Shown here: positions 1 through 64,000 of the stretch, in pieces
Position numbering within the stretch: position 1 is the stretch's first letter
Layout: the number at the start of each line of letters is the position of its first letter
Origin: Candidatus Dojkabacteria bacterium
Lineage (GTDB): Bacteria; Patescibacteriota; Dojkabacteria; B142; OLB20
NCBI GenBank assembly: GCA_046753765.1
Contig: JBHHUN010000005.1
Coordinates: 4,430-68,429 of the forward strand
DNA: 64,000 nucleotides
Direction: 5' to 3'
Position numbers and translations under genes: made by a program
The notes under the pieces: model-generated
Databases searched by the model: none
What the model was told of the DNA's origin: nothing
The model's input: only the letters and a program-made list of their open reading frames with translations

Positions 1-46
1 CGCACTCTACTTCCTTGTTGTAAATACTGTAACCGATAAGAAAGAG

Positions 47-1954
47 TTGGCCAGAGTGTCGAAGCTTTGGATTGGTTCTGTGAGCCTGTTTGCGTTGTTT
101 GTAGTGTTGCAGTACTTCGGTCTCCTCAGCTGGCTATGGGAAGCTCTTAATTCGGGGGTAACAACAACAAATTACTCCGACGCATTTAATCCACTCGGTT
201 CAAACACTTTGACTCCGTTTGTGTTGTTGGCAACGCTTCCTCTGGTGCTGGGACAGCTCCTCGGAACTGACTCAACCAAGAAAAGAACTCTGCTGAGATT
301 TCTCGGAGGCACGAAGCTGTTCATTGTTGTTCTTGCTGTACTTCTGGCTGTTCAAAGAGCCGACAATTTGACTAAAGTATCGGCAATTGTTCTACTTGTT
401 CTGGTGTTAGGGGCGGCACTTTACGCATACCGTGAAAGAGTAAGAGTGTCTGTTGAAACCTCTGGGGGACTATTGTTGGCGGCCGCAGCATTTTTACTTG
501 TTTTCTTTATGCCAAGCTATGCGGGCAGTCTTAATGTGCCAGGGATCAATCACGATCCCATATTAGACAGCTCAATCGCCTGGGAGGTAACCTCAAGGGC
601 TCTTACTGCTGATGGTGTTAAAAGTTTTGCCTTTGGTTCTGGTCCTGAGACCTATGTCTATGATTTCACGAGACTTAAGCCGGTGGACTATAACAACAAC
701 GAGTTTTGGTCTGCAAGGTATTCCAACAACCCGATAGAGCTTCTTGATGTGTTTCAAGGCGTAGGCATAATTGGGGTTCTAGTGCTTCTGCTTTTGGCTT
801 ACAAGATCTTAAGGTTTGTTTTAAAACACTTTGGCTTTCCAGCGGTCAAACTGAGCAAGGGTAATGAAGAAATGTATCCATTTGCTCTATCGCTTAAGGT
901 TTCTCTGGTTGCGCTGTTAGTGACAAGTTTCTCTGTTGTTAACTGGGTGTTTCTGTTTCTGGCTTTGGCACTCATGATGAAGATGTTCTACCTTAACAAC
1001 TCTGCCGAGGCGAACGAAAACACTGTGGTACTCTCCTCAGCCAGGAAATCTAATGGTATTGACAGTGACGTTGTGTTTTTAGCGTTCAAGGTAGTTGTAG
1101 TTTTTGTGACCGGGGCAGGGGTGATACTTTTCCACAACTATTCCGCCGAAGTCTCTCTTAGAAATTCAATAAATTCACTTAGAGTAGGGGATTTTGATAC
1201 TGCGCTTTCTGAAGCCCGAAAGGCTGTAGACTTAGCGCCGAGTAAACCCCACCTTAGAAGAAATTTGGCACTTGTATCGCTACGGTCAACAGAGCCTGTT
1301 TTTGCACAGATCCAGCAGATGCAAGAGCAACCGACCCAGGAGGGACAGGAAGAGCAAGCCGCCCAGGACGTTCAGGCACAATTGCAATTTCTCTCCGCTC
1401 TGGTAAATCAATCTGTGAATGAAGTACAAAATGCAGTAAACCTGAACAGGTTCGATATAGAATCACAGGAGTCTTCTGCGCAGGTCTATGCTACAGCGCA
1501 TAACCTCTCTGGCGGAGCCCGATATGCAGAAGAAACACTAGTAGCCCTAAGAAACACTATTACAGTCGACCCCTTTAACCCCAACCACTATGTAAATCTG
1601 GGGCTGTTCCTGCAGAGTATTGGTAGAGACCAGGAGGCCGAAGCAGCGTTTATAAACGCCATACAATTAAGGCCAGATAATCCCCTTGCGGTTCTGGCTC
1701 TCGGATCTTTCCTCGAGTCGGCGGACCGACTGGATGAGGCGAGGCAGGTTTATGAAGTTACGCTTGGACTCGAAACAGTACAAGAGGGTTCTGCCTTTGC
1801 CAATGAGTTAAATGCCAGGCTGAAGACCCTCGGCCAAAATGGACTGAATCCTGACCAGGATGCGCTGCAAATTGGGGATGAGGGTGCCGGACAGGAGGAA
1901 GGCACGGAAGTCACTGCAACGCCTGACGGAGGCCAGGGGCCTATTAGCAACTAG
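47..1954 (+). CDS. O-antigen ligase-like (Wzy_C-type) polytopic membrane protein with C-terminal TPR repeats; reading frame is open to position 2, so probably 5'-truncated by the window edge
   Basis: Multiple TM helices, a GSGPETY-like glycine motif, and C-terminal TPR-like helices (HYVNLGLFLQSIGRDQEAEAAFINAIQLRPDNPLAVLALGSFL). No in-frame stop between positions 2 and 47. Confidence 0.5.
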   Translation: MARVSKLWIGSVSLFALFVVLQYFGLLSWLWEALNSGVTTTNYSDAFNPLGSNTLTPFVLLATLPLVLGQLLGTDSTKKRTLLRFLGGTKLFIVVLAVLLAVQRADNLTKVSAIVLLVLVLGAALYAYRERVRVSVETSGGLLLAAAAFLLVFFMPSYAGSLNVPGINHDPILDSSIAWEVTSRALTADGVKSFAFGSGPETYVYDFTRLKPVDYNNNEFWSARYSNNPIELLDVFQGVGIIGVLVLLLLAYKILRFVLKHFGFPAVKLSKGNEEMYPFALSLKVSLVALLVTSFSVVNWVFLFLALALMMKMFYLNNSAEANENTVVLSSARKSNGIDSDVVFLAFKVVVVFVTGAGVILFHNYSAEVSLRNSINSLRVGDFDTALSEARKAVDLAPSKPHLRRNLALVSLRSTEPVFAQIQQMQEQPTQEGQEEQAAQDVQAQLQFLSALVNQSVNEVQNAVNLNRFDIESQESSAQVYATAHNLSGGARYAEETLVALRNTITVDPFNPNHYVNLGLFLQSIGRDQEAEAAFINAIQLRPDNPLAVLALGSFLESADRLDEARQVYEVTLGLETVQEGSAFANELNARLKTLGQNGLNPDQDALQIGDEGAGQEEGTEVTATPDGGQGPISN

Positions 1955-2559
1955 AAGGCGTTTTTTCCATAAAGTTTGTTAACTTCTTTCCAGTTGAGGT
2001 TGCCTATATACGCATCTACATATGAACCCCTGTCGGGACCATAATCTTTGTAGTAGGCGTGTTCAAATACATCAAGTGCAATCAAGGGAACGGCTCCCCA
2101 GACAGCCCCATCGTGATGGAGGTCGCACAAGTAGTTCTCGAGCCGGCCTGTTATCGGGTTACCCGCAAGGATTGCCCAGCCGAGTGAAGCCATAGCGGTT
2201 GCCTTGAAATCCTGCACCCAGTTTTTCATCGATCCAAAATCCTCTGTGATCTTGTTAACTACAGGCAATGTCATATCTGCTTTACCGTCACCACCCATAT
2301 TTGCCCAGTAGATATTGTGCAGGATTATGCCGGAGAGGTTGAATGATTGCCGGCGTTTCAGTTCGCCGTACTGTGAGTAGTTTGCATTCGAGGCTTCTGT
2401 GTCTGCATCTGGAAGGGCATCTTCAATCTCATTAGCCTTCTTTACGTAACCTGCATGGTGCTTATCGTGATGCCACTCTACAACTTGCTTCGAGAGAACA
2501 TCTTTTACCTCATCAGGGTCATACGGTAACGTAGGAAGGGAGTAGGTCAGGTCAGCCAT
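1951..2559 (-). CDS. Fe/Mn superoxide dismutase
   Basis: N-terminal metal-ligand region HHDKHHAGYVKKAN and C-terminal signature DVFEHAYY; length 202 aa is typical. Confidence 0.9.
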   Translation of the reverse strand: MADLTYSLPTLPYDPDEVKDVLSKQVVEWHHDKHHAGYVKKANEIEDALPDADTEASNANYSQYGELKRRQSFNLSGIILHNIYWANMGGDGKADMTLPVVNKITEDFGSMKNWVQDFKATAMASLGWAILAGNPITGRLENYLCDLHHDGAVWGAVPLIALDVFEHAYYKDYGPDRGSYVDAYIGNLNWKEVNKLYGKNAF

Positions 2560-2605
2560 TGTTTTTAATTTAAAAAATTAGTACTACACAATACTAGCAC
2601 CCACC

Positions 2606-3241
2606 CTAGGGATTTTTCAAAAAGAAATTAGCAAGAAGCTGATTAAGTTGATTGATGTCGTCTTTTAGCACTTCTTCTGCCTCAGGGTTAACTCGCATAA
2701 ATATGTTTCCGTTCAATGCTGAGTAGGTCAGTTCGATGAGCTCACCGTGGCGAGCAGTCTCTCGTCGTAAATAGTAGCGCAGTGTGCCTGCAGAGCTTTT
2801 TAATTCCGTTGGACCAAGTAAACTGAATCCATGGAGACACATGTATTCAACTGCATTTTTAAACTCTTCAAGCTCAATAGCTCGGTTGATTCTAAGTGTC
2901 GGTTTAATCTTTCTCTCTCTGTCGATTCCCGACTTGAGTTTTTCGATTATGCCGCCCAAATTTTCCAGGAACTGTTTTTGTGGCAGAAGGTAGGTGAAAG
3001 ACCCTTTTCGTTCAGCCCTAACAAGGCCAGCCTGCTTTAGCTTTGAAACATGATGAGAAACCGTCGCCTGTGAGAGCTCGACTGACTTAGAGATAGAACT
3101 CACCGTGTTTTCAGCAAGAATGGGCTCTTCGTCGGTATCGTAGTATGAGGACTGAGAAAGAATTTTCATGAAGATCTTGAATCGGGTGGGATTAGAGAGC
3201 GCCTTCAGGTGACGCACAGAGCGGGCGATATCTATCTGCAT
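2606..3241 (-). CDS. ArsR-family winged-helix transcriptional regulator with ~110-aa C-terminal extension of unknown function
   Basis: HTH region LKALSNPTRFKIFMKIL ... LSQATVSHHVSKLKQAGLVRAERKG matches the ArsR/SmtB architecture. Confidence 0.6.
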   Translation of the reverse strand: MQIDIARSVRHLKALSNPTRFKIFMKILSQSSYYDTDEEPILAENTVSSISKSVELSQATVSHHVSKLKQAGLVRAERKGSFTYLLPQKQFLENLGGIIEKLKSGIDRERKIKPTLRINRAIELEEFKNAVEYMCLHGFSLLGPTELKSSAGTLRYYLRRETARHGELIELTYSALNGNIFMRVNPEAEEVLKDDINQLNQLLANFFLKNP

Positions 3242-3855
3242 TACTTGCCGAATCTTCTGATTAAAGTTACCAGGGCGCCAACAACACTGGCGTCTTTCAG
3301 GACACCAGTCGAGCTGCTTTCGCTCAGATCAAGAAAGGAGGGTTTTCCCTTTTCAAACTGGAACCTTTTAATGGCGGTGGTGGTTTTAGAAAGTTGGACT
3401 GTGACTATGTCTCCGTGCTCGGCCATCTTATTATCAACGAAGAGCAGCAGATCGTCCTCAAATATCTGATGTTCCCCCAGATCATCTGCTTCATTGATCA
3501 GGCCGAAGTAGCGACCCTCTTCACCAAGGAGCTCTCGATGAAGATGTGTGCTCTGAAATTTGTTGGATTTTAGAATTGAGTGGTTGCTGGTTACAGTCCC
3601 AAGGATGGGGATCTCAACTATCTCATTACTCTCAAGTGTCGGGTCTACAATGCGCATACTGCGGGCTTGGTTGATTTCTTTGTAAAGATATCCCTTCTCT
3701 TTGAGGTTTTGGATGTGCTCGTGGACTGTTGAGATCGCAGAAAGATTGAAATGTCTCTTGATATCCATTAGCGATGGTGCGTAACCCTGAATTTCACTGA
3801 ATACCTTAATGTAGTCGAGTACTTCTTTTTGTCGCTTTGTCAGAGTAGGGTACAT
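3241..3855 (-). CDS. LexA-like repressor (N-terminal LexA DNA-binding domain + S24-like C-terminal domain), apparently lacking autocleavage residues
   Basis: N-terminus LTKRQKEVLDYIKVFSEIQGYAPSLMDIKRHFNLSAISTVHEHIQNLKEKGYL follows the LexA wHTH pattern. C-terminus aligns by eye to the S24 fold (retains the KR of VTVKRL as AIKRF), but GLIN replaces the Ser-containing GMSM/GDSM and no Ala-Gly site is present. Confidence 0.55.
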   Translation of the reverse strand: MYPTLTKRQKEVLDYIKVFSEIQGYAPSLMDIKRHFNLSAISTVHEHIQNLKEKGYLYKEINQARSMRIVDPTLESNEIVEIPILGTVTSNHSILKSNKFQSTHLHRELLGEEGRYFGLINEADDLGEHQIFEDDLLLFVDNKMAEHGDIVTVQLSKTTTAIKRFQFEKGKPSFLDLSESSSTGVLKDASVVGALVTLIRRFGK

Positions 3856-3900
3856 GAGATTATTATAACCGAAGGTTGACCGAAATAGCGAATAAAGTGG

Positions 3901-4896
3901 CTAGTTTTTTACAATTTTCCCGTTAATGATCTCCCACCGCGTAGTTGTGGACCTTAACTGCACAACCTTACCATTTATTGTAACTTTAGTTGTATCCGGG
4001 CGCGGTGTAAATACAATCAGTATTGCTGCGCTGTCAAATTCGAAGGATTCCCCCGGTTGGAATGTCTGTGCCTCTACAAGCTCACCATTTATTGTGATCT
4101 CGATGTACGCCTCTCGGTCAGAGATATCTACGCTTCCCTTCATTACGCGTACAACGTCAGGTGTGGAGGTGGGATCGGTGTCGGACCCGTTTTCTCCGGC
4201 AACATCTGCAGAAGCTTCCGGCTCCCTGAATATATTTAGTGTTAGTTCAGACTCCCTTCCAAATTGACTCTCTGCAATAAGTAGAAACTTGTTAAGCCCG
4301 TTTTGTAGCTCAAACTTTTCAGCGAAACGCTCGAAATTATTTGTTTGCAGCTCCTGCCCGTTGATAGTCAGCACAGCTCCGACTTCGACTTCGCCTTCAA
4401 TAAGTATCGAATCGTCTTCGGTTTTGATTGTCTCTTCCCCACCAGCTTCCAGGGCGATGGGCGTCGAGACGGTCAGAGTCGGTTCTTTAAAGATCCTGCC
4501 GATATAAGAGCCGATGTAGACAACTGTGAGAAGTAATGCTCCAATAAGCACCAGGGCGATTATTCTTCCGGGGGTGATAGTGAGATTTAGGTTTCTATCT
4601 ATAATCTTTTGGGACATCGAGATTACCGGTTCTTTGTTTTTGTAGTCACGCTCTCGTCTGTACATTGCAAGGGCACGCTCAATATTAACACTCAGAAACT
4701 TCGCGTAGTTTTTAAGAAATCCTTTTAGATAAACCTCTGAAGGAAAAACATCAAAATTGCCTTCCTCGAGTGCCTTCAGATATTCTGACCTGATCTTTGT
4801 GATCTCAGAGATCTGACTAAGCGAGAGTTTGCGCTCTCTTCGGCGCTCTTTAAGCAAATGCCCAATTGTTCTAAGTTGAAATGATGCGTTAACCAT
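3901..4896 (-). CDS. rodZ: RodZ-like cytoskeleton/cell-shape protein (HTH XRE domain, single TM, C-terminal domain)
   Basis: N-terminus LGHLLKERRRERKLSLSQISEITKIRSEYLKALEEGNFDVFPSEVYLKGFLKNYAKFL is the characteristic RodZ HTH; a TM segment IIALVLIGALLLTVVYIGSYIG follows. Confidence 0.65.
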   Translation of the reverse strand: MVNASFQLRTIGHLLKERRRERKLSLSQISEITKIRSEYLKALEEGNFDVFPSEVYLKGFLKNYAKFLSVNIERALAMYRRERDYKNKEPVISMSQKIIDRNLNLTITPGRIIALVLIGALLLTVVYIGSYIGRIFKEPTLTVSTPIALEAGGEETIKTEDDSILIEGEVEVGAVLTINGQELQTNNFERFAEKFELQNGLNKFLLIAESQFGRESELTLNIFREPEASADVAGENGSDTDPTSTPDVVRVMKGSVDISDREAYIEITINGELVEAQTFQPGESFEFDSAAILIVFTPRPDTTKVTINGKVVQLRSTTTRWEIINGKIVKN

Positions 4897-5034
4897 AGTG
4901 AAAAACAGAAGGCGGCGTGCAGTTCATAGGAAATTATAGCACCTCCGTATCAATACTGTGAAAGCCAGCTGTTGCCGTTGAAGAAATCGCGAACTTGATG
5001 AACTGTTCTGTAAACCGAAGGAGAAGCCTCCTGT

Positions 5035-5194
5035 GGACAGAGGACGCCCCGAGGTATGGCAGTTAAAGGTCTGAGCGCTAAGGTTAAGATTTCCTACTGC
5101 GATCTGCCCCGACTTTCGCTTTGCGCTGGTAGAAATCCAGATGCTTTCTGATAATGAAATTAGACGGAGTCCGATAGCTCGGTTTGTCCTTTTT
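5035..5194 (+). ncRNA. Candidate structured small RNA or long structured leader (strand uncertain) in a 414-bp gene-free gap
   Basis: The 5' end ggacagaggacgccccgag can pair with the 3' end ctcggtttgtcc (two 5-bp helices). A TTTTT tract follows immediately at 5190-5194. No ORF longer than 60 aa is present, and the flanking genes are both on the minus strand. Confidence 0.25.
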
Positions 5195-5310
5195 CGTTAT
5201 CTTTCGATAGCGATTCTGCATATTTTATTAAAGTACTACCTCTTTAAAACGGAAAACTTCGACACCGTTACATTAAAAGTTCAGAGAAGGTCTAACTAAA
5301 GGGGGAAGGG

Positions 5311-6270
5311 CTAGCTCCCTCTATGATCGGTGCACCCCGAGAAAGTGAAGGCGTATGCTTGAAAGTTACCACTCAAAGCTCTAATCCCGAGAGTTCCCCT
5401 AACTAGTTCGCTAGCCCTGATTAGGTTGTACATTGCGGGCTTTGAAACCATCAGTTGGCTGTGTTCATCAACGGTCTCTCCGCGGAATTTTTTAGGCAGT
5501 GGCTCGTCGTCAAGCGTCAGTTCTATCCTGCTGCTTCCATTGGTTGGATGAAGAACAAGATTTACTTCTGTGGCTTTGAAGTTTAAGAGTAGTTGGTTGT
5601 CTTCTCCAACAGACTGGACGTACTGTTTATTTGCAATAAATTTACCCGAAAGGGCGATTGTGTCATTGTCAATTTCCTCAGGGGCTTCGTAGGAATGCTC
5701 TGTGTCTTGCGCGTAATCCTGCCCGGAAGTGAGTCGTCCTCGACCATATCCAATATAGGTTTCTGGTGTTGCCGGAAAACAAAATGAGCCATGCTGGTGC
5801 TCTTCGATTTCCAGGTCTTCCTTTGTGGATTCTCCCTCCACCTCCCCTAAAAGCTCAATAATCTTTTTCTCGGTTTCTTTGTAGGAGCCTTCACCAAAGT
5901 GTTGGTAGACAATGTGTCCGTCTCTGTCTGCAAGGTACTTAGCTGGCCAGTATCGGTTGGCAAAATTATTCCAATTTGTGAAATCATTATCGAGCACCAC
6001 GGGCCATGTCACACCGAGATCGCGGACCGCCTGTTTGACATTATCCAGCTTTTTCTCAAATTCAAATTCAGGCGAATGGATGCCGATGATGACGAGTCCT
6101 GTATCTTTGTACTTCTCCCACCACCTGCGAATAAATGGGATCGTCCGTGCGCAGTTAACGCATGTATACGTCCAGAAATCAACAAGAACAACCTTTCCAA
6201 GAAGGTCGTGATGGCTTAGCGGCTTTGAGTTAAGCCATGTGTCTCCTGAGATTGCCGGTAGGTTGACCAT
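5311..6270 (-). CDS. Thioredoxin-fold thiol-disulfide oxidoreductase (DipZ C-terminal-domain-like) with extra C-terminal beta-rich domain
   Basis: CxxC in the context LVDFWTYTCVNCARTIPFI, matching the redoxin/TlpA fold. A ~150-aa C-terminal extension follows, as in the DipZ C-terminal region. Confidence 0.65.
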   Translation of the reverse strand: MVNLPAISGDTWLNSKPLSHHDLLGKVVLVDFWTYTCVNCARTIPFIRRWWEKYKDTGLVIIGIHSPEFEFEKKLDNVKQAVRDLGVTWPVVLDNDFTNWNNFANRYWPAKYLADRDGHIVYQHFGEGSYKETEKKIIELLGEVEGESTKEDLEIEEHQHGSFCFPATPETYIGYGRGRLTSGQDYAQDTEHSYEAPEEIDNDTIALSGKFIANKQYVQSVGEDNQLLLNFKATEVNLVLHPTNGSSRIELTLDDEPLPKKFRGETVDEHSQLMVSKPAMYNLIRASELVRGTLGIRALSGNFQAYAFTFSGCTDHRGS

Positions 6271-6328
6271 AGTTTATTCGCGACGTGATCTATCTAGGTT
6301 ATTGTAGCAGAAATCTGCTATCTGGGGA

Positions 6329-7057
6329 TTACCTTTTTGTAGATTGCATGGTTGCAACGAATTCAGGTACAAGAGCTTCAAGATCGCGAGATGTGACCGA
6401 GCTTCTTTCGATGGATCTGTAAGCGTTGAGTGCAGCTTCTAAGAATTGACGAGTGAACATTTTTTTCTCGCCATTTAGCAGCGCAATTGAATAAAGATTA
6501 ACAGCATTGATCAGTATGGTCCCTGGGTGATGCCAGGTGAACTCCGACACCGTTCCGTCTTCATTTGGGGACTGGAAAGCTACGTGGATAGGGCCACCGA
6601 TGTACAGTGTTCTCCAGATCGGTTGAACGACCTGACCTATTTCGGTGGTTGTCATAATTGGTATGCTCCCAGGCCTATGGTTCCGCGTAAGATCAATCTC
6701 CGATGTCAAAAGAACTCCGCCTTGCATTGGAATATTTCGCAAAGCCGCATTAATTGGGTCTACGTTATTGGCGTAGAATGCCCTTGTTGATTCGTCTGTA
6801 AATCCTTCAGGCAGACGGCTATGACTAAGTGCTGTGGTTGTTATCTCGCCAACTAAGTCAAGCGCTGCCTGATTATATATTTCAATCAGCTTGTATAGGC
6901 CTTTTTTAGTAACCTGATGGAGAACCCGCTGCATTATTCTCTGGTGAGGGAGCAGCTGCCTTGTCTCTCTGGTCACTCCATACACAGGTTCAGGACAAAT
7001 GCCCATCGATCCTAGTACATAAGGGATAGCGAGATCTGCTTCGTGGGTCGTATTCAT
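6329..7057 (-). CDS. Hypothetical protein (no motif recognised); likely co-transcribed between the PEBP and redoxin genes
   Basis: 242-aa ORF on the minus strand with gaps of only 14 and 58 bp to its neighbours. No TM helices and no recognisable motif. Confidence 0.4.
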   Translation of the reverse strand: MNTTHEADLAIPYVLGSMGICPEPVYGVTRETRQLLPHQRIMQRVLHQVTKKGLYKLIEIYNQAALDLVGEITTTALSHSRLPEGFTDESTRAFYANNVDPINAALRNIPMQGGVLLTSEIDLTRNHRPGSIPIMTTTEIGQVVQPIWRTLYIGGPIHVAFQSPNEDGTVSEFTWHHPGTILINAVNLYSIALLNGEKKMFTRQFLEAALNAYRSIERSSVTSRDLEALVPEFVATMQSTKR

Positions 7058-7071
7058 ATTACGCAGATAGC

Positions 7072-7665
7072 TTACCGGGAATACAACCCAATCAACTCAC
7101 TTTGAGCTAGAGTGTGTCCAACCATTGCCTCCAGCAGGTCAGTCTTTTTGACTGACGAGGGGAGATTTAGGTTTGTATCAAGGGCATACAGTTTAAATAC
7201 GTATCTATGTGTACCGCTTGGTGGGCAGGGACCACCGTAGCCGGCCGATCCGAAGCTGGTTGTCCCCTGGGTAGCCTCTGATGGAAAACTGTTCTCATCG
7301 ATTTGGACTGTCGCAGGGTCAATGTCCCAAAGTAACCAGTGCACCCAGTCTCCACCAGGAGCATCAGGGTCGTCTACAATTAATACAAGCGAAACGGCTT
7401 CTCCTAGCACGTCCGAAAAGGCGAGCGGGGGATTGATGTTCTCCCCGTCACAGCTGTACTTCACAGGGATCGGTTGATTATCTTCAAAGACTGTACTGGT
7501 GATCTTCATCTCACTGGGTACTGAAGTAATAATAGGGGTTGGGCTACCATTGCCGTTAAATTGCAGATCTCTTTCGTCCCGCCCAGCTTTTTGCAGCAAT
7601 CCAAGAAAAATGGCAATTCCCGCAATTATCAGGATGGCAACGATGATAAGGATTACCTTTCTCAT
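7072..7665 (-). CDS. PEBP-family protein (YbhB/YbcL, Raf-kinase-inhibitor-like), membrane-anchored/secreted
   Basis: Signatures DDPDAPGGDWVHW and GGPCPPSGTHRYVFKLYALD; N-terminal TM helix. Confidence 0.85.
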   Translation of the reverse strand: MRKVILIIVAILIIAGIAIFLGLLQKAGRDERDLQFNGNGSPTPIITSVPSEMKITSTVFEDNQPIPVKYSCDGENINPPLAFSDVLGEAVSLVLIVDDPDAPGGDWVHWLLWDIDPATVQIDENSFPSEATQGTTSFGSAGYGGPCPPSGTHRYVFKLYALDTNLNLPSSVKKTDLLEAMVGHTLAQSELIGLYSR

Positions 7666-7759
7666 GGTTGTATTGTAGCGAAAAAAAGGTTTGTAGGTAA
7701 AGGGGAAATAGTGAGAGTGTGCTACAATGGGCTTATATAATACTTATATATAGATCTAC

Positions 7760-8113
7760 ATGGGAGACGAACAACCAAGCAAACTCCAACCAGGTACTAA
7801 TCTAAATAACTTGATGACCGCCCTTATGACCCAGGGGGACCCAGGCGATAACATCACTCTTGCTTACGAACAAGGCCGTTACAATCCTTGGCCCACTAAG
7901 GTAGAGTATATCCCTGGTGTTGACACGAGTATGTATTATCCTCTAAAGATACCAGTAAGCCTTTTGGATACAAATAAGTCCACAAGAGGTGGCGGGGCAG
8001 TGAGGTTTGACCCCAAGAATTTACAGCCAAATGATCGACTAAGGGTGAGACAGATCCCGCTACGAATAAAGTTTTCAGGTGGAGAACTACCCTATGTGGT
8101 TCAGGTTATATGA
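7760..8113 (+). CDS. Hypothetical protein; may be one gene with the overlapping 8079-8342 ORF, split by a frameshift
   Basis: 117-aa ORF with no motif. The next ORF overlaps by 35 nt in another frame on the same strand. Confidence 0.3.
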   Translation: MGDEQPSKLQPGTNLNNLMTALMTQGDPGDNITLAYEQGRYNPWPTKVEYIPGVDTSMYYPLKIPVSLLDTNKSTRGGGAVRFDPKNLQPNDRLRVRQIPLRIKFSGGELPYVVQVI

Positions 8114-8342
8114 AATCCACGAAGACCAACATCCTGCAGGGAGGTTTACGAGCAATTTTGATGGTGCACAACAAATGAAAATCAAACAATTCGAACTGAA
8201 TCATGGTCATTTAAACGGGGCTGTGGCTCCCTCAGGCGGACCAATTAATATTCAATATATGGCTGCACAATTAAGGCAAAAAGGAAGGGCCAACATAACC
8301 GATAGGTCTTTTGGCGTACTTATCCCTGAGATGGAACTGTAA
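8079..8342 (+). CDS. Hypothetical protein (possible downstream half of a frameshifted gene)
   Basis: 87-aa ORF overlapping the previous ORF on the same strand. Confidence 0.25.
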   Translation: MENYPMWFRLYEIHEDQHPAGRFTSNFDGAQQMKIKQFELNHGHLNGAVAPSGGPINIQYMAAQLRQKGRANITDRSFGVLIPEMEL

Positions 8343-8383
8343 AGACATGAGGGCCTGATAGTGGTAGGGTAAAATACTAAACC

Positions 8384-8845
8384 ATGGCAACGACACCTGA
8401 AGACTCCCCACAACAAGACCCGCTCAAAGTCCAGGCAACCACTATTGTCTACGCAATATTGGCTGCAGCAAAAGGACGAAGGCTATATGAGGTTACTGAC
8501 ACACGCATGAACACACTTAATTACTTCCAAAGTAGAATTAAAGGTGATTGTACACTTGCTCAAAACAGGGGATGGATCAAAGAAGAAGACTGGGATGGTG
8601 TTTTTGTGAGCCAGGTAGATCAAAGATTTCTCTCAGGACCACAAACAAGGGCTGCCTTGGCAATTATGAAACGAAGATGGTTTGAAAATTCAGTCATTAG
8701 GAGAAGACAAATAAACGAAGGGCTGGTAAGGGCAGATCTTTATGATACCGCACTCGAAATGATCAGTTCCCTGAACGGTGGGCACGATTTTAGCTTGGAA
8801 GAGGATCTTCTCACTGATCAATTTTACGCGACACTTGAACCATGA
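8384..8845 (+). CDS. Hypothetical soluble protein
   Basis: 153-aa ORF, no TM helices, no recognisable motif. Confidence 0.35.
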   Translation: MATTPEDSPQQDPLKVQATTIVYAILAAAKGRRLYEVTDTRMNTLNYFQSRIKGDCTLAQNRGWIKEEDWDGVFVSQVDQRFLSGPQTRAALAIMKRRWFENSVIRRRQINEGLVRADLYDTALEMISSLNGGHDFSLEEDLLTDQFYATLEP

Positions 8846-8875
8846 TAGGCCCAGTCAGCTCCTGAAAAGGTGTGA

Positions 8876-9790
8876 TTACGCTCGAAATTTTCTCCTCCCT
8901 TTTCCCGTACCTTCCCCAATTTTCACGTACTTATGGTACTCACATAAACAGTTTTGAATATTCGCAAGTGATATCTCACGCTCTGTACCGTCGGTATCCC
9001 TGAGGAAGGGGAAATCTATCCCAAGTCTTGTAAACTCCTGCCGCTGACCCCGCCGAAGATCAAGCATAACGTCAAGAGGTTTCAATTTTGTATTTTTTTT
9101 AAGTAGTATCCCTATGCCACGCTTCGCTCCCGGCCCAGCTTTTGCCCATACATCGTGAGTGAAAGGTAAAATTGATCGGTTGCCGTTAACCCTAAGTGGA
9201 TAAAGGAGATCAACCAGTACCTGATAGGATAGAAATTCTCCGAAACCATAGTTATTCTTTATAGCTTTATAAGCCTCTTGAGGATCTCTTGCAGAGAGAA
9301 TTTTTTGGTAGGTGTTTGCAAAATTTTTCTGTACCAGCTCGAATAAACTTGCGATATTCTCGATCTTGTCACTTGATCCCATCTGAGAAAAACTCGCTAC
9401 CATATAGGCTCCTGTAAATGGGGGCTGCTCCAGCTTGTCCCTGATCTCCTTGAGAACGTATTCCATTTGACCCGAGTCAAAAGTTGCGAGCTTCTGGAAA
9501 CCAAGTCGTGAGTGTGTCTCTTTCCGGCCAATTAGCCGATATATCATGATGTTGAAAATCTTATCAGGGACAGGCTCACGGAGTTCAAGGATAGAGTGAA
9601 TAGCGTACTGGGTTCCCGGGTCAAGCTCGCGGTAAACGTTCGTAAACCGCTCACTCTGCAAAACATAGTCATCGGTCCATGGAGGAGGGAATGCATCAAC
9701 AAAGCGTTTGTACCAGATGGTCTGTCTTTCGCTCACAAACCACCAGAACTGATCGAGCTTTCGCTGTTTAAAGTGTTTTCTGAGGTTCAT
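8876..9790 (-). CDS. Hypothetical protein with conserved-looking Trp/Tyr-rich N-terminus; function unknown
   Basis: 304-aa ORF containing FWWFVSERQTIWYKRFVDAFPPPWTDDYVLQSERFTNVYRELDPG. I could not assign a family from memory. Confidence 0.45.
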   Translation of the reverse strand: MNLRKHFKQRKLDQFWWFVSERQTIWYKRFVDAFPPPWTDDYVLQSERFTNVYRELDPGTQYAIHSILELREPVPDKIFNIMIYRLIGRKETHSRLGFQKLATFDSGQMEYVLKEIRDKLEQPPFTGAYMVASFSQMGSSDKIENIASLFELVQKNFANTYQKILSARDPQEAYKAIKNNYGFGEFLSYQVLVDLLYPLRVNGNRSILPFTHDVWAKAGPGAKRGIGILLKKNTKLKPLDVMLDLRRGQRQEFTRLGIDFPFLRDTDGTEREISLANIQNCLCEYHKYVKIGEGTGKGRRKFRA

Positions 9791-9843
9791 CGAGTCTTAG
9801 TGTGCCTAATTTTAGCACACCGAATATGTTAACCTATCAGTAA

Positions 9844-10551
9844 TTGTTAACTTATCGAAATATGGAAATTAAGGGCAAAAAGATGCTAATTACAGGTGCC
9901 AGTGCGGGGCTGGGACTAGAAACAGCGAAACTGCTTCTGGAGAAGGGAGCGCACATATATGTTTGTAGCAGGGCTTCAAAGAAGTTAGAGGCTGTCAGGG
10001 AAGAGATAACTTCGCTGACTTGTACAGTTTTGGAGTGTGACGTTACAGATGCCAAGGCAGTTGAAAAGTTGGCCGAAGAGGTTGGAGTAGTTGATGTGGT
10101 TATTAACAATGCCGGTGTTTGGCTTGATGGCGAGTTGGAGACGTATAGCTACGAACAGATCTCGAGGGTTATTGATGTCAATCTGAAAGGTGTTGTAAAT
10201 ATCACAAGGGCTTTTTTACCAGCGATGAAAGAGCAAGACTCTGGTTACATTGTGAACGTATCTTCAACATCAGGACTTAAGGGACGTAAAGGAGAGACAG
10301 TATACGATGCGACAAAGTGGGGTGTGAGGGGTTTTACAGAGGCACTAAAGGATGAATTAAAGGAAACAAAGATAAGGGTGGTGGGTTTTTATCCTGGAGG
10401 AATGAACACATCACTATTTAAGAAATCCGGAAGCGAGAGAAACACCTCAGAATTCATGCGCGTACAGGATGTTGCTGAGGTTATTGCGTTTATACTGGAG
10501 CGACCATATTCAATGGTAATTGATGACATAAAAGTCAGTCGGACCAGGTAA
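9844..10551 (+). CDS. Short-chain dehydrogenase/reductase (SDR)
   Basis: Rossmann motif TGASAGLG, an NNAG motif, and a catalytic YxxxK (YDATK). Confidence 0.85.
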   Translation: MLTYRNMEIKGKKMLITGASAGLGLETAKLLLEKGAHIYVCSRASKKLEAVREEITSLTCTVLECDVTDAKAVEKLAEEVGVVDVVINNAGVWLDGELETYSYEQISRVIDVNLKGVVNITRAFLPAMKEQDSGYIVNVSSTSGLKGRKGETVYDATKWGVRGFTEALKDELKETKIRVVGFYPGGMNTSLFKKSGSERNTSEFMRVQDVAEVIAFILERPYSMVIDDIKVSRTR

Positions 10552-10939
10552 TCAGTTTTTCGCTCCAGATCAAGATAATAGTGCACTTTGATTCGTTGAA
10601 CTTCCCGATAACAAAATTGATCAAGCCAGTCTCAGAGGGTATTGAAATTTTCCTCCGCTATAAATATAATCATATATGGAGGCTGCAATCTATTCCCCAC
10701 AACATGAAGCCCATTCGCAAGGAGAAGATTTCAGACGGCCACATCCATTTAGAGGGGCACTGTTAAAACTTTGTGCCGAGCCTGACTTTGGAACAACAAG
10801 GCGAGTTCAGGGGCCATTCGATGGACTTCCTTCCCGATCAGATAGTCGAGTCAAGCATAGAGATATGAGGAAGAGGCAAGAACGAAGAAGACACAGAAGA
10901 GGCTCAAGAACAAATGGGGTTTGGTAACTAGACCTGCTC

Positions 10940-11200
10940 TCAATCAAGAGACATCACCGTGAGGCCGTATTTTTCAATATCTTCTGCAGACCAAAACTCA
11001 AGGCTGTTTGTTTTCAAAACGTAGGTAACTTTTTTTTCAATCTCTCTACCGGTGTATTCCTGGGTTTTTGGGTTCCACTCACGAAGAATCAAAGTGTCGC
11101 CCACACTGATATCAAAATCAGTTAACCGCAGGTCAAACTTCTTCTCCCCACTGAGGATCTTTTCAAACATCTCCGGCCAGGTTTTCTTTGCGATCTTCAT
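10940..11200 (-). CDS. DUF3850 / ASCH-like small protein
   Basis: 86-aa protein with KTWPEMFEKILSGEKKFDLRLTDFDISVGDTLILREW, the pattern of DUF3850 (ASCH-like beta-barrel). Confidence 0.6.
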   Translation of the reverse strand: MKIAKKTWPEMFEKILSGEKKFDLRLTDFDISVGDTLILREWNPKTQEYTGREIEKKVTYVLKTNSLEFWSAEDIEKYGLTVMSLD

Positions 11201-11205
11201 TGCTG

Positions 11206-12198
11206 TTACTGGTCACCTTGCAAGAATGAATTGTCAGGTGTTCCCCGCCAGCATCTCGGAATAAAGGGATATTCGCTAGTAATGAAGTATGCGTATGTTC
11301 CGTCGGGGTAGTCAGGTGTGACTCCATTTCTTCCGTTGCACCTGTCCAGATCCCCAGTGCCAGGTTTGAACTCCCAGTCTTCATTGAACGTTCCATCGTG
11401 AACTCCACCTGGTCCACTTTCGCGTTCGCCAGATTTCAGCTGATAGCCTGACTGCAACTCCTTGATACCAGAGCTATCGTCGTCCTTGTCCGTATATCCG
11501 TAAAGCGCATATATTGGGAATCCATCCGCTGCCCAGCCTATCAGAGTGGAGTGCTCGCCACCGGTTTGCTCGGCTATTAACGCAGTAGGGAGTCCATGGT
11601 AGTGATATGCACCGCTGGGTTGTACATGTGCATTGTTTTCGTCTAGCCCAAGATCTATAGCTCCACTGAGTGCGTCGTACTGCCAACCAGAGTTTTGGTC
11701 ATCGTTGTACCATTCATCGGTACCCGGATCAAAGGGGACACCGTTTACTGCGACACCAAAAATACCAAGGGAGACCTCTGTGACAACATCAGCTTTCTCA
11801 GGGTTCAATGTAACCCTAAAATTGTAGTCTTGAACACTAATTGTGTTGGGGTTGCCTACATTGGGGAACTGGCCGGTCTCGTGATCGGGCAGCCCGTTGC
11901 CGGTAATGTATCGAAACTCGTCATCAGTTGTAATTTCAACGGAGGACTGCTCACCAGGTGATACCATTGTCGTTGGTGTAACTGTCGCCTGAGGGGCATT
12001 CTGGTTCTGAGTCTGCCTTCCCTGATATAAGAAGTAGAGCAGGACGGCAATGACGATCCCCAGTATCACTAGTATCACAACAAGAAGTCTAATTAGTCCC
12101 GAGCCCTTCTCTTTTTCGGGTTGATCAGAGAACGGCTGAGTTTTAGACAAGGGTGGTAGTGGCGTGGTTTGTTGCAATGGAGCAGGTTGTTGAGCCAT
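11206..12198 (-). CDS. YHYH-domain protein, TM-anchored, extracytoplasmic
   Basis: Literal YHYHGLP motif, an N-terminal TM anchor and a Q/P-rich leader. The start was moved to MAQQPAPLQ to avoid overlap with the MFS gene. Confidence 0.7.
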   Translation of the reverse strand: MAQQPAPLQQTTPLPPLSKTQPFSDQPEKEKGSGLIRLLVVILVILGIVIAVLLYFLYQGRQTQNQNAPQATVTPTTMVSPGEQSSVEITTDDEFRYITGNGLPDHETGQFPNVGNPNTISVQDYNFRVTLNPEKADVVTEVSLGIFGVAVNGVPFDPGTDEWYNDDQNSGWQYDALSGAIDLGLDENNAHVQPSGAYHYHGLPTALIAEQTGGEHSTLIGWAADGFPIYALYGYTDKDDDSSGIKELQSGYQLKSGERESGPGGVHDGTFNEDWEFKPGTGDLDRCNGRNGVTPDYPDGTYAYFITSEYPFIPRCWRGTPDNSFLQGDQ

Positions 12199-12256
12199 AT
12201 GTAATGATTGACTCCCCACACTATATCGGATCATCAGGAAAACATAAAGGGAGAAA

Positions 12257-13429
12257 TCAGGTGGCGGTTTTGGCGTTGCCACTGAAGAGCAGGCTTGCGA
12301 CCATAAACACAACAAGAAAACCTAGCCCAAGAACCTGCATCACATTTGATGCTCCATTCGTATCAACTAAACTCCCAATGAAGTACGCCATTAACACGTA
12401 GGGGAGTTTTCTGAGTATTGCGAAAGTTGAGAGGGCTGTAGCCCTGTATTTAGAAACCACTGATTGATTGATCGAGTCGGATGCAATAATGTTAAAAATC
12501 GGTTGAATGAAGCTACGCATCCCAATAAAGAAGGTTCCTATCAAGATTCCTATATACGGAGATAAAAGTACTCCGGCAAAGTATGAAAGACCCAGAACAG
12601 CGAAAAGTCTAACCTGTGGAAACCTCTCTTTATATTTTGAGAACAGGTAAGCACCGCTTGCACCAATTAATGGAAGTGCGGCAAAGAGTATTCCCAGGCT
12701 CCTTTCATCGAATCCAAGTTGAATGGCAAAAGCTATATCAAGAAGGTTGTCAAGAACTTCTACCAGCCCAATTACCGCAACGAGCATAATCAATACGTAT
12801 GGGTTAACTTTATGAAGGAGTTGTTTAACACCCTGTTTGTTTTGGCTCAGGTAATTCCTAAAGGAGAATTTTTCGGTATCAATTGGAGGCTCTTTGATGA
12901 AGAACACGATTCCAATAAATCCGAGAAATCCTGCAAGTGCAGTGAGAATAAAGGGTAAGTGAATATCTATTGCGTAAACAAATCCACCGACAGCACTGGC
13001 AATAGCCATAACAAGTAAACCGTAGGTTTCAATCCGAGCAAGAATCATTCCATACCTGTTTTCTTCTCCTTCTGTTTTGAGCGAGTCAAACAGCAGAGCT
13101 TCTGCAGTCCCTGAGTAGAGCGCACTCCCAATCACCATCAGGAACACAGAAATGAACAGTTGAGAGTACGTATCAGACAGCCCCATAACCAGATTTCCAA
13201 GTCCATAGAACAGGAAGGCCATAGCAAGTGTTGGCTTCTTCCCAATCATGTCGGACAGGGCCCCTGTAGGAATCTCGATAACAAAACCAATAAAGAACAT
13301 TGTTGCTTCAAGGAGTCCTATCCCTGCGTAATCCGTAACTCTAAGATAGAACAGCAACCAGATTCCCACCCAGAACCAGGCCGTGTTTAGCGGGAGAACG
13401 AGTTTAAGGGTCTTGATGTTAATTTTCAT
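12257..13429 (-). CDS. MFS-type transporter
   Basis: 390 aa with about 12 predicted TM helices, typical MFS topology. Confidence 0.6.
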   Translation of the reverse strand: MKINIKTLKLVLPLNTAWFWVGIWLLFYLRVTDYAGIGLLEATMFFIGFVIEIPTGALSDMIGKKPTLAMAFLFYGLGNLVMGLSDTYSQLFISVFLMVIGSALYSGTAEALLFDSLKTEGEENRYGMILARIETYGLLVMAIASAVGGFVYAIDIHLPFILTALAGFLGFIGIVFFIKEPPIDTEKFSFRNYLSQNKQGVKQLLHKVNPYVLIMLVAVIGLVEVLDNLLDIAFAIQLGFDERSLGILFAALPLIGASGAYLFSKYKERFPQVRLFAVLGLSYFAGVLLSPYIGILIGTFFIGMRSFIQPIFNIIASDSINQSVVSKYRATALSTFAILRKLPYVLMAYFIGSLVDTNGASNVMQVLGLGFLVVFMVASLLFSGNAKTAT

Positions 13430-13456
13430 TCAGTCGCGATGGCTCGTGTATTAACT

Positions 13457-13543
13457 CGGAGGGGACAGGATTTGAACCTGCGTGGCGCTTTCGCACCTCA
13501 ATGTTTTCGAGACATGACCGTTTGACCACTCCGGCACCCCTCC
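13457..13543 (-). tRNA. tRNA-Ser (anticodon CGA), type II with long variable arm
   Basis: The reverse complement folds as acceptor GGAGGGG/CCCCTCC, anticodon loop CTCGAAA (anticodon CGA), a long variable arm, T-loop GGTTCAAATCC and discriminator G. CCA is not encoded. Confidence 0.8.
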
Positions 13544-13620
13544 ATAGCCGTCATTTTATATCATATGGAGCAATCTAGCTAAATCTGTGATATTATCCGC
13601 ATAGAATGACTGAGGAAAAC

Positions 13621-14049
13621 CTACTTCTGCAACCGGTATGAAACCCTAAGAGAGACCAAGGCAATCCCCAGATAGATCAAAACATACACTGCACCTATCA
13701 GAAGGCTCCCCGCCAACCCATTGACCATGCCAAACTCAGTTTCCAGAATTGGTCCAAGCGAACTGTTAAAGTTTTGATAGTTAGGGGTAAGGTAGAAGAT
13801 CAATACATTGATGCCAATCGCCAGCCCAAGATAAAAGCTGATTGCACCCCAAACAGAAGCAAGGGTGGTTTTTCGATAAATTTCGTTCTTCCTCTGCCCC
13901 TGAAGCATAAGGGGGACGACGGAGCCCTTTAAGAGGGCAAGAATCGGGAATACTAAAATGCTGAAGAAGTGCCCAATTGATCCAAATATCAGTCCTACAA
14001 TGAAATCCAGGACTAGAAGGAGGACAGTGACTAGTTTAGCGATTGTCAT
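13621..14049 (-). CDS. Small polytopic membrane protein, unknown function
   Basis: 142 aa with about 4 TM helices. Confidence 0.45.
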   Translation of the reverse strand: MTIAKLVTVLLLVLDFIVGLIFGSIGHFFSILVFPILALLKGSVVPLMLQGQRKNEIYRKTTLASVWGAISFYLGLAIGINVLIFYLTPNYQNFNSSLGPILETEFGMVNGLAGSLLIGAVYVLIYLGIALVSLRVSYRLQK

Positions 14050-14206
14050 ACCTTATTTTCGCGTAAATCCCGATAGTTGTATAGCCTGGATGGCGAGTTG
14101 TAGCCTTAACGCCTTATGTAAGTGGTTTTTGGGCAATCACAAAGGCTGCGGGTTGAAGGATTGTTTCGCCTGCCTCCGAATCCTCCATGAAAAAGTTTTC
14201 ATCAGA

Positions 14207-14283
14207 TGGTGCGCCTAGCAGGACTCGAACCTGCAACCTCATCTTCCGCAAAGATACGCTCTATCCAGTTGAGCTATAGGCGC
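14207..14283 (-). tRNA. tRNA-Arg (anticodon GCG), CCA encoded
   Basis: The reverse complement GCGCCTATAGCTCAACTGGATAGAGCGTATCTTTGCGGAAGATGAGGTTGCAGGTTCGAGTCCTGCTAGGCGCACCA folds as a cloverleaf with anticodon loop TTGCGGA and the A20 Arg identity element. Confidence 0.75.
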
Positions 14284-14331
14284 AAATATATCATTTAATA
14301 GGTGATCTGAGATTATACCTCACGTAGGCAT

Positions 14332-15018
14332 CTATTTTGAAGCCTGTTCGGTGGTGTTCCTACCTTTGTGTTTTGGAGAATCCTTTGGATCTTTTGTTTT
14401 AACAGAGGAATCCAAGAGAAATTGTATCAGTGGTTGGTATTCGCCCTGAGTGACCCTAAAGAAGATATTGTTGCCCACCTCAGTAGACGAGAGGTAGTCG
14501 ATGTGTTGAACAAGATAGGTAACTACTTTTTTTAGATCGGCCTCTCCCTTCAAGACAACGACTCTCTCAGTAGTAAGTGAGGTTGGCTTTGGCCTGACCT
14601 CAAAATTCATGAGCAGGTGTCTGCCCCTTCGGACTACGAAAAAAGAATCAATGGTGCGCCATGTGAATAGCTGTCCGTGAGATTTTAGGCCCTTATTGGT
14701 CACTTCGTGTTGGACGGTTTTTGCAGGGATGGTATTAAGGGCATAGATAAAAAAGATGACTGCAATTACTGCGATGATGAGCCCGAAATTATTGGTTAGT
14801 GCTGCGTAAACAATGATCACAAGAGCTACTCCGGCAACCATTACGTACCAGTTTCTATCTTTGGGTTCGTGAATACGTTCAGGTGCGCTCCATTTATAGA
14901 TACTTTTGAGTGATTCTGCCTCTTCGAGAAGGATCTCGCGTTGCTCCTTGGCGAGCCTGATCTCCCGATCGAGCTTGGCCATCTCTTTCTCGTTTTGTTT
15001 TTTTGTGTCCTTTGCCAT
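14332..15018 (-). CDS. Membrane protein with coiled-coil N-terminus and bacterial PH-like C-terminal domain (tentative)
   Basis: Likely start is MAKDTKKQ. A TM hairpin precedes a C-terminal region resembling bPH_2/DUF304. Confidence 0.35.
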   Translation of the reverse strand: MAKDTKKQNEKEMAKLDREIRLAKEQREILLEEAESLKSIYKWSAPERIHEPKDRNWYVMVAGVALVIIVYAALTNNFGLIIAVIAVIFFIYALNTIPAKTVQHEVTNKGLKSHGQLFTWRTIDSFFVVRRGRHLLMNFEVRPKPTSLTTERVVVLKGEADLKKVVTYLVQHIDYLSSTEVGNNIFFRVTQGEYQPLIQFLLDSSVKTKDPKDSPKHKGRNTTEQASK

Positions 15019-15067
15019 GCGTTGTGGTACTACTGATATTCTAGTCTGGCGTAGGGGGGATTGCAAG

Positions 15068-15808
15068 CTAAATTGCGATGAGGAACAACAGTACGATTGA
15101 GGCAACATTTAGCCCGTAGAGGTAGAGAATATTCTTGCGCCGCTCAAGCCACTTTTTGTTGCGCTTCAACGATGATTTAAACTTTCCCGGTATCTTACCC
15201 TTTACAATCTTTTTATAGGACTCGCTGATTATCCTTTCTCCACCGGGGACGGCAATTAAGAAGTACTTACTCGGAAGATCCTTAAAGAAGGTAAACAAAA
15301 AAATGCCAAAGGCGACTCCGACCACGGGGGACCTCCAAAATTTAAGCTTATCAAAACCCTCGTATGGAGCGTCCTTTACAGCTCCCCCGATTGCAACTAT
15401 TACCCCACCAACAAGGGCCAGCCACAGGTTGTCAGCACTGAAATCAATAACAAAGAAAGTAGCCAAGAGGAAAGCAATCAGCAGGACTCCCAAGACAAAT
15501 TTGATACCGTAGTTAAGTTTAAAGTTTAGGTCAGAGGGGATTTGGTACTTACTTTGATCTTCTCTCCGAAGGAGCGCTTTGTATATTTCGGTAAGGCTTC
15601 TTTCAAAGGCGATCACAAGTAGTGTAACTATAAAAATTGGGAGGTTAGGGTTGAGTAGATAGAGGTAAATTGCAACAAATCCACCGATCACAAGGCTTCT
15701 TGCCACCTTGATGCCCTCAAATTTTTCCACCAACAGGTCGCCGTATACCCCCCAAAGGATTGCATTTGAAGAGCCAATAATGCCTGCGACAAGATAGGCG
15801 AGAAACAT
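15068..15808 (-). CDS. Polytopic membrane protein, unknown function
   Basis: 246 aa with at least 6 TM helices. Confidence 0.45.
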   Translation of the reverse strand: MFLAYLVAGIIGSSNAILWGVYGDLLVEKFEGIKVARSLVIGGFVAIYLYLLNPNLPIFIVTLLVIAFERSLTEIYKALLRREDQSKYQIPSDLNFKLNYGIKFVLGVLLIAFLLATFFVIDFSADNLWLALVGGVIVAIGGAVKDAPYEGFDKLKFWRSPVVGVAFGIFLFTFFKDLPSKYFLIAVPGGERIISESYKKIVKGKIPGKFKSSLKRNKKWLERRKNILYLYGLNVASIVLLFLIAI

Positions 15809-15878
15809 CGATCTAAGGCTAAATATTAGTGGTTTGCTTTGTTATAATAGCATATCTAGTTTTCAAATATAACAGACA

Positions 15879-16844
15879 ATGCCGGCCGATAAAAGAAGCA
15901 GAAAGGGGAGTTTGATTTCGTTGGTTGCGCCAGTTTACAACGAGCAAGGTGGGATTGAAAAGTTCCGGGAGAGAATGGTTGGTGCGATGGAAAAGGCGAA
16001 GATAGATTTCGAACTCATATTCATTAATGATGGAAGCAAAGATGACTCGCTGCTGCTGTTGCTTCAGATGGCTCAGAAAGATAAACGTATAAAGGTAATT
16101 AACTTCTCGCGTAACTTCGGACACCAGATAGCTGTGAGTGCCGGGATGGATTATGCCAGTGGCGATGCCGCTGTCATAATAGATGCAGACCTACAAGATC
16201 CACCCGAGGTTGTTCCGGACCTTGTTGCTCGATGGGAAGATGGGTACGAAGTTGTAAATGCGCTTAGAAAAACAAGGCAGGATAGCATTTTTAAGAAGTT
16301 CACAGCAGATATGTTTTATCACGGTTTGAATATGCTGCTCAGTTATAAGATCCCTGAGAATGTTGGAGATTTTAGGCTTCTGGATCGTAGACCGTTAGAC
16401 ACAATTAAGAGGATGAGAGAAAGAGACCGCTATATCAGAGGAATGACCAATTGGATCGGTTTTGATCAGACACTTGTTGGGTATGACCGTGACAAGCGTT
16501 TTGCAGGTAAAAGCGGATATCCGCTAAAAAAGATGCTCGCACTGGCTTCGAATGCACTGTTTTCATTTTCAAATTTCCCCCTTAAGATGGCGCATCTGGC
16601 ATTTGCAACGTTCTTCTGTCTCGCCATTCTGGTCTCGATCTACGCAGTACTCATGAAACTGGGAGGATTTAACGTCCCCGGTTGGACATTCCAGGTGCTG
16701 ATTACGGTACTGTTTGGAACGATCCAGATGTTCGTGCTTGCCATCATAAGTGAATACGTAGGAAGAAGTTACAGGCAGGGTCAGGATAGGCCGCTTTATA
16801 TCGTTTCTGACACTACAAATCTCGAAGAAAAGAAAAGCACTTGA
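15879..16844 (+). CDS. GT2-family polyprenyl-phosphate glycosyltransferase (GtrB/ArnC/DPM1-like) with C-terminal TM helices
   Basis: ISLVAPVYNEQGGI, FINDGSKDDS and IIDADLQDPPE (the DxD region); two C-terminal TM helices. Confidence 0.85.
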   Translation: MPADKRSRKGSLISLVAPVYNEQGGIEKFRERMVGAMEKAKIDFELIFINDGSKDDSLLLLLQMAQKDKRIKVINFSRNFGHQIAVSAGMDYASGDAAVIIDADLQDPPEVVPDLVARWEDGYEVVNALRKTRQDSIFKKFTADMFYHGLNMLLSYKIPENVGDFRLLDRRPLDTIKRMRERDRYIRGMTNWIGFDQTLVGYDRDKRFAGKSGYPLKKMLALASNALFSFSNFPLKMAHLAFATFFCLAILVSIYAVLMKLGGFNVPGWTFQVLITVLFGTIQMFVLAIISEYVGRSYRQGQDRPLYIVSDTTNLEEKKST

Positions 16845-16867
16845 GTATATTTCAGAACTTTCTTTAG

Positions 16868-19393
16868 TTAAGTGTCGGGATTGTTTAACCCAAGCAGATC
16901 TCTAATTATCTCTAGTATCTGGTTCAGAATTTGTATGATAATGCTTTCCTCCTCATCGATTGGTTGTGGTTCGGGGACATCAAATGTTGGTGTAACCACG
17001 ACGTCCGTTGGCACTGGTTCAACGGTTGGTTCGGGTTGCTCCTCTGAAGGCTCCTCGTCGCATACATTTGTCCCCACATCTTTCCCCTGCCAGATCACAT
17101 AGTCTTGAACGTCATGAGCTTTGTTATAGATTGTGATCTGGTAAACCTTGCACGCGTCAGTCAATACATTATCGAAAGTGACAAAGGTACCGGTGAAGAT
17201 CTGGTTTGAGAGGCAGGCGATCTTTCCATTTGAATCTAAGGTAGTCTCGTTCTGCGAGCATTCGTGGACAGCTACACTTGGGCCGGTACAGTAGGCATCT
17301 TTATAGCATCCGATACATTGCTGCTGATGTTTATTCCAGTCGACGCGTCCACCCTGATCAATTACGACACCGCACACATTTGCAAAGTTGCCATTTTCTC
17401 TGTGTGGTGGAGTTGGTCTAGGCAGTGGTGTCACCGTTACAGCAGGAGGTTTGGTAGTTGTCGGCGTCGGGCTTGGTGGTGGTTTTGGTATGCAACGAGC
17501 TGTCCCAACAGAATCACCCCTCCAGACAACAAAATCTTTCAACACTCCCTCTGCATTGTACACATTGGCTCTGTAGATTGAGCAGCGATCTCTGAAAACG
17601 TCATTGAATCTGATGAATGATCCCATTGCCATTAATATTCCTTCACAGGTCACACCACCGTTCTCTCTGGCCTCCTCGGTGCAATGGAACACTTTAACAA
17701 TAGATCCTTGACAGGTTCCACTCTCTCGGCATCCGTTACAGAGTGGATTCTGTTCGTGTTCATCCCAGTTAGGAATATCATTAATTGCAGTACTGTCGCC
17801 ACAAACGTTAACTATCCTGCCAGGTCTTAATATAGGCGTAGGGGTTAATGTAGGCGTTGGTGTCACTGTAAGTGTAGGTGATACAGACGGCGTAACTGTC
17901 AGAGTTACGGTCGGTGTGGGAGTTGCCGATGGACCAATAGGTAAACATTTGTAAGCGGGGCAGGAGGCATCTAGCGGATCTCCATGGATCAGCACTTCGT
18001 TTGGTTTGCAGCCTGGTGGTGGTGGGCACGGTGTTGGTGTCGGTATTGGGACACAAGCATAGCCAGGGCAAGCACCTACAATTGGTGTACTTATAAGAGT
18101 TTCTCCCTCTTCGCACACAGGTGGTGTTGGACATACTGTCGGCGTAATTGCGATACAGGCGCACGTTGGACATCCTCCCACTACAGGTGTACACACTATT
18201 TGATACCCCACCGCGCATATCTGTAGCGCAGGACAATTTGTTGGGGTTGGGCTCGTTGAAACCGTGGGGGTTGGTGTGTTAGTCACGGTCGGAGCCAGGG
18301 TCAGGGTTGGAGTAGGTGTTGCAGTTTCACCAGGTGTCGTTGACGGAATAGGAGTGCTTGTAGGCGTTGGTGTATTAGTTGGAGTGGGTTGGTTTGGGTC
18401 ACACTCCGCTCCAATAATCCCAGGGTTTAGTTCAGCATCACTTAGGTGGTTATATACGAAGTTTGGGTCCGGGTTTGTTCCAAACGAGTTAAATAATAGA
18501 TATGCTTTCACCTTTCCGTCCAGCTTCATTAATCTGATCTCTTCTGCAAGCCTGGTCTTTGCCAGGTCGTGCGGGACTTTCGTGCCTGTCCAGCCAGGAT
18601 TTCTCTCTGATTCGAACATCCCTATCTCGGTCAAGTAGATATCGTCATTTTGGAAACCAGCACCACGAAGTCTGACCACGAAATCAGTTATCTCTTCTCC
18701 CAGCGAATAACCTTTAAGATTATAGGCATTCCCGGCGATCCCATCAAGATCTCCAAAGCGAGCTCCTGAACTTCTCATTTTGTCTACAAGTTGCTCGAAG
18801 CTTGGGTGTGTGAGGTTAAAAACAGGGGAGAGGAGTTTCACGTTGGATCTGTCGACACCATCAATCACAGCGTTCATGTAATCTGCTACCTTTGGTCCGA
18901 TAACGTTAAAGTCCCCTTGAGCTCCCCCAAGCCAATTCTCAGACATTGGTTCATTAGGTCCGGCAATAGCAAAGAATGTGTTGTTAGGGCCCACAATATC
19001 ACCAAGCTGGTTTAAGAAATCAACGTAAGTCTGAGGATTATTGAAATTACAATGGGATCCATAACATATTCGTATTATGGGAACAATCCCTCTGGTAAAA
19101 GCCCTGGGCATTGATTCCTGACCAAGACCCCACGACTGACTGGGAGATGTGGCCATCTCCAGGTAGTACCCCATGGAATTTGATTGGGCCCGGGTGAATT
19201 CACTTTCGGCATTTGGGCCCACCCATGCAAGGTTTATTCCCAGCTTTTTACATGTGGAGGGGACAACAACAGCAGCAGAACTCTCCTCGGGATCAATTCT
19301 GTTGGACTGGATGAGCGATAAACCAACGACCACAGAGGCTGCAGCAACTCCTACTACAATTACCAAACTAAGCGCCCGCCAGAATTTCCTCAT
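16868..19393 (-). CDS. Large exported multi-domain protein: GH5-like (clan GH-A) glycoside hydrolase domain, PT-rich linkers, a small CP-x-AC mini-repeat region, two tandem ~105-aa Cys-rich modules and an acidic C-terminal tail
   Basis: Signal anchor, then GH5-type catalytic motifs GPNEPM (acid/base) and YLTEIGM (nucleophile), then PT linkers. Three copies of a TPVVGGCPTCAC-type mini-repeat. Two homologous 8-Cys modules (NVCGDSTAINDIPNWDEH...C and NVCGVVIDQGGRVDWNKH...C). Confidence 0.6.
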   Translation of the reverse strand: MRKFWRALSLVIVVGVAAASVVVGLSLIQSNRIDPEESSAAVVVPSTCKKLGINLAWVGPNAESEFTRAQSNSMGYYLEMATSPSQSWGLGQESMPRAFTRGIVPIIRICYGSHCNFNNPQTYVDFLNQLGDIVGPNNTFFAIAGPNEPMSENWLGGAQGDFNVIGPKVADYMNAVIDGVDRSNVKLLSPVFNLTHPSFEQLVDKMRSSGARFGDLDGIAGNAYNLKGYSLGEEITDFVVRLRGAGFQNDDIYLTEIGMFESERNPGWTGTKVPHDLAKTRLAEEIRLMKLDGKVKAYLLFNSFGTNPDPNFVYNHLSDAELNPGIIGAECDPNQPTPTNTPTPTSTPIPSTTPGETATPTPTLTLAPTVTNTPTPTVSTSPTPTNCPALQICAVGYQIVCTPVVGGCPTCACIAITPTVCPTPPVCEEGETLISTPIVGACPGYACVPIPTPTPCPPPPGCKPNEVLIHGDPLDASCPAYKCLPIGPSATPTPTVTLTVTPSVSPTLTVTPTPTLTPTPILRPGRIVNVCGDSTAINDIPNWDEHEQNPLCNGCRESGTCQGSIVKVFHCTEEARENGGVTCEGILMAMGSFIRFNDVFRDRCSIYRANVYNAEGVLKDFVVWRGDSVGTARCIPKPPPSPTPTTTKPPAVTVTPLPRPTPPHRENGNFANVCGVVIDQGGRVDWNKHQQQCIGCYKDAYCTGPSVAVHECSQNETTLDSNGKIACLSNQIFTGTFVTFDNVLTDACKVYQITIYNKAHDVQDYVIWQGKDVGTNVCDEEPSEEQPEPTVEPVPTDVVVTPTFDVPEPQPIDEEESIIIQILNQILEIIRDLLGLNNPDT

Positions 19394-19798
19394 GATGATA
19401 CGGTTTCCAGGTACAGAATAGCAATACAGGTGGCGGTGTCAAGGTTGTGGGTTTGTACACTAGATTCGGAAGAAATCTTCAGGTTTTTGTCCAAGGCTAT
19501 GCGCGAGTTCCATCATCTCAACCTGTGTGGTCTCGATGTACTCAATTCCTCCATCCGAGAAGAGGGTACGAATTCCCGATCTTGAGTAAGACCACCCAGA
19601 TCGCAGATGTATAGAAGAGCTTTTCCGCGTTCTTGAAATTCGGTATAGACCTTCCATTGGTTAGTGGAGGGATCCTTTTCAGGAGATAGGGGTTGTAATG
19701 TCTCAATAGTCATGATATCTCAATTATATCATGTTATGCGGTCGTATACCCCGTATACCATTTCTGTTATAATCACGAAATGGAAAGTAAACTGTAGT

Positions 19799-21004
19799 AT
19801 GGCCACACCGCTCGCTGAAAAACTGAGACCCCAAAGATTAAAAGATTATGTTGGACAGGAGCACCTGGTAGGGAAGTCTAAACCTATTAACAAGATGCTT
19901 GAGCAGGGTAAAGTGGTTTCTATGATATTATGGGGGCCACCTGGCAGCGGAAAAACCACCCTTGGAAAGATAATTGCCAAAAAGGTAAAAGCGGAATTTA
20001 TTACCATTTCGGCTGTAACTAGTGGTGTTGCAGATCTGCGAAAGATCATCGAAGGGGCAAAACAAAGAGGGCAGTATTACAGCAATGACACAGTTCTCTT
20101 CATAGATGAAATTCACAGGTTTAACCGTGCTCAGCAGGACGCGCTTCTTCCCCACGTAGAGGACGGCACTATCACCCTGATTGGTGCAACAACCGAAAAC
20201 CCCGGATTTGAAGTTAACGCACCGTTAATCTCTCGAAGCCAGGTATATGTTTTAAACTCCCTCACTGAGAAAGATATCAAAAAGATCGTGAAAAAGGCCG
20301 CAGGGTATTACCCCATCCATAAATGGGATGCAAAGGCCATCAAGCACATAGTTAAACACTCAAATGGTGATGCCCGCACAGCAATAAATGCAGTGGAGCT
20401 TGCAGCCTCTATGTCTAAAAAAGTATCCCTGAAGATTGCTGAGGAAGCCCTTCAGAAAAAGGCGATCTTCTACGATAAGAAAGGCGACTCGCACTTCGAC
20501 ACCATCTCTGCGTTTATCAAAAGTATGCGCGGTGGCAGTCCTGATGCAACCCTCCACTATCTCTCAAGGATGATAAAGGCAGGTGAAGACCCAATGTTCA
20601 TTGCTAGAAGAATGGTGATCTTCGCCTCTGAAGATATAGGTAACGCCAAGCCAAATGCACTGGTGCTGGCAACAAGCTGTATGCAGGCGGTCCATATGAT
20701 TGGTATGCCTGAAGCTGGACTGTTACTTGCACAAACGGCAACGTATCTTGCAACCGCTCCCAAATCAATAGCATCTACTGTAGCACTTGGTAAAGCAATG
20801 TCGGATATAGAAGAGGAGAAACTTGACCCGATCCCTCTGCATCTAAGGAATGCTGCAAACAAAGTAATGAAAGAGCTGGACTACGGAAAAGGGCACGTTC
20901 GTTACCCCTGGCTTGAGAAAAAACAGACCGGAAAGGAGACTAAACAAGAGTATCTCCCCGAAAATCTAAAGGGACAGATCTACTATGAGCCTGACTGGAA
21001 CTAA
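19799..21004 (+). CDS. rarA: Replication-associated recombination protein A (RarA/MgsA AAA+ ATPase)
   Basis: [25 protein letters not shown] and Walker [10 protein letters not shown]. The start was moved to the internal ATG at 19799; the track ORF begins 135 nt earlier. Confidence 0.85.
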
Positions 21005-21467
21005 TCCTTCTCCCCCCATGGATCAAGATCCAAAAACAGGTGGTTCTAACAAGACAATGATGATGCTCATTGTAGGAGTTGTTATTGGAATAGTTCTTGG
21101 ATTTTTACTTGGTTATCTACTTCTTTTTAGAGAAGAGCTCGAAACCCCAGTTACTTACCTGGACGCTGTGAAGGTAGGCACGTTACCTGACAAGACTGAT
21201 ATTTACAGATATTCTCAAAGTCAGGTTGGAGAATCTAAGTTCGAAACTGAAGGAACGTGGGAATATGCGAATCACTATAGTACTGAGGCATGCGAGGTAC
21301 CAACTGCAGAATCAGAAACAGTCGATAGCCCTTGCGGCTATGGGGCCATGTACGTAGGGAACGATTACATTTCTGTAAGTTGTAAATCAGATACCAGTAC
21401 AGGACTGGAACGATGCGATGAAATCATGTTAGAAATGGACTTAAATACAAAAATCAAAGAGAGCTAA
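20985..21467 (+). CDS. Small TM-anchored extracytoplasmic Cys-containing protein, unknown function
   Basis: 160 aa with one TM helix near the N-terminus. Overlaps the rarA 3' end by 20 nt. Confidence 0.4.
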   Translation: MSLTGTNPSPPMDQDPKTGGSNKTMMMLIVGVVIGIVLGFLLGYLLLFREELETPVTYLDAVKVGTLPDKTDIYRYSQSQVGESKFETEGTWEYANHYSTEACEVPTAESETVDSPCGYGAMYVGNDYISVSCKSDTSTGLERCDEIMLEMDLNTKIKES

Positions 21468-21489
21468 GGTTTCTACGTAGAGGAATACA

Positions 21490-21516
21490 ATGCCCCCAAT
21501 AAATGGGGGCATTTTT
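21490..21516 (+). terminator. Rho-independent terminator
   Basis: 9-bp stem atgccccca/tgggggcat, loop ataaa, then TTTT; lies immediately after the 20985-21467 ORF. Confidence 0.6.
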
Positions 21517-21697
21517 CATGCCGACTCTAGAATTTAACAAGGAGGAAGTGCTAAAGGCTTGACTGGCAATACATATGGAGGTTTTGTAATAAATCTGCAA
21601 CACTACGTTTGTATAAGGTACTAAGCACCTCAATAAACGTCTTGCCAACATTGGACAAAATAGGCTACACTAATTCTGCTACTTTCTTAAGTAGTTC

Positions 21698-21727
21698 TTG
21701 ACATACGCCTTCTTTTTATGTTATAGA
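21698..21727 (+). promoter_or_regulatory. Candidate sigma-70 promoter upstream of rpoB (TTGACA-18-TATAGA)
   Basis: Consensus -35 TTGACA at 21698-21703 and an imperfect -10 TATAGA at 21722-27, in the AT-rich 438-bp gap before rpoB. Confidence 0.3.
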
Positions 21728-21905
21728 ACTAACTGCTTGGCAAGTCAGAGAAACCTTTTGAAGATAACCTCTCTCAGTAAAAAGTAAATAAATAATTATG
21801 TAGAGAAACGCACTCCAAATGTGCGTGTTTTTGTTTCTTTGTAGGGTTTTTCAGGCAAGATTGTTTAAAGGCTTTTTTATTTTAACCCAACTCGGTGCAA
21901 TAATA

Positions 21906-24900
21906 ATGGCTAAACAAATCACTCAAAGAATCTCTCTGGCAACGAAGGAACTAGCAACACTTTCTCCAAATCTGATAGAAACTCCTCTTCTCCTTTTTCA
22001 GGATCTAATCGAGAACGGAATCCAGGAGATATTTGAAGAGGTTAATCCTATAAGTGACTACACCGGGGAGTCATGGGAGCTCAGGTTCGAAGGTTTGGAA
22101 TGGGGTGACGATAATATGCCAATGATGAAGGCCCAAGGTTTAGGCCTCTCTTATGACAGGGCACTCTACGTAAACACAAAACTCATTAATAAAAAGACAG
22201 GCGAAATCAAAAAGCAAAAGCTTTTTGTTGCTGACCTCCCCGTGATGAGCCCATTTGGAACATTTGTCATTAATGGTCACGAACGCGTGGTTGTTATGCA
22301 GATCGTCAGGGCAGAAGGTGTGCTTTTTTTTAAGCAAAAATCCACAAGCGCCAAGATCCCACTGTATGCTGTGAAGCTCATGCCACTACGGGGAAGATGG
22401 TTTGACTTTGAGATTAACAGGCACGGAATAATGTCGGTCAAGCTTGTCGATAAAAGGCCAAGAATCCTACTGACGATACTGCTTAGAGCGCTTGGATACT
22501 CAAGCGACCATGACATCAAAAAGGCAGTAGGCGATGCAGACACCGGAGAAATTCGATTTCTTGAAAACACGCTTAAAAAGGACATCACGACCAATACAGA
22601 TGAGGCACTCCTCGAAATCTACCGCAAGCTCAGACCCGAAGACTCGGTAAATATTGAAAATGCAAGAGAATTCCTTGAAGGAATCTTTTTTAATAAAAGA
22701 AGGTTCTATCTTGGAAAGATCGGTAGGTATCAGCTTAATAAAAAACTTGGTGTTAAAAAAGATATCACTCCCGAAAACTTTGTTTTACATAAGGAGGACA
22801 TTGTACACATTATTAGGTCTCTTATTCAGCTAAACAATGGAACACTAGAAATTGATGATATCGATACGCTTGCCAACAGAAGAATAAGAGGAGTAGGCGA
22901 GCTTATCGGCGAGCGAATTAGAATGGGAGTATTACGGATGGAGAAGAATATCCGTGACAGAATGAGCACATACGGCTCTGAAGACTTGGTAACTCCTTCA
23001 CTTCTGGTAAATACCAAGCCGGTCATTGCAGCCATAAATCAGTTTTTTGGATCAAGTCCTGTGTCCAGGTACATGGACCAGGAGAATATATTGTCTGAGC
23101 TAGAAACCAAAAGAAGGATAACCGCAGGTGGTCCAAGAGGACTTACTAAAGAAAGAGCGACCTTCAGTGTGCGAGATGTTCACAGTTCACACTACTCAAA
23201 GCTATGTCCCGTAACGACTCCTGAGGGTCCGTCAATCGGAATTGTCTCGCATATGGCAGTATACGCAAAGATAAATGAGTTCGGCTTTATGGAGGCACCT
23301 TACAGAAGGGTTTTAAGTAACGTTGACCTGAATGATGAAACTCTCGATCATAAGCTGCTCGTAGGGCATACTCTCAGAGAAAATGTAGCCGATGAGTCGG
23401 GCAAAACCGTAGTTAAAAAAGGTACAAAACTCACGAAAGCAAGTATAGATAGCGTTAAAAAAGCGAATATCGCCAGTTTTAAGGTTGAGCCTTTCGTTAC
23501 AGAAGACATTGTCTACATGGACTCAAGCGAAGAGAGAAGATTCCGCATTGGCCCTGCAGACGTAGTGTACGACAAGGATGGAAAGCTTGCCGCAGATAAT
23601 ACATTTGTAAGAGTTCAGGGTGGATATAGAAAAGTCCCGGCTACAGAGCTAGACTTCATTGATATTAGTCCCGGCCAGATTGCCGGTCTTGGGTTGTCGC
23701 TTGTGCCATTTGCGTATAACGATGACCCTACCAGAACATTGATGGCCGCAAACATGCAACGTCAAGCGGTTCCTCTCCTCAAGCCAAAGGCCCCAATTGT
23801 GGGCACAGGTTACGAAAAGACTGTCGCCGAGGCCTCTGGGCGAACAATCTTTGCTCAACAGGATGGGGTGGTCACTGAAAGTGATGCTGACAGTATAACG
23901 GTAAAATACAAAGATAAAAGCAAAGTAAGGCACGATGTTATTAGGTTCCATAAGACTAACCAGAACACATCTTTCTCGCAGTCGCCAATGCTCAAGATGG
24001 GCGACAAGTTCAAAAGAGGTGATGTAATAATCGATGGACCATCAACCGAGAATGGTGAATTAGCACTTGGTGTTAACTTGAACGCTGCATACATGGTTTA
24101 CGAAGGGTACAATTACGAAGACGCAATCATTATCTCTGAAAGACTCGTCAAAGAAGACGTTCTTACATCGGTTCACGTTAAAGAGTACGTTCAGGATATC
24201 CGCGAAACAAAGCTCGGTAACGAACAGATCACTCGAGATATCCCCAATGTTGGCGAATACGCCCTTCGAAACCTCGACGAGGAAGGTATCGTCAGAGTAG
24301 GGGCCAGTGTTGGTTCGCAGGATATTTTGGTTGGAATAATTGCACCCAAGGGGGAGACTGAACTTACTGCAGAAGAAAAACTACTTAGGGCTATCTTTGG
24401 TGAATACGCACGTGATGTTCGCGATAACTCCCTCAGGCTACCACACGGTGACAAAGGTATAGTAATCGGTGTTCAGTTGCTCGATAAGGTTAAGGGGGAT
24501 AAATTAAACCCCGGAGTACTCAGGCAGGCAAAGGTCTGGGTGGCAAGAACGCAGAAAATATCTGTTGGGGACAAACTTACTGGAGTTCATGGTGACAAAG
24601 GAGTTATCTCGAAGATTCTTCCTGAAGAGGAGATGCCGTACATGAAAGACGGATCACCGATTGACATCATTCTCTCACCTATGTTTGTTAAAAGAATGAA
24701 TCTAGGACAGATCCGTGAGATGGAGACGGCAGCTCTGGCACAAAAGCTTGGAATCAAAGTTAGTGTGCCACCGTTTGCAAAGCTTGATCTTGATCAGCTG
24801 CACGAAATGGCAAAGAAGCAGAAAATCGAGTACACACCAAAACAAAAGCTATACGACGGTCGCACGGGACTACCATTTGATCAGGACGTACTTGTTGGCC

Positions 24901-25409
24901 CAAGATACTTCCTGAAGCTCAACCATCTGTCGTCAGATAAGCTGCATGCAAGATCAACTGGATCCTACACAATGGTTACACAGCAGCCGCTGGGTGGTAA
25001 GGCGCAGTTTGGTGGACAGAGGTTCGGAGAGATGGAAGTTTGGGCACTTGAAGCACATGCGGCAGTGCATAACCTGCAGGAGATGCTGACGATTAAATCA
25101 GATGATGTTGTTGGCCGTGCCAGCGCATACAAATCAATAATTCAGGGTGTACCTTTTGATGCACCCAACATCCCTGAGTCGTTCAAGGTGTTTATATCTG
25201 AGCTTCGGGCGTTAGGCCTCAATCTCGACCTAATTGATAAAGAGCAAGATGATATCGATGAGGCAGAGCTTGTTGAGGGCGTCGTAGATGAGGAAGAGAT
25301 AGCTGCTGAACACAAGGGGGACACGGAAGGTGATAAGAAGAAAGAAGAAGAGGACAGTGTTGAAATTAAAGAAACTCCCGACGAGGATACCTCGGCGGAA
25401 TCGAAATAG
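21906..25409 (+). CDS. rpoB: DNA-directed RNA polymerase subunit beta
   Basis: Start reassigned to MAKQITQRISLA. Conserved regions include GGPRGLTKERATFSVRDVHSSHYSKLCPVTTPEGPSIG and NMQRQAVPL. Confidence 0.95.
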   Translation: MAKQITQRISLATKELATLSPNLIETPLLLFQDLIENGIQEIFEEVNPISDYTGESWELRFEGLEWGDDNMPMMKAQGLGLSYDRALYVNTKLINKKTGEIKKQKLFVADLPVMSPFGTFVINGHERVVVMQIVRAEGVLFFKQKSTSAKIPLYAVKLMPLRGRWFDFEINRHGIMSVKLVDKRPRILLTILLRALGYSSDHDIKKAVGDADTGEIRFLENTLKKDITTNTDEALLEIYRKLRPEDSVNIENAREFLEGIFFNKRRFYLGKIGRYQLNKKLGVKKDITPENFVLHKEDIVHIIRSLIQLNNGTLEIDDIDTLANRRIRGVGELIGERIRMGVLRMEKNIRDRMSTYGSEDLVTPSLLVNTKPVIAAINQFFGSSPVSRYMDQENILSELETKRRITAGGPRGLTKERATFSVRDVHSSHYSKLCPVTTPEGPSIGIVSHMAVYAKINEFGFMEAPYRRVLSNVDLNDETLDHKLLVGHTLRENVADESGKTVVKKGTKLTKASIDSVKKANIASFKVEPFVTEDIVYMDSSEERRFRIGPADVVYDKDGKLAADNTFVRVQGGYRKVPATELDFIDISPGQIAGLGLSLVPFAYNDDPTRTLMAANMQRQAVPLLKPKAPIVGTGYEKTVAEASGRTIFAQQDGVVTESDADSITVKYKDKSKVRHDVIRFHKTNQNTSFSQSPMLKMGDKFKRGDVIIDGPSTENGELALGVNLNAAYMVYEGYNYEDAIIISERLVKEDVLTSVHVKEYVQDIRETKLGNEQITRDIPNVGEYALRNLDEEGIVRVGASVGSQDILVGIIAPKGETELTAEEKLLRAIFGEYARDVRDNSLRLPHGDKGIVIGVQLLDKVKGDKLNPGVLRQAKVWVARTQKISVGDKLTGVHGDKGVISKILPEEEMPYMKDGSPIDIILSPMFVKRMNLGQIREMETAALAQKLGIKVSVPPFAKLDLDQLHEMAKKQKIEYTPKQKLYDGRTGLPFDQDVLVGPRYFLKLNHLSSDKLHARSTGSYTMVTQQPLGGKAQFGGQRFGEMEVWALEAHAAVHNLQEMLTIKSDDVVGRASAYKSIIQGVPFDAPNIPESFKVFISELRALGLNLDLIDKEQDDIDEAELVEGVVDEEEIAAEHKGDTEGDKKKEEEDSVEIKETPDEDTSAESK

Positions 25410-25439
25410 CTCTTAATTTAAACAGTTAGCCAATTTAAA

Positions 25440-28400
25440 ATGATCAGAGACTTCAAAGCACTCAAGATTGCGATCGCTTCACCACAGCAGGTTTTGAGCT
25501 GGTCACACGGTGAGGTGAAAAAGGCTGAGACTATCAACTACAGAACACACAGAGCAGAGGTAGATGGATTAATGGACGAAAAGATCTTTGGTCCAACCAA
25601 AAACTTTGAATGCTATTGTGGTAAGTACAAAAAGATACGATACAAAGGAATTGTTTGTGATAAGTGTGGCGTCGAGGTAACCCATAAGCGCGTTCGACGT
25701 GAGCGTCTTGGGCATATTAAACTCGCTTCGCCGGTAACGCATGTTTGGTTTGCCTATGGTGTCCCTAACAAGCTGTCTCTTATCCTTGGAGTCCCGCAAA
25801 AGAAGCTTGAGACAGTGATCTACTTTGCCAGATACCTTGTCACGGACATTGATGACGACAAGAAAAAAGAGGTGAGCACAGGTATTAAAGAGAAACGTGA
25901 AGGTGAAATTAAGGAGATAAAAGCTGAGCTTAAGGCGAAGTTAAAAGATCTTAAGAAAGATTTCAAAGAGCGTACAGCGAAGCTAAAAAAGGAGACTAAA
26001 GACAAAAAGAAGCTCGACTTTAAACTGAATAAACTAACAGGTGACGAGAAAAAGGAGATAGCAAAGTTAAAGTCTATCTACTCTAAAAAAGAAGAGGGCT
26101 CAAAGTCAAAGTACAATGAAATTCTCGGCCTCGTTGATAATATGGAGATGGGAACGACCCTCTCTGAAGATGACTTTGGAACATTGATGGAGTACGAAGC
26201 AGACTTCTTTATTGCAGGTATGGGTGCTGAAGCAATAAAAAAGGTGCTTGCTACTATTGATCCTGAAGCAGAGATTAAAAAGCTCAAAGAGGCGAAAGAA
26301 AAGACAAAGTCGGTGTTGAAACATAGAAAGATAACCCAGAAACTCAGAGTTTTTGAGGGTATGATAAAGTCTGGGCTTGATCCTACATGGGTTGTAATGG
26401 AGATTCTGCCGGTAATCCCTCCAGATCTGAGGCCCATTATTCAGCTACCTGGCGGAAGATTTGCTACTTCAGACCTGAACGACTTATACAGAAGGGTAAT
26501 TAATAGGAATAACCGGCTCAAAAGGCTTATCGATCTCGGTGCGCCAGAGATTATCCTCCGAAATGAGAAGCGAATGCTTCAGGAGGCAGTTGATGCACTC
26601 ATCGATAATGACCACAGGCCCGGTAACGCAGTGCAGAATACACGTGGACAACCATACAAGTCGTTGTCAGACATGCTTCGTGGTAAACAGGGACGTTTCA
26701 GGCAAAACCTGCTTGGTAAACGCGTAGATTACTCAGGAAGATCAGTAATTGTTGCTGGTCCCGAACTCAAGATTAATCAGTGCGGTCTTCCTAAAACGAT
26801 GGCGCTTGAGCTGTTTAAGCCATTCGTCATGCGAGAGATCATCATGAAGGGGCTGGCACCTAACGTTAAGAGTGCAAAGCACTTCTTTGAATCAAAGTCG
26901 GCTGAGGTCTGGGATATCCTTGAGTACGTTATTCAGGATCGACCGGTACTGCTTAATCGAGCACCAACACTTCACAAACAAGGTATTCAGGCATTTTTCC
27001 CGGTACTGACTGAGGGTGACGCAATTAAACTTCATCCTATGGTGTGCACTGGTTTTAACGCCGATTTCGACGGCGACCAGATGGCTGTTCACGTTCCACT
27101 CTCAGATAAAGCTGTGGAGGAAGCAAAAGAGAAGATGTTCCCACAATCTAATCTTCTTCTAATGGCAGACGGTAGCCCGGTTGTAAACGTCGCTAAAGAT
27201 ATGGCGCTCGGTATTTACTACATGACAGGAATCGAAGAGCCAGAAGATGGAAAAGTCAAATACTTCGCATCGGTAGACGATGTTTTGGGCAGATATGAAC
27301 TAAATGATGTAAAGTTGCGACAAAGAGTGCGGGTGCTTGTAAAAGACGAGCTTAGAGAAACTACTGTCGGACGAATTATCTTTAACAGTCTTGCTCCTGA
27401 CAGCTTCCGTTACATCAACGAAGAGGTGAACAAGAAAGACATGTCCAGGATTGCTGCAGAGATTCTTGAGACCTACGGACACGAAGCAACTACAAGATTC
27501 CTTGACGAAGTTGAAGAGGTTGGTTTCAGGTATGCCACACAATCAGGAACTACAGTAGGTATGGAAGACTTTGTGATTAGCGACGAGAAGGATACGCTTC
27601 TTGAAGAAGTTGAGACAAAGGATGATCAGCTCACTGTTGATTACTACAGTGGACTCCTTACAGCTGATGAGAAGAAAAGGCTCTCAGAGCAGATGTGGAT
27701 GGAGTTGATAGAAAAGGTCGCCGAAGTCACTTGGGAGAACTATACAAAGGATAAGAACAACAACCTTGTAACACTTCAGGAGTCAGGTGCAGTTTCAGTC
27801 CAAAATCCGCTCAGACAGATCTCTGGAATCAGAGGGTTAATTCTTGACCCTCTTGGTAACGTTGTAGAGCTACCTTTGCGATCTAACTACAAAGAGGGGC
27901 TTTCAACTCTTGAGTATTTTGTTGCGGCCCGAGGAACAAGAAAGGGTCTTGCTGACACTGCTCTTAAGACAGCAGAATCAGGTTACCTGACAAGGCGATT
28001 GGTTGATGTTGCGCAGGATGTCATTACCAAAGAGATGGATTGTGGCACCGACGAGGGGGTCACATTGGTGAAAGCGAAGGACAGAAGGATCGATTGGGTA
28101 AACAGAATTACAGGACGATTTACTGCAGCTGATGCTGTTGATGAAAAAACTGGCGAGGTTATTGCAAAAGCAAACACAGAGATAACGCCCGAACTGGCAA
28201 GAAAGATTGATGAGGCGGATATTCCTCAGCTTCAGGTGAGGTCTGTGCTGGTCTGTCAGACTAGAAATGGAGTTTGTCAGATGTGCTACGGCTATAACCT
28301 TGGTACAAAAGTGCTGGTTGAGCCGGGCATCGCTGTTGGAGTGATTGCAGCCCAGTCAATGGGAGAGGCTGCAACACAGCTGACACTGAATACAAAGCAT

Positions 28401-29294
28401 TTGGCGGGTCGTGCTGGTACTGATATCACTCAAGGTCTTCCCAGGGTAGAAGAACTGTTCGAGGCCAGAACACCGAAGGCAAAGGCGGTCATATCTGAGA
28501 TCGATGGTAAGGTCAAGTTTGGTAAAGACGAAAATGATAATGTAGTGACGATAAAGGTGTCTGATCACAAGAAGCTTCACAAGACTTTTAATCTACTAAA
28601 GGGCGATATAACGAATATCAAGCGTTCTAAAAAGGTTAAAAAGGGAGATCTGATCTACACCACTAAAAGTGGCGAGACTATCAAGGCAGAGATGGACGGA
28701 ATGGTCAAAAAGAAAGCGGATGAACTTACGTATACGGTGGACAAAGAGATAGAGGTTGAGTATGACCTTGATACACACGATATTCCGGCTATTGAGGATG
28801 GTGACAATGTTATCAAAGGAACTCAGTTAACCCTGGGATCGACTGATCCAAAGGATATTATGGAGTTTGTTGGTATCCAGGAGACCCAGCAGTACCTGAT
28901 TGATCAGATCCAGGAAACCTACGGAATACAGGGTATCGGGATCGATGATAAACACGTTGAAGTTGTAGTAAGACAGGTCTTCAGGTTCAGTAAGGTGATT
29001 GACGCAGGAGATACCGATCACCTCCCCGGAGATTATCTGGATCACATAAAACTAACCGACGAGAACGAACAACTAAAGGCAGCTGGGAAAACTCCAGCTC
29101 AGGCACAACGCCAGCTGCTTGGTATTACAACCAGCTCAATCAAAACAGAGAGTTTCCTCTCGGCAGCATCGTTCCAGGAACAGGTACGAGTACTTAGCGA
29201 CGCAGCACTGGTTGGAAAGGTAGATGAATTGAGAGGATTGAAGGAAAATGTTATAATCGGAAGAACTGTTCCCCTTAGTGCAGAAGTTAGATAA
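25440..29294 (+). CDS. rpoC: DNA-directed RNA polymerase subunit beta'
   Basis: N-terminal [23 protein letters not shown], zinc-finger cysteines, and the catalytic [16 protein letters not shown]. Confidence 0.95.
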
Positions 29295-29317
29295 GCCAGA
29301 AGCTCACAAAATAAATA

Positions 29318-29764
29318 ATGGCAAGAATATCACAGCTTGTCCGTAAGGGCAGGAAAGCAAAAAGAGGTACTGTAAAATTTAAAGGATTGGAGTTTAGTAA
29401 GACTGCCAAATACAAGGCGCTCCAGTTTAATTACAACAGTATCAAGAATAAGTTCACAAAAAGGCACAACCCGTTTAAGCGCGGTGTATGTTTGGCTGTG
29501 TTTACAAGAACGCCCCGTAAGCCTAACTCGGCTCTACGTAAGGTTGCTAAAGTGAGACTATCAAATAAACAGGAGGTAACAGCGTACATTCCGGGCGAAG
29601 GGCATAACCTGCAAGAGCACTCAGTTGTGTTGCTTAAGGCGGGAAGAAAACCCGATTTACCAGGTGTAAGGTACCAGATTATTCGCGGTGTCTATGACAC
29701 TGCCGGTGTAGACGGACGCAGACAGGGAAGATCAAGATACGGAACAAAAAAACCAAAGAAATAG
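29318..29764 (+). CDS. rpsL: 30S ribosomal protein S12 with ~24-aa insertion after the N-terminal LVRKGR motif
   Basis: QLVRKGRK ... [66 protein letters not shown]; 148 aa against the typical ~124. Confidence 0.9.
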
Positions 29765-29847
29765 TTAGACACTCAGCATAAGGTGCTGAGAGTATTCCTT
29801 CAAGGCAAGCTGTTTTGGAGTTGGAGAAGAGTCTATCAATGTGAATA

Positions 29848-29873
29848 CCACCTTGATAGAGGTGGTTTTTTTT
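29848..29873 (+). terminator. Intrinsic terminator/attenuator-like hairpin between rpsL and rpsG
   Basis: ccacc-ttgataga-ggtgg followed by eight T residues (29866-29873), within a 150-bp rpsL-rpsG spacer. Confidence 0.4.
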
Positions 29874-29915
29874 ATTAAAAATTGCATTATCTAACTTAAA
29901 GACTTTTAAGAGATC

Positions 29916-30386
29916 ATGAGAGGAAAACAGGCCAAAAAAAGAAAGCTAGAGACCGATGCAGTTTACAACAGCATCCTGGTCACTAAGTTTATCAACTACA
30001 TTATGCAAGACGGCAAAAAGTCCGTTGCCCGCAAGCATGTATATGGTGCGCTCGATAAACTGGCAGTGGCAACTAAGATGGATGCCCTTGAGGCTCTAAA
30101 AAAGGCTATAAACAACATTAAGCCAAAGATGGAGGTCCGCTCAAGGCGACTTGGTGGAGCCAATTATCAGGTTCCTATTCCAGTGGAGGAGGACAGGCAG
30201 CTTGCGCTCGCATTTAGATGGATTATTGCTGTCTGCCGTGACAATAGAGGGAGTTTGACCTTTACAGATCGATTAACAACGGAGCTGATCGCTGCATTCA
30301 AGAAAGAGGGTGACGCATACAAGAAGCGTGAAGATACACACAAGATGGCAGATGCTAACAAGGCATTTAGTCATTTGAACTGGTAG
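29916..30386 (+). CDS. rpsG: 30S ribosomal protein S7
   Basis: 156 aa; NYQVPIPVEEDRQLALAFRWIIAVCRDNRG and overall S7 pattern. Confidence 0.9.
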   Translation: MRGKQAKKRKLETDAVYNSILVTKFINYIMQDGKKSVARKHVYGALDKLAVATKMDALEALKKAINNIKPKMEVRSRRLGGANYQVPIPVEEDRQLALAFRWIIAVCRDNRGSLTFTDRLTTELIAAFKKEGDAYKKREDTHKMADANKAFSHLNW

Positions 30387-30503
30387 ATTAAATGGGAGAC
30401 AAAGAAGTGAAAATGGGTGTTTACGAGCACTACAAGGGCAAGAAGGTTCTCCGGTTTAAGTTTATTGGTGGTAATTAGACGCAAGGGGGTGTATATTTAT
30501 AAT

Positions 30504-30528
30504 AGAGGCGAGAGCCTCTTTTTGTTTG
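30504..30528 (+). terminator. Rho-independent terminator downstream of rpsG
   Basis: agaggc-gaga-gcctct hairpin followed by tttttgtttg. No fusA/tuf follows. Confidence 0.5.
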
Positions 30529-30687
30529 AATCCTATTTGCTTTAGATGGTTATCCACAAATGATACATATCGCATCTAAGCGTGAAACGGTGACTAGTTG
30601 CGGGTTCTGCCAACAATGTTACGTTTCTTTCTGGCGTTGGCTTCATAAACAAGGTACAGAGTGTATTTTATTAGCAGATAAGTGGTA

Positions 30688-31050
30688 TTAACCTTTAGCA
30701 AACAAATCAGCCCCCTCAGCAACCTTCCTAAACTCCCCCGCAACATCAGCTGTCTCAGCCTTTAGAAGCGCAGGAAACGTAATAACCACTGCCTCAAAAT
30801 CCCGCTTTAGCTCGGGAAGCATCTCCCGAACAATGCCTCTCATAACTCGCTTAGCGCGGTTTCTTTCAACAGCTTTCCCCACCTTTTTACTGGCAACAAA
30901 TCCAAATCTTGGAAGAGGTTTTGCTCTATCTACAAGACCTGCGCCCCGGAGGATGTATAAAAGAAAGTAGGGGGTATAGTGTTTTCTACCCTTGCGGTAG
31001 ATCTGGTCGTATTGCTTGGTATTGCGGATGCGGTTTGCTTTTGGAAGCAT
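30688..31050 (-). CDS. rnpA: RNase P protein component
   Basis: 120-aa basic protein with the RnpA pattern (KANRIRNTKQYDQIYRKG ... RNRAKRVMRGIVRE), immediately downstream of rpmH. Confidence 0.8.
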   Translation of the reverse strand: MLPKANRIRNTKQYDQIYRKGRKHYTPYFLLYILRGAGLVDRAKPLPRFGFVASKKVGKAVERNRAKRVMRGIVREMLPELKRDFEAVVITFPALLKAETADVAGEFRKVAEGADLFAKG

Positions 31051-31236
31051 TTATCTACGGCGCTTCAGGCGCTTGTTTTTATCTGTTCGAACTTCATCAG
31101 AAACAGTTAAATTGGCGCGTTTTTTATTACGACGTGACTTGATAACTCTGCGTCCACCAACAGTTTTCATGCGAGCCCTGAAGCCAAGGCTTTTTATTCT
31201 CTTTCGCTTTTTTGGTTGATATGTTCTTTTTGGCAT
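31051..31236 (-). CDS. rpmH: 50S ribosomal protein L34 with ~17-aa basic C-terminal extension
   Basis: [45 protein letters not shown] matches L34. The ORF continues as [16 protein letters not shown] before the stop, which abuts the rnpA start. Confidence 0.8.
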
Positions 31237-31337
31237 AAGCGGGTTAATTTTACCATAAATACCTCCGTTATTGAGCTTTGAGGGCACTAAAAACCAATTG
31301 TATATAAATAGCCGGAAATATCTGTTAAAATCAGCCT

Positions 31338-32384
31338 ATGAGAATAGATGAGGTGATCTTAAAAGAAGGATATTTTCTGGCACTTGTGTTAGCACTTATG
31401 GTTGCGGTTGTTCTCGTCTTCGCACCATTTTTAAGCGTTATAATTGCAGCGTTTATTCTTGTTGAAGCCTTTTACCCCGTTTACAGCAGGCTCGCCGGAA
31501 GGATTAATCCGTGGTTCGCTTCTATCATCACAACTATACTCGCGCTTATTACTGTGGTCTTCCCTCTTATAATTATTTTGATCCTGGCCTCAGCGGAGGC
31601 GATAGCATTTGTTGGCAAAGTGGAAATCATTCTAACAGAAAGCGGCCTTGTAAATAACGGCATTATTGACCTGAGTCGATTTTCTGATGTTCTGAAAGCG
31701 ATTAATGTAGATGCAGCAGAAATAAATATCGCTGATCTGATACTTCAGGCAACGCAACTAATAGGACAATTTGTAACTGACATTGTTGGCAAGTTTTTTA
31801 GTGAGGTCATGAATGTCCTCTTTAAAGGATTCCTGATGATCTTCACTATGATTTACCTGTTTGTAGATCATGGCAAGATTGGTGAAAATATCCGTAAAAT
31901 CAGCCCCCTCCAGGATAATCTAGAGAAAACCTTCGCAGAGAAATTCAGGGCAACGACGAAGGCCGTTTTGGTTGGAACGTTTGTAATTGCACTTCTGCAG
32001 TCAACTGCGGTATTGATACCGATGTTCTTCATGAGGCTTGAGCCGTTGGTGCTGTGGTGGATTTTAATGTTTGTTCTATCAATTATCCCCGTTGGTTCTG
32101 GGCTTGTGTGGTTTCCCCTCGGAATCCTGCTTATCCTTTCGGGCAGAACGGTTGAAGGAATATTCTTGATCATCTATTCAGCTGTCATAATTAATGTCAT
32201 TGATACCTCTTTCAGGCCAAGATTGATCAAGAAGGGCACAAATCTGCATCCGATAGTCGCGCTGTTTAGTGTTCTTGGTGGACTCAACATGTTTGGTGTG
32301 ATAGGAATACTGTACGGTCCATTAATAGCAGTGTTCTTCATTACAGTTATGGAGATCTATCGTAAAAGATACAGGACTAACTAA
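31338..32384 (+). CDS. AI-2E family (UPF0118/PerM) transporter
   Basis: 348 aa with about 8 TM helices and the C-terminal GLNMFGVIGILYGPLIAVFFITV pattern typical of AI-2E. Confidence 0.7.
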   Translation: MRIDEVILKEGYFLALVLALMVAVVLVFAPFLSVIIAAFILVEAFYPVYSRLAGRINPWFASIITTILALITVVFPLIIILILASAEAIAFVGKVEIILTESGLVNNGIIDLSRFSDVLKAINVDAAEINIADLILQATQLIGQFVTDIVGKFFSEVMNVLFKGFLMIFTMIYLFVDHGKIGENIRKISPLQDNLEKTFAEKFRATTKAVLVGTFVIALLQSTAVLIPMFFMRLEPLVLWWILMFVLSIIPVGSGLVWFPLGILLILSGRTVEGIFLIIYSAVIINVIDTSFRPRLIKKGTNLHPIVALFSVLGGLNMFGVIGILYGPLIAVFFITVMEIYRKRYRTN

Positions 32385-32389
32385 CTTCT

Positions 32390-32668
32390 ATGCGTGTTCC
32401 GAAACTTCCAAGACCGACGAAAGACCATCTGGCCATGCTGATCGTAAGTACCATTGTTGTTGTAATCAGTATTGCGTACCTTGTGTTAATTGGTATACCA
32501 ATGACTCAGGCCAGAAATGAATACAATCGCGGGTACCGCCTTTATGAAAATGGCAGGTTGGAGCAGTCACGGGAGGTATTGAAGTACTCACTAGAAATCT
32601 GGTACTCAGATGAGGCTGAGGAGCTCCTCGAAACTGTATCTGATCGGCTGGGGATAGACTCTAACTAG
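32390..32668 (+). CDS. Small single-TM protein, unknown function
   Basis: 92-aa ORF with one TM helix. Confidence 0.35.
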   Translation: MRVPKLPRPTKDHLAMLIVSTIVVVISIAYLVLIGIPMTQARNEYNRGYRLYENGRLEQSREVLKYSLEIWYSDEAEELLETVSDRLGIDSN

Positions 32669-33969
32669 TACTCGTCAGAGTAAAAAGAGGGATCACGCAG
32701 AACATTCTCGAGTCCCTTTGGATGCAGTGTATTCAACCTTTTTTGCCAAAACCGTGTGATAATCTTCCAGAATAAGTAGATCGACCCAAGAATAAGACCG
32801 ACAATGGCGGCAATTGCCACAAGTGACCTTGGGTAGGCGTTGGATTCGTCAGTGAGCGCTGTTGAGGCTGCATCGGTAGTATCTCCCGGAACGAAGATTG
32901 CAAGCTCATCAGTGTACTGGGATTGCTCATTTTCTCTGAAAGCCCGCACAGTGTAGAAGTATGTATGCTCACCCTCAACAGTGAAATCTGTATGATCCGT
33001 ATCGGAGCGTCCGGTGCGCTGGATCTCCTGGTAGTTTCCTCCAGAATCTTTGCTACGGAGAATGATGTATCCATCAATGTCGTCTGTTTTACTCTTGCTC
33101 CACTTCACAGTCACCTGCCGCGAGCTCTCCTGGGCGCTCACCTCAAGGTTCAAGATCCTTGGTGGTGAAATAACGTCTGGCGGGACTGTGGCAAGCTCTG
33201 CACCCAAAACCTGATCTTTGCTTATCGATGTAATGAAAGTTGTATCTTGAGAGATAGTAAGATTTCCTGACTGGTCTTCAAGTTGAAGTTGGAGATGATA
33301 CGTTATACCCGGGGACAGGCCACTTATCGCAATGTCATCCTTCCTCTTAAATCTCCCACTTTTTTGTGTAAAAGTGGAGTATTCCGAGGTCTTCCCAAAT
33401 CTGACCATACCCTTAACTTTTTCGTTACTTTCCCAGGATACAAGCGCAGAGTCAGTGCTAATGAAGCCAACCTCAAGCTCTTCTATCTCAGGGGCGTCCG
33501 TATCGGGGATCTCATAGGTCACAGTAATCTCAACATCAGAAAACGTAACAATATCATTATCGCCGATGTTTGTTCCCTGGAAGATAATCCCTTCATTTTC
33601 TTCTCCCTCCTCCAAATTTGACCATTCCCTTACAAGTGTCTCAAGTCCACTCAGCTTTTTGTTTCCCTCAAGCAGTAGCGATTTGGAGTCAAGTATATTT
33701 GAATCCGCCTTGTTGATGATTGTAACAACGCCGTTACTTGAACCCGACTGTTTGAAGTTGAGCACAGCAGTAGATAGAATTGCCTCCTCCGGCAGAGAGG
33801 ATGTGTTGAATACAATTTCGAACAGATCAATATCGCCATGAAATGCACCTTCTAAGCTGGCAGTTTCGGGTTGGGAGGGTAGCTTTATTTGTCGGTCTAA
33901 CGCCAAAACCGGACCGTGGAGAGCCAATACAAGAACGGCTAGGGTTATTATGATTTTAAGTCGCTTCAC
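32665..33969 (-). CDS. Exported protein with two fibronectin-III-like domains and C-terminal TM anchor
   Basis: Signal peptide and a C-terminal TM helix. Two FN3-like stretches (e.g. DAPEIEELEVGFISTDSALVSWES ... ITYHLQLQ; PPRILNLEVSAQESSRQVTVKWS ... YFYTVRAF). Confidence 0.5.
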   Translation of the reverse strand: MKRLKIIITLAVLVLALHGPVLALDRQIKLPSQPETASLEGAFHGDIDLFEIVFNTSSLPEEAILSTAVLNFKQSGSSNGVVTIINKADSNILDSKSLLLEGNKKLSGLETLVREWSNLEEGEENEGIIFQGTNIGDNDIVTFSDVEITVTYEIPDTDAPEIEELEVGFISTDSALVSWESNEKVKGMVRFGKTSEYSTFTQKSGRFKRKDDIAISGLSPGITYHLQLQLEDQSGNLTISQDTTFITSISKDQVLGAELATVPPDVISPPRILNLEVSAQESSRQVTVKWSKSKTDDIDGYIILRSKDSGGNYQEIQRTGRSDTDHTDFTVEGEHTYFYTVRAFRENEQSQYTDELAIFVPGDTTDAASTALTDESNAYPRSLVAIAAIVGLILGSIYLFWKIITRFWQKRLNTLHPKGLENVLRDPSFYSDEY

Positions 33970-34526
33970 TTAGATTTAGCTTCAGTGTTGATAATCTCTT
34001 TGTCTGTAATAATAAAATCAACACTTTCATCGTGCTCATCTGCGGGGATCTCATCGAGTAGCTGGTCAGAGAAGGCAAATCCAATACGAATCACATCTCT
34101 GGGAAGCTTCTTTAAGAAGTTGTCGTACCACCCAACGCCCTGTCCAAGTCGGTTTCCGGACCGATCGAAGCCAACTCCGGGCAATATTACTACATCTACT
34201 TCTCCGTACTGTGCTGCAGTACACGGCTTCTTGGGCTCACCGATACCAAGGTGGCCGGTCTCGATATCTTCCATTGACGTTACGCATCCCATCTCCCCTT
34301 TGTCGATATACGGAAGAAATACTTTTTTGCCATCAGCCAGTGACTTTTTCAGAAGCTCAGTAGTACTCACTTCAATATCTGTACTCCAGTATAGAAGCAC
34401 GCCATCAGCCTCTTTGTAAAACATCGATTCAAGAAAGTTCCTTGTGATAGTTGCAGATTTTTTATCTTTGTCTGTAATCTGCCTGCGAATTTTTCTAAGC
34501 TCTGAACGGACCTTGTTCTTATCCAT
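33966..34526 (-). CDS. 5-formyltetrahydrofolate cyclo-ligase family protein
   Basis: 186 aa; VVILPGVGFDRSGNRLGQGVGWYDNFL matches the 5-FCL pattern. Confidence 0.75.
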   Translation of the reverse strand: MDKNKVRSELRKIRRQITDKDKKSATITRNFLESMFYKEADGVLLYWSTDIEVSTTELLKKSLADGKKVFLPYIDKGEMGCVTSMEDIETGHLGIGEPKKPCTAAQYGEVDVVILPGVGFDRSGNRLGQGVGWYDNFLKKLPRDVIRIGFAFSDQLLDEIPADEHDESVDFIITDKEIINTEAKSK

Positions 34527-34545
34527 ATTACGGGGCTAAACTGCT

Positions 34546-35646
34546 CTATTTTAAATAATCTCGCAGTGCTTGTGCAATCTCATCGCTCTTTAATCTTTTA
34601 AGGGCTTTAGCCTCAATTTGTCGGATACGCTCACGTGTTACTTTAAACTCGTGGCCAACCTCTTCGAGTGTTCTTGAAACTCCATCCTTCAAGCCAAATC
34701 GCAGTTCTAACACCTTCCGTTCCCTATCTGTCAGGCCGCTGAGGATCTCGTTAATTTGCTTTTTAAGTGAAGCCCACGTAGCTATCTCTGATGGTGAAGC
34801 TGAGAATTCATCGGGGATGATATCTCCGAGCTTACTGTCTTTTTCCTCGCCGATTGGTGCCTCAAGCGAGGCGGGCCTTTGCGCGATACGAATTATCTCA
34901 TTTACCTTTTCTATATCCATTTCCATCTCTTCGGCGATCTCTTTGATCTTTGGACGCCGTCCGAGTTTTGCCGCCAGCTGACTGGAGATTTTTGAGAGTT
35001 TATTAATGGTTTCTATCATGTGTACCGGAACCCTGATGGTTCTGGCCTGGTCTGCTATGGCCCTTGTAATTGCTTGTCTGATCCACCAAGTGGCATATGT
35101 AGAGAATTTAAAGCCTTTACGGTACTCAAATTTCTCAACCGCGCGCATGAGACCGATATTTCCCTCCTGTATCAGATCAAGCAGATCAAGCCCTCGCTTG
35201 GCGTACTTTTTTGCAATTGAAACAACAAGCCTCAAGTTTGCGGTAGTCAGCAGCTCGCGTGCCTCCTGGCTACCAGCCTCAATTTTTTTTGCAAGAATAA
35301 CCTCTTCCTGTGCATTCAGAAGTGGGATTCGACCAATTTCGTGAAGATATGCCCGGATCGGATCAGTGGATATGTGTGCCCTTATCTTTTTAAGTATCTT
35401 GATCTTTTGGTCAAATGTCATCCCTTTTTCTGAGGGAGTAACCACTTCCTCATATTCGTCAGTCTCAGGTTCGATGATCTCAATATCCTCCTCTTGCAAT
35501 GTATTGATTATGAATTCAAGCAGATTCATATCCTCTTCGATCTGAGGGAATTTTTCGATTACCTGATCCTGAGTGAGATATCCCTGATCTTTGCCGATAT
35601 CCACTAAAGCTACTACAAGCTTTTTCTTTTTTTGACTGATCGCCAT
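34546..35646 (-). CDS. rpoD: RNA polymerase sigma-70 factor (primary sigma-like)
   Basis: Region 2 [51 protein letters not shown], plus regions 3 and 4. Confidence 0.9.
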
Positions 35647-35772
35647 GGAATAGAGTTGTTATGTCTACTTATCTTAACGTAGAGATGCTCATTTTATCAT
35701 AGTTGAAGGTGCTTTTGCCTTGTTTAACTGAAAAAAAGGATGTTAGTATAGTTGTAGTAGTTGCTGCATTGA

Positions 35773-36651
35773 ATGCCGATTTACACATATAAAAAAGCAC
35801 CAGTAAAGTACCGAAAGCCCCGACCAGTAGGGGAAGAGCCCGGAGAGGAGGTAGTAATTGAGCTTAAAGAAGACAGGCCTCCACTCACAGTTTGGGATAT
35901 TCTGGCCGGATTGTTCCACGATATTAACCGACTCATAATCAAATCCAGGGTTGCGGGGCTACTTGTTCCTTTAATACTGATAGTCATTGGTGGCAACATC
36001 ATTTACCGTGAAGTGTGGCCAGAGATTGAGCAACAGGTTAAACTTGCGCTTGGCTACTACGATGTAACTACGGTTGCTCTTGTTGCTGGTGACTACGTTG
36101 AACGTGCCAGGTTTTTATCGAATCCAGGCTCACAATATTTTGCCGAGCTTAACGAAGACGCTGATGCTGCTTCGATCCTGCAAAAAGACCCGGTGAGTAA
36201 CAAGTACAATAAGCGCTTTTCGCTCTCGATCCCGTCTTTGAATCTAGATACTCTACCTGTACAGGCCAACGTTGACAGCGGCGTCAAGGATGCTTACGAC
36301 AGTGTTCTTACGTCAGGGCTTGCGCATTTTAAGGGGACGGGACTTCCGATTTCAGATGTAAATAACAATATCGTTATTTATGGCCACAGCTCTTCAGGAG
36401 ATTACTTCGAGCGGACAGGTGATGTCGCTGGTGCTTTTTCCAGACTTAATAAGATCAAGATAGGGGAGGAGATAGAGATCGAGATCGAGGGGAAGAAATT
36501 CAAATACAGAGTGTTCAAAAGTAAGATTGTTGCCCCCGAAGATATCTCGATTGTGACCGGTACTTACAACAAACGCACGCTAACGTTGTTTACATGTTTT
36601 CCAAATGGGAATAACGCCAACAGATTTGTGACCATCGCGAGACCTGTTTAG
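35773..36651 (+). CDS. Sortase-family transpeptidase, membrane-anchored
   Basis: Catalytic triad contexts IVIYGHSS (His), LTLFTCFP (the TLxTC Cys) and RFVTIARP (Arg); N-terminal TM helix. Confidence 0.8.
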   Translation: MPIYTYKKAPVKYRKPRPVGEEPGEEVVIELKEDRPPLTVWDILAGLFHDINRLIIKSRVAGLLVPLILIVIGGNIIYREVWPEIEQQVKLALGYYDVTTVALVAGDYVERARFLSNPGSQYFAELNEDADAASILQKDPVSNKYNKRFSLSIPSLNLDTLPVQANVDSGVKDAYDSVLTSGLAHFKGTGLPISDVNNNIVIYGHSSSGDYFERTGDVAGAFSRLNKIKIGEEIEIEIEGKKFKYRVFKSKIVAPEDISIVTGTYNKRTLTLFTCFPNGNNANRFVTIARPV

Positions 36652-37793
36652 TACTCCTTCTTTCGTCTCAGAAAAGAAGGAGTTTCTAGGTCATCCTCAT
36701 CTCCACTATCATCGTCCTCAAGAACTGCTTTTGAAGTGGGTTTAGCTGGTTTCGGTTTTGCAGTAGGAGCGACAGGGTGGTCATCTTCATCGTCGTCTGA
36801 GATCCTGGGTCTACTGGGAACATAAGGGATCCCCTTGCTGCTTGTTTCAAAGCCTGTGCCTAGTACGGTAATTTGGATTTCGTCCTGCAGTTCAGAGTCG
36901 ATTGTTGCACCAAATATTATGTTTGCGTCAGGGTGAACTGCATCTGAAATCAACTTGGCTGCTTCGTCGACCTCGTACATCGCAAGATCTTTTCCGCCAA
37001 TTACGTTAAACAGCACACCAGTGGCACCATCGATATTCATTTCGAGCAGAGGTGAGTCCATGGCCATCTTTGTCGCCACCTCGGCCCGGTCGTCACCACT
37101 GGCTGTCCCCATGCCCATGAGGGCGGTGCCCGCATTTAGCATGATTGAACGTACGTCAGCGAAATCTACATTAATCAAGCCTGCCTGAGTGATCAGTTGA
37201 GAGATACTTTTTACGGCCTGTGCCAATACATCATCAACCTTCTTCATCGCCTCAAGGAAAGAGATATTTCTTTCGATTACATCGAGCAGCCTTTGGTTAG
37301 GGACAACAATAAGTGTATCTACCTTATCTTTAATCTCACCTATGCCTTCAACGGCGACTGCCATCCGCTTTTTCCCCTCAAAGTTGAACGGTTTTTCAAT
37401 TATTCCGACGGTTAGTGCTCCGAGGTTTTTTGCAATACCTGCAATAACAGGAGCAGCACCAGTACCTGTTCCGCCGCCCATGCCACCTGTAATGAAAATC
37501 ATGTCTGCACCCGCAAGGTGTTCGTGCAGAAGGTCAACGCTTTCTTCGGCTGCTTTGCGCCCAATCTGTGGGTTACCACCACTGCCGAGCCCCCTGGTGA
37601 TCTCTTCGCCTATTTGAAGTTTTGTCTCGGCACTGTTGGTATTTAAAGCTTGAGAATCAGTATTAACGGCAACAAATTCAACACCATCTATCTCATAGTT
37701 ATGAATCATGTTGTTAATAGCATTTCCTCCGGCACCACCCACACCGATGACTTTGATATTGGCCATATTCGAGGACTGTGGTTTTACAAGCAT
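36648..37793 (-). CDS. ftsZ: Cell division GTPase FtsZ
   Basis: IKVIGVGGAGGNAINNMI and the tubulin signature GGGTGTGAAPVIA. Confidence 0.95.
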   Translation of the reverse strand: MLVKPQSSNMANIKVIGVGGAGGNAINNMIHNYEIDGVEFVAVNTDSQALNTNSAETKLQIGEEITRGLGSGGNPQIGRKAAEESVDLLHEHLAGADMIFITGGMGGGTGTGAAPVIAGIAKNLGALTVGIIEKPFNFEGKKRMAVAVEGIGEIKDKVDTLIVVPNQRLLDVIERNISFLEAMKKVDDVLAQAVKSISQLITQAGLINVDFADVRSIMLNAGTALMGMGTASGDDRAEVATKMAMDSPLLEMNIDGATGVLFNVIGGKDLAMYEVDEAAKLISDAVHPDANIIFGATIDSELQDEIQITVLGTGFETSSKGIPYVPSRPRISDDDEDDHPVAPTAKPKPAKPTSKAVLEDDDSGDEDDLETPSFLRRKKEY

Positions 37794-37898
37794 TGCAAAT
37801 TATAAATAATAACTCGTGATTTAGACTAGACGGAAAAACAGTTAAACAGTGGGTTTAGGCATAATCCAGTCTAAAAGATAAACCCTATTTGTGCAAGT

Positions 37899-39215
37899 TT
37901 AGGGCAGAAGATTCTTAATAAAACTCCCGATCCGTGAGCCGATTCCTTCGCCTCCACCGGACGCTGCGGCAGCCTGTTTGCGTGGTCCACTGTAGCCCTC
38001 ATCCATTGAGCCGTATAGTGTCAGACCCTGGACAACAGAATACGCAGGGCTCGATATCTCGTCGACGAGACCTTCAAGTCCCTTTGGGTAGCCAATTCTG
38101 GCAGGTACTCCAAAAACGCGTTTTGCAATAGTGGTAACACCCGGAAGCAGAGCGGAACCACCGGTCAGTACAATTCCAGCGGGCAATCTTGTCTCATGTC
38201 CTGCATCATCAACCTGTTTGATAAGTAGATCGAAGATCTCTGACAGTCTGGCTTCGATGATCTCTTCGAATAATTTTTTAGAGATTGTGTTAACACCGTT
38301 TATCTCCAGTTTAGTAATATCGATGACGTCTTTTGTTTTCTTCTTAGCTGCCTTTGCCTTACTTTTCGCACGTCCCAGAACTTTTTCACGCTTCTCTGTA
38401 GCTGCACTGACAGCCTCTTCTTTTGTGTTTTTGATGAGCTCTTCTGCATTAAGTTTGATTCGCTCTGCGTCTTCAAGGGAGACCCTGAGTCCAATTGCAA
38501 GGTCACTGGTTACGTTTGCACCACCAAACGGAAGGCTGCCACTGTAGGTAATGGCATCTTCAACAAATGTAGTAATAGAGCTTGTCCCCCCACCTATATC
38601 AAGTTGCATCACGCCAAGCTCTTTCTCGGTGGCAGTAAGGACTGCATTAGATGCTGACCACCCTGTGAAAACGATATCATCAACCCTGAGTCCCAGTTGC
38701 TGCACCACTTTAACAAGATTATGCAGTGCGGAGGATGTTGCTGAGATAATGTGGGCATCAACCTCGAGCCTTGTTCCCGACATTCCGATAGGGTCTTTTA
38801 TCCCTCCCTGAGCATCCACAATAAACTCACGTGGGATCACATGTAAGATCTCTCTGGATGGTGGAATAGAAACTGTTCTTGCACTCTCAATTGCCCGAAA
38901 TACGTCGTCTGCGATAATTTCGTCCTGGGCAACTGCCACAACTCCTTTGTTATTAGTACTCGTGATGTGCTTACCATTTATTGAGATGTACACCGATGAA
39001 ACTGTAAGGCCGGCCATTCTTTCTGCTGCCTCAAGAGATGCAGCGATAGAGTTGATGGCATCATCAATATTAACAACCACACCTTTTTTTAAACCCTGAC
39101 TAGGGTAGCTTGCAACGCCGATAACTGATGGCGGTTGACCTTCTTCGAGGGATGAGATAACAGTTGAGACCTTGGTAGATCCGATATCAAGGGCAGTAAT
39201 TATCCTGTTAGCCAT
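37899..39215 (-). CDS. ftsA: Cell division protein FtsA (actin-like ATPase)
   Basis: ITALDIGSTKVSTVIS ... DIGGGTSSITTF are actin-fold phosphate motifs; position upstream of ftsZ. Confidence 0.9.
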   Translation of the reverse strand: MANRIITALDIGSTKVSTVISSLEEGQPPSVIGVASYPSQGLKKGVVVNIDDAINSIAASLEAAERMAGLTVSSVYISINGKHITSTNNKGVVAVAQDEIIADDVFRAIESARTVSIPPSREILHVIPREFIVDAQGGIKDPIGMSGTRLEVDAHIISATSSALHNLVKVVQQLGLRVDDIVFTGWSASNAVLTATEKELGVMQLDIGGGTSSITTFVEDAITYSGSLPFGGANVTSDLAIGLRVSLEDAERIKLNAEELIKNTKEEAVSAATEKREKVLGRAKSKAKAAKKKTKDVIDITKLEINGVNTISKKLFEEIIEARLSEIFDLLIKQVDDAGHETRLPAGIVLTGGSALLPGVTTIAKRVFGVPARIGYPKGLEGLVDEISSPAYSVVQGLTLYGSMDEGYSGPRKQAAAASGGGEGIGSRIGSFIKNLLP

Positions 39216-39298
39216 ATGTTTAAACCACGTTTACTAAAATCATTTTACACCATTCCGCTTTTCGTGATAAATCATATCATTAAAAAGTCTCGAGTTCA

Positions 39299-40447
39299 TT
39301 ATTTAACAGAGACTTTCTTTGAGCTTAGATCTATCTGTTTGAACGATCGCCCTTCGAGTTTCAGCTGCGTCGAGACCAGTTCGAAGTCTTCAAGCTGCTC
39401 AGAGGTAGGCCTGTTGGTTCCAAATGTGAGAGTCTTTCCGTCGGTCAGTTCAAAGGTTATCAGATATTGTCCTTCCCAGACAATTTTCCGGACAATAAGG
39501 CGTTTGTGTTGATTAAAATAACTCGAGGCTTCGAGCGTAACGCCAAGCCTGAGAGGACTAATCTCATCATTTTTCTCGTAGAGGATGTTTTCAAGGACAA
39601 ACACACGTGGAAGGGCAGCGAAATCCTGTTTTGAAACCGAAGCAGAATATGCCTCTAAAGTTTCGTCAACCTTAACCATAAGCTCTGCCCTGATTTGCCG
39701 CAAGATCTTCACCTTTTTTGAAAGTTTTATCTCGGAAAAATCAAATTTGTCTTCTGGTTTGGGAGTAGGGGTCGGGTTAACTACCTCCTCAAGCGGTTCC
39801 TGCGGATCAAACTCCTCATCGATTTCGACAATGCCCATGTCAAGCCTGATCCTGTCCTCTACGTACTTAGCATTTGGGTCACCAAACCCTTTAATAATCT
39901 CAAGATCTTCGGGGGAGAAGTTGAGCTGATCGGTCTCGACCTGATCGAGTATGATCCCTTCGTTGTCCACCAGATAGACCCCCGACAGGTTGATGAGGCT
40001 TAAGTCAGGTTCGCGTTGATTAAGATCAATCTTGAGCTTGTTTGGGAGAATCTTTCGGACTTGCACCTCTTCGAAAAACAGGGCTGACTGCTCAAGATGC
40101 TCTTCAATAGCTGAACTTCTTGTTAGAAAAATATTCCGCCCTACGAATGGTTGTAACTGCGAAATGATCTCTTTAGAATCCACTTTGCCACTACCCAGAA
40201 AGCTGAACTCACTGATTGCAAATGTCGGCGATGTAATCGTATTAAAAAAAACAACGCCCAGGATTACAAGAAGTATCAGCCCGACTACACCAAGCATCAT
40301 CTTCCCGTTATTTCCGCCAAAAACCTTTGAAAATATCTCCTCCTGTTTTCTTTTAGGATTTTTTCGTGGTGAGTTCACACTCCTCGGGAGGAAAGGGTTT
40401 GAGGACTTCTTTGCCTGTTTTTGTCTGCGTAACAGCTTGTTTAACAT
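39299..40447 (-). CDS. ftsQ: FtsQ/DivIB-like cell division protein (TM + POTRA)
   Basis: Basic N-terminus, one TM helix, then a POTRA-like region (ISEFSFLGSGKVDSKEIISQLQPFVGRNIF); upstream of ftsA. Start moved to MLNKLLRRQ. Confidence 0.65.
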   Translation of the reverse strand: MLNKLLRRQKQAKKSSNPFLPRSVNSPRKNPKRKQEEIFSKVFGGNNGKMMLGVVGLILLVILGVVFFNTITSPTFAISEFSFLGSGKVDSKEIISQLQPFVGRNIFLTRSSAIEEHLEQSALFFEEVQVRKILPNKLKIDLNQREPDLSLINLSGVYLVDNEGIILDQVETDQLNFSPEDLEIIKGFGDPNAKYVEDRIRLDMGIVEIDEEFDPQEPLEEVVNPTPTPKPEDKFDFSEIKLSKKVKILRQIRAELMVKVDETLEAYSASVSKQDFAALPRVFVLENILYEKNDEISPLRLGVTLEASSYFNQHKRLIVRKIVWEGQYLITFELTDGKTLTFGTNRPTSEQLEDFELVSTQLKLEGRSFKQIDLSSKKVSVK

Positions 40448-40509
40448 ATCTACATTGTATACTAAACATAAGTGGTTGGAGATAACAAACGGAGGTAGTA
40501 AAATGTGGC

Positions 40510-41172
40510 ATGGCACTCTCCAAAAAAGAGAAAAGACTGTTTAAACAGCTAGGGTATTTTCACCTTTATCTGGTTGTAGCTATTACGTTTCTAACTTTCC
40601 CTCTGGTATTTCCCCCTTGGAGCTCCGGATTCCAGATCTGGACCTGGATTCCTTTAGTCTTATACTACGGAGTGCTTGGCGCGGGGATGGTCATGTGGGG
40701 TATGGGGCAGAAGTATAAAGGAAGATTGTTTGGAACACTTCTTGTTCTTGTGATACTGGCAAGTGCTCACTTTTATTCATTGATATCGGCAACTCCGGAC
40801 TCTCTTTCTCGTGGTCAGGCGTTTGAATTTACCGAGTCAAGAAAAGAAGAGGTGATGACGGGCATCGACCTTGGCAAAAAAGAGCAGGGTAAGGATTTTG
40901 ACCAACCCAGAGGAGAGACCAAAGGTGAGAAAGCGCAGTTTATATCCGGAAAAACAGAGGGTGAAGTTGTTGAGGATGCAGCCAGAATCATTCCAGTAGA
41001 GCAGAACAGGTGGAACTGCAACAGTTTTGGCTGCAGCTACGGCACAGAGGAGACCGTTTGGACGATAAGTGCAGCAAATGTTTTTGGCTCAGTAATTCTA
41101 AACCTTCTTTCGATGGGTGGAATGACCTGGGTAGTATTTGGAGATGAGCTTAAGAAAGAGTTTAAATCTTAA
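40510..41172 (+). CDS. Membrane protein, unknown function
   Basis: 220 aa with about 4 TM helices and a C-terminal soluble segment. Confidence 0.4.
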
Positions 41173-41438
41173 TCCAGTTTCAGATCTTTTCTGAGCTTCT
41201 TGATCACATCTGCCCCTTCTTTATCCTCAAGGTATTTTAGGAGCTTTCTTCGTTTTCCAACCATACCAAGCAAACCCCTACGTGAGTGGTTGTCCTTTTT
41301 ATGAGTCTTCAGGTGATCAGCAAGATCAGCGATCTTGGCTGTTAGAAGGGCTATCTGGACTTGTGGAGATCCGGTGTCCTCGGGACCAGTGGCGTATTTT
41401 TTAATAATCTCCTCTTTTTGTTTAAGTGTGAGTGCCAT
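41169..41438 (-). CDS. rpsO: 30S ribosomal protein S15
   Basis: [50 protein letters not shown] matches S15. Confidence 0.9.
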
Positions 41439-41573
41439 TTGCATCTATTTAAAATATAAACTACAAACATCAGCTAAAGTCGGCAATTCTAGTAGCCAAT
41501 GTAAAAGTCTGTGCTATTATAACCCGATTCCGCCTTGTGGGGCAAATATTTCCGACTCCAGCTAAAATAGAAA

Positions 41574-41593
41574 AGCCCTCTGAATTGAGGGCT
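41574..41593 (-). terminator. Rho-independent terminator downstream of trxA (minus strand)
   Basis: agccctc-tgaatt-gagggct hairpin. On the minus strand it is followed by a T-rich tract (plus strand gctaaaatagaaa). Confidence 0.55.
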
Positions 41594-41619
41594 AATTTAC
41601 AGCTTAAATTGGTGATTTT

Positions 41620-41955
41620 CTACTCCAATCCGTCTAAGAGTGACTTCAGTTTTTCATCTACATCTTCCTCAGATCGCAGACCTACCATAGTCTCAACAGG
41701 CTCACCGCCCTTGTAAAAGATGAGTGAAGGGATGCTCATAACGTGGTATTCATTTTGTGTCTGGGGGTTTGCGTCGACGTCAAGCTTGAAGATCTGTACC
41801 TTTTTGTTGTCTGCGTACTTCTCGGCCAGCTTATCAACGATCGGGCCCTGAATTCTGCACGGTCCACACCATTCCGCCCAGAAATCAACTAATGTGATGC
41901 CATCGAAGTCGAGGACAGTTTCTTTAAATTTATCGTCTGTGATTGGTTTTCCCAT
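41620..41955 (-). CDS. trxA: Thioredoxin
   Basis: WCGPC active site (FWAEWCGPCR); 111 aa. Confidence 0.9.
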   Translation of the reverse strand: MGKPITDDKFKETVLDFDGITLVDFWAEWCGPCRIQGPIVDKLAEKYADNKKVQIFKLDVDANPQTQNEYHVMSIPSLIFYKGGEPVETMVGLRSEEDVDEKLKSLLDGLE

Positions 41956-41979
41956 TGGAAAAAACTGTTTAGAAGTAAA

Positions 41980-42345
41980 TTAAGGTTTATCTGCCAACGG
42001 TTTGGTTTGTTTGGCAGTAGGTTTGGGTTTACTTTTTGCAGGGGGAGTTCCAAGCAGGTCATCTTTGGCGCTCTCGATCCTTTCTGCCAGATCGCCTCTC
42101 ACATCTGATGCTCTCTCTGAGACTTTGTCAAGAAAAGGCTCTATCTGGTCTTCCTGAAACTGATCAAACGCATCAATACCCTGTTTAAGAAGCTTATCGC
42201 TCGCCTTCTTGAGCTTTTTTCGAGACCTTTCGCCCGGTTCTGGCGCTACCAGAATTCCGATGAATGCCCCAATCATTCCGCCAACTAACAGCCCGGACAT
42301 AAAGCTCATTCCATTGTTATTACACGAATGGTTTTTGTGGTGCAT
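41980..42345 (-). CDS. YtxH-like (DUF948) small membrane-associated protein
   Basis: N-terminal TM helix GMIGAFIGILVAP followed by a charged helical region, as in the YtxH family. Confidence 0.45.
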   Translation of the reverse strand: MHHKNHSCNNNGMSFMSGLLVGGMIGAFIGILVAPEPGERSRKKLKKASDKLLKQGIDAFDQFQEDQIEPFLDKVSERASDVRGDLAERIESAKDDLLGTPPAKSKPKPTAKQTKPLADKP

Positions 42346-42368
42346 AACCTGAATATAATAACTAATGC

Positions 42369-42725
42369 TTATTCGGGACCATCTTCCTCGGCACCTACAT
42401 CTGCAAAATCATCCTTCTCTTTATCCTTCTTTTTCTTCTTTCCTCTGAACTTTCCAACAAAGCTTAACATTTTTGAGAGTGGATCTACTATATTTGTAGT
42501 AAAATTACTGATTGATTCAACGATCTTTTTTGCCTTGGAGCTTATGAAATCATAGTCAACGACAAGCTTATCGGAGAGATTGCCAAAAGCCTGCAACACT
42601 TTACGAAGATCCTTGATACTGTCAGCAAATCCTCCGATCAGTCTCATGGTCTGGTAAGAGAGACCTAAAATGCTTATACTTATCACGATTACGAGCAGGA
42701 TTTTAGAGAAGTCATCAACGCTCAT
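42369..42725 (-). CDS. Small single-TM protein (possibly DUF948-like), unknown function
   Basis: 118 aa; TM helix then a helical region and a KK-rich acidic tail. Confidence 0.35.
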   Translation of the reverse strand: MSVDDFSKILLVIVISISILGLSYQTMRLIGGFADSIKDLRKVLQAFGNLSDKLVVDYDFISSKAKKIVESISNFTTNIVDPLSKMLSFVGKFRGKKKKKDKEKDDFADVGAEEDGPE

Positions 42726-42813
42726 TAAGTTTGGTTAAAATGTAAAGTAAGTATGTCACAAGTTGTTGATTTTATCAATTCAACTTGTCAAAATCTAAGC
42801 TGACAGGGACAAT

Positions 42814-43557
42814 ATGAAAGTTAACTATTGCGTAAAAGGCGAGGGAAGAACGATCATTCTACTGCATGGTTGGGGTGGATCTATCGGCAGCCTCGAGAAG
42901 TTGCAGCAGGAGCTTGCTGATATGGGCTTTCAGGTGTTTAATCTTGATCTGCCTGGCTTTGGCGACAGCGGGATCCCCGGAAAAGCCATGACACTTGATG
43001 ACTATGTTGAGTACCTTGATAAACTGGTCACGCGGTTAAATATATACAAACCGATCTTTGTTGGGCACTCGTTTGGGGGAAAGTTGGCAATGAAATATGC
43101 AATTAACAAACCAGGCACTTTATCAAATCTGGTTGTAATTGATGCGTCCGGGATAAACCCGCGCAACAGTGCTAAAAGGTCGCTACTGTATCTTCCTGCT
43201 AAGATTTTTGGTGCCGTCTTTGATCTTCCCGGATTAAAGCTGGTAAAGCCGATAGTACGAAAGCTTTTCTACAAGTTTGTTGTTCGGGAGCATGATTACG
43301 TGAAGTCGGACCATATAAGGCAGACCTTTCAAAACATAATTTCTGAGCATTTAGATGGTAAACTGGACCAGATTAAAACCGATACTCTTGTGATCTGGGG
43401 TGAGAAGGATACTGTCACACCGCTGTGGCAGGGGCAGCAACTTGCAAGCAAAATAGCTGGCTCACGTTTTGAGGTAGTCGAAGGTGCAAAACACTCGCTT
43501 CCACTTGAGATGCCCGAGGTTGTTGCCAGGATTATTTACAGCTATCTGAACAATTGA
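42814..43557 (+). CDS. Alpha/beta-fold hydrolase
   Basis: IILLHGWGGS and the nucleophile elbow GHSFGG. Confidence 0.8.
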   Translation: MKVNYCVKGEGRTIILLHGWGGSIGSLEKLQQELADMGFQVFNLDLPGFGDSGIPGKAMTLDDYVEYLDKLVTRLNIYKPIFVGHSFGGKLAMKYAINKPGTLSNLVVIDASGINPRNSAKRSLLYLPAKIFGAVFDLPGLKLVKPIVRKLFYKFVVREHDYVKSDHIRQTFQNIISEHLDGKLDQIKTDTLVIWGEKDTVTPLWQGQQLASKIAGSRFEVVEGAKHSLPLEMPEVVARIIYSYLNN

Positions 43558-45350
43558 TATCTATGTTGGCTTTAATGGCGCTACTCATATTTTTCCTGCT
43601 GCCGGCTTATTTGGTAGTCTTTCAGAACTTGCTCTGGTACATATATCTTTGGCAGATAAAGGAGTACCGTGTTGACAGGGTGTATTCACATTTCAGGTTT
43701 GAGGATAAGTTTGATCGCTCAAGTTTGAGCTTTCTCCTTATTAAGTTGGCTCTGGTTTTTACCTCAATGCTATACCTGTTTTTTCCGCGCAGCCTGGCAC
43801 TGTTGGTTACACCACTTCTGGCATTTGTTCTCTACCTTGCAATGCTTGAGCGTATGGCAAGAAATCTAATCGGACGAAGGCTGCAAAGGCCCGCAATCAA
43901 AAGCGCACGTAATATTTTGATTTTGCTGTGGAGTGTAGCCGTTCTACTTCTTCCCGCAGCGCTTTTATTTGGATGGCTCAGGAGTTTGCCTGTTCCGGTT
44001 GAACCTGTTGGAAGCCTGGTTGAGCTTGAGCAACAAACAAGTATAAACATCCTTCCTCTGCCTTTGATACTGATTGTTCTTGCTACCATAGTCGCGGTCA
44101 CTACTGATCTGTTGACTCATTTGGTTGTGTTTTTAGGTGTACTCTTAACAAATCCGATGGCATCCATCAAAAGAAGAGGTCTTATTAGAAAGGCAAAGCA
44201 GAAACTTGGACGAAGCAAGAAACTCAAGATAGTTGCAGTTACAGGCAGTTACGGAAAAACAACTACAAAAGAGCTCATCTATGAACTAGTTAAAGATACA
44301 TATACAACCGTAAAGACACCCGAGAATAAGAACACCGATGTTGGCATAGCCCAAACAATTCTGGAGAGTATCAATGAAAACACAGAAGTACTGATTGCCG
44401 AGATGGGGGCATACCATATCGGGGAGATTGCAGATTCAACAAGACTGGCACCACCAGATATTGCGGTTGTAACAGGAGTTGACCAGCAGCATATAAGTTT
44501 ATTTGGGACCATAGAAAACACGTTTAAAGCCAAGTTTGAGATTGTGCAGGGACTAAAGCCAGAGGGGATTGCAATTTTAAATGGTAATAACGAGTACACT
44601 TTGAACATGGCTGCAAAAACCGACAAGAAGAAGCTTCTGTATTTTGCGGTTGATAATACAAATTTTACCGTCACAGAGGTTGATGAGGAGAAACAGAGGG
44701 TTAAGTCAAAGTCCAAGTTTCCGGCAGATTCAAATCTCTATGCGACCACGATAGTTCAGACAAATGAGGGGATTGCGTTTGATCTTAAGTACAAAGGGGA
44801 GAAGCATCATGTTAAGACAAAGTTTAAGGCGTCTCACAATATTTCTAACCTTCTTGCTGCGGTTTCGGTTGCGGTAGAGCTTGGTGTCCCGGTTGAAAAG
44901 GTAGTTGGACGTATCCAGGAGGGTGAGCTGAGCGACAAGTATCTTGCAGTAGACGAGGGTTTAGGTGGGGCAACAATTATCGATGACGGATACAATTCAA
45001 ATCCAACTGGGTTTTTAGAGGCGCTTAAGTTTTTAAAGGGGTTTGAGACAAAAGGGAAGAGGTGGATTATGACTCAAGGGGTCATAGAGCTCGGTCAGGA
45101 GCAGGATAGCCTTTATGGAAGGTTTGCCGAGCAGATCGCTTCGAGCTCAGATGGCTTAATAACTTCAGACAAAGTTTTGGCAGAGGCCGTCAACGAGAAA
45201 AGCCCGAAGTTTCCTGTTTATCTGGTAAAATCCGGCCCGGGCTTTGTTGACACCTACACTCGCAGAGTTAATAAAGGTGACACTGTGTTAATAGAAGGAC
45301 GGTTCGAGCCGGTAACAATGGAGGCAATTACAAAATCAGAGGATGATTGA
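43554..45350 (+). CDS. murF: Mur-ligase family protein (MurF-like) with ~200-aa polytopic membrane N-terminal domain replacing the usual soluble N-domain
   Basis: Residues 1-200 hold about 5 TM helices. Then the Mur ligase ATP-binding motif VTGSYGKTTTKE and the C-terminal DDGYNSNPTGF. Confidence 0.65.
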   Translation: MISMLALMALLIFFLLPAYLVVFQNLLWYIYLWQIKEYRVDRVYSHFRFEDKFDRSSLSFLLIKLALVFTSMLYLFFPRSLALLVTPLLAFVLYLAMLERMARNLIGRRLQRPAIKSARNILILLWSVAVLLLPAALLFGWLRSLPVPVEPVGSLVELEQQTSINILPLPLILIVLATIVAVTTDLLTHLVVFLGVLLTNPMASIKRRGLIRKAKQKLGRSKKLKIVAVTGSYGKTTTKELIYELVKDTYTTVKTPENKNTDVGIAQTILESINENTEVLIAEMGAYHIGEIADSTRLAPPDIAVVTGVDQQHISLFGTIENTFKAKFEIVQGLKPEGIAILNGNNEYTLNMAAKTDKKKLLYFAVDNTNFTVTEVDEEKQRVKSKSKFPADSNLYATTIVQTNEGIAFDLKYKGEKHHVKTKFKASHNISNLLAAVSVAVELGVPVEKVVGRIQEGELSDKYLAVDEGLGGATIIDDGYNSNPTGFLEALKFLKGFETKGKRWIMTQGVIELGQEQDSLYGRFAEQIASSSDGLITSDKVLAEAVNEKSPKFPVYLVKSGPGFVDTYTRRVNKGDTVLIEGRFEPVTMEAITKSEDD

Positions 45351-46365
45351 ACAGGAAAAGATTACAGATAAGCATATTTGGGAGGAGTTTATCACTTCAA
45401 GTGGACTCCCTACCTCTTTTTTTCAGTCCTGGAACTGGGGGGAGTTTGAGAAAGAGAGGGGCTCCAAAATCCACAGACTCGGCTTTTACGATGCAGGTGA
45501 TCTGATCGGGATTGGTCTGGCCATCGAAACAGATGCAAAACGTGGACGGTATCTCCATTTCAGGAACGGGCCTGTGATTAACTGGAAAGATGACTTCTCT
45601 GCGCACGAGATTATGGGGCACATTTATAAGTATGGCAAAAAAGAGGGCGTTGATTTCATTCGTATCAGTCCACTTGTTGAGCCTGGAGCCATTGGTCAAT
45701 TCGTGATTAAGGGTTCAAATTACACAGAAAGTCAGATGCACGACGTTGATGCTGAGATCACATGGATGCTCGATCTGACTCAGCCACTTGGGAAAATCCA
45801 GGAGAATATGCGCAAGAATACACGCTACTATATCCGCAAGGCTGAGCGCGATGGTGTTGAAATAACGAGTACAACTGATGTTAAATACCTAAACGATTTC
45901 TGGAAGATCTATCAGGATACGGTAAAAAGGCAAAAGTGGACTGCATATAGCTTCGACTATATCAGAACTGAGTTCGAGAGGTTTAGCAGGGACAACCAGG
46001 CAAAACTGTATCTTGCGAAATATAAGGGGGCGTTTATTGCAGGCGCAATCTTCATCTATCACAACAATCAGGCCTACTACCATCATTCAGGAAGCCTGAC
46101 CAAGTACCGAAAGCTGTCCGCGCCTTACCTGCTGCAGTGGGAGTCGATTAAGGATGCCAAAAAGAGAGGATTAAAGCTTTATAACTTCTTTGGCATTGCC
46201 CGCGACGACAACCCCAACCACCCGTGGCACGGCCTTACCTTTTTTAAGAAGGGGTTCGGAGGGTGTGAACAGAGGTGGATTCATGCAAAGGACCTACCAC
46301 TGAAATTCCGTTACTGGCTCACGAATTTTTATGAGAGGTTGGAGAGGAAGAAGAGGGGTTACTAG
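45343..46365 (+). CDS. FemAB-family peptidyl/aminoacyl transferase (peptidoglycan interpeptide bridge formation type)
   Basis: 340 aa with a GNAT-like duplication pattern typical of FemABX, including FxxWNWGEF. Overlaps the murF-like stop by 8 nt. Confidence 0.55.
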   Translation: MIEQEKITDKHIWEEFITSSGLPTSFFQSWNWGEFEKERGSKIHRLGFYDAGDLIGIGLAIETDAKRGRYLHFRNGPVINWKDDFSAHEIMGHIYKYGKKEGVDFIRISPLVEPGAIGQFVIKGSNYTESQMHDVDAEITWMLDLTQPLGKIQENMRKNTRYYIRKAERDGVEITSTTDVKYLNDFWKIYQDTVKRQKWTAYSFDYIRTEFERFSRDNQAKLYLAKYKGAFIAGAIFIYHNNQAYYHHSGSLTKYRKLSAPYLLQWESIKDAKKRGLKLYNFFGIARDDNPNHPWHGLTFFKKGFGGCEQRWIHAKDLPLKFRYWLTNFYERLERKKRGY

Positions 46366-46384
46366 TATAGCTTGAGCTACAGGG

Positions 46385-46987
46385 TTGCTTTTACATGTTC
46401 CCGTGCAGGCAGCATGGACGTACGGTGATGATTATCCATATCCAAACGGGTCTGGTGTTGATCCCTGGAATATGTATATTAGACAGTGCACTTCTTACTC
46501 CGCTCACAAGGCAGATCAGATAATCGGGAACTTCAATAATCAAATGGAAGGACCAAATGGTACTTCCGGTACGTTTGGGAATGCAAAGAATTGGGATGAA
46601 AATGCAACTTCTATAGGATTCCCCGTGCTAACTTCACCGAAGGTGGGTACGATTACGTCTGTATACCAGAATAAAGAAGGCGCAGGAAACTACGGACACG
46701 TTGCATACATAGAAACCGTGCATACTAATGGGAAGTTTGATCTCTCAGAGTACAATTGGTGGCCTAATTCCCGGTCTTACAATGAAAGGTATAACCGCCA
46801 GAACTCACAGTGGTATACTTTCATTGACTTTGGAGGTGGCTCATGTAGTCCTTCCCCAAATCAGGATTGGATCATTACATCAGACTGTGAAATAACAAGC
46901 AATATTAACTTCGACTTTACAAATTACAAAATAGTTATTCAGAATGGAGCAAAACTTGACATCACAAACGGAGCGAAAATCTACTAA
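46385..46987 (+). CDS. CHAP-domain protein (cysteine/histidine-dependent amidohydrolase/peptidase)
   Basis: Catalytic Cys in RQCTSYSAHKADQ and His in YGHVAYIETV. A short C-terminal beta-repeat tail follows. Confidence 0.65.
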   Translation: MLLHVPVQAAWTYGDDYPYPNGSGVDPWNMYIRQCTSYSAHKADQIIGNFNNQMEGPNGTSGTFGNAKNWDENATSIGFPVLTSPKVGTITSVYQNKEGAGNYGHVAYIETVHTNGKFDLSEYNWWPNSRSYNERYNRQNSQWYTFIDFGGGSCSPSPNQDWIITSDCEITSNINFDFTNYKIVIQNGAKLDITNGAKIY

Positions 46988-47651
46988 GAAGACAATTAAA
47001 GTCCCGGTAATAATAATTGGGGTAGCAATCATCCTTTCCATCAGCGTAGTATTCGTGCTTGCACGAAAGGGGTTTGAGGGCTTAGATCAAACTCCAACTA
47101 CGAGCTCTGTTACTTCAGCCCCTACCTTGACCGAAACCCCTTCATCCACACCGGACAGAGTAGTTATGACTCAATATGATTATTCAGATATATATGCCGA
47201 CTATCACACGGATTCGAAAATTATATTTGAATTTCCCACAAGCGCAGAAATTAATTCCGAAGCAAGGGTACTCAACGTGGCAATAGATCATGTGATTACT
47301 CTCGAAACAGGAGAAGTAGTCTTGCTAGATTTGAATGGGACAGCTTCGAACAAGATTCAAGAGGAGCTAGAATTCAAGATGGATGAGTACTACAGGATAG
47401 ACCCCCAGAATCCTGATGGGCCAATCAAAGTGAATAACAATTCGAACTACCAGGCAGTTGTCACTAATTCAGGTGTCAATAAGTACGGAAGTCGCTACAA
47501 ACAATTCTCAATCGACAAAGACAGTTTAGTAACTATTTTTGAATTTCCTAGAGATGACGATAAAGGCAGTTGGTACATATACCTTAGTATTGATTCCCTG
47601 GAACCCCCCGAAGAGTACCAACTCATATTTGACTCAATTAGAGAAGAATAA
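46944..47651 (+). CDS. TM-anchored exported protein with PT/S-rich linker, unknown function
   Basis: TM helix VIIIGVAIILSISVVFVLA, then a TSSVTSAPTLTETPSSTP linker, then a soluble domain. Confidence 0.4.
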   Translation: MEQNLTSQTERKSTKKTIKVPVIIIGVAIILSISVVFVLARKGFEGLDQTPTTSSVTSAPTLTETPSSTPDRVVMTQYDYSDIYADYHTDSKIIFEFPTSAEINSEARVLNVAIDHVITLETGEVVLLDLNGTASNKIQEELEFKMDEYYRIDPQNPDGPIKVNNNSNYQAVVTNSGVNKYGSRYKQFSIDKDSLVTIFEFPRDDDKGSWYIYLSIDSLEPPEEYQLIFDSIREE

Positions 47652-47737
47652 GGAAGAACTAGCCAGAACTCACAACCTGCTGACACACCACCTCCCCTGA
47701 TGCTACAATTCACCAGCTAATCTAACGATCACATATC

Positions 47738-49231
47738 TTGGCACACGTAAGAACACGTTTTGCACCAAGCCCCACAGGCTCACTGCATATCGGTGGCATC
47801 CGGACAGCCCTCTACGCTTATGCTATGGCAAAAAAGCACGGTGGTGAGTTTGTGCTGCGAATAGAAGACACCGATCGCAATCGCTACGTTAAAGGCGCAG
47901 AAGAGGAGATCTTTGCTGTCCTTGAAGCGTACGGTCTTATCCCCGATGAAAGCACTAACCACGAAGGCAAGTTTGGCCCATATCGTCAATCTGACAGAAA
48001 AGAGGTCTATCTGAAGTATGCTCGCAAACTCGTAGAAAACGGTCACGCATATTATAGTTTCGAAACTAAAGAGGACCTTGATCAAATAAGAAAAAGGGCG
48101 ATGGAGAACAACGAAAGAGTTGTATATCGCTCATCTTACAGAGACCTCCCATTAGAGAAGGCGCTCGCAAAGGTGGAAGCAGGAGAAGAATACGTAATAA
48201 GGCAGAAGATGCCTGAGGGCGAAGAGGTCACTTACGTTGATCCCCTTCAGGGAAAGATGGCCTTCAAAACTGATGAGGTAGACGAAGGCGTGCTTCTAAA
48301 ATCCGACGGACTGCCGACATACCATCTAGCAGTTGTAGTTGATGATCACCTGATGCAGATAACACACGCATTCCGCGGGGTAGAGTGGATATCTAGCCTG
48401 CCAAAGCATATCTTGTTGTATAAAGCCTTCGGCTGGGAGATGCCGCAGTACGTGCATCTTTCACTCATACTCGACCCTGGCGGCGGAAAGCTCTCAAAAC
48501 GAAAAGGCACAGTTGCCGCTGGTACTTTCCTGGAAGAAGGCTATCTTCCCGAGGCGATGCTCAACTTCCTGATGCTTCTAGGCTGGTCGTCACCCGAAGA
48601 GCGAAAGCATGGCGAGCAAGAAAGAGAGCTATTCTCGCTGGATGAATTTGTTGAGATGTTTTCGATTGACGGCCTTAATAAGAGTAGCCCAACCTTCGAT
48701 AGAGAGAAGCTGCTTTGGTTTAACTCAAACTATCTGCAAAAAGCGGACACGAAAAAACTCGCAGAAGCCTTTATTAGTTGGCTGGAACGATACGCGAATG
48801 ATCCGGAGCTCTTGAAACTGATCGAAGAGAAAGACACGGACTTTCTTGAGAGGATATTGGTACTCGAACAACAGAGGGTCAAACTTCTCTCAGAGCTTCC
48901 CGGAGCGATAATGCTGTTTTATGGCCGCCCCGAGAAAGTGAGCCTGGACAAAGTTAAGCGTCTTAAAAAACTACCCCCTGAGATGGGGGACAAGATATTC
49001 ACTGAGTTTCTTGGAAAGCTTGCAGCACACGAGAGTTTCACAGATTGGGACCAGGAAAACTGGGAGCAGGATGTGAGAAGTATTGCAGATGGCCTAAAGC
49101 TTAAAGCGGGAGAGGTTTTTATGACGCTCCGCATCGGCGTAACCAGTTCAGATGTATCACCACCACTTTATGAAACAATGGAGATCCTTGGAAAAGAAGA
49201 GGTAACTGAGCGCTTAAAGCGATATCTTTAG
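47738..49231 (+). CDS. gltX: Glutamyl-tRNA synthetase (GlxRS)
   Basis: HIGH-type motif PSPTGSLHIGGIRTALYAY and KMSKS-type KLSKR. Confidence 0.9.
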   Translation: MAHVRTRFAPSPTGSLHIGGIRTALYAYAMAKKHGGEFVLRIEDTDRNRYVKGAEEEIFAVLEAYGLIPDESTNHEGKFGPYRQSDRKEVYLKYARKLVENGHAYYSFETKEDLDQIRKRAMENNERVVYRSSYRDLPLEKALAKVEAGEEYVIRQKMPEGEEVTYVDPLQGKMAFKTDEVDEGVLLKSDGLPTYHLAVVVDDHLMQITHAFRGVEWISSLPKHILLYKAFGWEMPQYVHLSLILDPGGGKLSKRKGTVAAGTFLEEGYLPEAMLNFLMLLGWSSPEERKHGEQERELFSLDEFVEMFSIDGLNKSSPTFDREKLLWFNSNYLQKADTKKLAEAFISWLERYANDPELLKLIEEKDTDFLERILVLEQQRVKLLSELPGAIMLFYGRPEKVSLDKVKRLKKLPPEMGDKIFTEFLGKLAAHESFTDWDQENWEQDVRSIADGLKLKAGEVFMTLRIGVTSSDVSPPLYETMEILGKEEVTERLKRYL

Positions 49232-50983
49232 ATGAAGTATCCTATTGGACTTATCACCGCCCTGATTTTTTTCACCGTCTCGGCTGTTGCAGCTCCGGTT
49301 GCAGCACAGAAGGCCACGGTCGAAAGCATCTCCACCGAAGTGACTTTTCACACCGACCTCACAGCATACGTTTCAACCACTCTCAAGCTTAAAAACAGGT
49401 CCGATCAGTATCTCCTTTCAGAGATTGCGTTTACTCTCCCAAGATCACCGCAAAATTTCAAGGCCAGGATAGACGACAGGTCAGTCTCCGCCGATATTAA
49501 AGGAAAAAAGGTTAATCTTAACCTTGGGTCTGGATCTATCGAGCTCAATCAAAAGGGGACGCTCGAGCTTGAGTATCAGTTGAAGGGTCTGGTTGAAGAC
49601 TTCGGAGTGATTAAAAGAATGAGTTGGCCCACAACAAGTTTCGCCCCTAAAAGAGGGGAACTTGGAAAGCTTGTGCAGAAAATCTCTTACCCATCAGAAT
49701 GGGGAGAGCTCACCTACAAATCAGGACAGCTCGAGAGTGAGCCTGGCATAGACGGTTTCACCTCTTTTTCTTCTACCACTGATGAAACGCTCAGTCTCGT
49801 TGCAGGTGGGTATACAAACGCAGAGCTCAGTATGGGTTGGCGGATCACTAATCAATTAGATGAGAGTATACGATTCAGGGTACCAGTTCCCGGAGAAAGT
49901 GTAGGGATGTTTAAGTTGGATAGCTATGAAGGTGCCAAGAGCGGTTTCATGGATGAAGAACAAAACAAGTTCCTGACTCTACATCTTGACTCAAATGTTG
50001 TGGCAGAGGGGAACTTCTCGGGAGTGTTTGGCAAAACAGGGTTTATGTTTAATGGAGAGGGAGATGGGCTTGTGCCCGACGGATTTCAGACAGACTGGCA
50101 ACAACTTGGAATCACAAAAGAAGATGCCGAAGGGATCTACAAAAAAATCTTAGAGAAACTTCACCCCAGTTTGATAAATAAGTTTAAAACGAGAAGCAAT
50201 GTGGCGGGCAGCCTATCAAAAGACGAGCACGACTCCCTCGATTACTCTAACCTGCTTGTTGCAGCGCTGCGTGGAAATGGAATCCAGTCAGAGATAGTTT
50301 TTGGTCTGGTGAACTTTCCTACAGACCAGACATACCATTGGCACTACTGGGTGGTTTATCGCGAAGGTAATCAGTGGAACCAGATAGATCCATTTCTCGA
50401 GGACCTCTCAGGCTTCGACTACTTCACACAGATTGATCAGCTGCGAATTCCCTGGGGTACAGTACCAAAAGACAATTCGACTGACAGCCTCGGCTTTAAT
50501 CATCTTGGGCTCACTAAAGATATCAAGTTTGATCCACCTGTAGTTGAGGGGGCTCAGCCCGACAGTGCAAAAGTCTTTGCATTGCTCGAGCTAACGGGAA
50601 ACGCGTACTCAGGGCAACCTCTCCCCCTGTTGCTTAGGGTAGTAAATGGCAGCAATGTGCCAGTTTCCTTAAGTGATATCTCAATCGAAAATGTGAAAGT
50701 TGCAACAGATGAAATTAACAGCTTCTGGATCATACCTCACACATCACAGCTCATTCAGGTTGATGAAATCAGTGTTAGTGATCCATTTTTCACTGGGGAG
50801 AAAACTGTCTCCGGTAGTATGAAAGTGCAACTGGATGATGAGACAAGGGTTCTGGATATCAGCCTCCCCCTTGATATTCAAGTGAATTATCAGATGCTTA
50901 GTGTGAATCTACTCATCCTTTTCCTTCTCTTAATTCTCGCTTCCGTCTTTGCCCGAAAAAGATTTCTCAATAAGGGGTTCTAA
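49232..50983 (+). CDS. Exported protein with transglutaminase-like core lacking the catalytic Cys (probable pseudo-enzyme), C-terminal TM anchor
   Basis: Signal peptide. DYSNLLVAALRGNGIQSEIVFGL resembles the TGase-core CxxFA...GIPAR motif with Cys replaced by Ser/Asn, followed by HYWVVY...WNQIDP. C-terminal TM LLILFLLLILASVFA. Confidence 0.4.
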   Translation: MKYPIGLITALIFFTVSAVAAPVAAQKATVESISTEVTFHTDLTAYVSTTLKLKNRSDQYLLSEIAFTLPRSPQNFKARIDDRSVSADIKGKKVNLNLGSGSIELNQKGTLELEYQLKGLVEDFGVIKRMSWPTTSFAPKRGELGKLVQKISYPSEWGELTYKSGQLESEPGIDGFTSFSSTTDETLSLVAGGYTNAELSMGWRITNQLDESIRFRVPVPGESVGMFKLDSYEGAKSGFMDEEQNKFLTLHLDSNVVAEGNFSGVFGKTGFMFNGEGDGLVPDGFQTDWQQLGITKEDAEGIYKKILEKLHPSLINKFKTRSNVAGSLSKDEHDSLDYSNLLVAALRGNGIQSEIVFGLVNFPTDQTYHWHYWVVYREGNQWNQIDPFLEDLSGFDYFTQIDQLRIPWGTVPKDNSTDSLGFNHLGLTKDIKFDPPVVEGAQPDSAKVFALLELTGNAYSGQPLPLLLRVVNGSNVPVSLSDISIENVKVATDEINSFWIIPHTSQLIQVDEISVSDPFFTGEKTVSGSMKVQLDDETRVLDISLPLDIQVNYQMLSVNLLILFLLLILASVFARKRFLNKGF

Positions 50984-51039
50984 AAAGTTGAACGTAATTC
51001 TTAAAGTGGCCAAAAACTTTACTTACCGCTGTATTTGTA

Positions 51040-51068
51040 TTGACAGAATTTGTTGTTTGAAACATAAT
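51040..51068 (+). promoter_or_regulatory. Candidate sigma-70 promoter (TTGACA-17-CATAAT) for the 51095 gene
   Basis: Perfect -35 at 51040-45, a 17-nt spacer, and -10 CATAAT at 51063-68, about 27 nt upstream of the ATG. Confidence 0.45.
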
Positions 51069-51094
51069 AGAATTAGTGTTTTTACTGTCCTAAT

Positions 51095-53692
51095 ATGGTA
51101 GGGAAGCCCAAGCAGTACGTAGTAAGTCTGTCACAGATCGATAAAGATGGCTCGAAGTTAGTAGGCGAAAGGGCCTTGTTACTGCGAGAGGTATCCGGCC
51201 ATGGCATTCCCGTTCCCTCCAGTTTTGTAATTACAACAGAAGCTTTCGACGACTTCATTATCGCTAACGACCTTGTTAGTTTTATCTCTGCGCATATCAA
51301 CGAAGTGGACTATACGAGCGAAAAGTCAGTTAGAAAAACTGCCAGCGCAATACAGTCAGCCATCGTTGAGGCAAAGGTGCCGGATCTTATTAAAAGTCCA
51401 CTTGAAAAGGTGTATTCCGGTATAGGAGGTCTGTTTGACGCCTTTGTCACCGTGCGGACATCTCCGGTTTTTCGCGAGCTGGATGAGGTTAACTACCACG
51501 AGCCCTACATAATCAACAATGTTAAGGGCAAGGGACACCTGCTCGACACTGCAAAAGAGCTCTGGGCAAGAATGTTTTCTCCTGAAGCACTGCTGTTCAG
51601 GGCAGCGCTTGGCTATGAGGGATCCATCACACAGGCACTGCTTGTCCAAAAGATGGTACAGGCAGAAGTATCAGGCAAAGTTTTTAGTGTTAACCCCGCG
51701 AATAACGACAAAGATGTCATTGAGGTTCAGGCAATTTTGGGCGTTAATGACCCCCAGGTATCTGCGGATCTGGTCCCCGACAGTTACTTTTACAACAAGC
51801 AGACAGAAGAGATTATTGAGAAAAAGATAGTTGGTCAGGATAACATGGTAGTCCGCAGAGGTCGAAGTCAAAATGGGAGTCCCAACACAAAAGTGGCGAT
51901 ATCTGAAATCTGGCAGAAAAAGCAAAAGATAGATGACCGCAACATAATTAATCTTGGTAGAATTACAAGTTTACTTGAACAGCTGTATAAGTCGGAGATA
52001 GAGATCGATTTTGCATTTGAGGCGGGAAGGCTCCAAGTGATCGAGATTACACCGATTGAAAAGGCAAGGACTGCCCGGAAGCTCAACATAGTAGAAGACC
52101 AGCTTCGACCGATCGTTGAGAAGTACCCGTCTATGGGGCAGAAGGTAAAACCTAGAAAACGAAATGTCAAAACAGCAGAAACTCCTGCAAAGGAGTCTGA
52201 TACGCCCAAGCAAAAAGAGAAAACGATGGATGATTATGTGAAAGAGGTTGAGAAAGCTCAGCAGGATGCACCGCTGCATCAGGAAAAACCAGATGGTGAT
52301 GTTAAATACGTCGGCGAAAAGATTGTGGTTGTTGTGAAGCCAAAGGATGAGCTTGACCAGATACTTGAAGGAACTGGCTGGGGAAAAGGGTTAAGCTTCG
52401 GTCTTGCACATTTTATATTGCAGGATGTTGACTGGCTTGGCCTTACAGGAGACGAGATTTTAGTAATTGAACGGTTGGACAAAAAACACTTGCAAGCAGT
52501 TAATAAATCAAAGGGCGTTGTCTTGAAGAGCGTGTTGAAAGAAGAAGAGTTACAGCTTATTAAAGTCCCAGTTCTCCACTCGGTGGACAAAGCGATGAAC
52601 GTGCTGCGCGAGAATGAGGTTATAACACTGGATCCTGAGGCTGGAGCTATCTACCTTGGTGCCGGGAAAGAACTTTCGGAGCAGCCTGAATCAGGTATAG
52701 ATCAGTCGGTTGCGACCGAAGGTGAAGGGGCGAAGGCAGAGAAAACGGCGCTGTTCCCCCGCCCGGTGATCCAGGAGGTAGTAGCGGAGCAGAAAAACGT
52801 CATAGAGACAACAGGTAAATTCTGGCAGATTTACAGTCCAGATGACCCCAAAGTTGAGCTACTCCATAGCAACGGAATGTTTATTGATCTCTCAAGATTT
52901 TACAAATCAGCGGGCTTGAGCCCCGAATACCTCCTGAGTGAACCGGATCAGCGCAGGGGATTTATGAAGAGTGTGATAACAGTTCTGGTACCCATGCTTC
53001 AGCAGCTCGAAAACAGGCAGGCAATACTGCAGGCAAGTGATATTCCACTCGAGGAGTTAAAACATCTAAAAGGCAGTGACCGCATGAACTACGATCATCG
53101 CTTTCTGTCAGGTGCTGGCAAGTTTGCAGCTGATCCAAATCTACTAAACATGGAGCTTGAGATACTGAGTATCCTCCGTAACCGCGAGTCTCTTAGGAAT
53201 TTATGGTTTTCAATACCAAGAGTTAATACAGCAAGTGAGCTCTCCGAAACAAAGAAAATAGTTTCATCATATGGATTTAGAAGATCTTCAACCTTTAAAT
53301 TGCTGGCGACAGTTTCAACTTCTCTTTCGGCGGTGTCAATTAAATCTATCGTTGAGAATGATGTCGATGGAGTTATTTTCGACTATGACAGTATAATGGA
53401 GGATCTGCTTGGACGTGGTGAGTACGAAATCGATGATAACCTAACGAAATTTTTCACCTGGCTGATCGAGACAGTAAATACAAACAGGGCAAAACCGTAT
53501 CTGTTGAATCACAAATACAGAATAGAAAAAGCTGCCCTAAGAGGTATGCTTGAAAAAGGGCTGAACAATTTTATCTTGACAAGGGATCAACTTTATCCTC
53601 ATAAACTGCTAATATCGAGTCTGGAAGTAAAAAGGATAGGAGTTAAAAAGAAACGTGGCAGAAAGAAGAAAAGGATCGATTACGGGTTTTAA
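51095..53692 (+). CDS. PEP synthase/PPDK N-terminal (ATP-grasp nucleotide-binding) domain protein with degenerate PEP-utilizer phospho-His domain and long unique C-terminus
   Basis: N-terminus VVSLSQIDKDGSKLVGERALLLREVSGHGIPVPSSFVITTEAF ... ALLVQKMVQAEVSGKVFSVNP ... IEIDFAFEAGRLQVIEITPI follows the PPDK_N pattern. A later segment (GVVLKSV ... IKVPVLHSVDKAMNVLRENEVITLDPEAGAIYLG) resembles the PEP-utilizers mobile domain but lacks the TSHAA His motif. Confidence 0.55.
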   Translation: MVGKPKQYVVSLSQIDKDGSKLVGERALLLREVSGHGIPVPSSFVITTEAFDDFIIANDLVSFISAHINEVDYTSEKSVRKTASAIQSAIVEAKVPDLIKSPLEKVYSGIGGLFDAFVTVRTSPVFRELDEVNYHEPYIINNVKGKGHLLDTAKELWARMFSPEALLFRAALGYEGSITQALLVQKMVQAEVSGKVFSVNPANNDKDVIEVQAILGVNDPQVSADLVPDSYFYNKQTEEIIEKKIVGQDNMVVRRGRSQNGSPNTKVAISEIWQKKQKIDDRNIINLGRITSLLEQLYKSEIEIDFAFEAGRLQVIEITPIEKARTARKLNIVEDQLRPIVEKYPSMGQKVKPRKRNVKTAETPAKESDTPKQKEKTMDDYVKEVEKAQQDAPLHQEKPDGDVKYVGEKIVVVVKPKDELDQILEGTGWGKGLSFGLAHFILQDVDWLGLTGDEILVIERLDKKHLQAVNKSKGVVLKSVLKEEELQLIKVPVLHSVDKAMNVLRENEVITLDPEAGAIYLGAGKELSEQPESGIDQSVATEGEGAKAEKTALFPRPVIQEVVAEQKNVIETTGKFWQIYSPDDPKVELLHSNGMFIDLSRFYKSAGLSPEYLLSEPDQRRGFMKSVITVLVPMLQQLENRQAILQASDIPLEELKHLKGSDRMNYDHRFLSGAGKFAADPNLLNMELEILSILRNRESLRNLWFSIPRVNTASELSETKKIVSSYGFRRSSTFKLLATVSTSLSAVSIKSIVENDVDGVIFDYDSIMEDLLGRGEYEIDDNLTKFFTWLIETVNTNRAKPYLLNHKYRIEKAALRGMLEKGLNNFILTRDQLYPHKLLISSLEVKRIGVKKKRGRKKKRIDYGF

Positions 53693-53743
53693 TTTAAGTT
53701 AGAAAGAAGAATTCTGTATAATCCTTACATAACTGATAAAAGA

Positions 53744-56700
53744 ATGATGCGACTTAAAACTCTGGCCGTATACTTGCTGAGTGCCTTGATTGTGTTGGGC
53801 ACTAACGTTATCCTTCTTCCGGTAAATAATGTCTCTGCACAATCTGAACCGGATGGTGCCGAAGAAGTTTTAGATCGTGCCGATGAGTACGATCTCGACC
53901 ATCTGTTTGTCAAATACAAAAATAGCGATGAACCTCAGTTGGTAGAAGTTGATCCTGCAAGCAATGGTCAGATAACGGTATTTTCGGAGAGTAATAAGTA
54001 TGATGGCGACATCGTCGAAAAGCAAGAGCGGCTCGCCGATAAATTCAATCAGCTTCTCGATAACCCGAGAGTTGAATACGTTCAACCTCAATACATTTAT
54101 TCAATTGGAGCCTGGAGCCGAAGCGGGACACAGGATACACCAGACGATTTTGATACGACATCACCGTATAACCATTGGTACTACGACGCATCTAATGTTC
54201 GCGAGATGTGGCAGGATCAGGACTGTCAGGGGGGCGGTGCAGGTTGTGGTGGAGATTCAAATGCTACTGTTGCTGTAATTGATACTGGCTTGGCATACGA
54301 ATCCAGAACTTCGGCCTGGGGAGACAGCTTTGCCCCAAATGATGACATGTTCGGAGGCAGTAATATCAATCTTTATACCAATACTGCTGAAATCAATGGC
54401 GATGCGGGCACCAACTGTTTTGATGAGATAGACGATGATGGTAATGGTTTTGTCGATGATTGCTATGGTTTTAATTCAGCAGAATACATCTACTGTTCCT
54501 TCACTACATCCTGCACAACAACCCAGGAGGCAGAGATGGGTCATCCAAATGATGATGGTGGACACGGAACATACGTAACTGGTCTAATAGCTTCGTTGGT
54601 GGATAACAACCTGGGGAGTGTCTCTCCTGCACATAATGTGACGATAATGCCGATCAAAGCTTCGTTTTTCCACTCCGGCTCGTTTGGTTCTATGGAGCTG
54701 TGGTGGGCGATTGACTATGCAGTTAATCAAGGGGCAGATGTTATTAATCTGAGCCTTGCTGGCCCTACCTTTGATCAGGGGTTGTCCGATAAGCTCCAGT
54801 GGGCAAAAGATAATGGGGTGACAGTTGTGGCAGCAACTGGAAATACTAACTCCAGCGTTTACTATCCAGCAGCTTTTGACTCTGTTATTGCTGTAGGAGC
54901 GGTAAGGCCAAATGGAACCCGAGCTTTTTATTCCAACTATGGGACTGATATTGATATCACTGCCTATGTCGGGAATGGAGGGGGGATAGGGGATACTGTC
55001 TATCAACGGAGTTATACCTGTTTCTTCCTTAATCCGAACTGCTATTCAACAAACGCGTATACCACATTTTCAAATGGTTATGGAATCGGTACCTCTTATG
55101 CGTCACCACAAGTTGCAGCGATGGTCGCGTTAATAATTTCTGCCAAGCCATCGATCACCAGGCAGGGAATAGATAACCACTTATTTGGCGATGCGACAGA
55201 TCTTGGTACAGTTGGCTGGGATAATCAGACAGGGTGGGGAGTAATCGATTTTGAAAAGACGTACAAAAATGTTTCCAGCAATGGAGCACCCACTTTGGCA
55301 ATCCTTGAGCCAAATGGAGTAGGTGATACTGGAGATACGTCTTTTAATATTACGTGGACAGACAGTGACCCTGACGATGATGCGGTGATCAATTTCTACA
55401 GGGATAATGATGGCGCCGGATTTGATGGCGTATTGATAAGCGGATGTGATAACATTGCCCAGTCAGCTGCTTCGGATACATGCAAATTCGACACAAGACC
55501 GCTGCCAGCAGATGATTACTACATCTACGGTTGCATAACTGACTATGTTAATCCACTCGACTGTAGCTACGGCGGAGGACCTATCACAATATCTCACACC
55601 CCCATCAGGGAGTTTGGTTTAGCTGTTGTCAGTACCGATTGGGTGCCAATATCGTTTCAGAAGACATACAGTGATCCGCCAATAGTATTCGCAGAGGTAT
55701 CAAGCGAGAATGGAACCAACAAGATATTTGCAGACATTAGAAACGTTACTTCCGCGGGCTTCGAAGTCAGGATAGAGGAGAACACAATGTCGGGATGGAA
55801 TGGGATACACGGAAACGAGGATATAAGCTGGTACGCAGTTCAAAGCAATACAGGAGCAGAAAAAGTTGGTGAATCCGTGATAAATACTGACTGGGTGAGT
55901 ATTGACTTTCTGACATCCTTTGCCAGCATTCCAGAGCTATTCGTCATGGTGCAGTCAGAGAATGGTGGCAATATTGTTTATGCTGATGTTAGAAATGTGA
56001 GTACAACAGGATTCGATGTCAGACTCGAAGAGCCAGTCGGTTGGAACGGGCTCCATTCAGATGAATCGGTTGGGTGGATTGCGTTTGAAACAAATCCCGT
56101 AACAGGCGGGCAGGAGGGCAAAGCCACAACGGATCAGGATTGGAGTACAGTATCTTTTACTCCAGCTTTTTCCGAGCCACCAGTGTTAATAGTCTCTGTT
56201 GATACGGAAAATGAGGGGAATTACGTAAATGCGGATATTCGTAACCTGGATGCAAACGGATTTGAGTTTATGATGGAGGAAGATATCCTAATCCAGAATG
56301 GTATCCATGGAGATGAGACCGTGAGCTGGGCTGCGTTTCCACTGAGTACAATCAATTCACAATCCGGAACCGTATCTATAAATAGTAACTGGACAGAGAT
56401 ATATTTTCCACAATCATTTGAGTCAAAACCGAAAGTTTTTGTTGAGATAAATACAGAAAACGGACAAGACACAGCTGAGGTAGACATAAAAGATGTAATG
56501 CCGTATTCATTTACGGCCAGGATAGAAGAAGATAAGCTTGCGGGTTGGGGAGCTGGCGGACACACTACAGAAACCATCACATGGTACGCAATTTTAAATC
56601 CCGGTTCGGGTGAACAGGTTGGAAATAGCAGCGTAGACCACAATTGGAAGACCGTAACCTTTTCCTCACCGTTTACTTCTACTCCAAAAGTCTTTGCGGA

Positions 56701-57100
56701 TGTGCAAACAGAAAACGGTGGTCAGACTGCAGCAGTCGATATGAAAAATATAACGACGACCGCATTCGAGGTCAAAGTAGAAGAGGATCCAAGAGCCGGA
56801 TATGATGGAAACCATGCGGTCGAAACTGTCTCATGGCTCGCGTTTGAGACACCCTCAATGGGAGAGACAGGTACAGTAGCTGTAGATCAGGACTGGACAG
56901 CGGTGGATCTGAGCAGCTTTGGTTTCAGCGGTGTGCCTAAATTACTGGCTGACATTCAGACCGAGAACGGAACCCACACTGTTCAGGTTGATATTCGAAA
57001 TCTCTCCAGTACCGGGTTTGATGTAAGAATGGAAGAGGAACCCAGGATATGGGATGGACTTCATGCTCTGGAAACGGTTTCTTGGCTGGCTTGGGAATAG
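53744..57100 (+). CDS. Secreted subtilisin-like serine protease (S8) with N-terminal propeptide-like region, Ig/FN3-like spacer and six C-terminal ~82-aa tandem repeats (possibly H-type-lectin-like)
   Basis: Signal peptide. S8 triad contexts TVAVIDTGLAYE (Asp), HGTYVTGLIAS (His), GTSYASPQVAAMVALI (Ser), and a calcium-loop-like EIDDDGNGFVDD. Six repeats of the pattern DxxW-x-V-x-F-(P/S)-x-F-x-P-x-V(F/L)...(Q/N)TENGG...VD(I/M)(R/K)N(V/I/L)(T/S)xxGF(E/D)V(R/K)(I/V/L/M)EE...G-x-H-x-(D/E)-x-(V/I)-(S/T/G)-W-(Y/L/I/A)-A-(V/F/I/W). Confidence 0.75.
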   Translation: MMRLKTLAVYLLSALIVLGTNVILLPVNNVSAQSEPDGAEEVLDRADEYDLDHLFVKYKNSDEPQLVEVDPASNGQITVFSESNKYDGDIVEKQERLADKFNQLLDNPRVEYVQPQYIYSIGAWSRSGTQDTPDDFDTTSPYNHWYYDASNVREMWQDQDCQGGGAGCGGDSNATVAVIDTGLAYESRTSAWGDSFAPNDDMFGGSNINLYTNTAEINGDAGTNCFDEIDDDGNGFVDDCYGFNSAEYIYCSFTTSCTTTQEAEMGHPNDDGGHGTYVTGLIASLVDNNLGSVSPAHNVTIMPIKASFFHSGSFGSMELWWAIDYAVNQGADVINLSLAGPTFDQGLSDKLQWAKDNGVTVVAATGNTNSSVYYPAAFDSVIAVGAVRPNGTRAFYSNYGTDIDITAYVGNGGGIGDTVYQRSYTCFFLNPNCYSTNAYTTFSNGYGIGTSYASPQVAAMVALIISAKPSITRQGIDNHLFGDATDLGTVGWDNQTGWGVIDFEKTYKNVSSNGAPTLAILEPNGVGDTGDTSFNITWTDSDPDDDAVINFYRDNDGAGFDGVLISGCDNIAQSAASDTCKFDTRPLPADDYYIYGCITDYVNPLDCSYGGGPITISHTPIREFGLAVVSTDWVPISFQKTYSDPPIVFAEVSSENGTNKIFADIRNVTSAGFEVRIEENTMSGWNGIHGNEDISWYAVQSNTGAEKVGESVINTDWVSIDFLTSFASIPELFVMVQSENGGNIVYADVRNVSTTGFDVRLEEPVGWNGLHSDESVGWIAFETNPVTGGQEGKATTDQDWSTVSFTPAFSEPPVLIVSVDTENEGNYVNADIRNLDANGFEFMMEEDILIQNGIHGDETVSWAAFPLSTINSQSGTVSINSNWTEIYFPQSFESKPKVFVEINTENGQDTAEVDIKDVMPYSFTARIEEDKLAGWGAGGHTTETITWYAILNPGSGEQVGNSSVDHNWKTVTFSSPFTSTPKVFADVQTENGGQTAAVDMKNITTTAFEVKVEEDPRAGYDGNHAVETVSWLAFETPSMGETGTVAVDQDWTAVDLSSFGFSGVPKLLADIQTENGTHTVQVDIRNLSSTGFDVRMEEEPRIWDGLHALETVSWLAWE
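55625..57097 (+). repeat. Six in-frame tandem ~82-aa domain repeats within the first S8 protein
   Basis: Repeats begin at VSTDWVPISF, INTDWVSIDF, TDQDWSTVSF, INSNWTEIYF, VDHNWKTVTF, VDQDWTAVDL and each ends with VSW/ITW + A. Confidence 0.7.
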
Positions 57101-57116
57101 TTAATACTATAAACAC

Positions 57117-60100
57117 ATGTTGTTTGTACGAAGACATTTACCTCTAATTGTATTTTCATTATTCTGGATTTTTGCAGCCGGAGCGCTGTTTATGTTGTCG
57201 GATTGGAACGTAACAGGGCAGGTTCTGGTAGGAAATCAGGCTAAAGCCAGAGAGATTGTCAATCGCAGCAGGGATTTTGACCTGAACAATGTGGTTGTTG
57301 TCTATAAAGACGAGCCGGATGAGGTAAGGCTAATCTCTGTTTCCGATACCGTCGAGACACGATCTTCAGGAGAGAGAACCGAGATAGCTGACCTCTACAT
57401 CACTGGTGAGATTGATCCCGACCTTTTTGAAATACAACAGAAGAAATCCAGGCTCGAACAAAAGATATACGATCTGCTCGAGGACGAGAGCGTGCTCCAC
57501 GTTCAGCCTCAATACATCTACCACACGAATTCATGGGGACGCTCTGGCAGTCAGGATACCCCTGATGACTTTGATACGATTTCGCCAACTACTGGTGAGC
57601 ACTGGTACTACGAGATGGCCCACCTTCGTGAAATGTGGCAGGACCAGGATTGTTTTGGTAGCGGGCCAAATTGCGGAGGAAATACCGGAGGCGTAGTTGC
57701 TGTAATAGACACAGGGCTGGCATATGAGACAAGAAAATCAGCATGGCAGGATAATTTTGCAAAGAACGATGATATGTTCAACGGAACCAGTATCACTCTC
57801 TATACCAACGCGGGAGAGATACCTAATAACCTTATTGACGATGATGGTAACGGTTACCGAGATGATTACAACGGCTTCAACGCCGACGATTACGTTTTTT
57901 GTCTCCCCCCCGAACCTCAGGATCCACCGTGTACGACCGCAGAGTGGGCCGAGGAGGGGCATGCTTACGACGATGACGGGCACGGAACATACACAACCAG
58001 CATGATAGCTTCATTGGTAGATAACACTTTTGGTAGTGTATCCCCGGGGTTCAATCTCACGATAATGCCAATTAAGGCCTCTGATTTTCACTCACCCAGT
58101 TTTGGTACGGCTGAGCTTGTTGCCGCTATTGACTACGCCATGAACAACGGTGCCGATGTAATAAATATGAGTCTTGGCGGGCCGACTGATGATCCTGTAT
58201 TGAGCGCCAAAATCGACGAGGCAGTTGCAGCAGGCGTATTTGTTGTCGCTGCAAGTGGTAATGGGGGAGGTGCTGTAGGGTATCCAGCAGCAAACACAGG
58301 CACATTTGCAGTTGGCGCCGTTGCTGCCGATGATGCCAGGGCTTGTTACTCCAGTTTTGGAGCAGAACTTGATATGGTGGCCTATGTTGGTGACGGTGAT
58401 GGTTCGTGCCCTATCTCTGTTATAGGAGAGGGGACGGCGGCTTATCAAAGAACTTACTCCTGTTTTTTCACTTCGCCCGACTGTAATGATCTAGGTGGCA
58501 GTGAAGACTACGAGACGTTTTCGACAAGCTATAGTCTTGGTACATCATTTGCCGCTCCGCAGGTATCTGCGATGGCAGGAATCCTAAGAGCGATTGGCCC
58601 AAGCACGCCAGTTTCAGAGCTTGAATCTATCCTTATAGGTAATGCAACCGACCTAGGGCCCGCAGGGTTTGATACTGCTACCGGCTATGGTGTTTTGGAT
58701 TGGGAGGCGACATTTGCAGCTGCTATTGCCAGTGAAGCACCGACCTTATCGGTCATAGAGCCAAATGGGGTCGGCGATGGTGCAGATGCATCATTTAACA
58801 TCACCTGGACTGATACAGACTCTGATAACGACGCAGCAATCAACTTCTATTACGATCTTGACTCCTCAGGGGAGGATGGAACCTTAATAGCAGACTGCTC
58901 TAACATTAGTGAGGACGATGAAACAGACAGTTGTACGTGGGATATGCGGTTTATGCCCGAAGACGACTATTACATCTATGGATGCATTGCAGACTTCTTT
59001 AACCCTGTAGATTGCAATAACTACGGCGCTGGTCCAATAACTTTAACTCACGCTGTTAAACGCGACTGGAACACACATACTGTAACTACAAGCTGGAGAA
59101 CTATCAGTTTTACAACCAGTTTTGACACTGTTCCAATAGTAAGTGCACAGATTACATCAGAATGGGGAAGGGATAGAATCTATCTGGATGTAAAAGATGT
59201 AACTATAAGTGGGTTTAGTACACGAATACGAGAAAACACTGTTACAGGATGGAATGGTGGTCATGGAAGTGAGGAGTTGAGCTGGTACGCTGTTCAAAGC
59301 ACCAGTACGGGAGAAATTGTAGGTCAGATAGATCTCACTGGCCCGGGATGGACTAGTGTAACTTTTCCACAGGCATTCGGGTCAACGCCTCATGTGTTTG
59401 CTAACCTTCAAACCCAGAACGATACAGCGATCGCCTATGTTGATCTGAGAAACATCACAACCACGGGTTTTGAAGCCAGGATAGAAGAGCCGACGGGGCT
59501 TGCAAATGACCACGCAACAGAAACGGTTGGCTGGGTGGCATTCAGTGATCACCCCGATGCTGAAGAGGGCAGTGTTATAGCGAATCATGTGCGCAAGACT
59601 GTGACATATGCTACTTCGTTTACTGCACCACCTGTGCTGCTAGCGCAGATTCAGACCAACAACGACGGAAGAAGATCAACGGTCGATGTAGGCGGAACAA
59701 AGGACTACCGCAGCAGGCTTTGGGTAGGAGAGGATACGAAAGTGCATGATGGAATTCATGATAACGAAACAATAAGCTGGGCGGCGTTCCCTTATACACC
59801 GCCTAACGATGTAGGAGTTGCTCAGTCCCTCACTGACGACTGGACAGAATACCCATTCGACCAGCCCTTTGAGGACACGCCAAAGATGTTCGCTGATATT
59901 AACTCTGAAAATGGGACGGACACAGTAGATGTTGACCTGAGAAAAATTACAAGGCGTAGCTTTCAAGCCAGGATTGAGGAGGATCCGAAGGCGGGATGGA
60001 ACAACAAACACATGGACGAGGATATAACCTGGTATGCTTTTTATATAAGACCCACAGGTAGCAAAAACGGTAACCTAACCACAAATCAAAACTGGACTAA

Positions 60101-60548
60101 CTCTGGAATAGGTGGTGGCGGATTTGGTTCGACACCGATGGTGTTTGCCGAGATTCAAACAGATAATGGAGGTGATACGGCAGCAGTAGATGTTAAGGCT
60201 ATCACCCCGACAGGCATGAAGCTCAGAGTAGAAGAGGATAAAGTAGCTGGCCATAACGGCAATCACACAAATGAAACAATCTCATGGTGGGGTTTCACAT
60301 CTGCACCCTTCGGTCAAGCGGGTCTGGATTCAGTTGATCACAACTGGAAAACGGTAACATTTCCGATTGCGTTTAGTACCGTCCCCAAATTGCTTTTTGA
60401 AGTAAACAGTGAAAATGGCGGGCAAACAGCTATGGTAGATGTACGCAACATCACTACTGCTGATTTTGAAGTGAGAGTGGAGGAAGAGCCAAAAAGATAC
60501 GATGGGAGCCATGCTTTCGAAGATGTGGTCTGGCTCGCCTGGGAGTAA
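57117..60548 (+). CDS. Paralogous secreted S8 subtilisin-like protease with the same architecture (six C-terminal ~82-aa repeats)
   Basis: Only 16 bp after the first copy. VVAVIDTGLAYE, HGTYTTSMIAS, GTSFAAPQVSAMAGIL and DDDGNGYRDD. Six repeats ending at VVWLAWE, the same C-terminal end as copy 1 (VSWLAWE). Confidence 0.75.
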   Translation: MLFVRRHLPLIVFSLFWIFAAGALFMLSDWNVTGQVLVGNQAKAREIVNRSRDFDLNNVVVVYKDEPDEVRLISVSDTVETRSSGERTEIADLYITGEIDPDLFEIQQKKSRLEQKIYDLLEDESVLHVQPQYIYHTNSWGRSGSQDTPDDFDTISPTTGEHWYYEMAHLREMWQDQDCFGSGPNCGGNTGGVVAVIDTGLAYETRKSAWQDNFAKNDDMFNGTSITLYTNAGEIPNNLIDDDGNGYRDDYNGFNADDYVFCLPPEPQDPPCTTAEWAEEGHAYDDDGHGTYTTSMIASLVDNTFGSVSPGFNLTIMPIKASDFHSPSFGTAELVAAIDYAMNNGADVINMSLGGPTDDPVLSAKIDEAVAAGVFVVAASGNGGGAVGYPAANTGTFAVGAVAADDARACYSSFGAELDMVAYVGDGDGSCPISVIGEGTAAYQRTYSCFFTSPDCNDLGGSEDYETFSTSYSLGTSFAAPQVSAMAGILRAIGPSTPVSELESILIGNATDLGPAGFDTATGYGVLDWEATFAAAIASEAPTLSVIEPNGVGDGADASFNITWTDTDSDNDAAINFYYDLDSSGEDGTLIADCSNISEDDETDSCTWDMRFMPEDDYYIYGCIADFFNPVDCNNYGAGPITLTHAVKRDWNTHTVTTSWRTISFTTSFDTVPIVSAQITSEWGRDRIYLDVKDVTISGFSTRIRENTVTGWNGGHGSEELSWYAVQSTSTGEIVGQIDLTGPGWTSVTFPQAFGSTPHVFANLQTQNDTAIAYVDLRNITTTGFEARIEEPTGLANDHATETVGWVAFSDHPDAEEGSVIANHVRKTVTYATSFTAPPVLLAQIQTNNDGRRSTVDVGGTKDYRSRLWVGEDTKVHDGIHDNETISWAAFPYTPPNDVGVAQSLTDDWTEYPFDQPFEDTPKMFADINSENGTDTVDVDLRKITRRSFQARIEEDPKAGWNNKHMDEDITWYAFYIRPTGSKNGNLTTNQNWTNSGIGGGGFGSTPMVFAEIQTDNGGDTAAVDVKAITPTGMKLRVEEDKVAGHNGNHTNETISWWGFTSAPFGQAGLDSVDHNWKTVTFPIAFSTVPKLLFEVNSENGGQTAMVDVRNITTADFEVRVEEEPKRYDGSHAFEDVVWLAWE
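59070..60545 (+). repeat. Six in-frame tandem ~82-aa domain repeats within the second S8 protein
   Basis: Repeats begin at NTHTVTTSWRTISF, LTGPGWTSVTF, ANHVRKTVTY, LTDDWTEYPF, TNQNWTNSGIGGGGFGSTPMVF, VDHNWKTVTF. Confidence 0.65.
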
Positions 60549-60623
60549 TGCAATATTGCTGTAGAAACAACGATGTAAGATATAATTAACTCAGACACTG
60601 ATAAAACGTATTAGTGAATAACA

Positions 60624-62183
60624 ATGACCATACTGCGGAAAAACAAAACATTTCTAATCTTGATCCTGTTGATCTGGGGAGCACTGCTGTTAGTGGGTGT
60701 TCAGGCGGGGGCTCCTGACCCTGAGCCGGCTGGCACAGTGGAAGACGTAAACTCAGGTGAAGTTACTCCACCAGAGACATTGGGAGTAATTGCAACCTCA
60801 AGTCCAACCCCGACACTACCTCTAGATAATGAAGTATCTGAAGAAATCGAAGATACCAGTGCTCCGAGCCCGAAACAAAGCACAAAACCAAAATCTCCCG
60901 GAGCTACGAAATCACATCAGGAGAACGATTCGGGAGAAATCGACACACTAAATTTGGGAGATCTAGCGTCTGGCAGCTTCTTGTTCTCCGTAGACGAAGA
61001 TTTCTCGGCCTACGGCTTTCAGTGGGAAAGCGGATCGTTCACCTTCTCCTGGGATGGGATTAACTACCAGCCACCGACTTTGTTAGGCGAGCACGTAAGA
61101 GACAACTATGCTGGTCAGAAGGCAACTAATCTGTATTTTGGTGCCCCCGATTCTAAGAAGCTATATATAAAAACTGGTCGCGTAAGCGACCTCAAGCTCA
61201 GTTTAATAACACCAACAGAAAGCGATGATGGATTTGGTATTGCGGCAGGTGTAGCTGACTATATGGGGGCAACCTATACAGAGCTCCCAATAATCTCGCG
61301 AGCGCAGTGGGGGGCTGATGAGTCAAAAGCGTTGTGGGATCCATCTTATGGTCCGATTCAGAGAATCATTGTCCATCATACAGCCGGATCAAACAGCGCG
61401 AGCAACTGGGATGCTGTTGTGAGATCAATTTTTAACTACCACGCTGTAACCCTTGACTGGGGGGACATTGGCTATAACTACCTTATTGCCCCTAACGGAA
61501 ACATCTATGAAGGACGTAAAGGAGGGGAGGGAGCGACAGCCGCCCATACTTACCTGCATAACTATGGAAGTATAGGAATTGCCATGATAGGAACCTACTC
61601 CAGTGTACCGCCGAGCAGTGCCGCAATGGATTCGCTAAAAAGACTGATCGCAGAAAAATCTGCGGTTCATAATATCGACACAGTGACCTGGCAGTCAAAC
61701 TACTATGGTCACCGTGACTGGAACTCAACCACATGTCCTGGTACCACTTTATATGGAATTCTTCCGAATAAGGCCAACTGGATTAATTCCCACCAGGACA
61801 GTCAGTATCCTGAGGTCTTTGCAGCCCGTGCAGCCGCGGAACTGGCGTATGATGCTGCTAACCCTTTCCCAACACCACAAAAAACTGATCTCGTGATAAC
61901 GTTTGATCGACCATTCACAGTAAGTGAAGCTGAGATACAAGCAATGATCCCGCCATATAGCGGCATAAAAGTAAGTGGCGTATTCGGGAATAAGGTCCAT
62001 CTAACACTGATTAAATACTACGATGGGGGCTCACAGTTTATGGACTTCAGGTCCAAACTTCTACGCACTCTTTTCAGCCTTGATGGTGAGGTGAAGGATA
62101 TTGAGTATGTCGGCGACTTCTTCATCTTTGACGAAAATCTGGGTACACCGACTCCCACGCCATCCCCATCACCGACACCATAG
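60624..62183 (+). CDS. N-acetylmuramoyl-L-alanine amidase (Amidase_2/PGRP domain), TM-anchored with PT-rich linker and C-terminal domain of unknown function
   Basis: PGRP-like domain SRAQWGADESKALWDPSYGPIQRIIVHHTAGSN ... GDIGYNYLIAPNGNIYEGR ... HRDWNSTTCPG. N-terminal TM helix, a PT/S linker, and a C-terminal PTPTPSPSPTP tail. Confidence 0.75.
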   Translation: MTILRKNKTFLILILLIWGALLLVGVQAGAPDPEPAGTVEDVNSGEVTPPETLGVIATSSPTPTLPLDNEVSEEIEDTSAPSPKQSTKPKSPGATKSHQENDSGEIDTLNLGDLASGSFLFSVDEDFSAYGFQWESGSFTFSWDGINYQPPTLLGEHVRDNYAGQKATNLYFGAPDSKKLYIKTGRVSDLKLSLITPTESDDGFGIAAGVADYMGATYTELPIISRAQWGADESKALWDPSYGPIQRIIVHHTAGSNSASNWDAVVRSIFNYHAVTLDWGDIGYNYLIAPNGNIYEGRKGGEGATAAHTYLHNYGSIGIAMIGTYSSVPPSSAAMDSLKRLIAEKSAVHNIDTVTWQSNYYGHRDWNSTTCPGTTLYGILPNKANWINSHQDSQYPEVFAARAAAELAYDAANPFPTPQKTDLVITFDRPFTVSEAEIQAMIPPYSGIKVSGVFGNKVHLTLIKYYDGGSQFMDFRSKLLRTLFSLDGEVKDIEYVGDFFIFDENLGTPTPTPSPSPTP

Positions 62184-62212
62184 CAGCGCAAGCGTTTTAG
62201 GAGGGTCATGAA

Positions 62213-63079
62213 TTACTCAGGGATAGGGGATTCTATCTTGTTTGGAACCCCGTAATCCCAGAACCGGCCGTTTTCGTTGAACCCCTTCTCTTCGAAGTTA
62301 CGGAAATAGACTATCTGATAATCTTCGTTAACCTTTACCTGCACTATTGTCTCAACAAGTTGGTTGAAGTCATTAACTTTTTCGCCTTCGGCAGTCAGGA
62401 CACGAACCCTCTGTGTGCCGCGCTGCTCAAATGACGACTCAATAGTTTGTTGTGACTGGATCAGATCGACGACATCAACAATGGCAGTCTGTGCTGATGG
62501 TGTTATCGTTGCTTTTTCCCATGGACTCTCTGAGTTAGATGCGTTGTAGAAGAAGGCAGTGTTTCCAATTCTGTACTCTGCAGGCGGAGGATCAAACTTC
62601 ATCCCATCTGAACATACCTGTGCAAGAAAGTAAGACGTAAAACTTTTATTTGGAGAGGTGTGCTCCGAGTAGGATCCATAGCATTCATCTTTAGTAAGAT
62701 CAGAGAAGTCTCCAGTGGCTTTGAAGTGCTTAGTTTTTCCGAGCTCGATCTCCAGTGAGGTTAAAAAATCACGCGATTCGCAATCCTGGAAACACTTCTG
62801 CAATCTCGTAAGCTCTTCTTCGGGTGTTTCGGTAATCTCCGGCGTGGGCGTTGGTGAATCCGTTGGGATTGGCGTGACCACTGGTCCTGGTGTGGATCCT
62901 TGTTGCCCCATAAGGGCAATCACTCCGCACAGTAAGAGAAGGTTTAATACAGCTGAAAATATCAATATTGATTTAAGGTAGCTAGCATCGTTGAAGATTG
63001 ATTTAAGGGTTAATCCTGATTTTGGGCCAATCAGTTCTTCTTGAACGACTTCACTGGGATTCTGGGAGTCAGACGACAT
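62213..63079 (-). CDS. TM-anchored exported protein with PT-rich linker, unknown function
   Basis: 288 aa; TM ILIFSAVLNLLLLCGVIALM, linker PVVTPIPTDSPTPTPEITETPEEE, then a Cys-containing soluble domain. Confidence 0.4.
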   Translation of the reverse strand: MSSDSQNPSEVVQEELIGPKSGLTLKSIFNDASYLKSILIFSAVLNLLLLCGVIALMGQQGSTPGPVVTPIPTDSPTPTPEITETPEEELTRLQKCFQDCESRDFLTSLEIELGKTKHFKATGDFSDLTKDECYGSYSEHTSPNKSFTSYFLAQVCSDGMKFDPPPAEYRIGNTAFFYNASNSESPWEKATITPSAQTAIVDVVDLIQSQQTIESSFEQRGTQRVRVLTAEGEKVNDFNQLVETIVQVKVNEDYQIVYFRNFEEKGFNENGRFWDYGVPNKIESPIPE

Positions 63080-63199
63080 AGTTATTGTTAAACGCTTGAC
63101 TACCAGTCTAGCATATTTCTTGTGTTTGGGGATCTCCCAGCCTAAAATAAACTACGTTGGCAAAATCCAAACAAAAAACAAAAAGGGATCATTCATTAG

Positions 63200-64000
63200 A
63201 TATGCTCAGAGGATTGGCGGTTGTTCTGATGCTTTTTGCGCACTCGGTCAGCTTCTTCAATTCAATGCAACATCCGGTACTTAGATTTGTTGGCAAGTAT
63301 GGTAACACCATTGTGTTTACGACCTTTCTATTTGTGTCGGGTGCAGTGGCTTATATTTCCTACATGTCCGTGTCTTCAGAAAAGAAGTGGAAAGAGAAGA
63401 AAAACAAGATTCTAATTCGTTCCGCTAAGTTATTGTTGACGTATTATCTGGTAGCCTTTTTCGCAAGCATAAAAGTGTTTTATTCTGAGGGCGTGAGCCA
63501 GTGGCCACGGCTGGTTTACGAGATACTGCTGCTGGTCAGAGTTCCATCGTTTAGTGAGTTCTTGATCCCCTTTGTTATATATGGATTATTGATAATCCCT
63601 TTTAGAAAGATTCTTAAGTTTATTGCTGACAATTACTTAGTGATGATTCTCACTGGTGTCCTGGTTTATCTGATTGGCGTCATTATGTACTCTGTTAGAA
63701 TTCCTGCCCCGTTCGTTTACTATACCTCGTTCTTATCAGGGTACTCGGATTGGTTTAGGTTCCCAGTGCTGCAGTACTTTCCTGTATTCATCTTGGGGGC
63801 GTTTTGGGGCGGAGTGACCTTGAGGAGCACCCAGGCAAATAAGATATTAACCGCCTTGGTTGTACTGGGGGCGTTGGTACTTGGATTCCTCACAATAAAC
63901 TTCAGTGCTTATTCGGCACCAACGCTGGAGGTTTATGAGGTCGGAGTATTTTTTAATAGGTGGCCGCCTTCGGTAAACTTTATCCTCTTCGGACTAATGA
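63200..64000 (+). CDS. Polytopic membrane protein, acyltransferase-3/DUF1624-like (tentative); 3'-truncated by window end
   Basis: Open frame from ATG 63200 to the window end with no stop. N-terminus MLRGLAVVLMLFAHSV is typical of acyltransferase-3-type membrane proteins; multiple TM helices. This ORF is absent from the supplied track because it has no stop. Confidence 0.4.

Follow-up and report, generated by a model that had tools for sequence, protein, structure and literature searches.

Two adjacent genes in the window, the whole stretch of 64,000 nucleotides analysed here, encode subtilisin-type proteases that end in tandem repeats, raising the question of what these repeats are, in which unit they work and where they might take the enzymes that carry them. 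H-type lectins, to which the preliminary description likened the repeats, are known from snails, slime moulds and corals as small sugar-binding homotrimers, and they serve as probes for cancer glycans. We find that the repeats belong to the catalogued H-type lectin domain family. With moderate confidence, we propose that both genes encode active secreted proteases with two lectin-fold pseudo-trimers each, which would anchor them to a cell-surface polymer alongside an amidase.

Two tandem proteases and their repeats

The two genes, pA and pB (Table 1), are colinear plus-strand ORFs for tandem S8 subtilases that are 47% identical and share one domain order: signal peptide, pro-region, Peptidase_S8, linker domain and six repeats of H-type lectin fold. 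By inspection, the N-terminus of pA, MMRLKTLAVYLLSALIVLGTNVILLPVNNVSA followed by QS, reads as a signal peptide, and the hydrophobic N-terminus of pB as a signal peptide or an anchor. Both proteins match PF00082 and have complete sets of catalytic residues in the order D-H-S with the oxyanion Asn, namely D180 (VIDTG), H274 (HGTY), N367 and S451 (GTSYASP) in pA and D198, H289, N382 and S477 in pB. With these residues intact, they are predicted to be exported, active subtilisin-type proteases of a CPR (Dojkabacteria-like) bacterium. The linker domain has no Pfam match and nothing significant among PDB sequences, where only sub-threshold matches to immunoglobulin V domains appeared. Dating of the pA/pB duplication through a syntenic pair of relatives (P0035/P0034) was abandoned, as identities of 46-52% throughout leave orthology ambiguous.

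Table 1 Coordinates of the proteases, their domains and the neighbouring amidase in the window
Feature	Position	Strand	Basis or remark
pA, predicted secreted S8 subtilase, 1118 aa	53744..57100	+	ORF; Pfam Peptidase_S8 1.4e-37, H_lectin 4.3e-28
pA Peptidase_S8 catalytic domain, aa 172-499	54257..55240	+	Pfam
pA linker domain, aa ~512-620 (~110 aa)	55277..55603	+	conserved in pB, 58728-59057
pA trio I: A1 55610-55837, A2 55862-56083, A3 56111-56335	55610..56335	+	HMM envelopes
pA trio II: A4 56360-56590, A5 56615-56842, A6 56864-57091	56360..57091	+	HMM envelopes; modelled trio
pB, tandem paralogue of pA, 1143 aa	57117..60548	+	Pfam Peptidase_S8 1.6e-32, H_lectin 9.3e-23
pB Peptidase_S8 catalytic domain, aa 191-525	57687..58691	+	Pfam
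pB trio I: B1 59064-59291, B2 59319-59540, B3 59562-59786	59064..59786	+	HMM envelopes
pB trio II: B4 59811-60038, B5 60063-60293, B6 60315-60539	59811..60539	+	HMM envelopes
Predicted secreted N-acetylmuramoyl-L-alanine amidase (Amidase_2)	60624..62183	+	Pfam Amidase_2 7.9e-20

The repeats number 12 in total, six in each protein, and a six-frame scan of the whole window detected no further copies. A test HMM made from ten motif-anchored repeats, with A3 and B3 held out, recovered these two at E 6e-23 and 3e-14, respectively, and counted six copies per protein; B3 is the most diverged copy. Successive repeats start 84, 83, 83, 85 and 83 aa apart in pA and 85, 81, 83, 84 and 84 aa apart in pB, in keeping with the twelve strictly spaced repeats first described over the two paralogues (81-85 aa apart by HMM). 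Pairwise identity among the 12 repeats is 22-63%, with P, D, E, H, E and W invariant in 12/12. The consensus, G..W...V.F...F...P.VFA.IQTENG.....VD.RN.T..GF..R.EE....G..G.H..ETVSW.A, agrees with the motif given in the preliminary description except that its spacing is H-x-x-E rather than H-x-E. TRF found no DNA-level tandem repeat in the arrays, and the repeats are therefore old diverged domains, not an assembly artefact; this result and the recovery of the held-out copies also uphold the earlier view that the region is not low-complexity sequence. The span originally assigned to the repeats, 55625-60545, also takes in the protease half of pB (57117-59063), where there are no repeats; the arrays occupy 55610-57091 and 59064-60539.

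Lectin fold and probable packing in threes

Pfam H_lectin (PF09458), whose gathering score is 24, matched pA at 97.7 bits and pB at 80.6 bits, and 10 of the 12 repeats matched it in isolation at E <= 0.1 (best 2.2e-7). Alignment of the 12 repeats with HPA by hhalign gave a probability of 74% and E 2.8e-5 over the 44 columns of the beta2-beta5 core. A search of all PDB sequences with the repeat profile (hmmsearch) returned no H-type lectin at E <= 1, its matches being chance ones only (e.g. alpha-crystallin) at E >= 0.065. The six-repeat region was modelled by AF2 at pLDDT 87.3 with six strands in each repeat, so that a repeat is an antiparallel six-stranded beta-sandwich that can be superimposed on HPA, discoidin or SLL-2. 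Foldseek matched it locally, at probability 0.96-1.0, to SLL-2, HPA, HAA, discoidin II, the R2 pyocin fibre, AP22 gp53 and the phi297 tailspike, with lectin-normalised TM of 0.54-0.64 for HPA, HAA, SLL-2 and discoidin II and no solved H-type lectin at E <= 1e-3. Phage 'H-type lectin domain' and receptor-binding proteins matched in a BFVD search. The likeness to H-type lectins that had been suggested is thus borne out both by the Pfam profile, above cutoff in the two proteins and detectable in most single repeats, and by the predicted fold, which is that of H-type lectins and not an unrelated one.

Each repeat had been taken for an autonomous module, which it probably is not; judging from the model, the repeat counts and the sites of insertion, the working unit is almost certainly a trio. 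The AF2 model of pA 868-1118 (trio II) reached pTM 0.92 and pLDDT 95.2 (hexad pTM 0.69), and the whole trio was matched by a BFVD protein at E 4.6e-12 (TMq 0.80, 278 columns). Among the 150 top representatives, mutually under 50% identical, the matched stretches are a multiple of three in 133 (p about 4e-45). A more sensitive HMM puts the number of diverse family proteins with 3, 6, 9 and so on repeats at 157 of 176, and the exceptions are proteins that are truncated or have a repeat-sized gap. Inter-repeat insertions of at least 40 aa fall between repeats 3 and 4 in 28 of 94 six-repeat proteins and at other boundaries in 0; in nine-repeat proteins they are confined to the boundaries 3/4 and 6/7. 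Taken together, the rigid trio model, the multiples of three and the boundary-only insertions suggest that each protease probably carries two single-chain pseudo-trimers mimicking homotrimeric H-type lectins, with a three-fold geometry deduced from pTM, secondary structure and alignment.

Of 96 best matches between repeats of different proteins, 78 join repeats that share their trio position. Deep a/b/c orthology of the trio positions was considered and rejected, since position-specific HMMs from distant or intermediate subfamilies assigned the window-type repeats at chance level (8/33 and 4/33); differentiation within trios is lineage-specific. The rule-of-three packaging is the new element and does not seem to have been described before: in the literature on PF09458 and on H-type lectin arrays, whether bacterial, from CPR, tandem or pseudo-trimeric, only CofB and the R-pyocin foot proved relevant. 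The advance is incremental, given that the domain was already catalogued.

A proposed surface-targeting module and its putative ligand

The homologous family comprises ~4,800 cluster representatives (50% identity) in public data. Its arrays are combined with S8, M12 and M10 peptidases, GSDH, GDSL esterase, PKD, Kelch, beta-helix, LamG and others, a promiscuity that fits the initial idea of a binding module on a protease, and trios stand alone in two proteins (P0001 and P0002). Where S8 is the partner, in pA, pB and eight relatives, it is always N-terminal to the array. The closest Dojkabacteria orthologue of the protease (L001) has a different C-terminal repeat, for which no Pfam family scored above threshold, and in related S8 proteases from CPR bacteria the place of the array is taken by FG-GAP, dockerin, Flg_new or BNR modules.

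An Amidase_2 neighbour like that of pA and pB is found in two other genomes (L001 and an ENA contig with P0034/P0035), and in P0036 and P0037 the genes are fused, Amidase_2 lying N-terminal to S8 and six H_lectin domains. This conserved synteny and the fusion in relatives link the amidase to the proteases in function. Genes for Mur ligase, FemAB and CHAP also lie near the proteases, and the surroundings as a whole suggest that the array is an interchangeable module that targets the enzymes to a surface and acts at a cell wall.

In HPA, the sequence of which was checked against 2cgy, we take the GalNAc contacts to be Gly24, Asp26, Arg63, Tyr89 and, from the neighbouring protomer, His84, a list reportedly originating with Sanchez et al. 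in 2006. These contacts are not conserved in the repeats according to hhalign: Arg63 falls in a variable column, HPA residues 1-32 (with Gly24 and Asp26) are without counterpart and residues 81-101 (the His84/Tyr89 region) are unaligned. The repeats have strongly conserved positions of their own (in a set of 1,102 repeats, P is 96% conserved, E 91%, H 96% and E 99%). Mapped onto the AF2 strands with the L1/L3/L5 loop definition of PMC6363177, the first Glu ends strand 5, the His lies in L5 and the second Glu starts strand 6, with a T-x-N-G motif in L3. With the HPA contacts not conserved and this Glu/His/Glu signature near L5, sugar binding by the repeats is plausible, if unproven. In most members of the fold that have been characterised, distal loops bind saccharides; HPA, discoidin, SLL-2, the foot of R-pyocin and receptor-binding proteins of phages are examples (PMC6363177).

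It seems unlikely that the trios are protein- or peptide-binding modules rather than lectins, even though the bacterial H-type lectin domain of CofB did not bind GalNAc and held the N-terminal peptide of CofJ in an interface pocket (PMC6048534), the canonical GalNAc residues are not conserved in the repeats and the partner enzymes are mostly peptidases. Saccharide binding prevails among characterised members of the fold (PMC6363177), the module sits on enzymes with substrates as different as those of GSDH, GDSL esterase and amidase, and the putative site residues are near-universal across >1,000 repeats, which is easier to reconcile with a single common, abundant ligand than with a large set of specific protein partners.

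Quite improbable, in our view, is a purely structural role of the array, as a folding or stabilising domain or a rigid stalk comparable to the kexin P-domain or the PCSK9 C-terminal domain rather than a targeting device. The protease does not depend on the array, given that the orthologous Dojkabacteria protease has a wholly different C-terminal module and related S8 enzymes have many others, and the trios are also attached to many partners other than proteases and stand alone in P0001/P0002. That the array follows S8 without exception, in pA, pB and the eight relatives alike, would suit such an accessory, as would the near-full-length PDB matches of the trio, which were to the PCSK9 C-terminal domain (TMq 0.31-0.36, ~262 columns) and APCbeta domains only; the PCSK9 matches, however, are weak (TM <0.5, probability <0.5).

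We consider it very unlikely that the repeats are canonical GalNAc-specific H-type lectins whose single domains offer independent sites of HPA-like specificity. The Pfam H_lectin match and the fold match to HPA, SLL-2 and discoidin would agree with such lectins, but the L1 loop of HPA with Gly24 and Asp26 is absent, the Arg63 column varies, the His84/Tyr89 region cannot be aligned, solved H-type lectins are not matched at the sequence level, the invariant Glu/His/Glu set is the family's own and the unit is the trio, not the single domain. That the array is not real, through compositional or chance periodicity, recent DNA duplication or an assembly artefact, has no point in its favour and is hardly conceivable in the face of held-out repeats at E 1e-14 to 1e-23, no DNA-level tandem repeat, ~4,800 homologous cluster representatives in public data and confident AF2 models.

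We thus favour anchoring of the proteases through pseudo-trimers, for which we propose the following mechanism. The C-terminal ~500 residues form six H-type-lectin-fold beta-sandwich domains, which would pack 3 + 3 into two rigid single-chain pseudo-trimers, each the covalent equivalent of the HPA/discoidin/SLL-2 homotrimer and of the R-pyocin/AP22 tail-fibre 'foot'. In this fold, the distal loops L1/L3/L5 bind ligands where protomers meet, and, with the position of Glu/His/Glu relative to the inter-repeat interfaces judged from pTM, secondary structure and alignment, the near-universal residues of the family would cluster around these loops; strong conservation of loop residues could also reflect packing of the trio instead of ligand contact. 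Two such feet would most likely anchor the protease bivalently to a cell-surface polymer, most probably a cell-wall glycan, where it would work beside the adjacent MurNAc-L-Ala amidase. We regard the repeats, their place in the Pfam family, their fold, the trio as unit, the exchange of the module between proteins and the link to the amidase as shown; we infer ligand binding as such, a carbohydrate as the ligand, the Glu/His/Glu cluster as its site and the target cell, which may be self or host. A more specific version, which we rate as unlikely, is that the trio with Glu/His/Glu and TxNG is a distinct, very widespread bacterial surface-recognition module for one common cell-envelope ligand, possibly metal-aided as in the R-pyocin foot, that, in CPR episymbionts such as this Dojkabacteria-like organism, delivers protease and peptidoglycan amidase onto a cell wall, possibly that of the host.

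If true, lytic enzymes would in effect be aimed by the recognition device of a phage-fibre tip, taken over in the form of a covalent pseudo-trimer. The data indicate that bacteria build the same three-fold body from one polypeptide, in threes, on many secreted enzymes, and suggest an annotation rule for thousands of 'H-type lectin domain' proteins in which trios are counted, not domains. The trio is also attractive for lectin engineering, being a compact scaffold in one chain with three sites that could each diverge on their own, and the aiming of proteases and cell-wall amidases at a surface by genome-reduced CPR bacteria is a testable idea.

Comparison with known systems

In PCSK9, a subtilase is followed by a C-terminal Cys/His-rich domain of three beta-sandwich modules with pseudo-threefold symmetry. 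The predicted architecture of pA and pB is similar, a subtilisin-like protease and then a single-chain three-module pseudo-trimer, which is an analogy and not evidence of homology; the match to the trio is weak (TMq 0.31-0.36, rmsd 9-11 A, probability <0.5) and without sequence similarity. Like CBMs, SLH, dockerin and FG-GAP on secreted bacterial hydrolases, the array would be an exchangeable C-terminal targeting module, unlike them in its fold and in an obligate unit of three domains. The type IVb minor pilins CofB and TcpB also have a bacterial H-type-lectin-fold domain, which works only as a trimer and uses an interface pocket, and to which the repeats have no detected sequence similarity. 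CofB differs as a homotrimer at the pilus tip that binds a peptide, not GalNAc, and so shows that having this fold is no guarantee of sugar binding (PMC6048534).

With the eukaryotic H-type lectins (Helix pomatia and H. aspersa agglutinins, the C-terminal domain of discoidin I/II and octocoral SLL-2) the repeats share PF09458 membership, a six-stranded beta-sandwich of about 70-100 aa, a three-fold assembly (here predicted) and a core from strand 2 to strand 5 ('V.F...F...PxV...', 'N.T..GF'). Whereas those lectins are homotrimers, three domains are fused here in one chain, twice over, and attached to an enzyme; the L1 loop has ~4 residues compared with about 22, and in place of conserved GalNAc contacts there is the family's own Glu/His/Glu and TxNG signature.

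The lowest-rmsd structural matches are the feet of R-pyocin, AP22 gp53 and phage tailspikes (Gp53-like_C, PF21882), at 2.3-2.8 A over ~83 residues with 20-22% identity: 4mtm at 2.5-2.7 A over 83-85 columns, and 6cl6 and 6ct8 at 2.3-2.8 A over 83 columns, at probability 0.98-1.0. By this measure the repeats are structurally similar to the AP22 gp53 and R-pyocin feet. The Gp53-like_C profile itself scored 14.7 bits in pB, below its gathering score of 24.9, with 3 of 12 repeats at E <= 0.1; some relatives do pass it, e.g. P0033 at 57 bits. A short L1 loop is common to the repeats and these feet, as are a trimeric arrangement (here predicted) and a role as distal surface-recognition tip (here proposed), and the acidic, cation-binding distal cavity of the R-pyocin foot parallels the conserved acidic and His loop residues of the repeats (PMC6363177). 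Whereas the phage and pyocin feet are homotrimers that end a fibre, the single-chain pseudo-trimers proposed here would be carried by a soluble enzyme.

Two tandem subtilases with H-type lectin repeats

The two adjoining S8 subtilase paralogues in the window, pA and pB (see table), align colinearly from end to end with 47% identity. They share a hydrophobic N-terminus, a pro-region, a Peptidase_S8 domain (Pfam, 1.4e-37 in pA and 1.6e-32 in pB), a linker domain and a repeat array that reaches the final residues of both proteins (...VSWLAWE). By inspection, the pA N-terminus reads as a classical signal peptide cleaved between VSA and QS, and the catalytic set is complete in both proteins (D180/H274/N367/S451 in pA, D198/H289/N382/S477 in pB). 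Within the pA S8 domain, a 21-bp unit present in 1.9 copies (84% match, 54433-54472) encodes an Asp/Gly-rich insertion, DDDGNGFVDD, that looks like a calcium-binding loop. The linker domain, with the pattern 'APTL..LEPNGVGD...FNITWTD.D.D.DA.INFY...DDYYIYGC', has no Pfam match; since its sole matches among PDB sequences are sub-threshold and to immunoglobulin V domains, it may be an Ig-like sandwich. The homologue P0033 carries an fn3 domain at this position.

Coordinates of the two proteases, their C-terminal regions and other features in the window
Feature	Position	Strand	Remarks
tRNA genes (two)	13457-13543 and 14210-14283	minus	Rfam scan
Mur ligase	43554-45350		upstream of proteases, cell-wall cluster 43554-47651
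FemAB-family peptidyltransferase	45343-46365		same cluster
CHAP-domain protein	46385-46987		same cluster
865-aa protein with PPDK_N	51095-53692		conserved upstream of protease pair in ENA contig
pA	53744-57100	+	ORF, 1118 aa
pA linker domain	55277-55603		~110 aa (aa ~512-620), conserved pA/pB
pA repeat array	55610-57091	+	
pB	57117-60548	+	ORF, 1143 aa; adjoins pA
pB linker domain	58728-59057		~110 aa, conserved pA/pB
pB repeat array	59064-60539	+	
Secreted Amidase_2 (MurNAc-L-Ala amidase)	60624-62183		directly downstream of pB

A repeat HMM trained on ten motif-anchored repeats recovered the two held-out copies at E 6e-23 and 3e-14 and found six copies in each protein, confirming the twelve counted in the preliminary description; scanning the whole 64 kb in six frames yielded no further copies. 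The span given for them in that description, 55625-60545, takes in the arrays but also the non-repeat half of pB. Repeats start 81-85 aa apart, are 22-63% identical in pairwise comparison and share six residues (P, D, E, H, E and W) invariant in 12 of 12. Tandem Repeats Finder detected no DNA-level tandem repeat in the arrays, and the repeats are therefore old, diverged domains.

The resemblance to H-type lectins, tentatively proposed earlier, holds at the level of both family and fold. Pfam H_lectin (PF09458), whose gathering score is 24, matched pA at 97.7 bits and pB at 80.6 bits, and 10 of the 12 repeats match it when scanned singly. The nearest homologue of the array, P0001 from candidate division WS6 bacterium OLB20 (521 aa, array only, 47% identity), is named 'H-type lectin domain protein' by NCBI. 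An AlphaFold2 model of the six-repeat region of pA (the hexad, residues 617-1118; pLDDT 87.3) has six strands per repeat, and the high-probability local Foldseek matches in the PDB are confined to H-type lectins, namely SLL-2 (3wmp), Helix pomatia agglutinin (HPA; 2ccv, 2ce6, 2cgy), H. aspersa agglutinin (4q56) and discoidin II, and to viral and pyocin relatives of these, namely the R2 pyocin fibre foot (6cl6, 6ct8; rmsd 2.3-2.8 A), AP22 gp53 (4mtm) and the phi297 tailspike. No Foldseek match to the PDB reached E <= 1e-3, and the repeat profile found no H-type lectin among PDB sequences; hhalign aligned the repeats with HPA at moderate significance (probability 74%, E 2.8e-5, 44 columns). BFVD contributed further matches, to phage proteins of the 'H-type lectin domain', tail-fibre and receptor-binding kinds.

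The trio as structural unit

The structural unit of the array is the trio, three consecutive repeats (1-3 or 4-6), on which four independent lines agree: repeat counts, insertions, structure prediction and an independent model. Every apparently complete protein among the first 31 homologues has three or six repeats. When a single-repeat profile was searched against 1.84 billion representatives, 4,838 proteins passed E <= 1e-3; in the best 150 of these, which are <50% identical to one another, the matched stretches numbered a multiple of three in 133 (binomial p ~4e-45), namely 3 (11 proteins), 6 (93), 9 (27), 12 (1) and 18 (1). When a more sensitive HMM was used, this rule applied to 157 of 176 proteins, the exceptions being N-truncated fragments or having a repeat-sized gap. 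Insertions of at least 40 aa fall between repeats 3 and 4 in 28 of 94 six-repeat proteins and at none of the other four boundaries (1-2, 2-3, 4-5 and 5-6); in 29 nine-repeat proteins they occur only between repeats 3 and 4 (12 proteins) and 6 and 7 (10).

AlphaFold2 (AF2) modelling of one trio (pA 868-1118, window 56345-57097; alignment of 27 trios) gave pLDDT 95.2 and pTM 0.92, in model terms the value given by a single rigid body, and the hexad reached pTM 0.69, as would be expected of two bodies on a hinge. A predicted viral protein in BFVD aligns with the trio in full (E 4.6e-12, TMq 0.80, 278 columns). Positions within the trio are not orthologous across subfamilies (8/33 and 4/33 agreements). 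Characterised H-type lectins, the domain of CofB (a type IVb minor pilin) and pyocin or phage feet are all homotrimers with binding sites at protomer interfaces (PMC6048534, PMC6363177). On the simplest reading, each trio is a covalent pseudo-trimer of this H-type-lectin or foot kind, with two per protease.

Two giant homologues were also observed. P0040 (2267 aa) has 18 repeats and shares its cluster with WP_083254587.1, which is a Desulfoplanes formicivorans GDSL-type esterase/lipase. P0032 (3695 aa) has 22-23, detected as pairs; because these are separated by regular 192-aa gaps, its sequence suggests trios whose third member has diverged past detection, or an extra interleaved domain.

An interchangeable module in a cell-wall neighbourhood

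The array behaves like a module that can be exchanged. It stands alone in P0001 and P0002, is joined to S8 as six H_lectin repeats in at least eight other cluster representatives, and elsewhere partners M12 and M10 metallopeptidases, GSDH, ThuA/BPL_N-like, beta-helix, Kelch, PKD and LamG domains and GDSL esterases. Homology makes a Dojkabacteria (WS6)-like CPR bacterium the most likely source of the window: the nearest array homologue, P0001, is from WS6, and those relatives of the protease half that carry a name belong to Dojkabacteria, Woesebacteria and Patescibacteria. The sole related locus among GTDB species genomes, L001 of a Candidatus Dojkabacteria MAG, encodes an orthologous subtilase (L001:5989-8676, JAFGDO010000032.1; 41% identity over pA residues 3-513) without linker and H_lectin array. 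Its C-terminus is formed instead by a repeat of ~46 aa, present about seven times, 'FNPG.GDRLYQAVRGLDG.SILTRYTTDG.NWS.W..NGST.G.I.M', which matches no Pfam family above threshold and looks beta-propeller-like. Further S8 relatives in CPR bacteria carry FG-GAP/VCBS, DUF5648, dockerin, Flg_new or BNR modules.

The proteases are linked to the peptidoglycan amidase gene in other genomes as well. An amidase orthologue (32% identity) adjoins the L001 protease, as do FemAB genes. An ENA contig (sample ERZ27297709) repeats the gene order of window 49232-63079 exactly: transglutaminase-like, PPDK_N, S8-lectin (P0035), S8-lectin (P0034), Amidase_2 and a ~285-aa minus-strand gene. The tandem protease pair is therefore conserved, with pA/pB and P0034/P0035 46-52% identical all round and member-to-member orthology ambiguous. 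In the natural fusions P0036 (1497 aa; L002:6001-10494) and P0037 (1316 aa), an Amidase_2 domain is N-terminal to Peptidase_S8 and six H_lectin repeats, and its catalytic domain is 41% identical to the window amidase (E 5e-36). At L002 the fusion gene adjoins glycosyltransferase genes. In the 865-aa protein, only the N-terminal PPDK_N (ATP-grasp-like) is recognised, followed by a long Lys/Glu-rich middle and a C-terminal half without match. Apart from tRNAs, the Rfam scan found no RNA family above gathering score in the window.

Candidate binding site and proposed function

We propose that the two single-chain pseudo-trimeric feet would give an active subtilase a bivalent hold on a cell-envelope polymer, most probably a glycan, at which the protease would act jointly with the peptidoglycan amidase; the target could be the cell's own wall or a host's. 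It is rather unlikely that the trios are instead a peptide-binding module like that of CofB, itself a homotrimer of the same fold.

The fold binds ligands through a 'distal loop network', in HPA L1 (G10-L31), L3 (Q53-V64) and L5 (T82-S90), and in R-pyocin the trimer interface has an acidic distal cavity with a divalent cation inside it (PMC6363177). When 1,102 repeats taken from 176 proteins are placed on the trio model's DSSP string, four residues prove near-universal: Pro at the start of strand 3 (96%), Glu at the end of strand 5 (91%), His three residues ahead of strand 6 (96%) and Glu at the start of strand 6 (99%). Three of the four, the two Glu and the His, in pA numbering Glu929, His940 and Glu943, thus flank L5 and are candidate site residues; L3 T-x-N-G is conserved at 54-67%. 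Because these loops are conserved here, whereas they vary in phage receptor-binding proteins and eukaryotic lectins, they suggest either that the family has a common ligand, with a metal ion perhaps as mediator, or that the loops serve packing. An array that is only a structural or P-domain-like accessory is, in our estimate, clearly improbable. As a separate observation, the beta4 position of 'VD.RN' (e.g. pA residue 914) is Asp in all 12 window repeats and the closest relatives and Arg in 80% of the 1,102 family repeats, at sequence level a subfamily-wide charge reversal.

Sanchez et al. (2006) are said to have found HPA Gly24 and Asp26 in contact with GalNAc. In the hhalign mapping, for which the HPA sequence was checked against the PDB, nearly all of L1, the loop holding these residues, is absent from the repeats, Arg63 falls in a variable column and the segment with His84 and Tyr89 stays unaligned; the mapping thus lends no support to GalNAc recognition of the HPA type, and a canonical GalNAc lectin is very unlikely despite the shared fold. 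That the repeats are an artefact can be dismissed as negligible.

The domain family is already catalogued and named by automated annotation. In the searchable literature we found no description of the rule of three, of trios read as single-chain pseudo-trimers or of the family-specific Glu/His/Glu signature in place of GalNAc residues. Near-full-length PDB matches of the trio are weak and limited to the PCSK9 C-terminal domain (TMq 0.31-0.36) and the APCbeta domains of apicomplexan perforin-like proteins (low TM). In each of these a single chain forms a beta assembly with pseudo-threefold symmetry, and PCSK9 is a subtilase too, a likeness that we regard as architectural analogy only.
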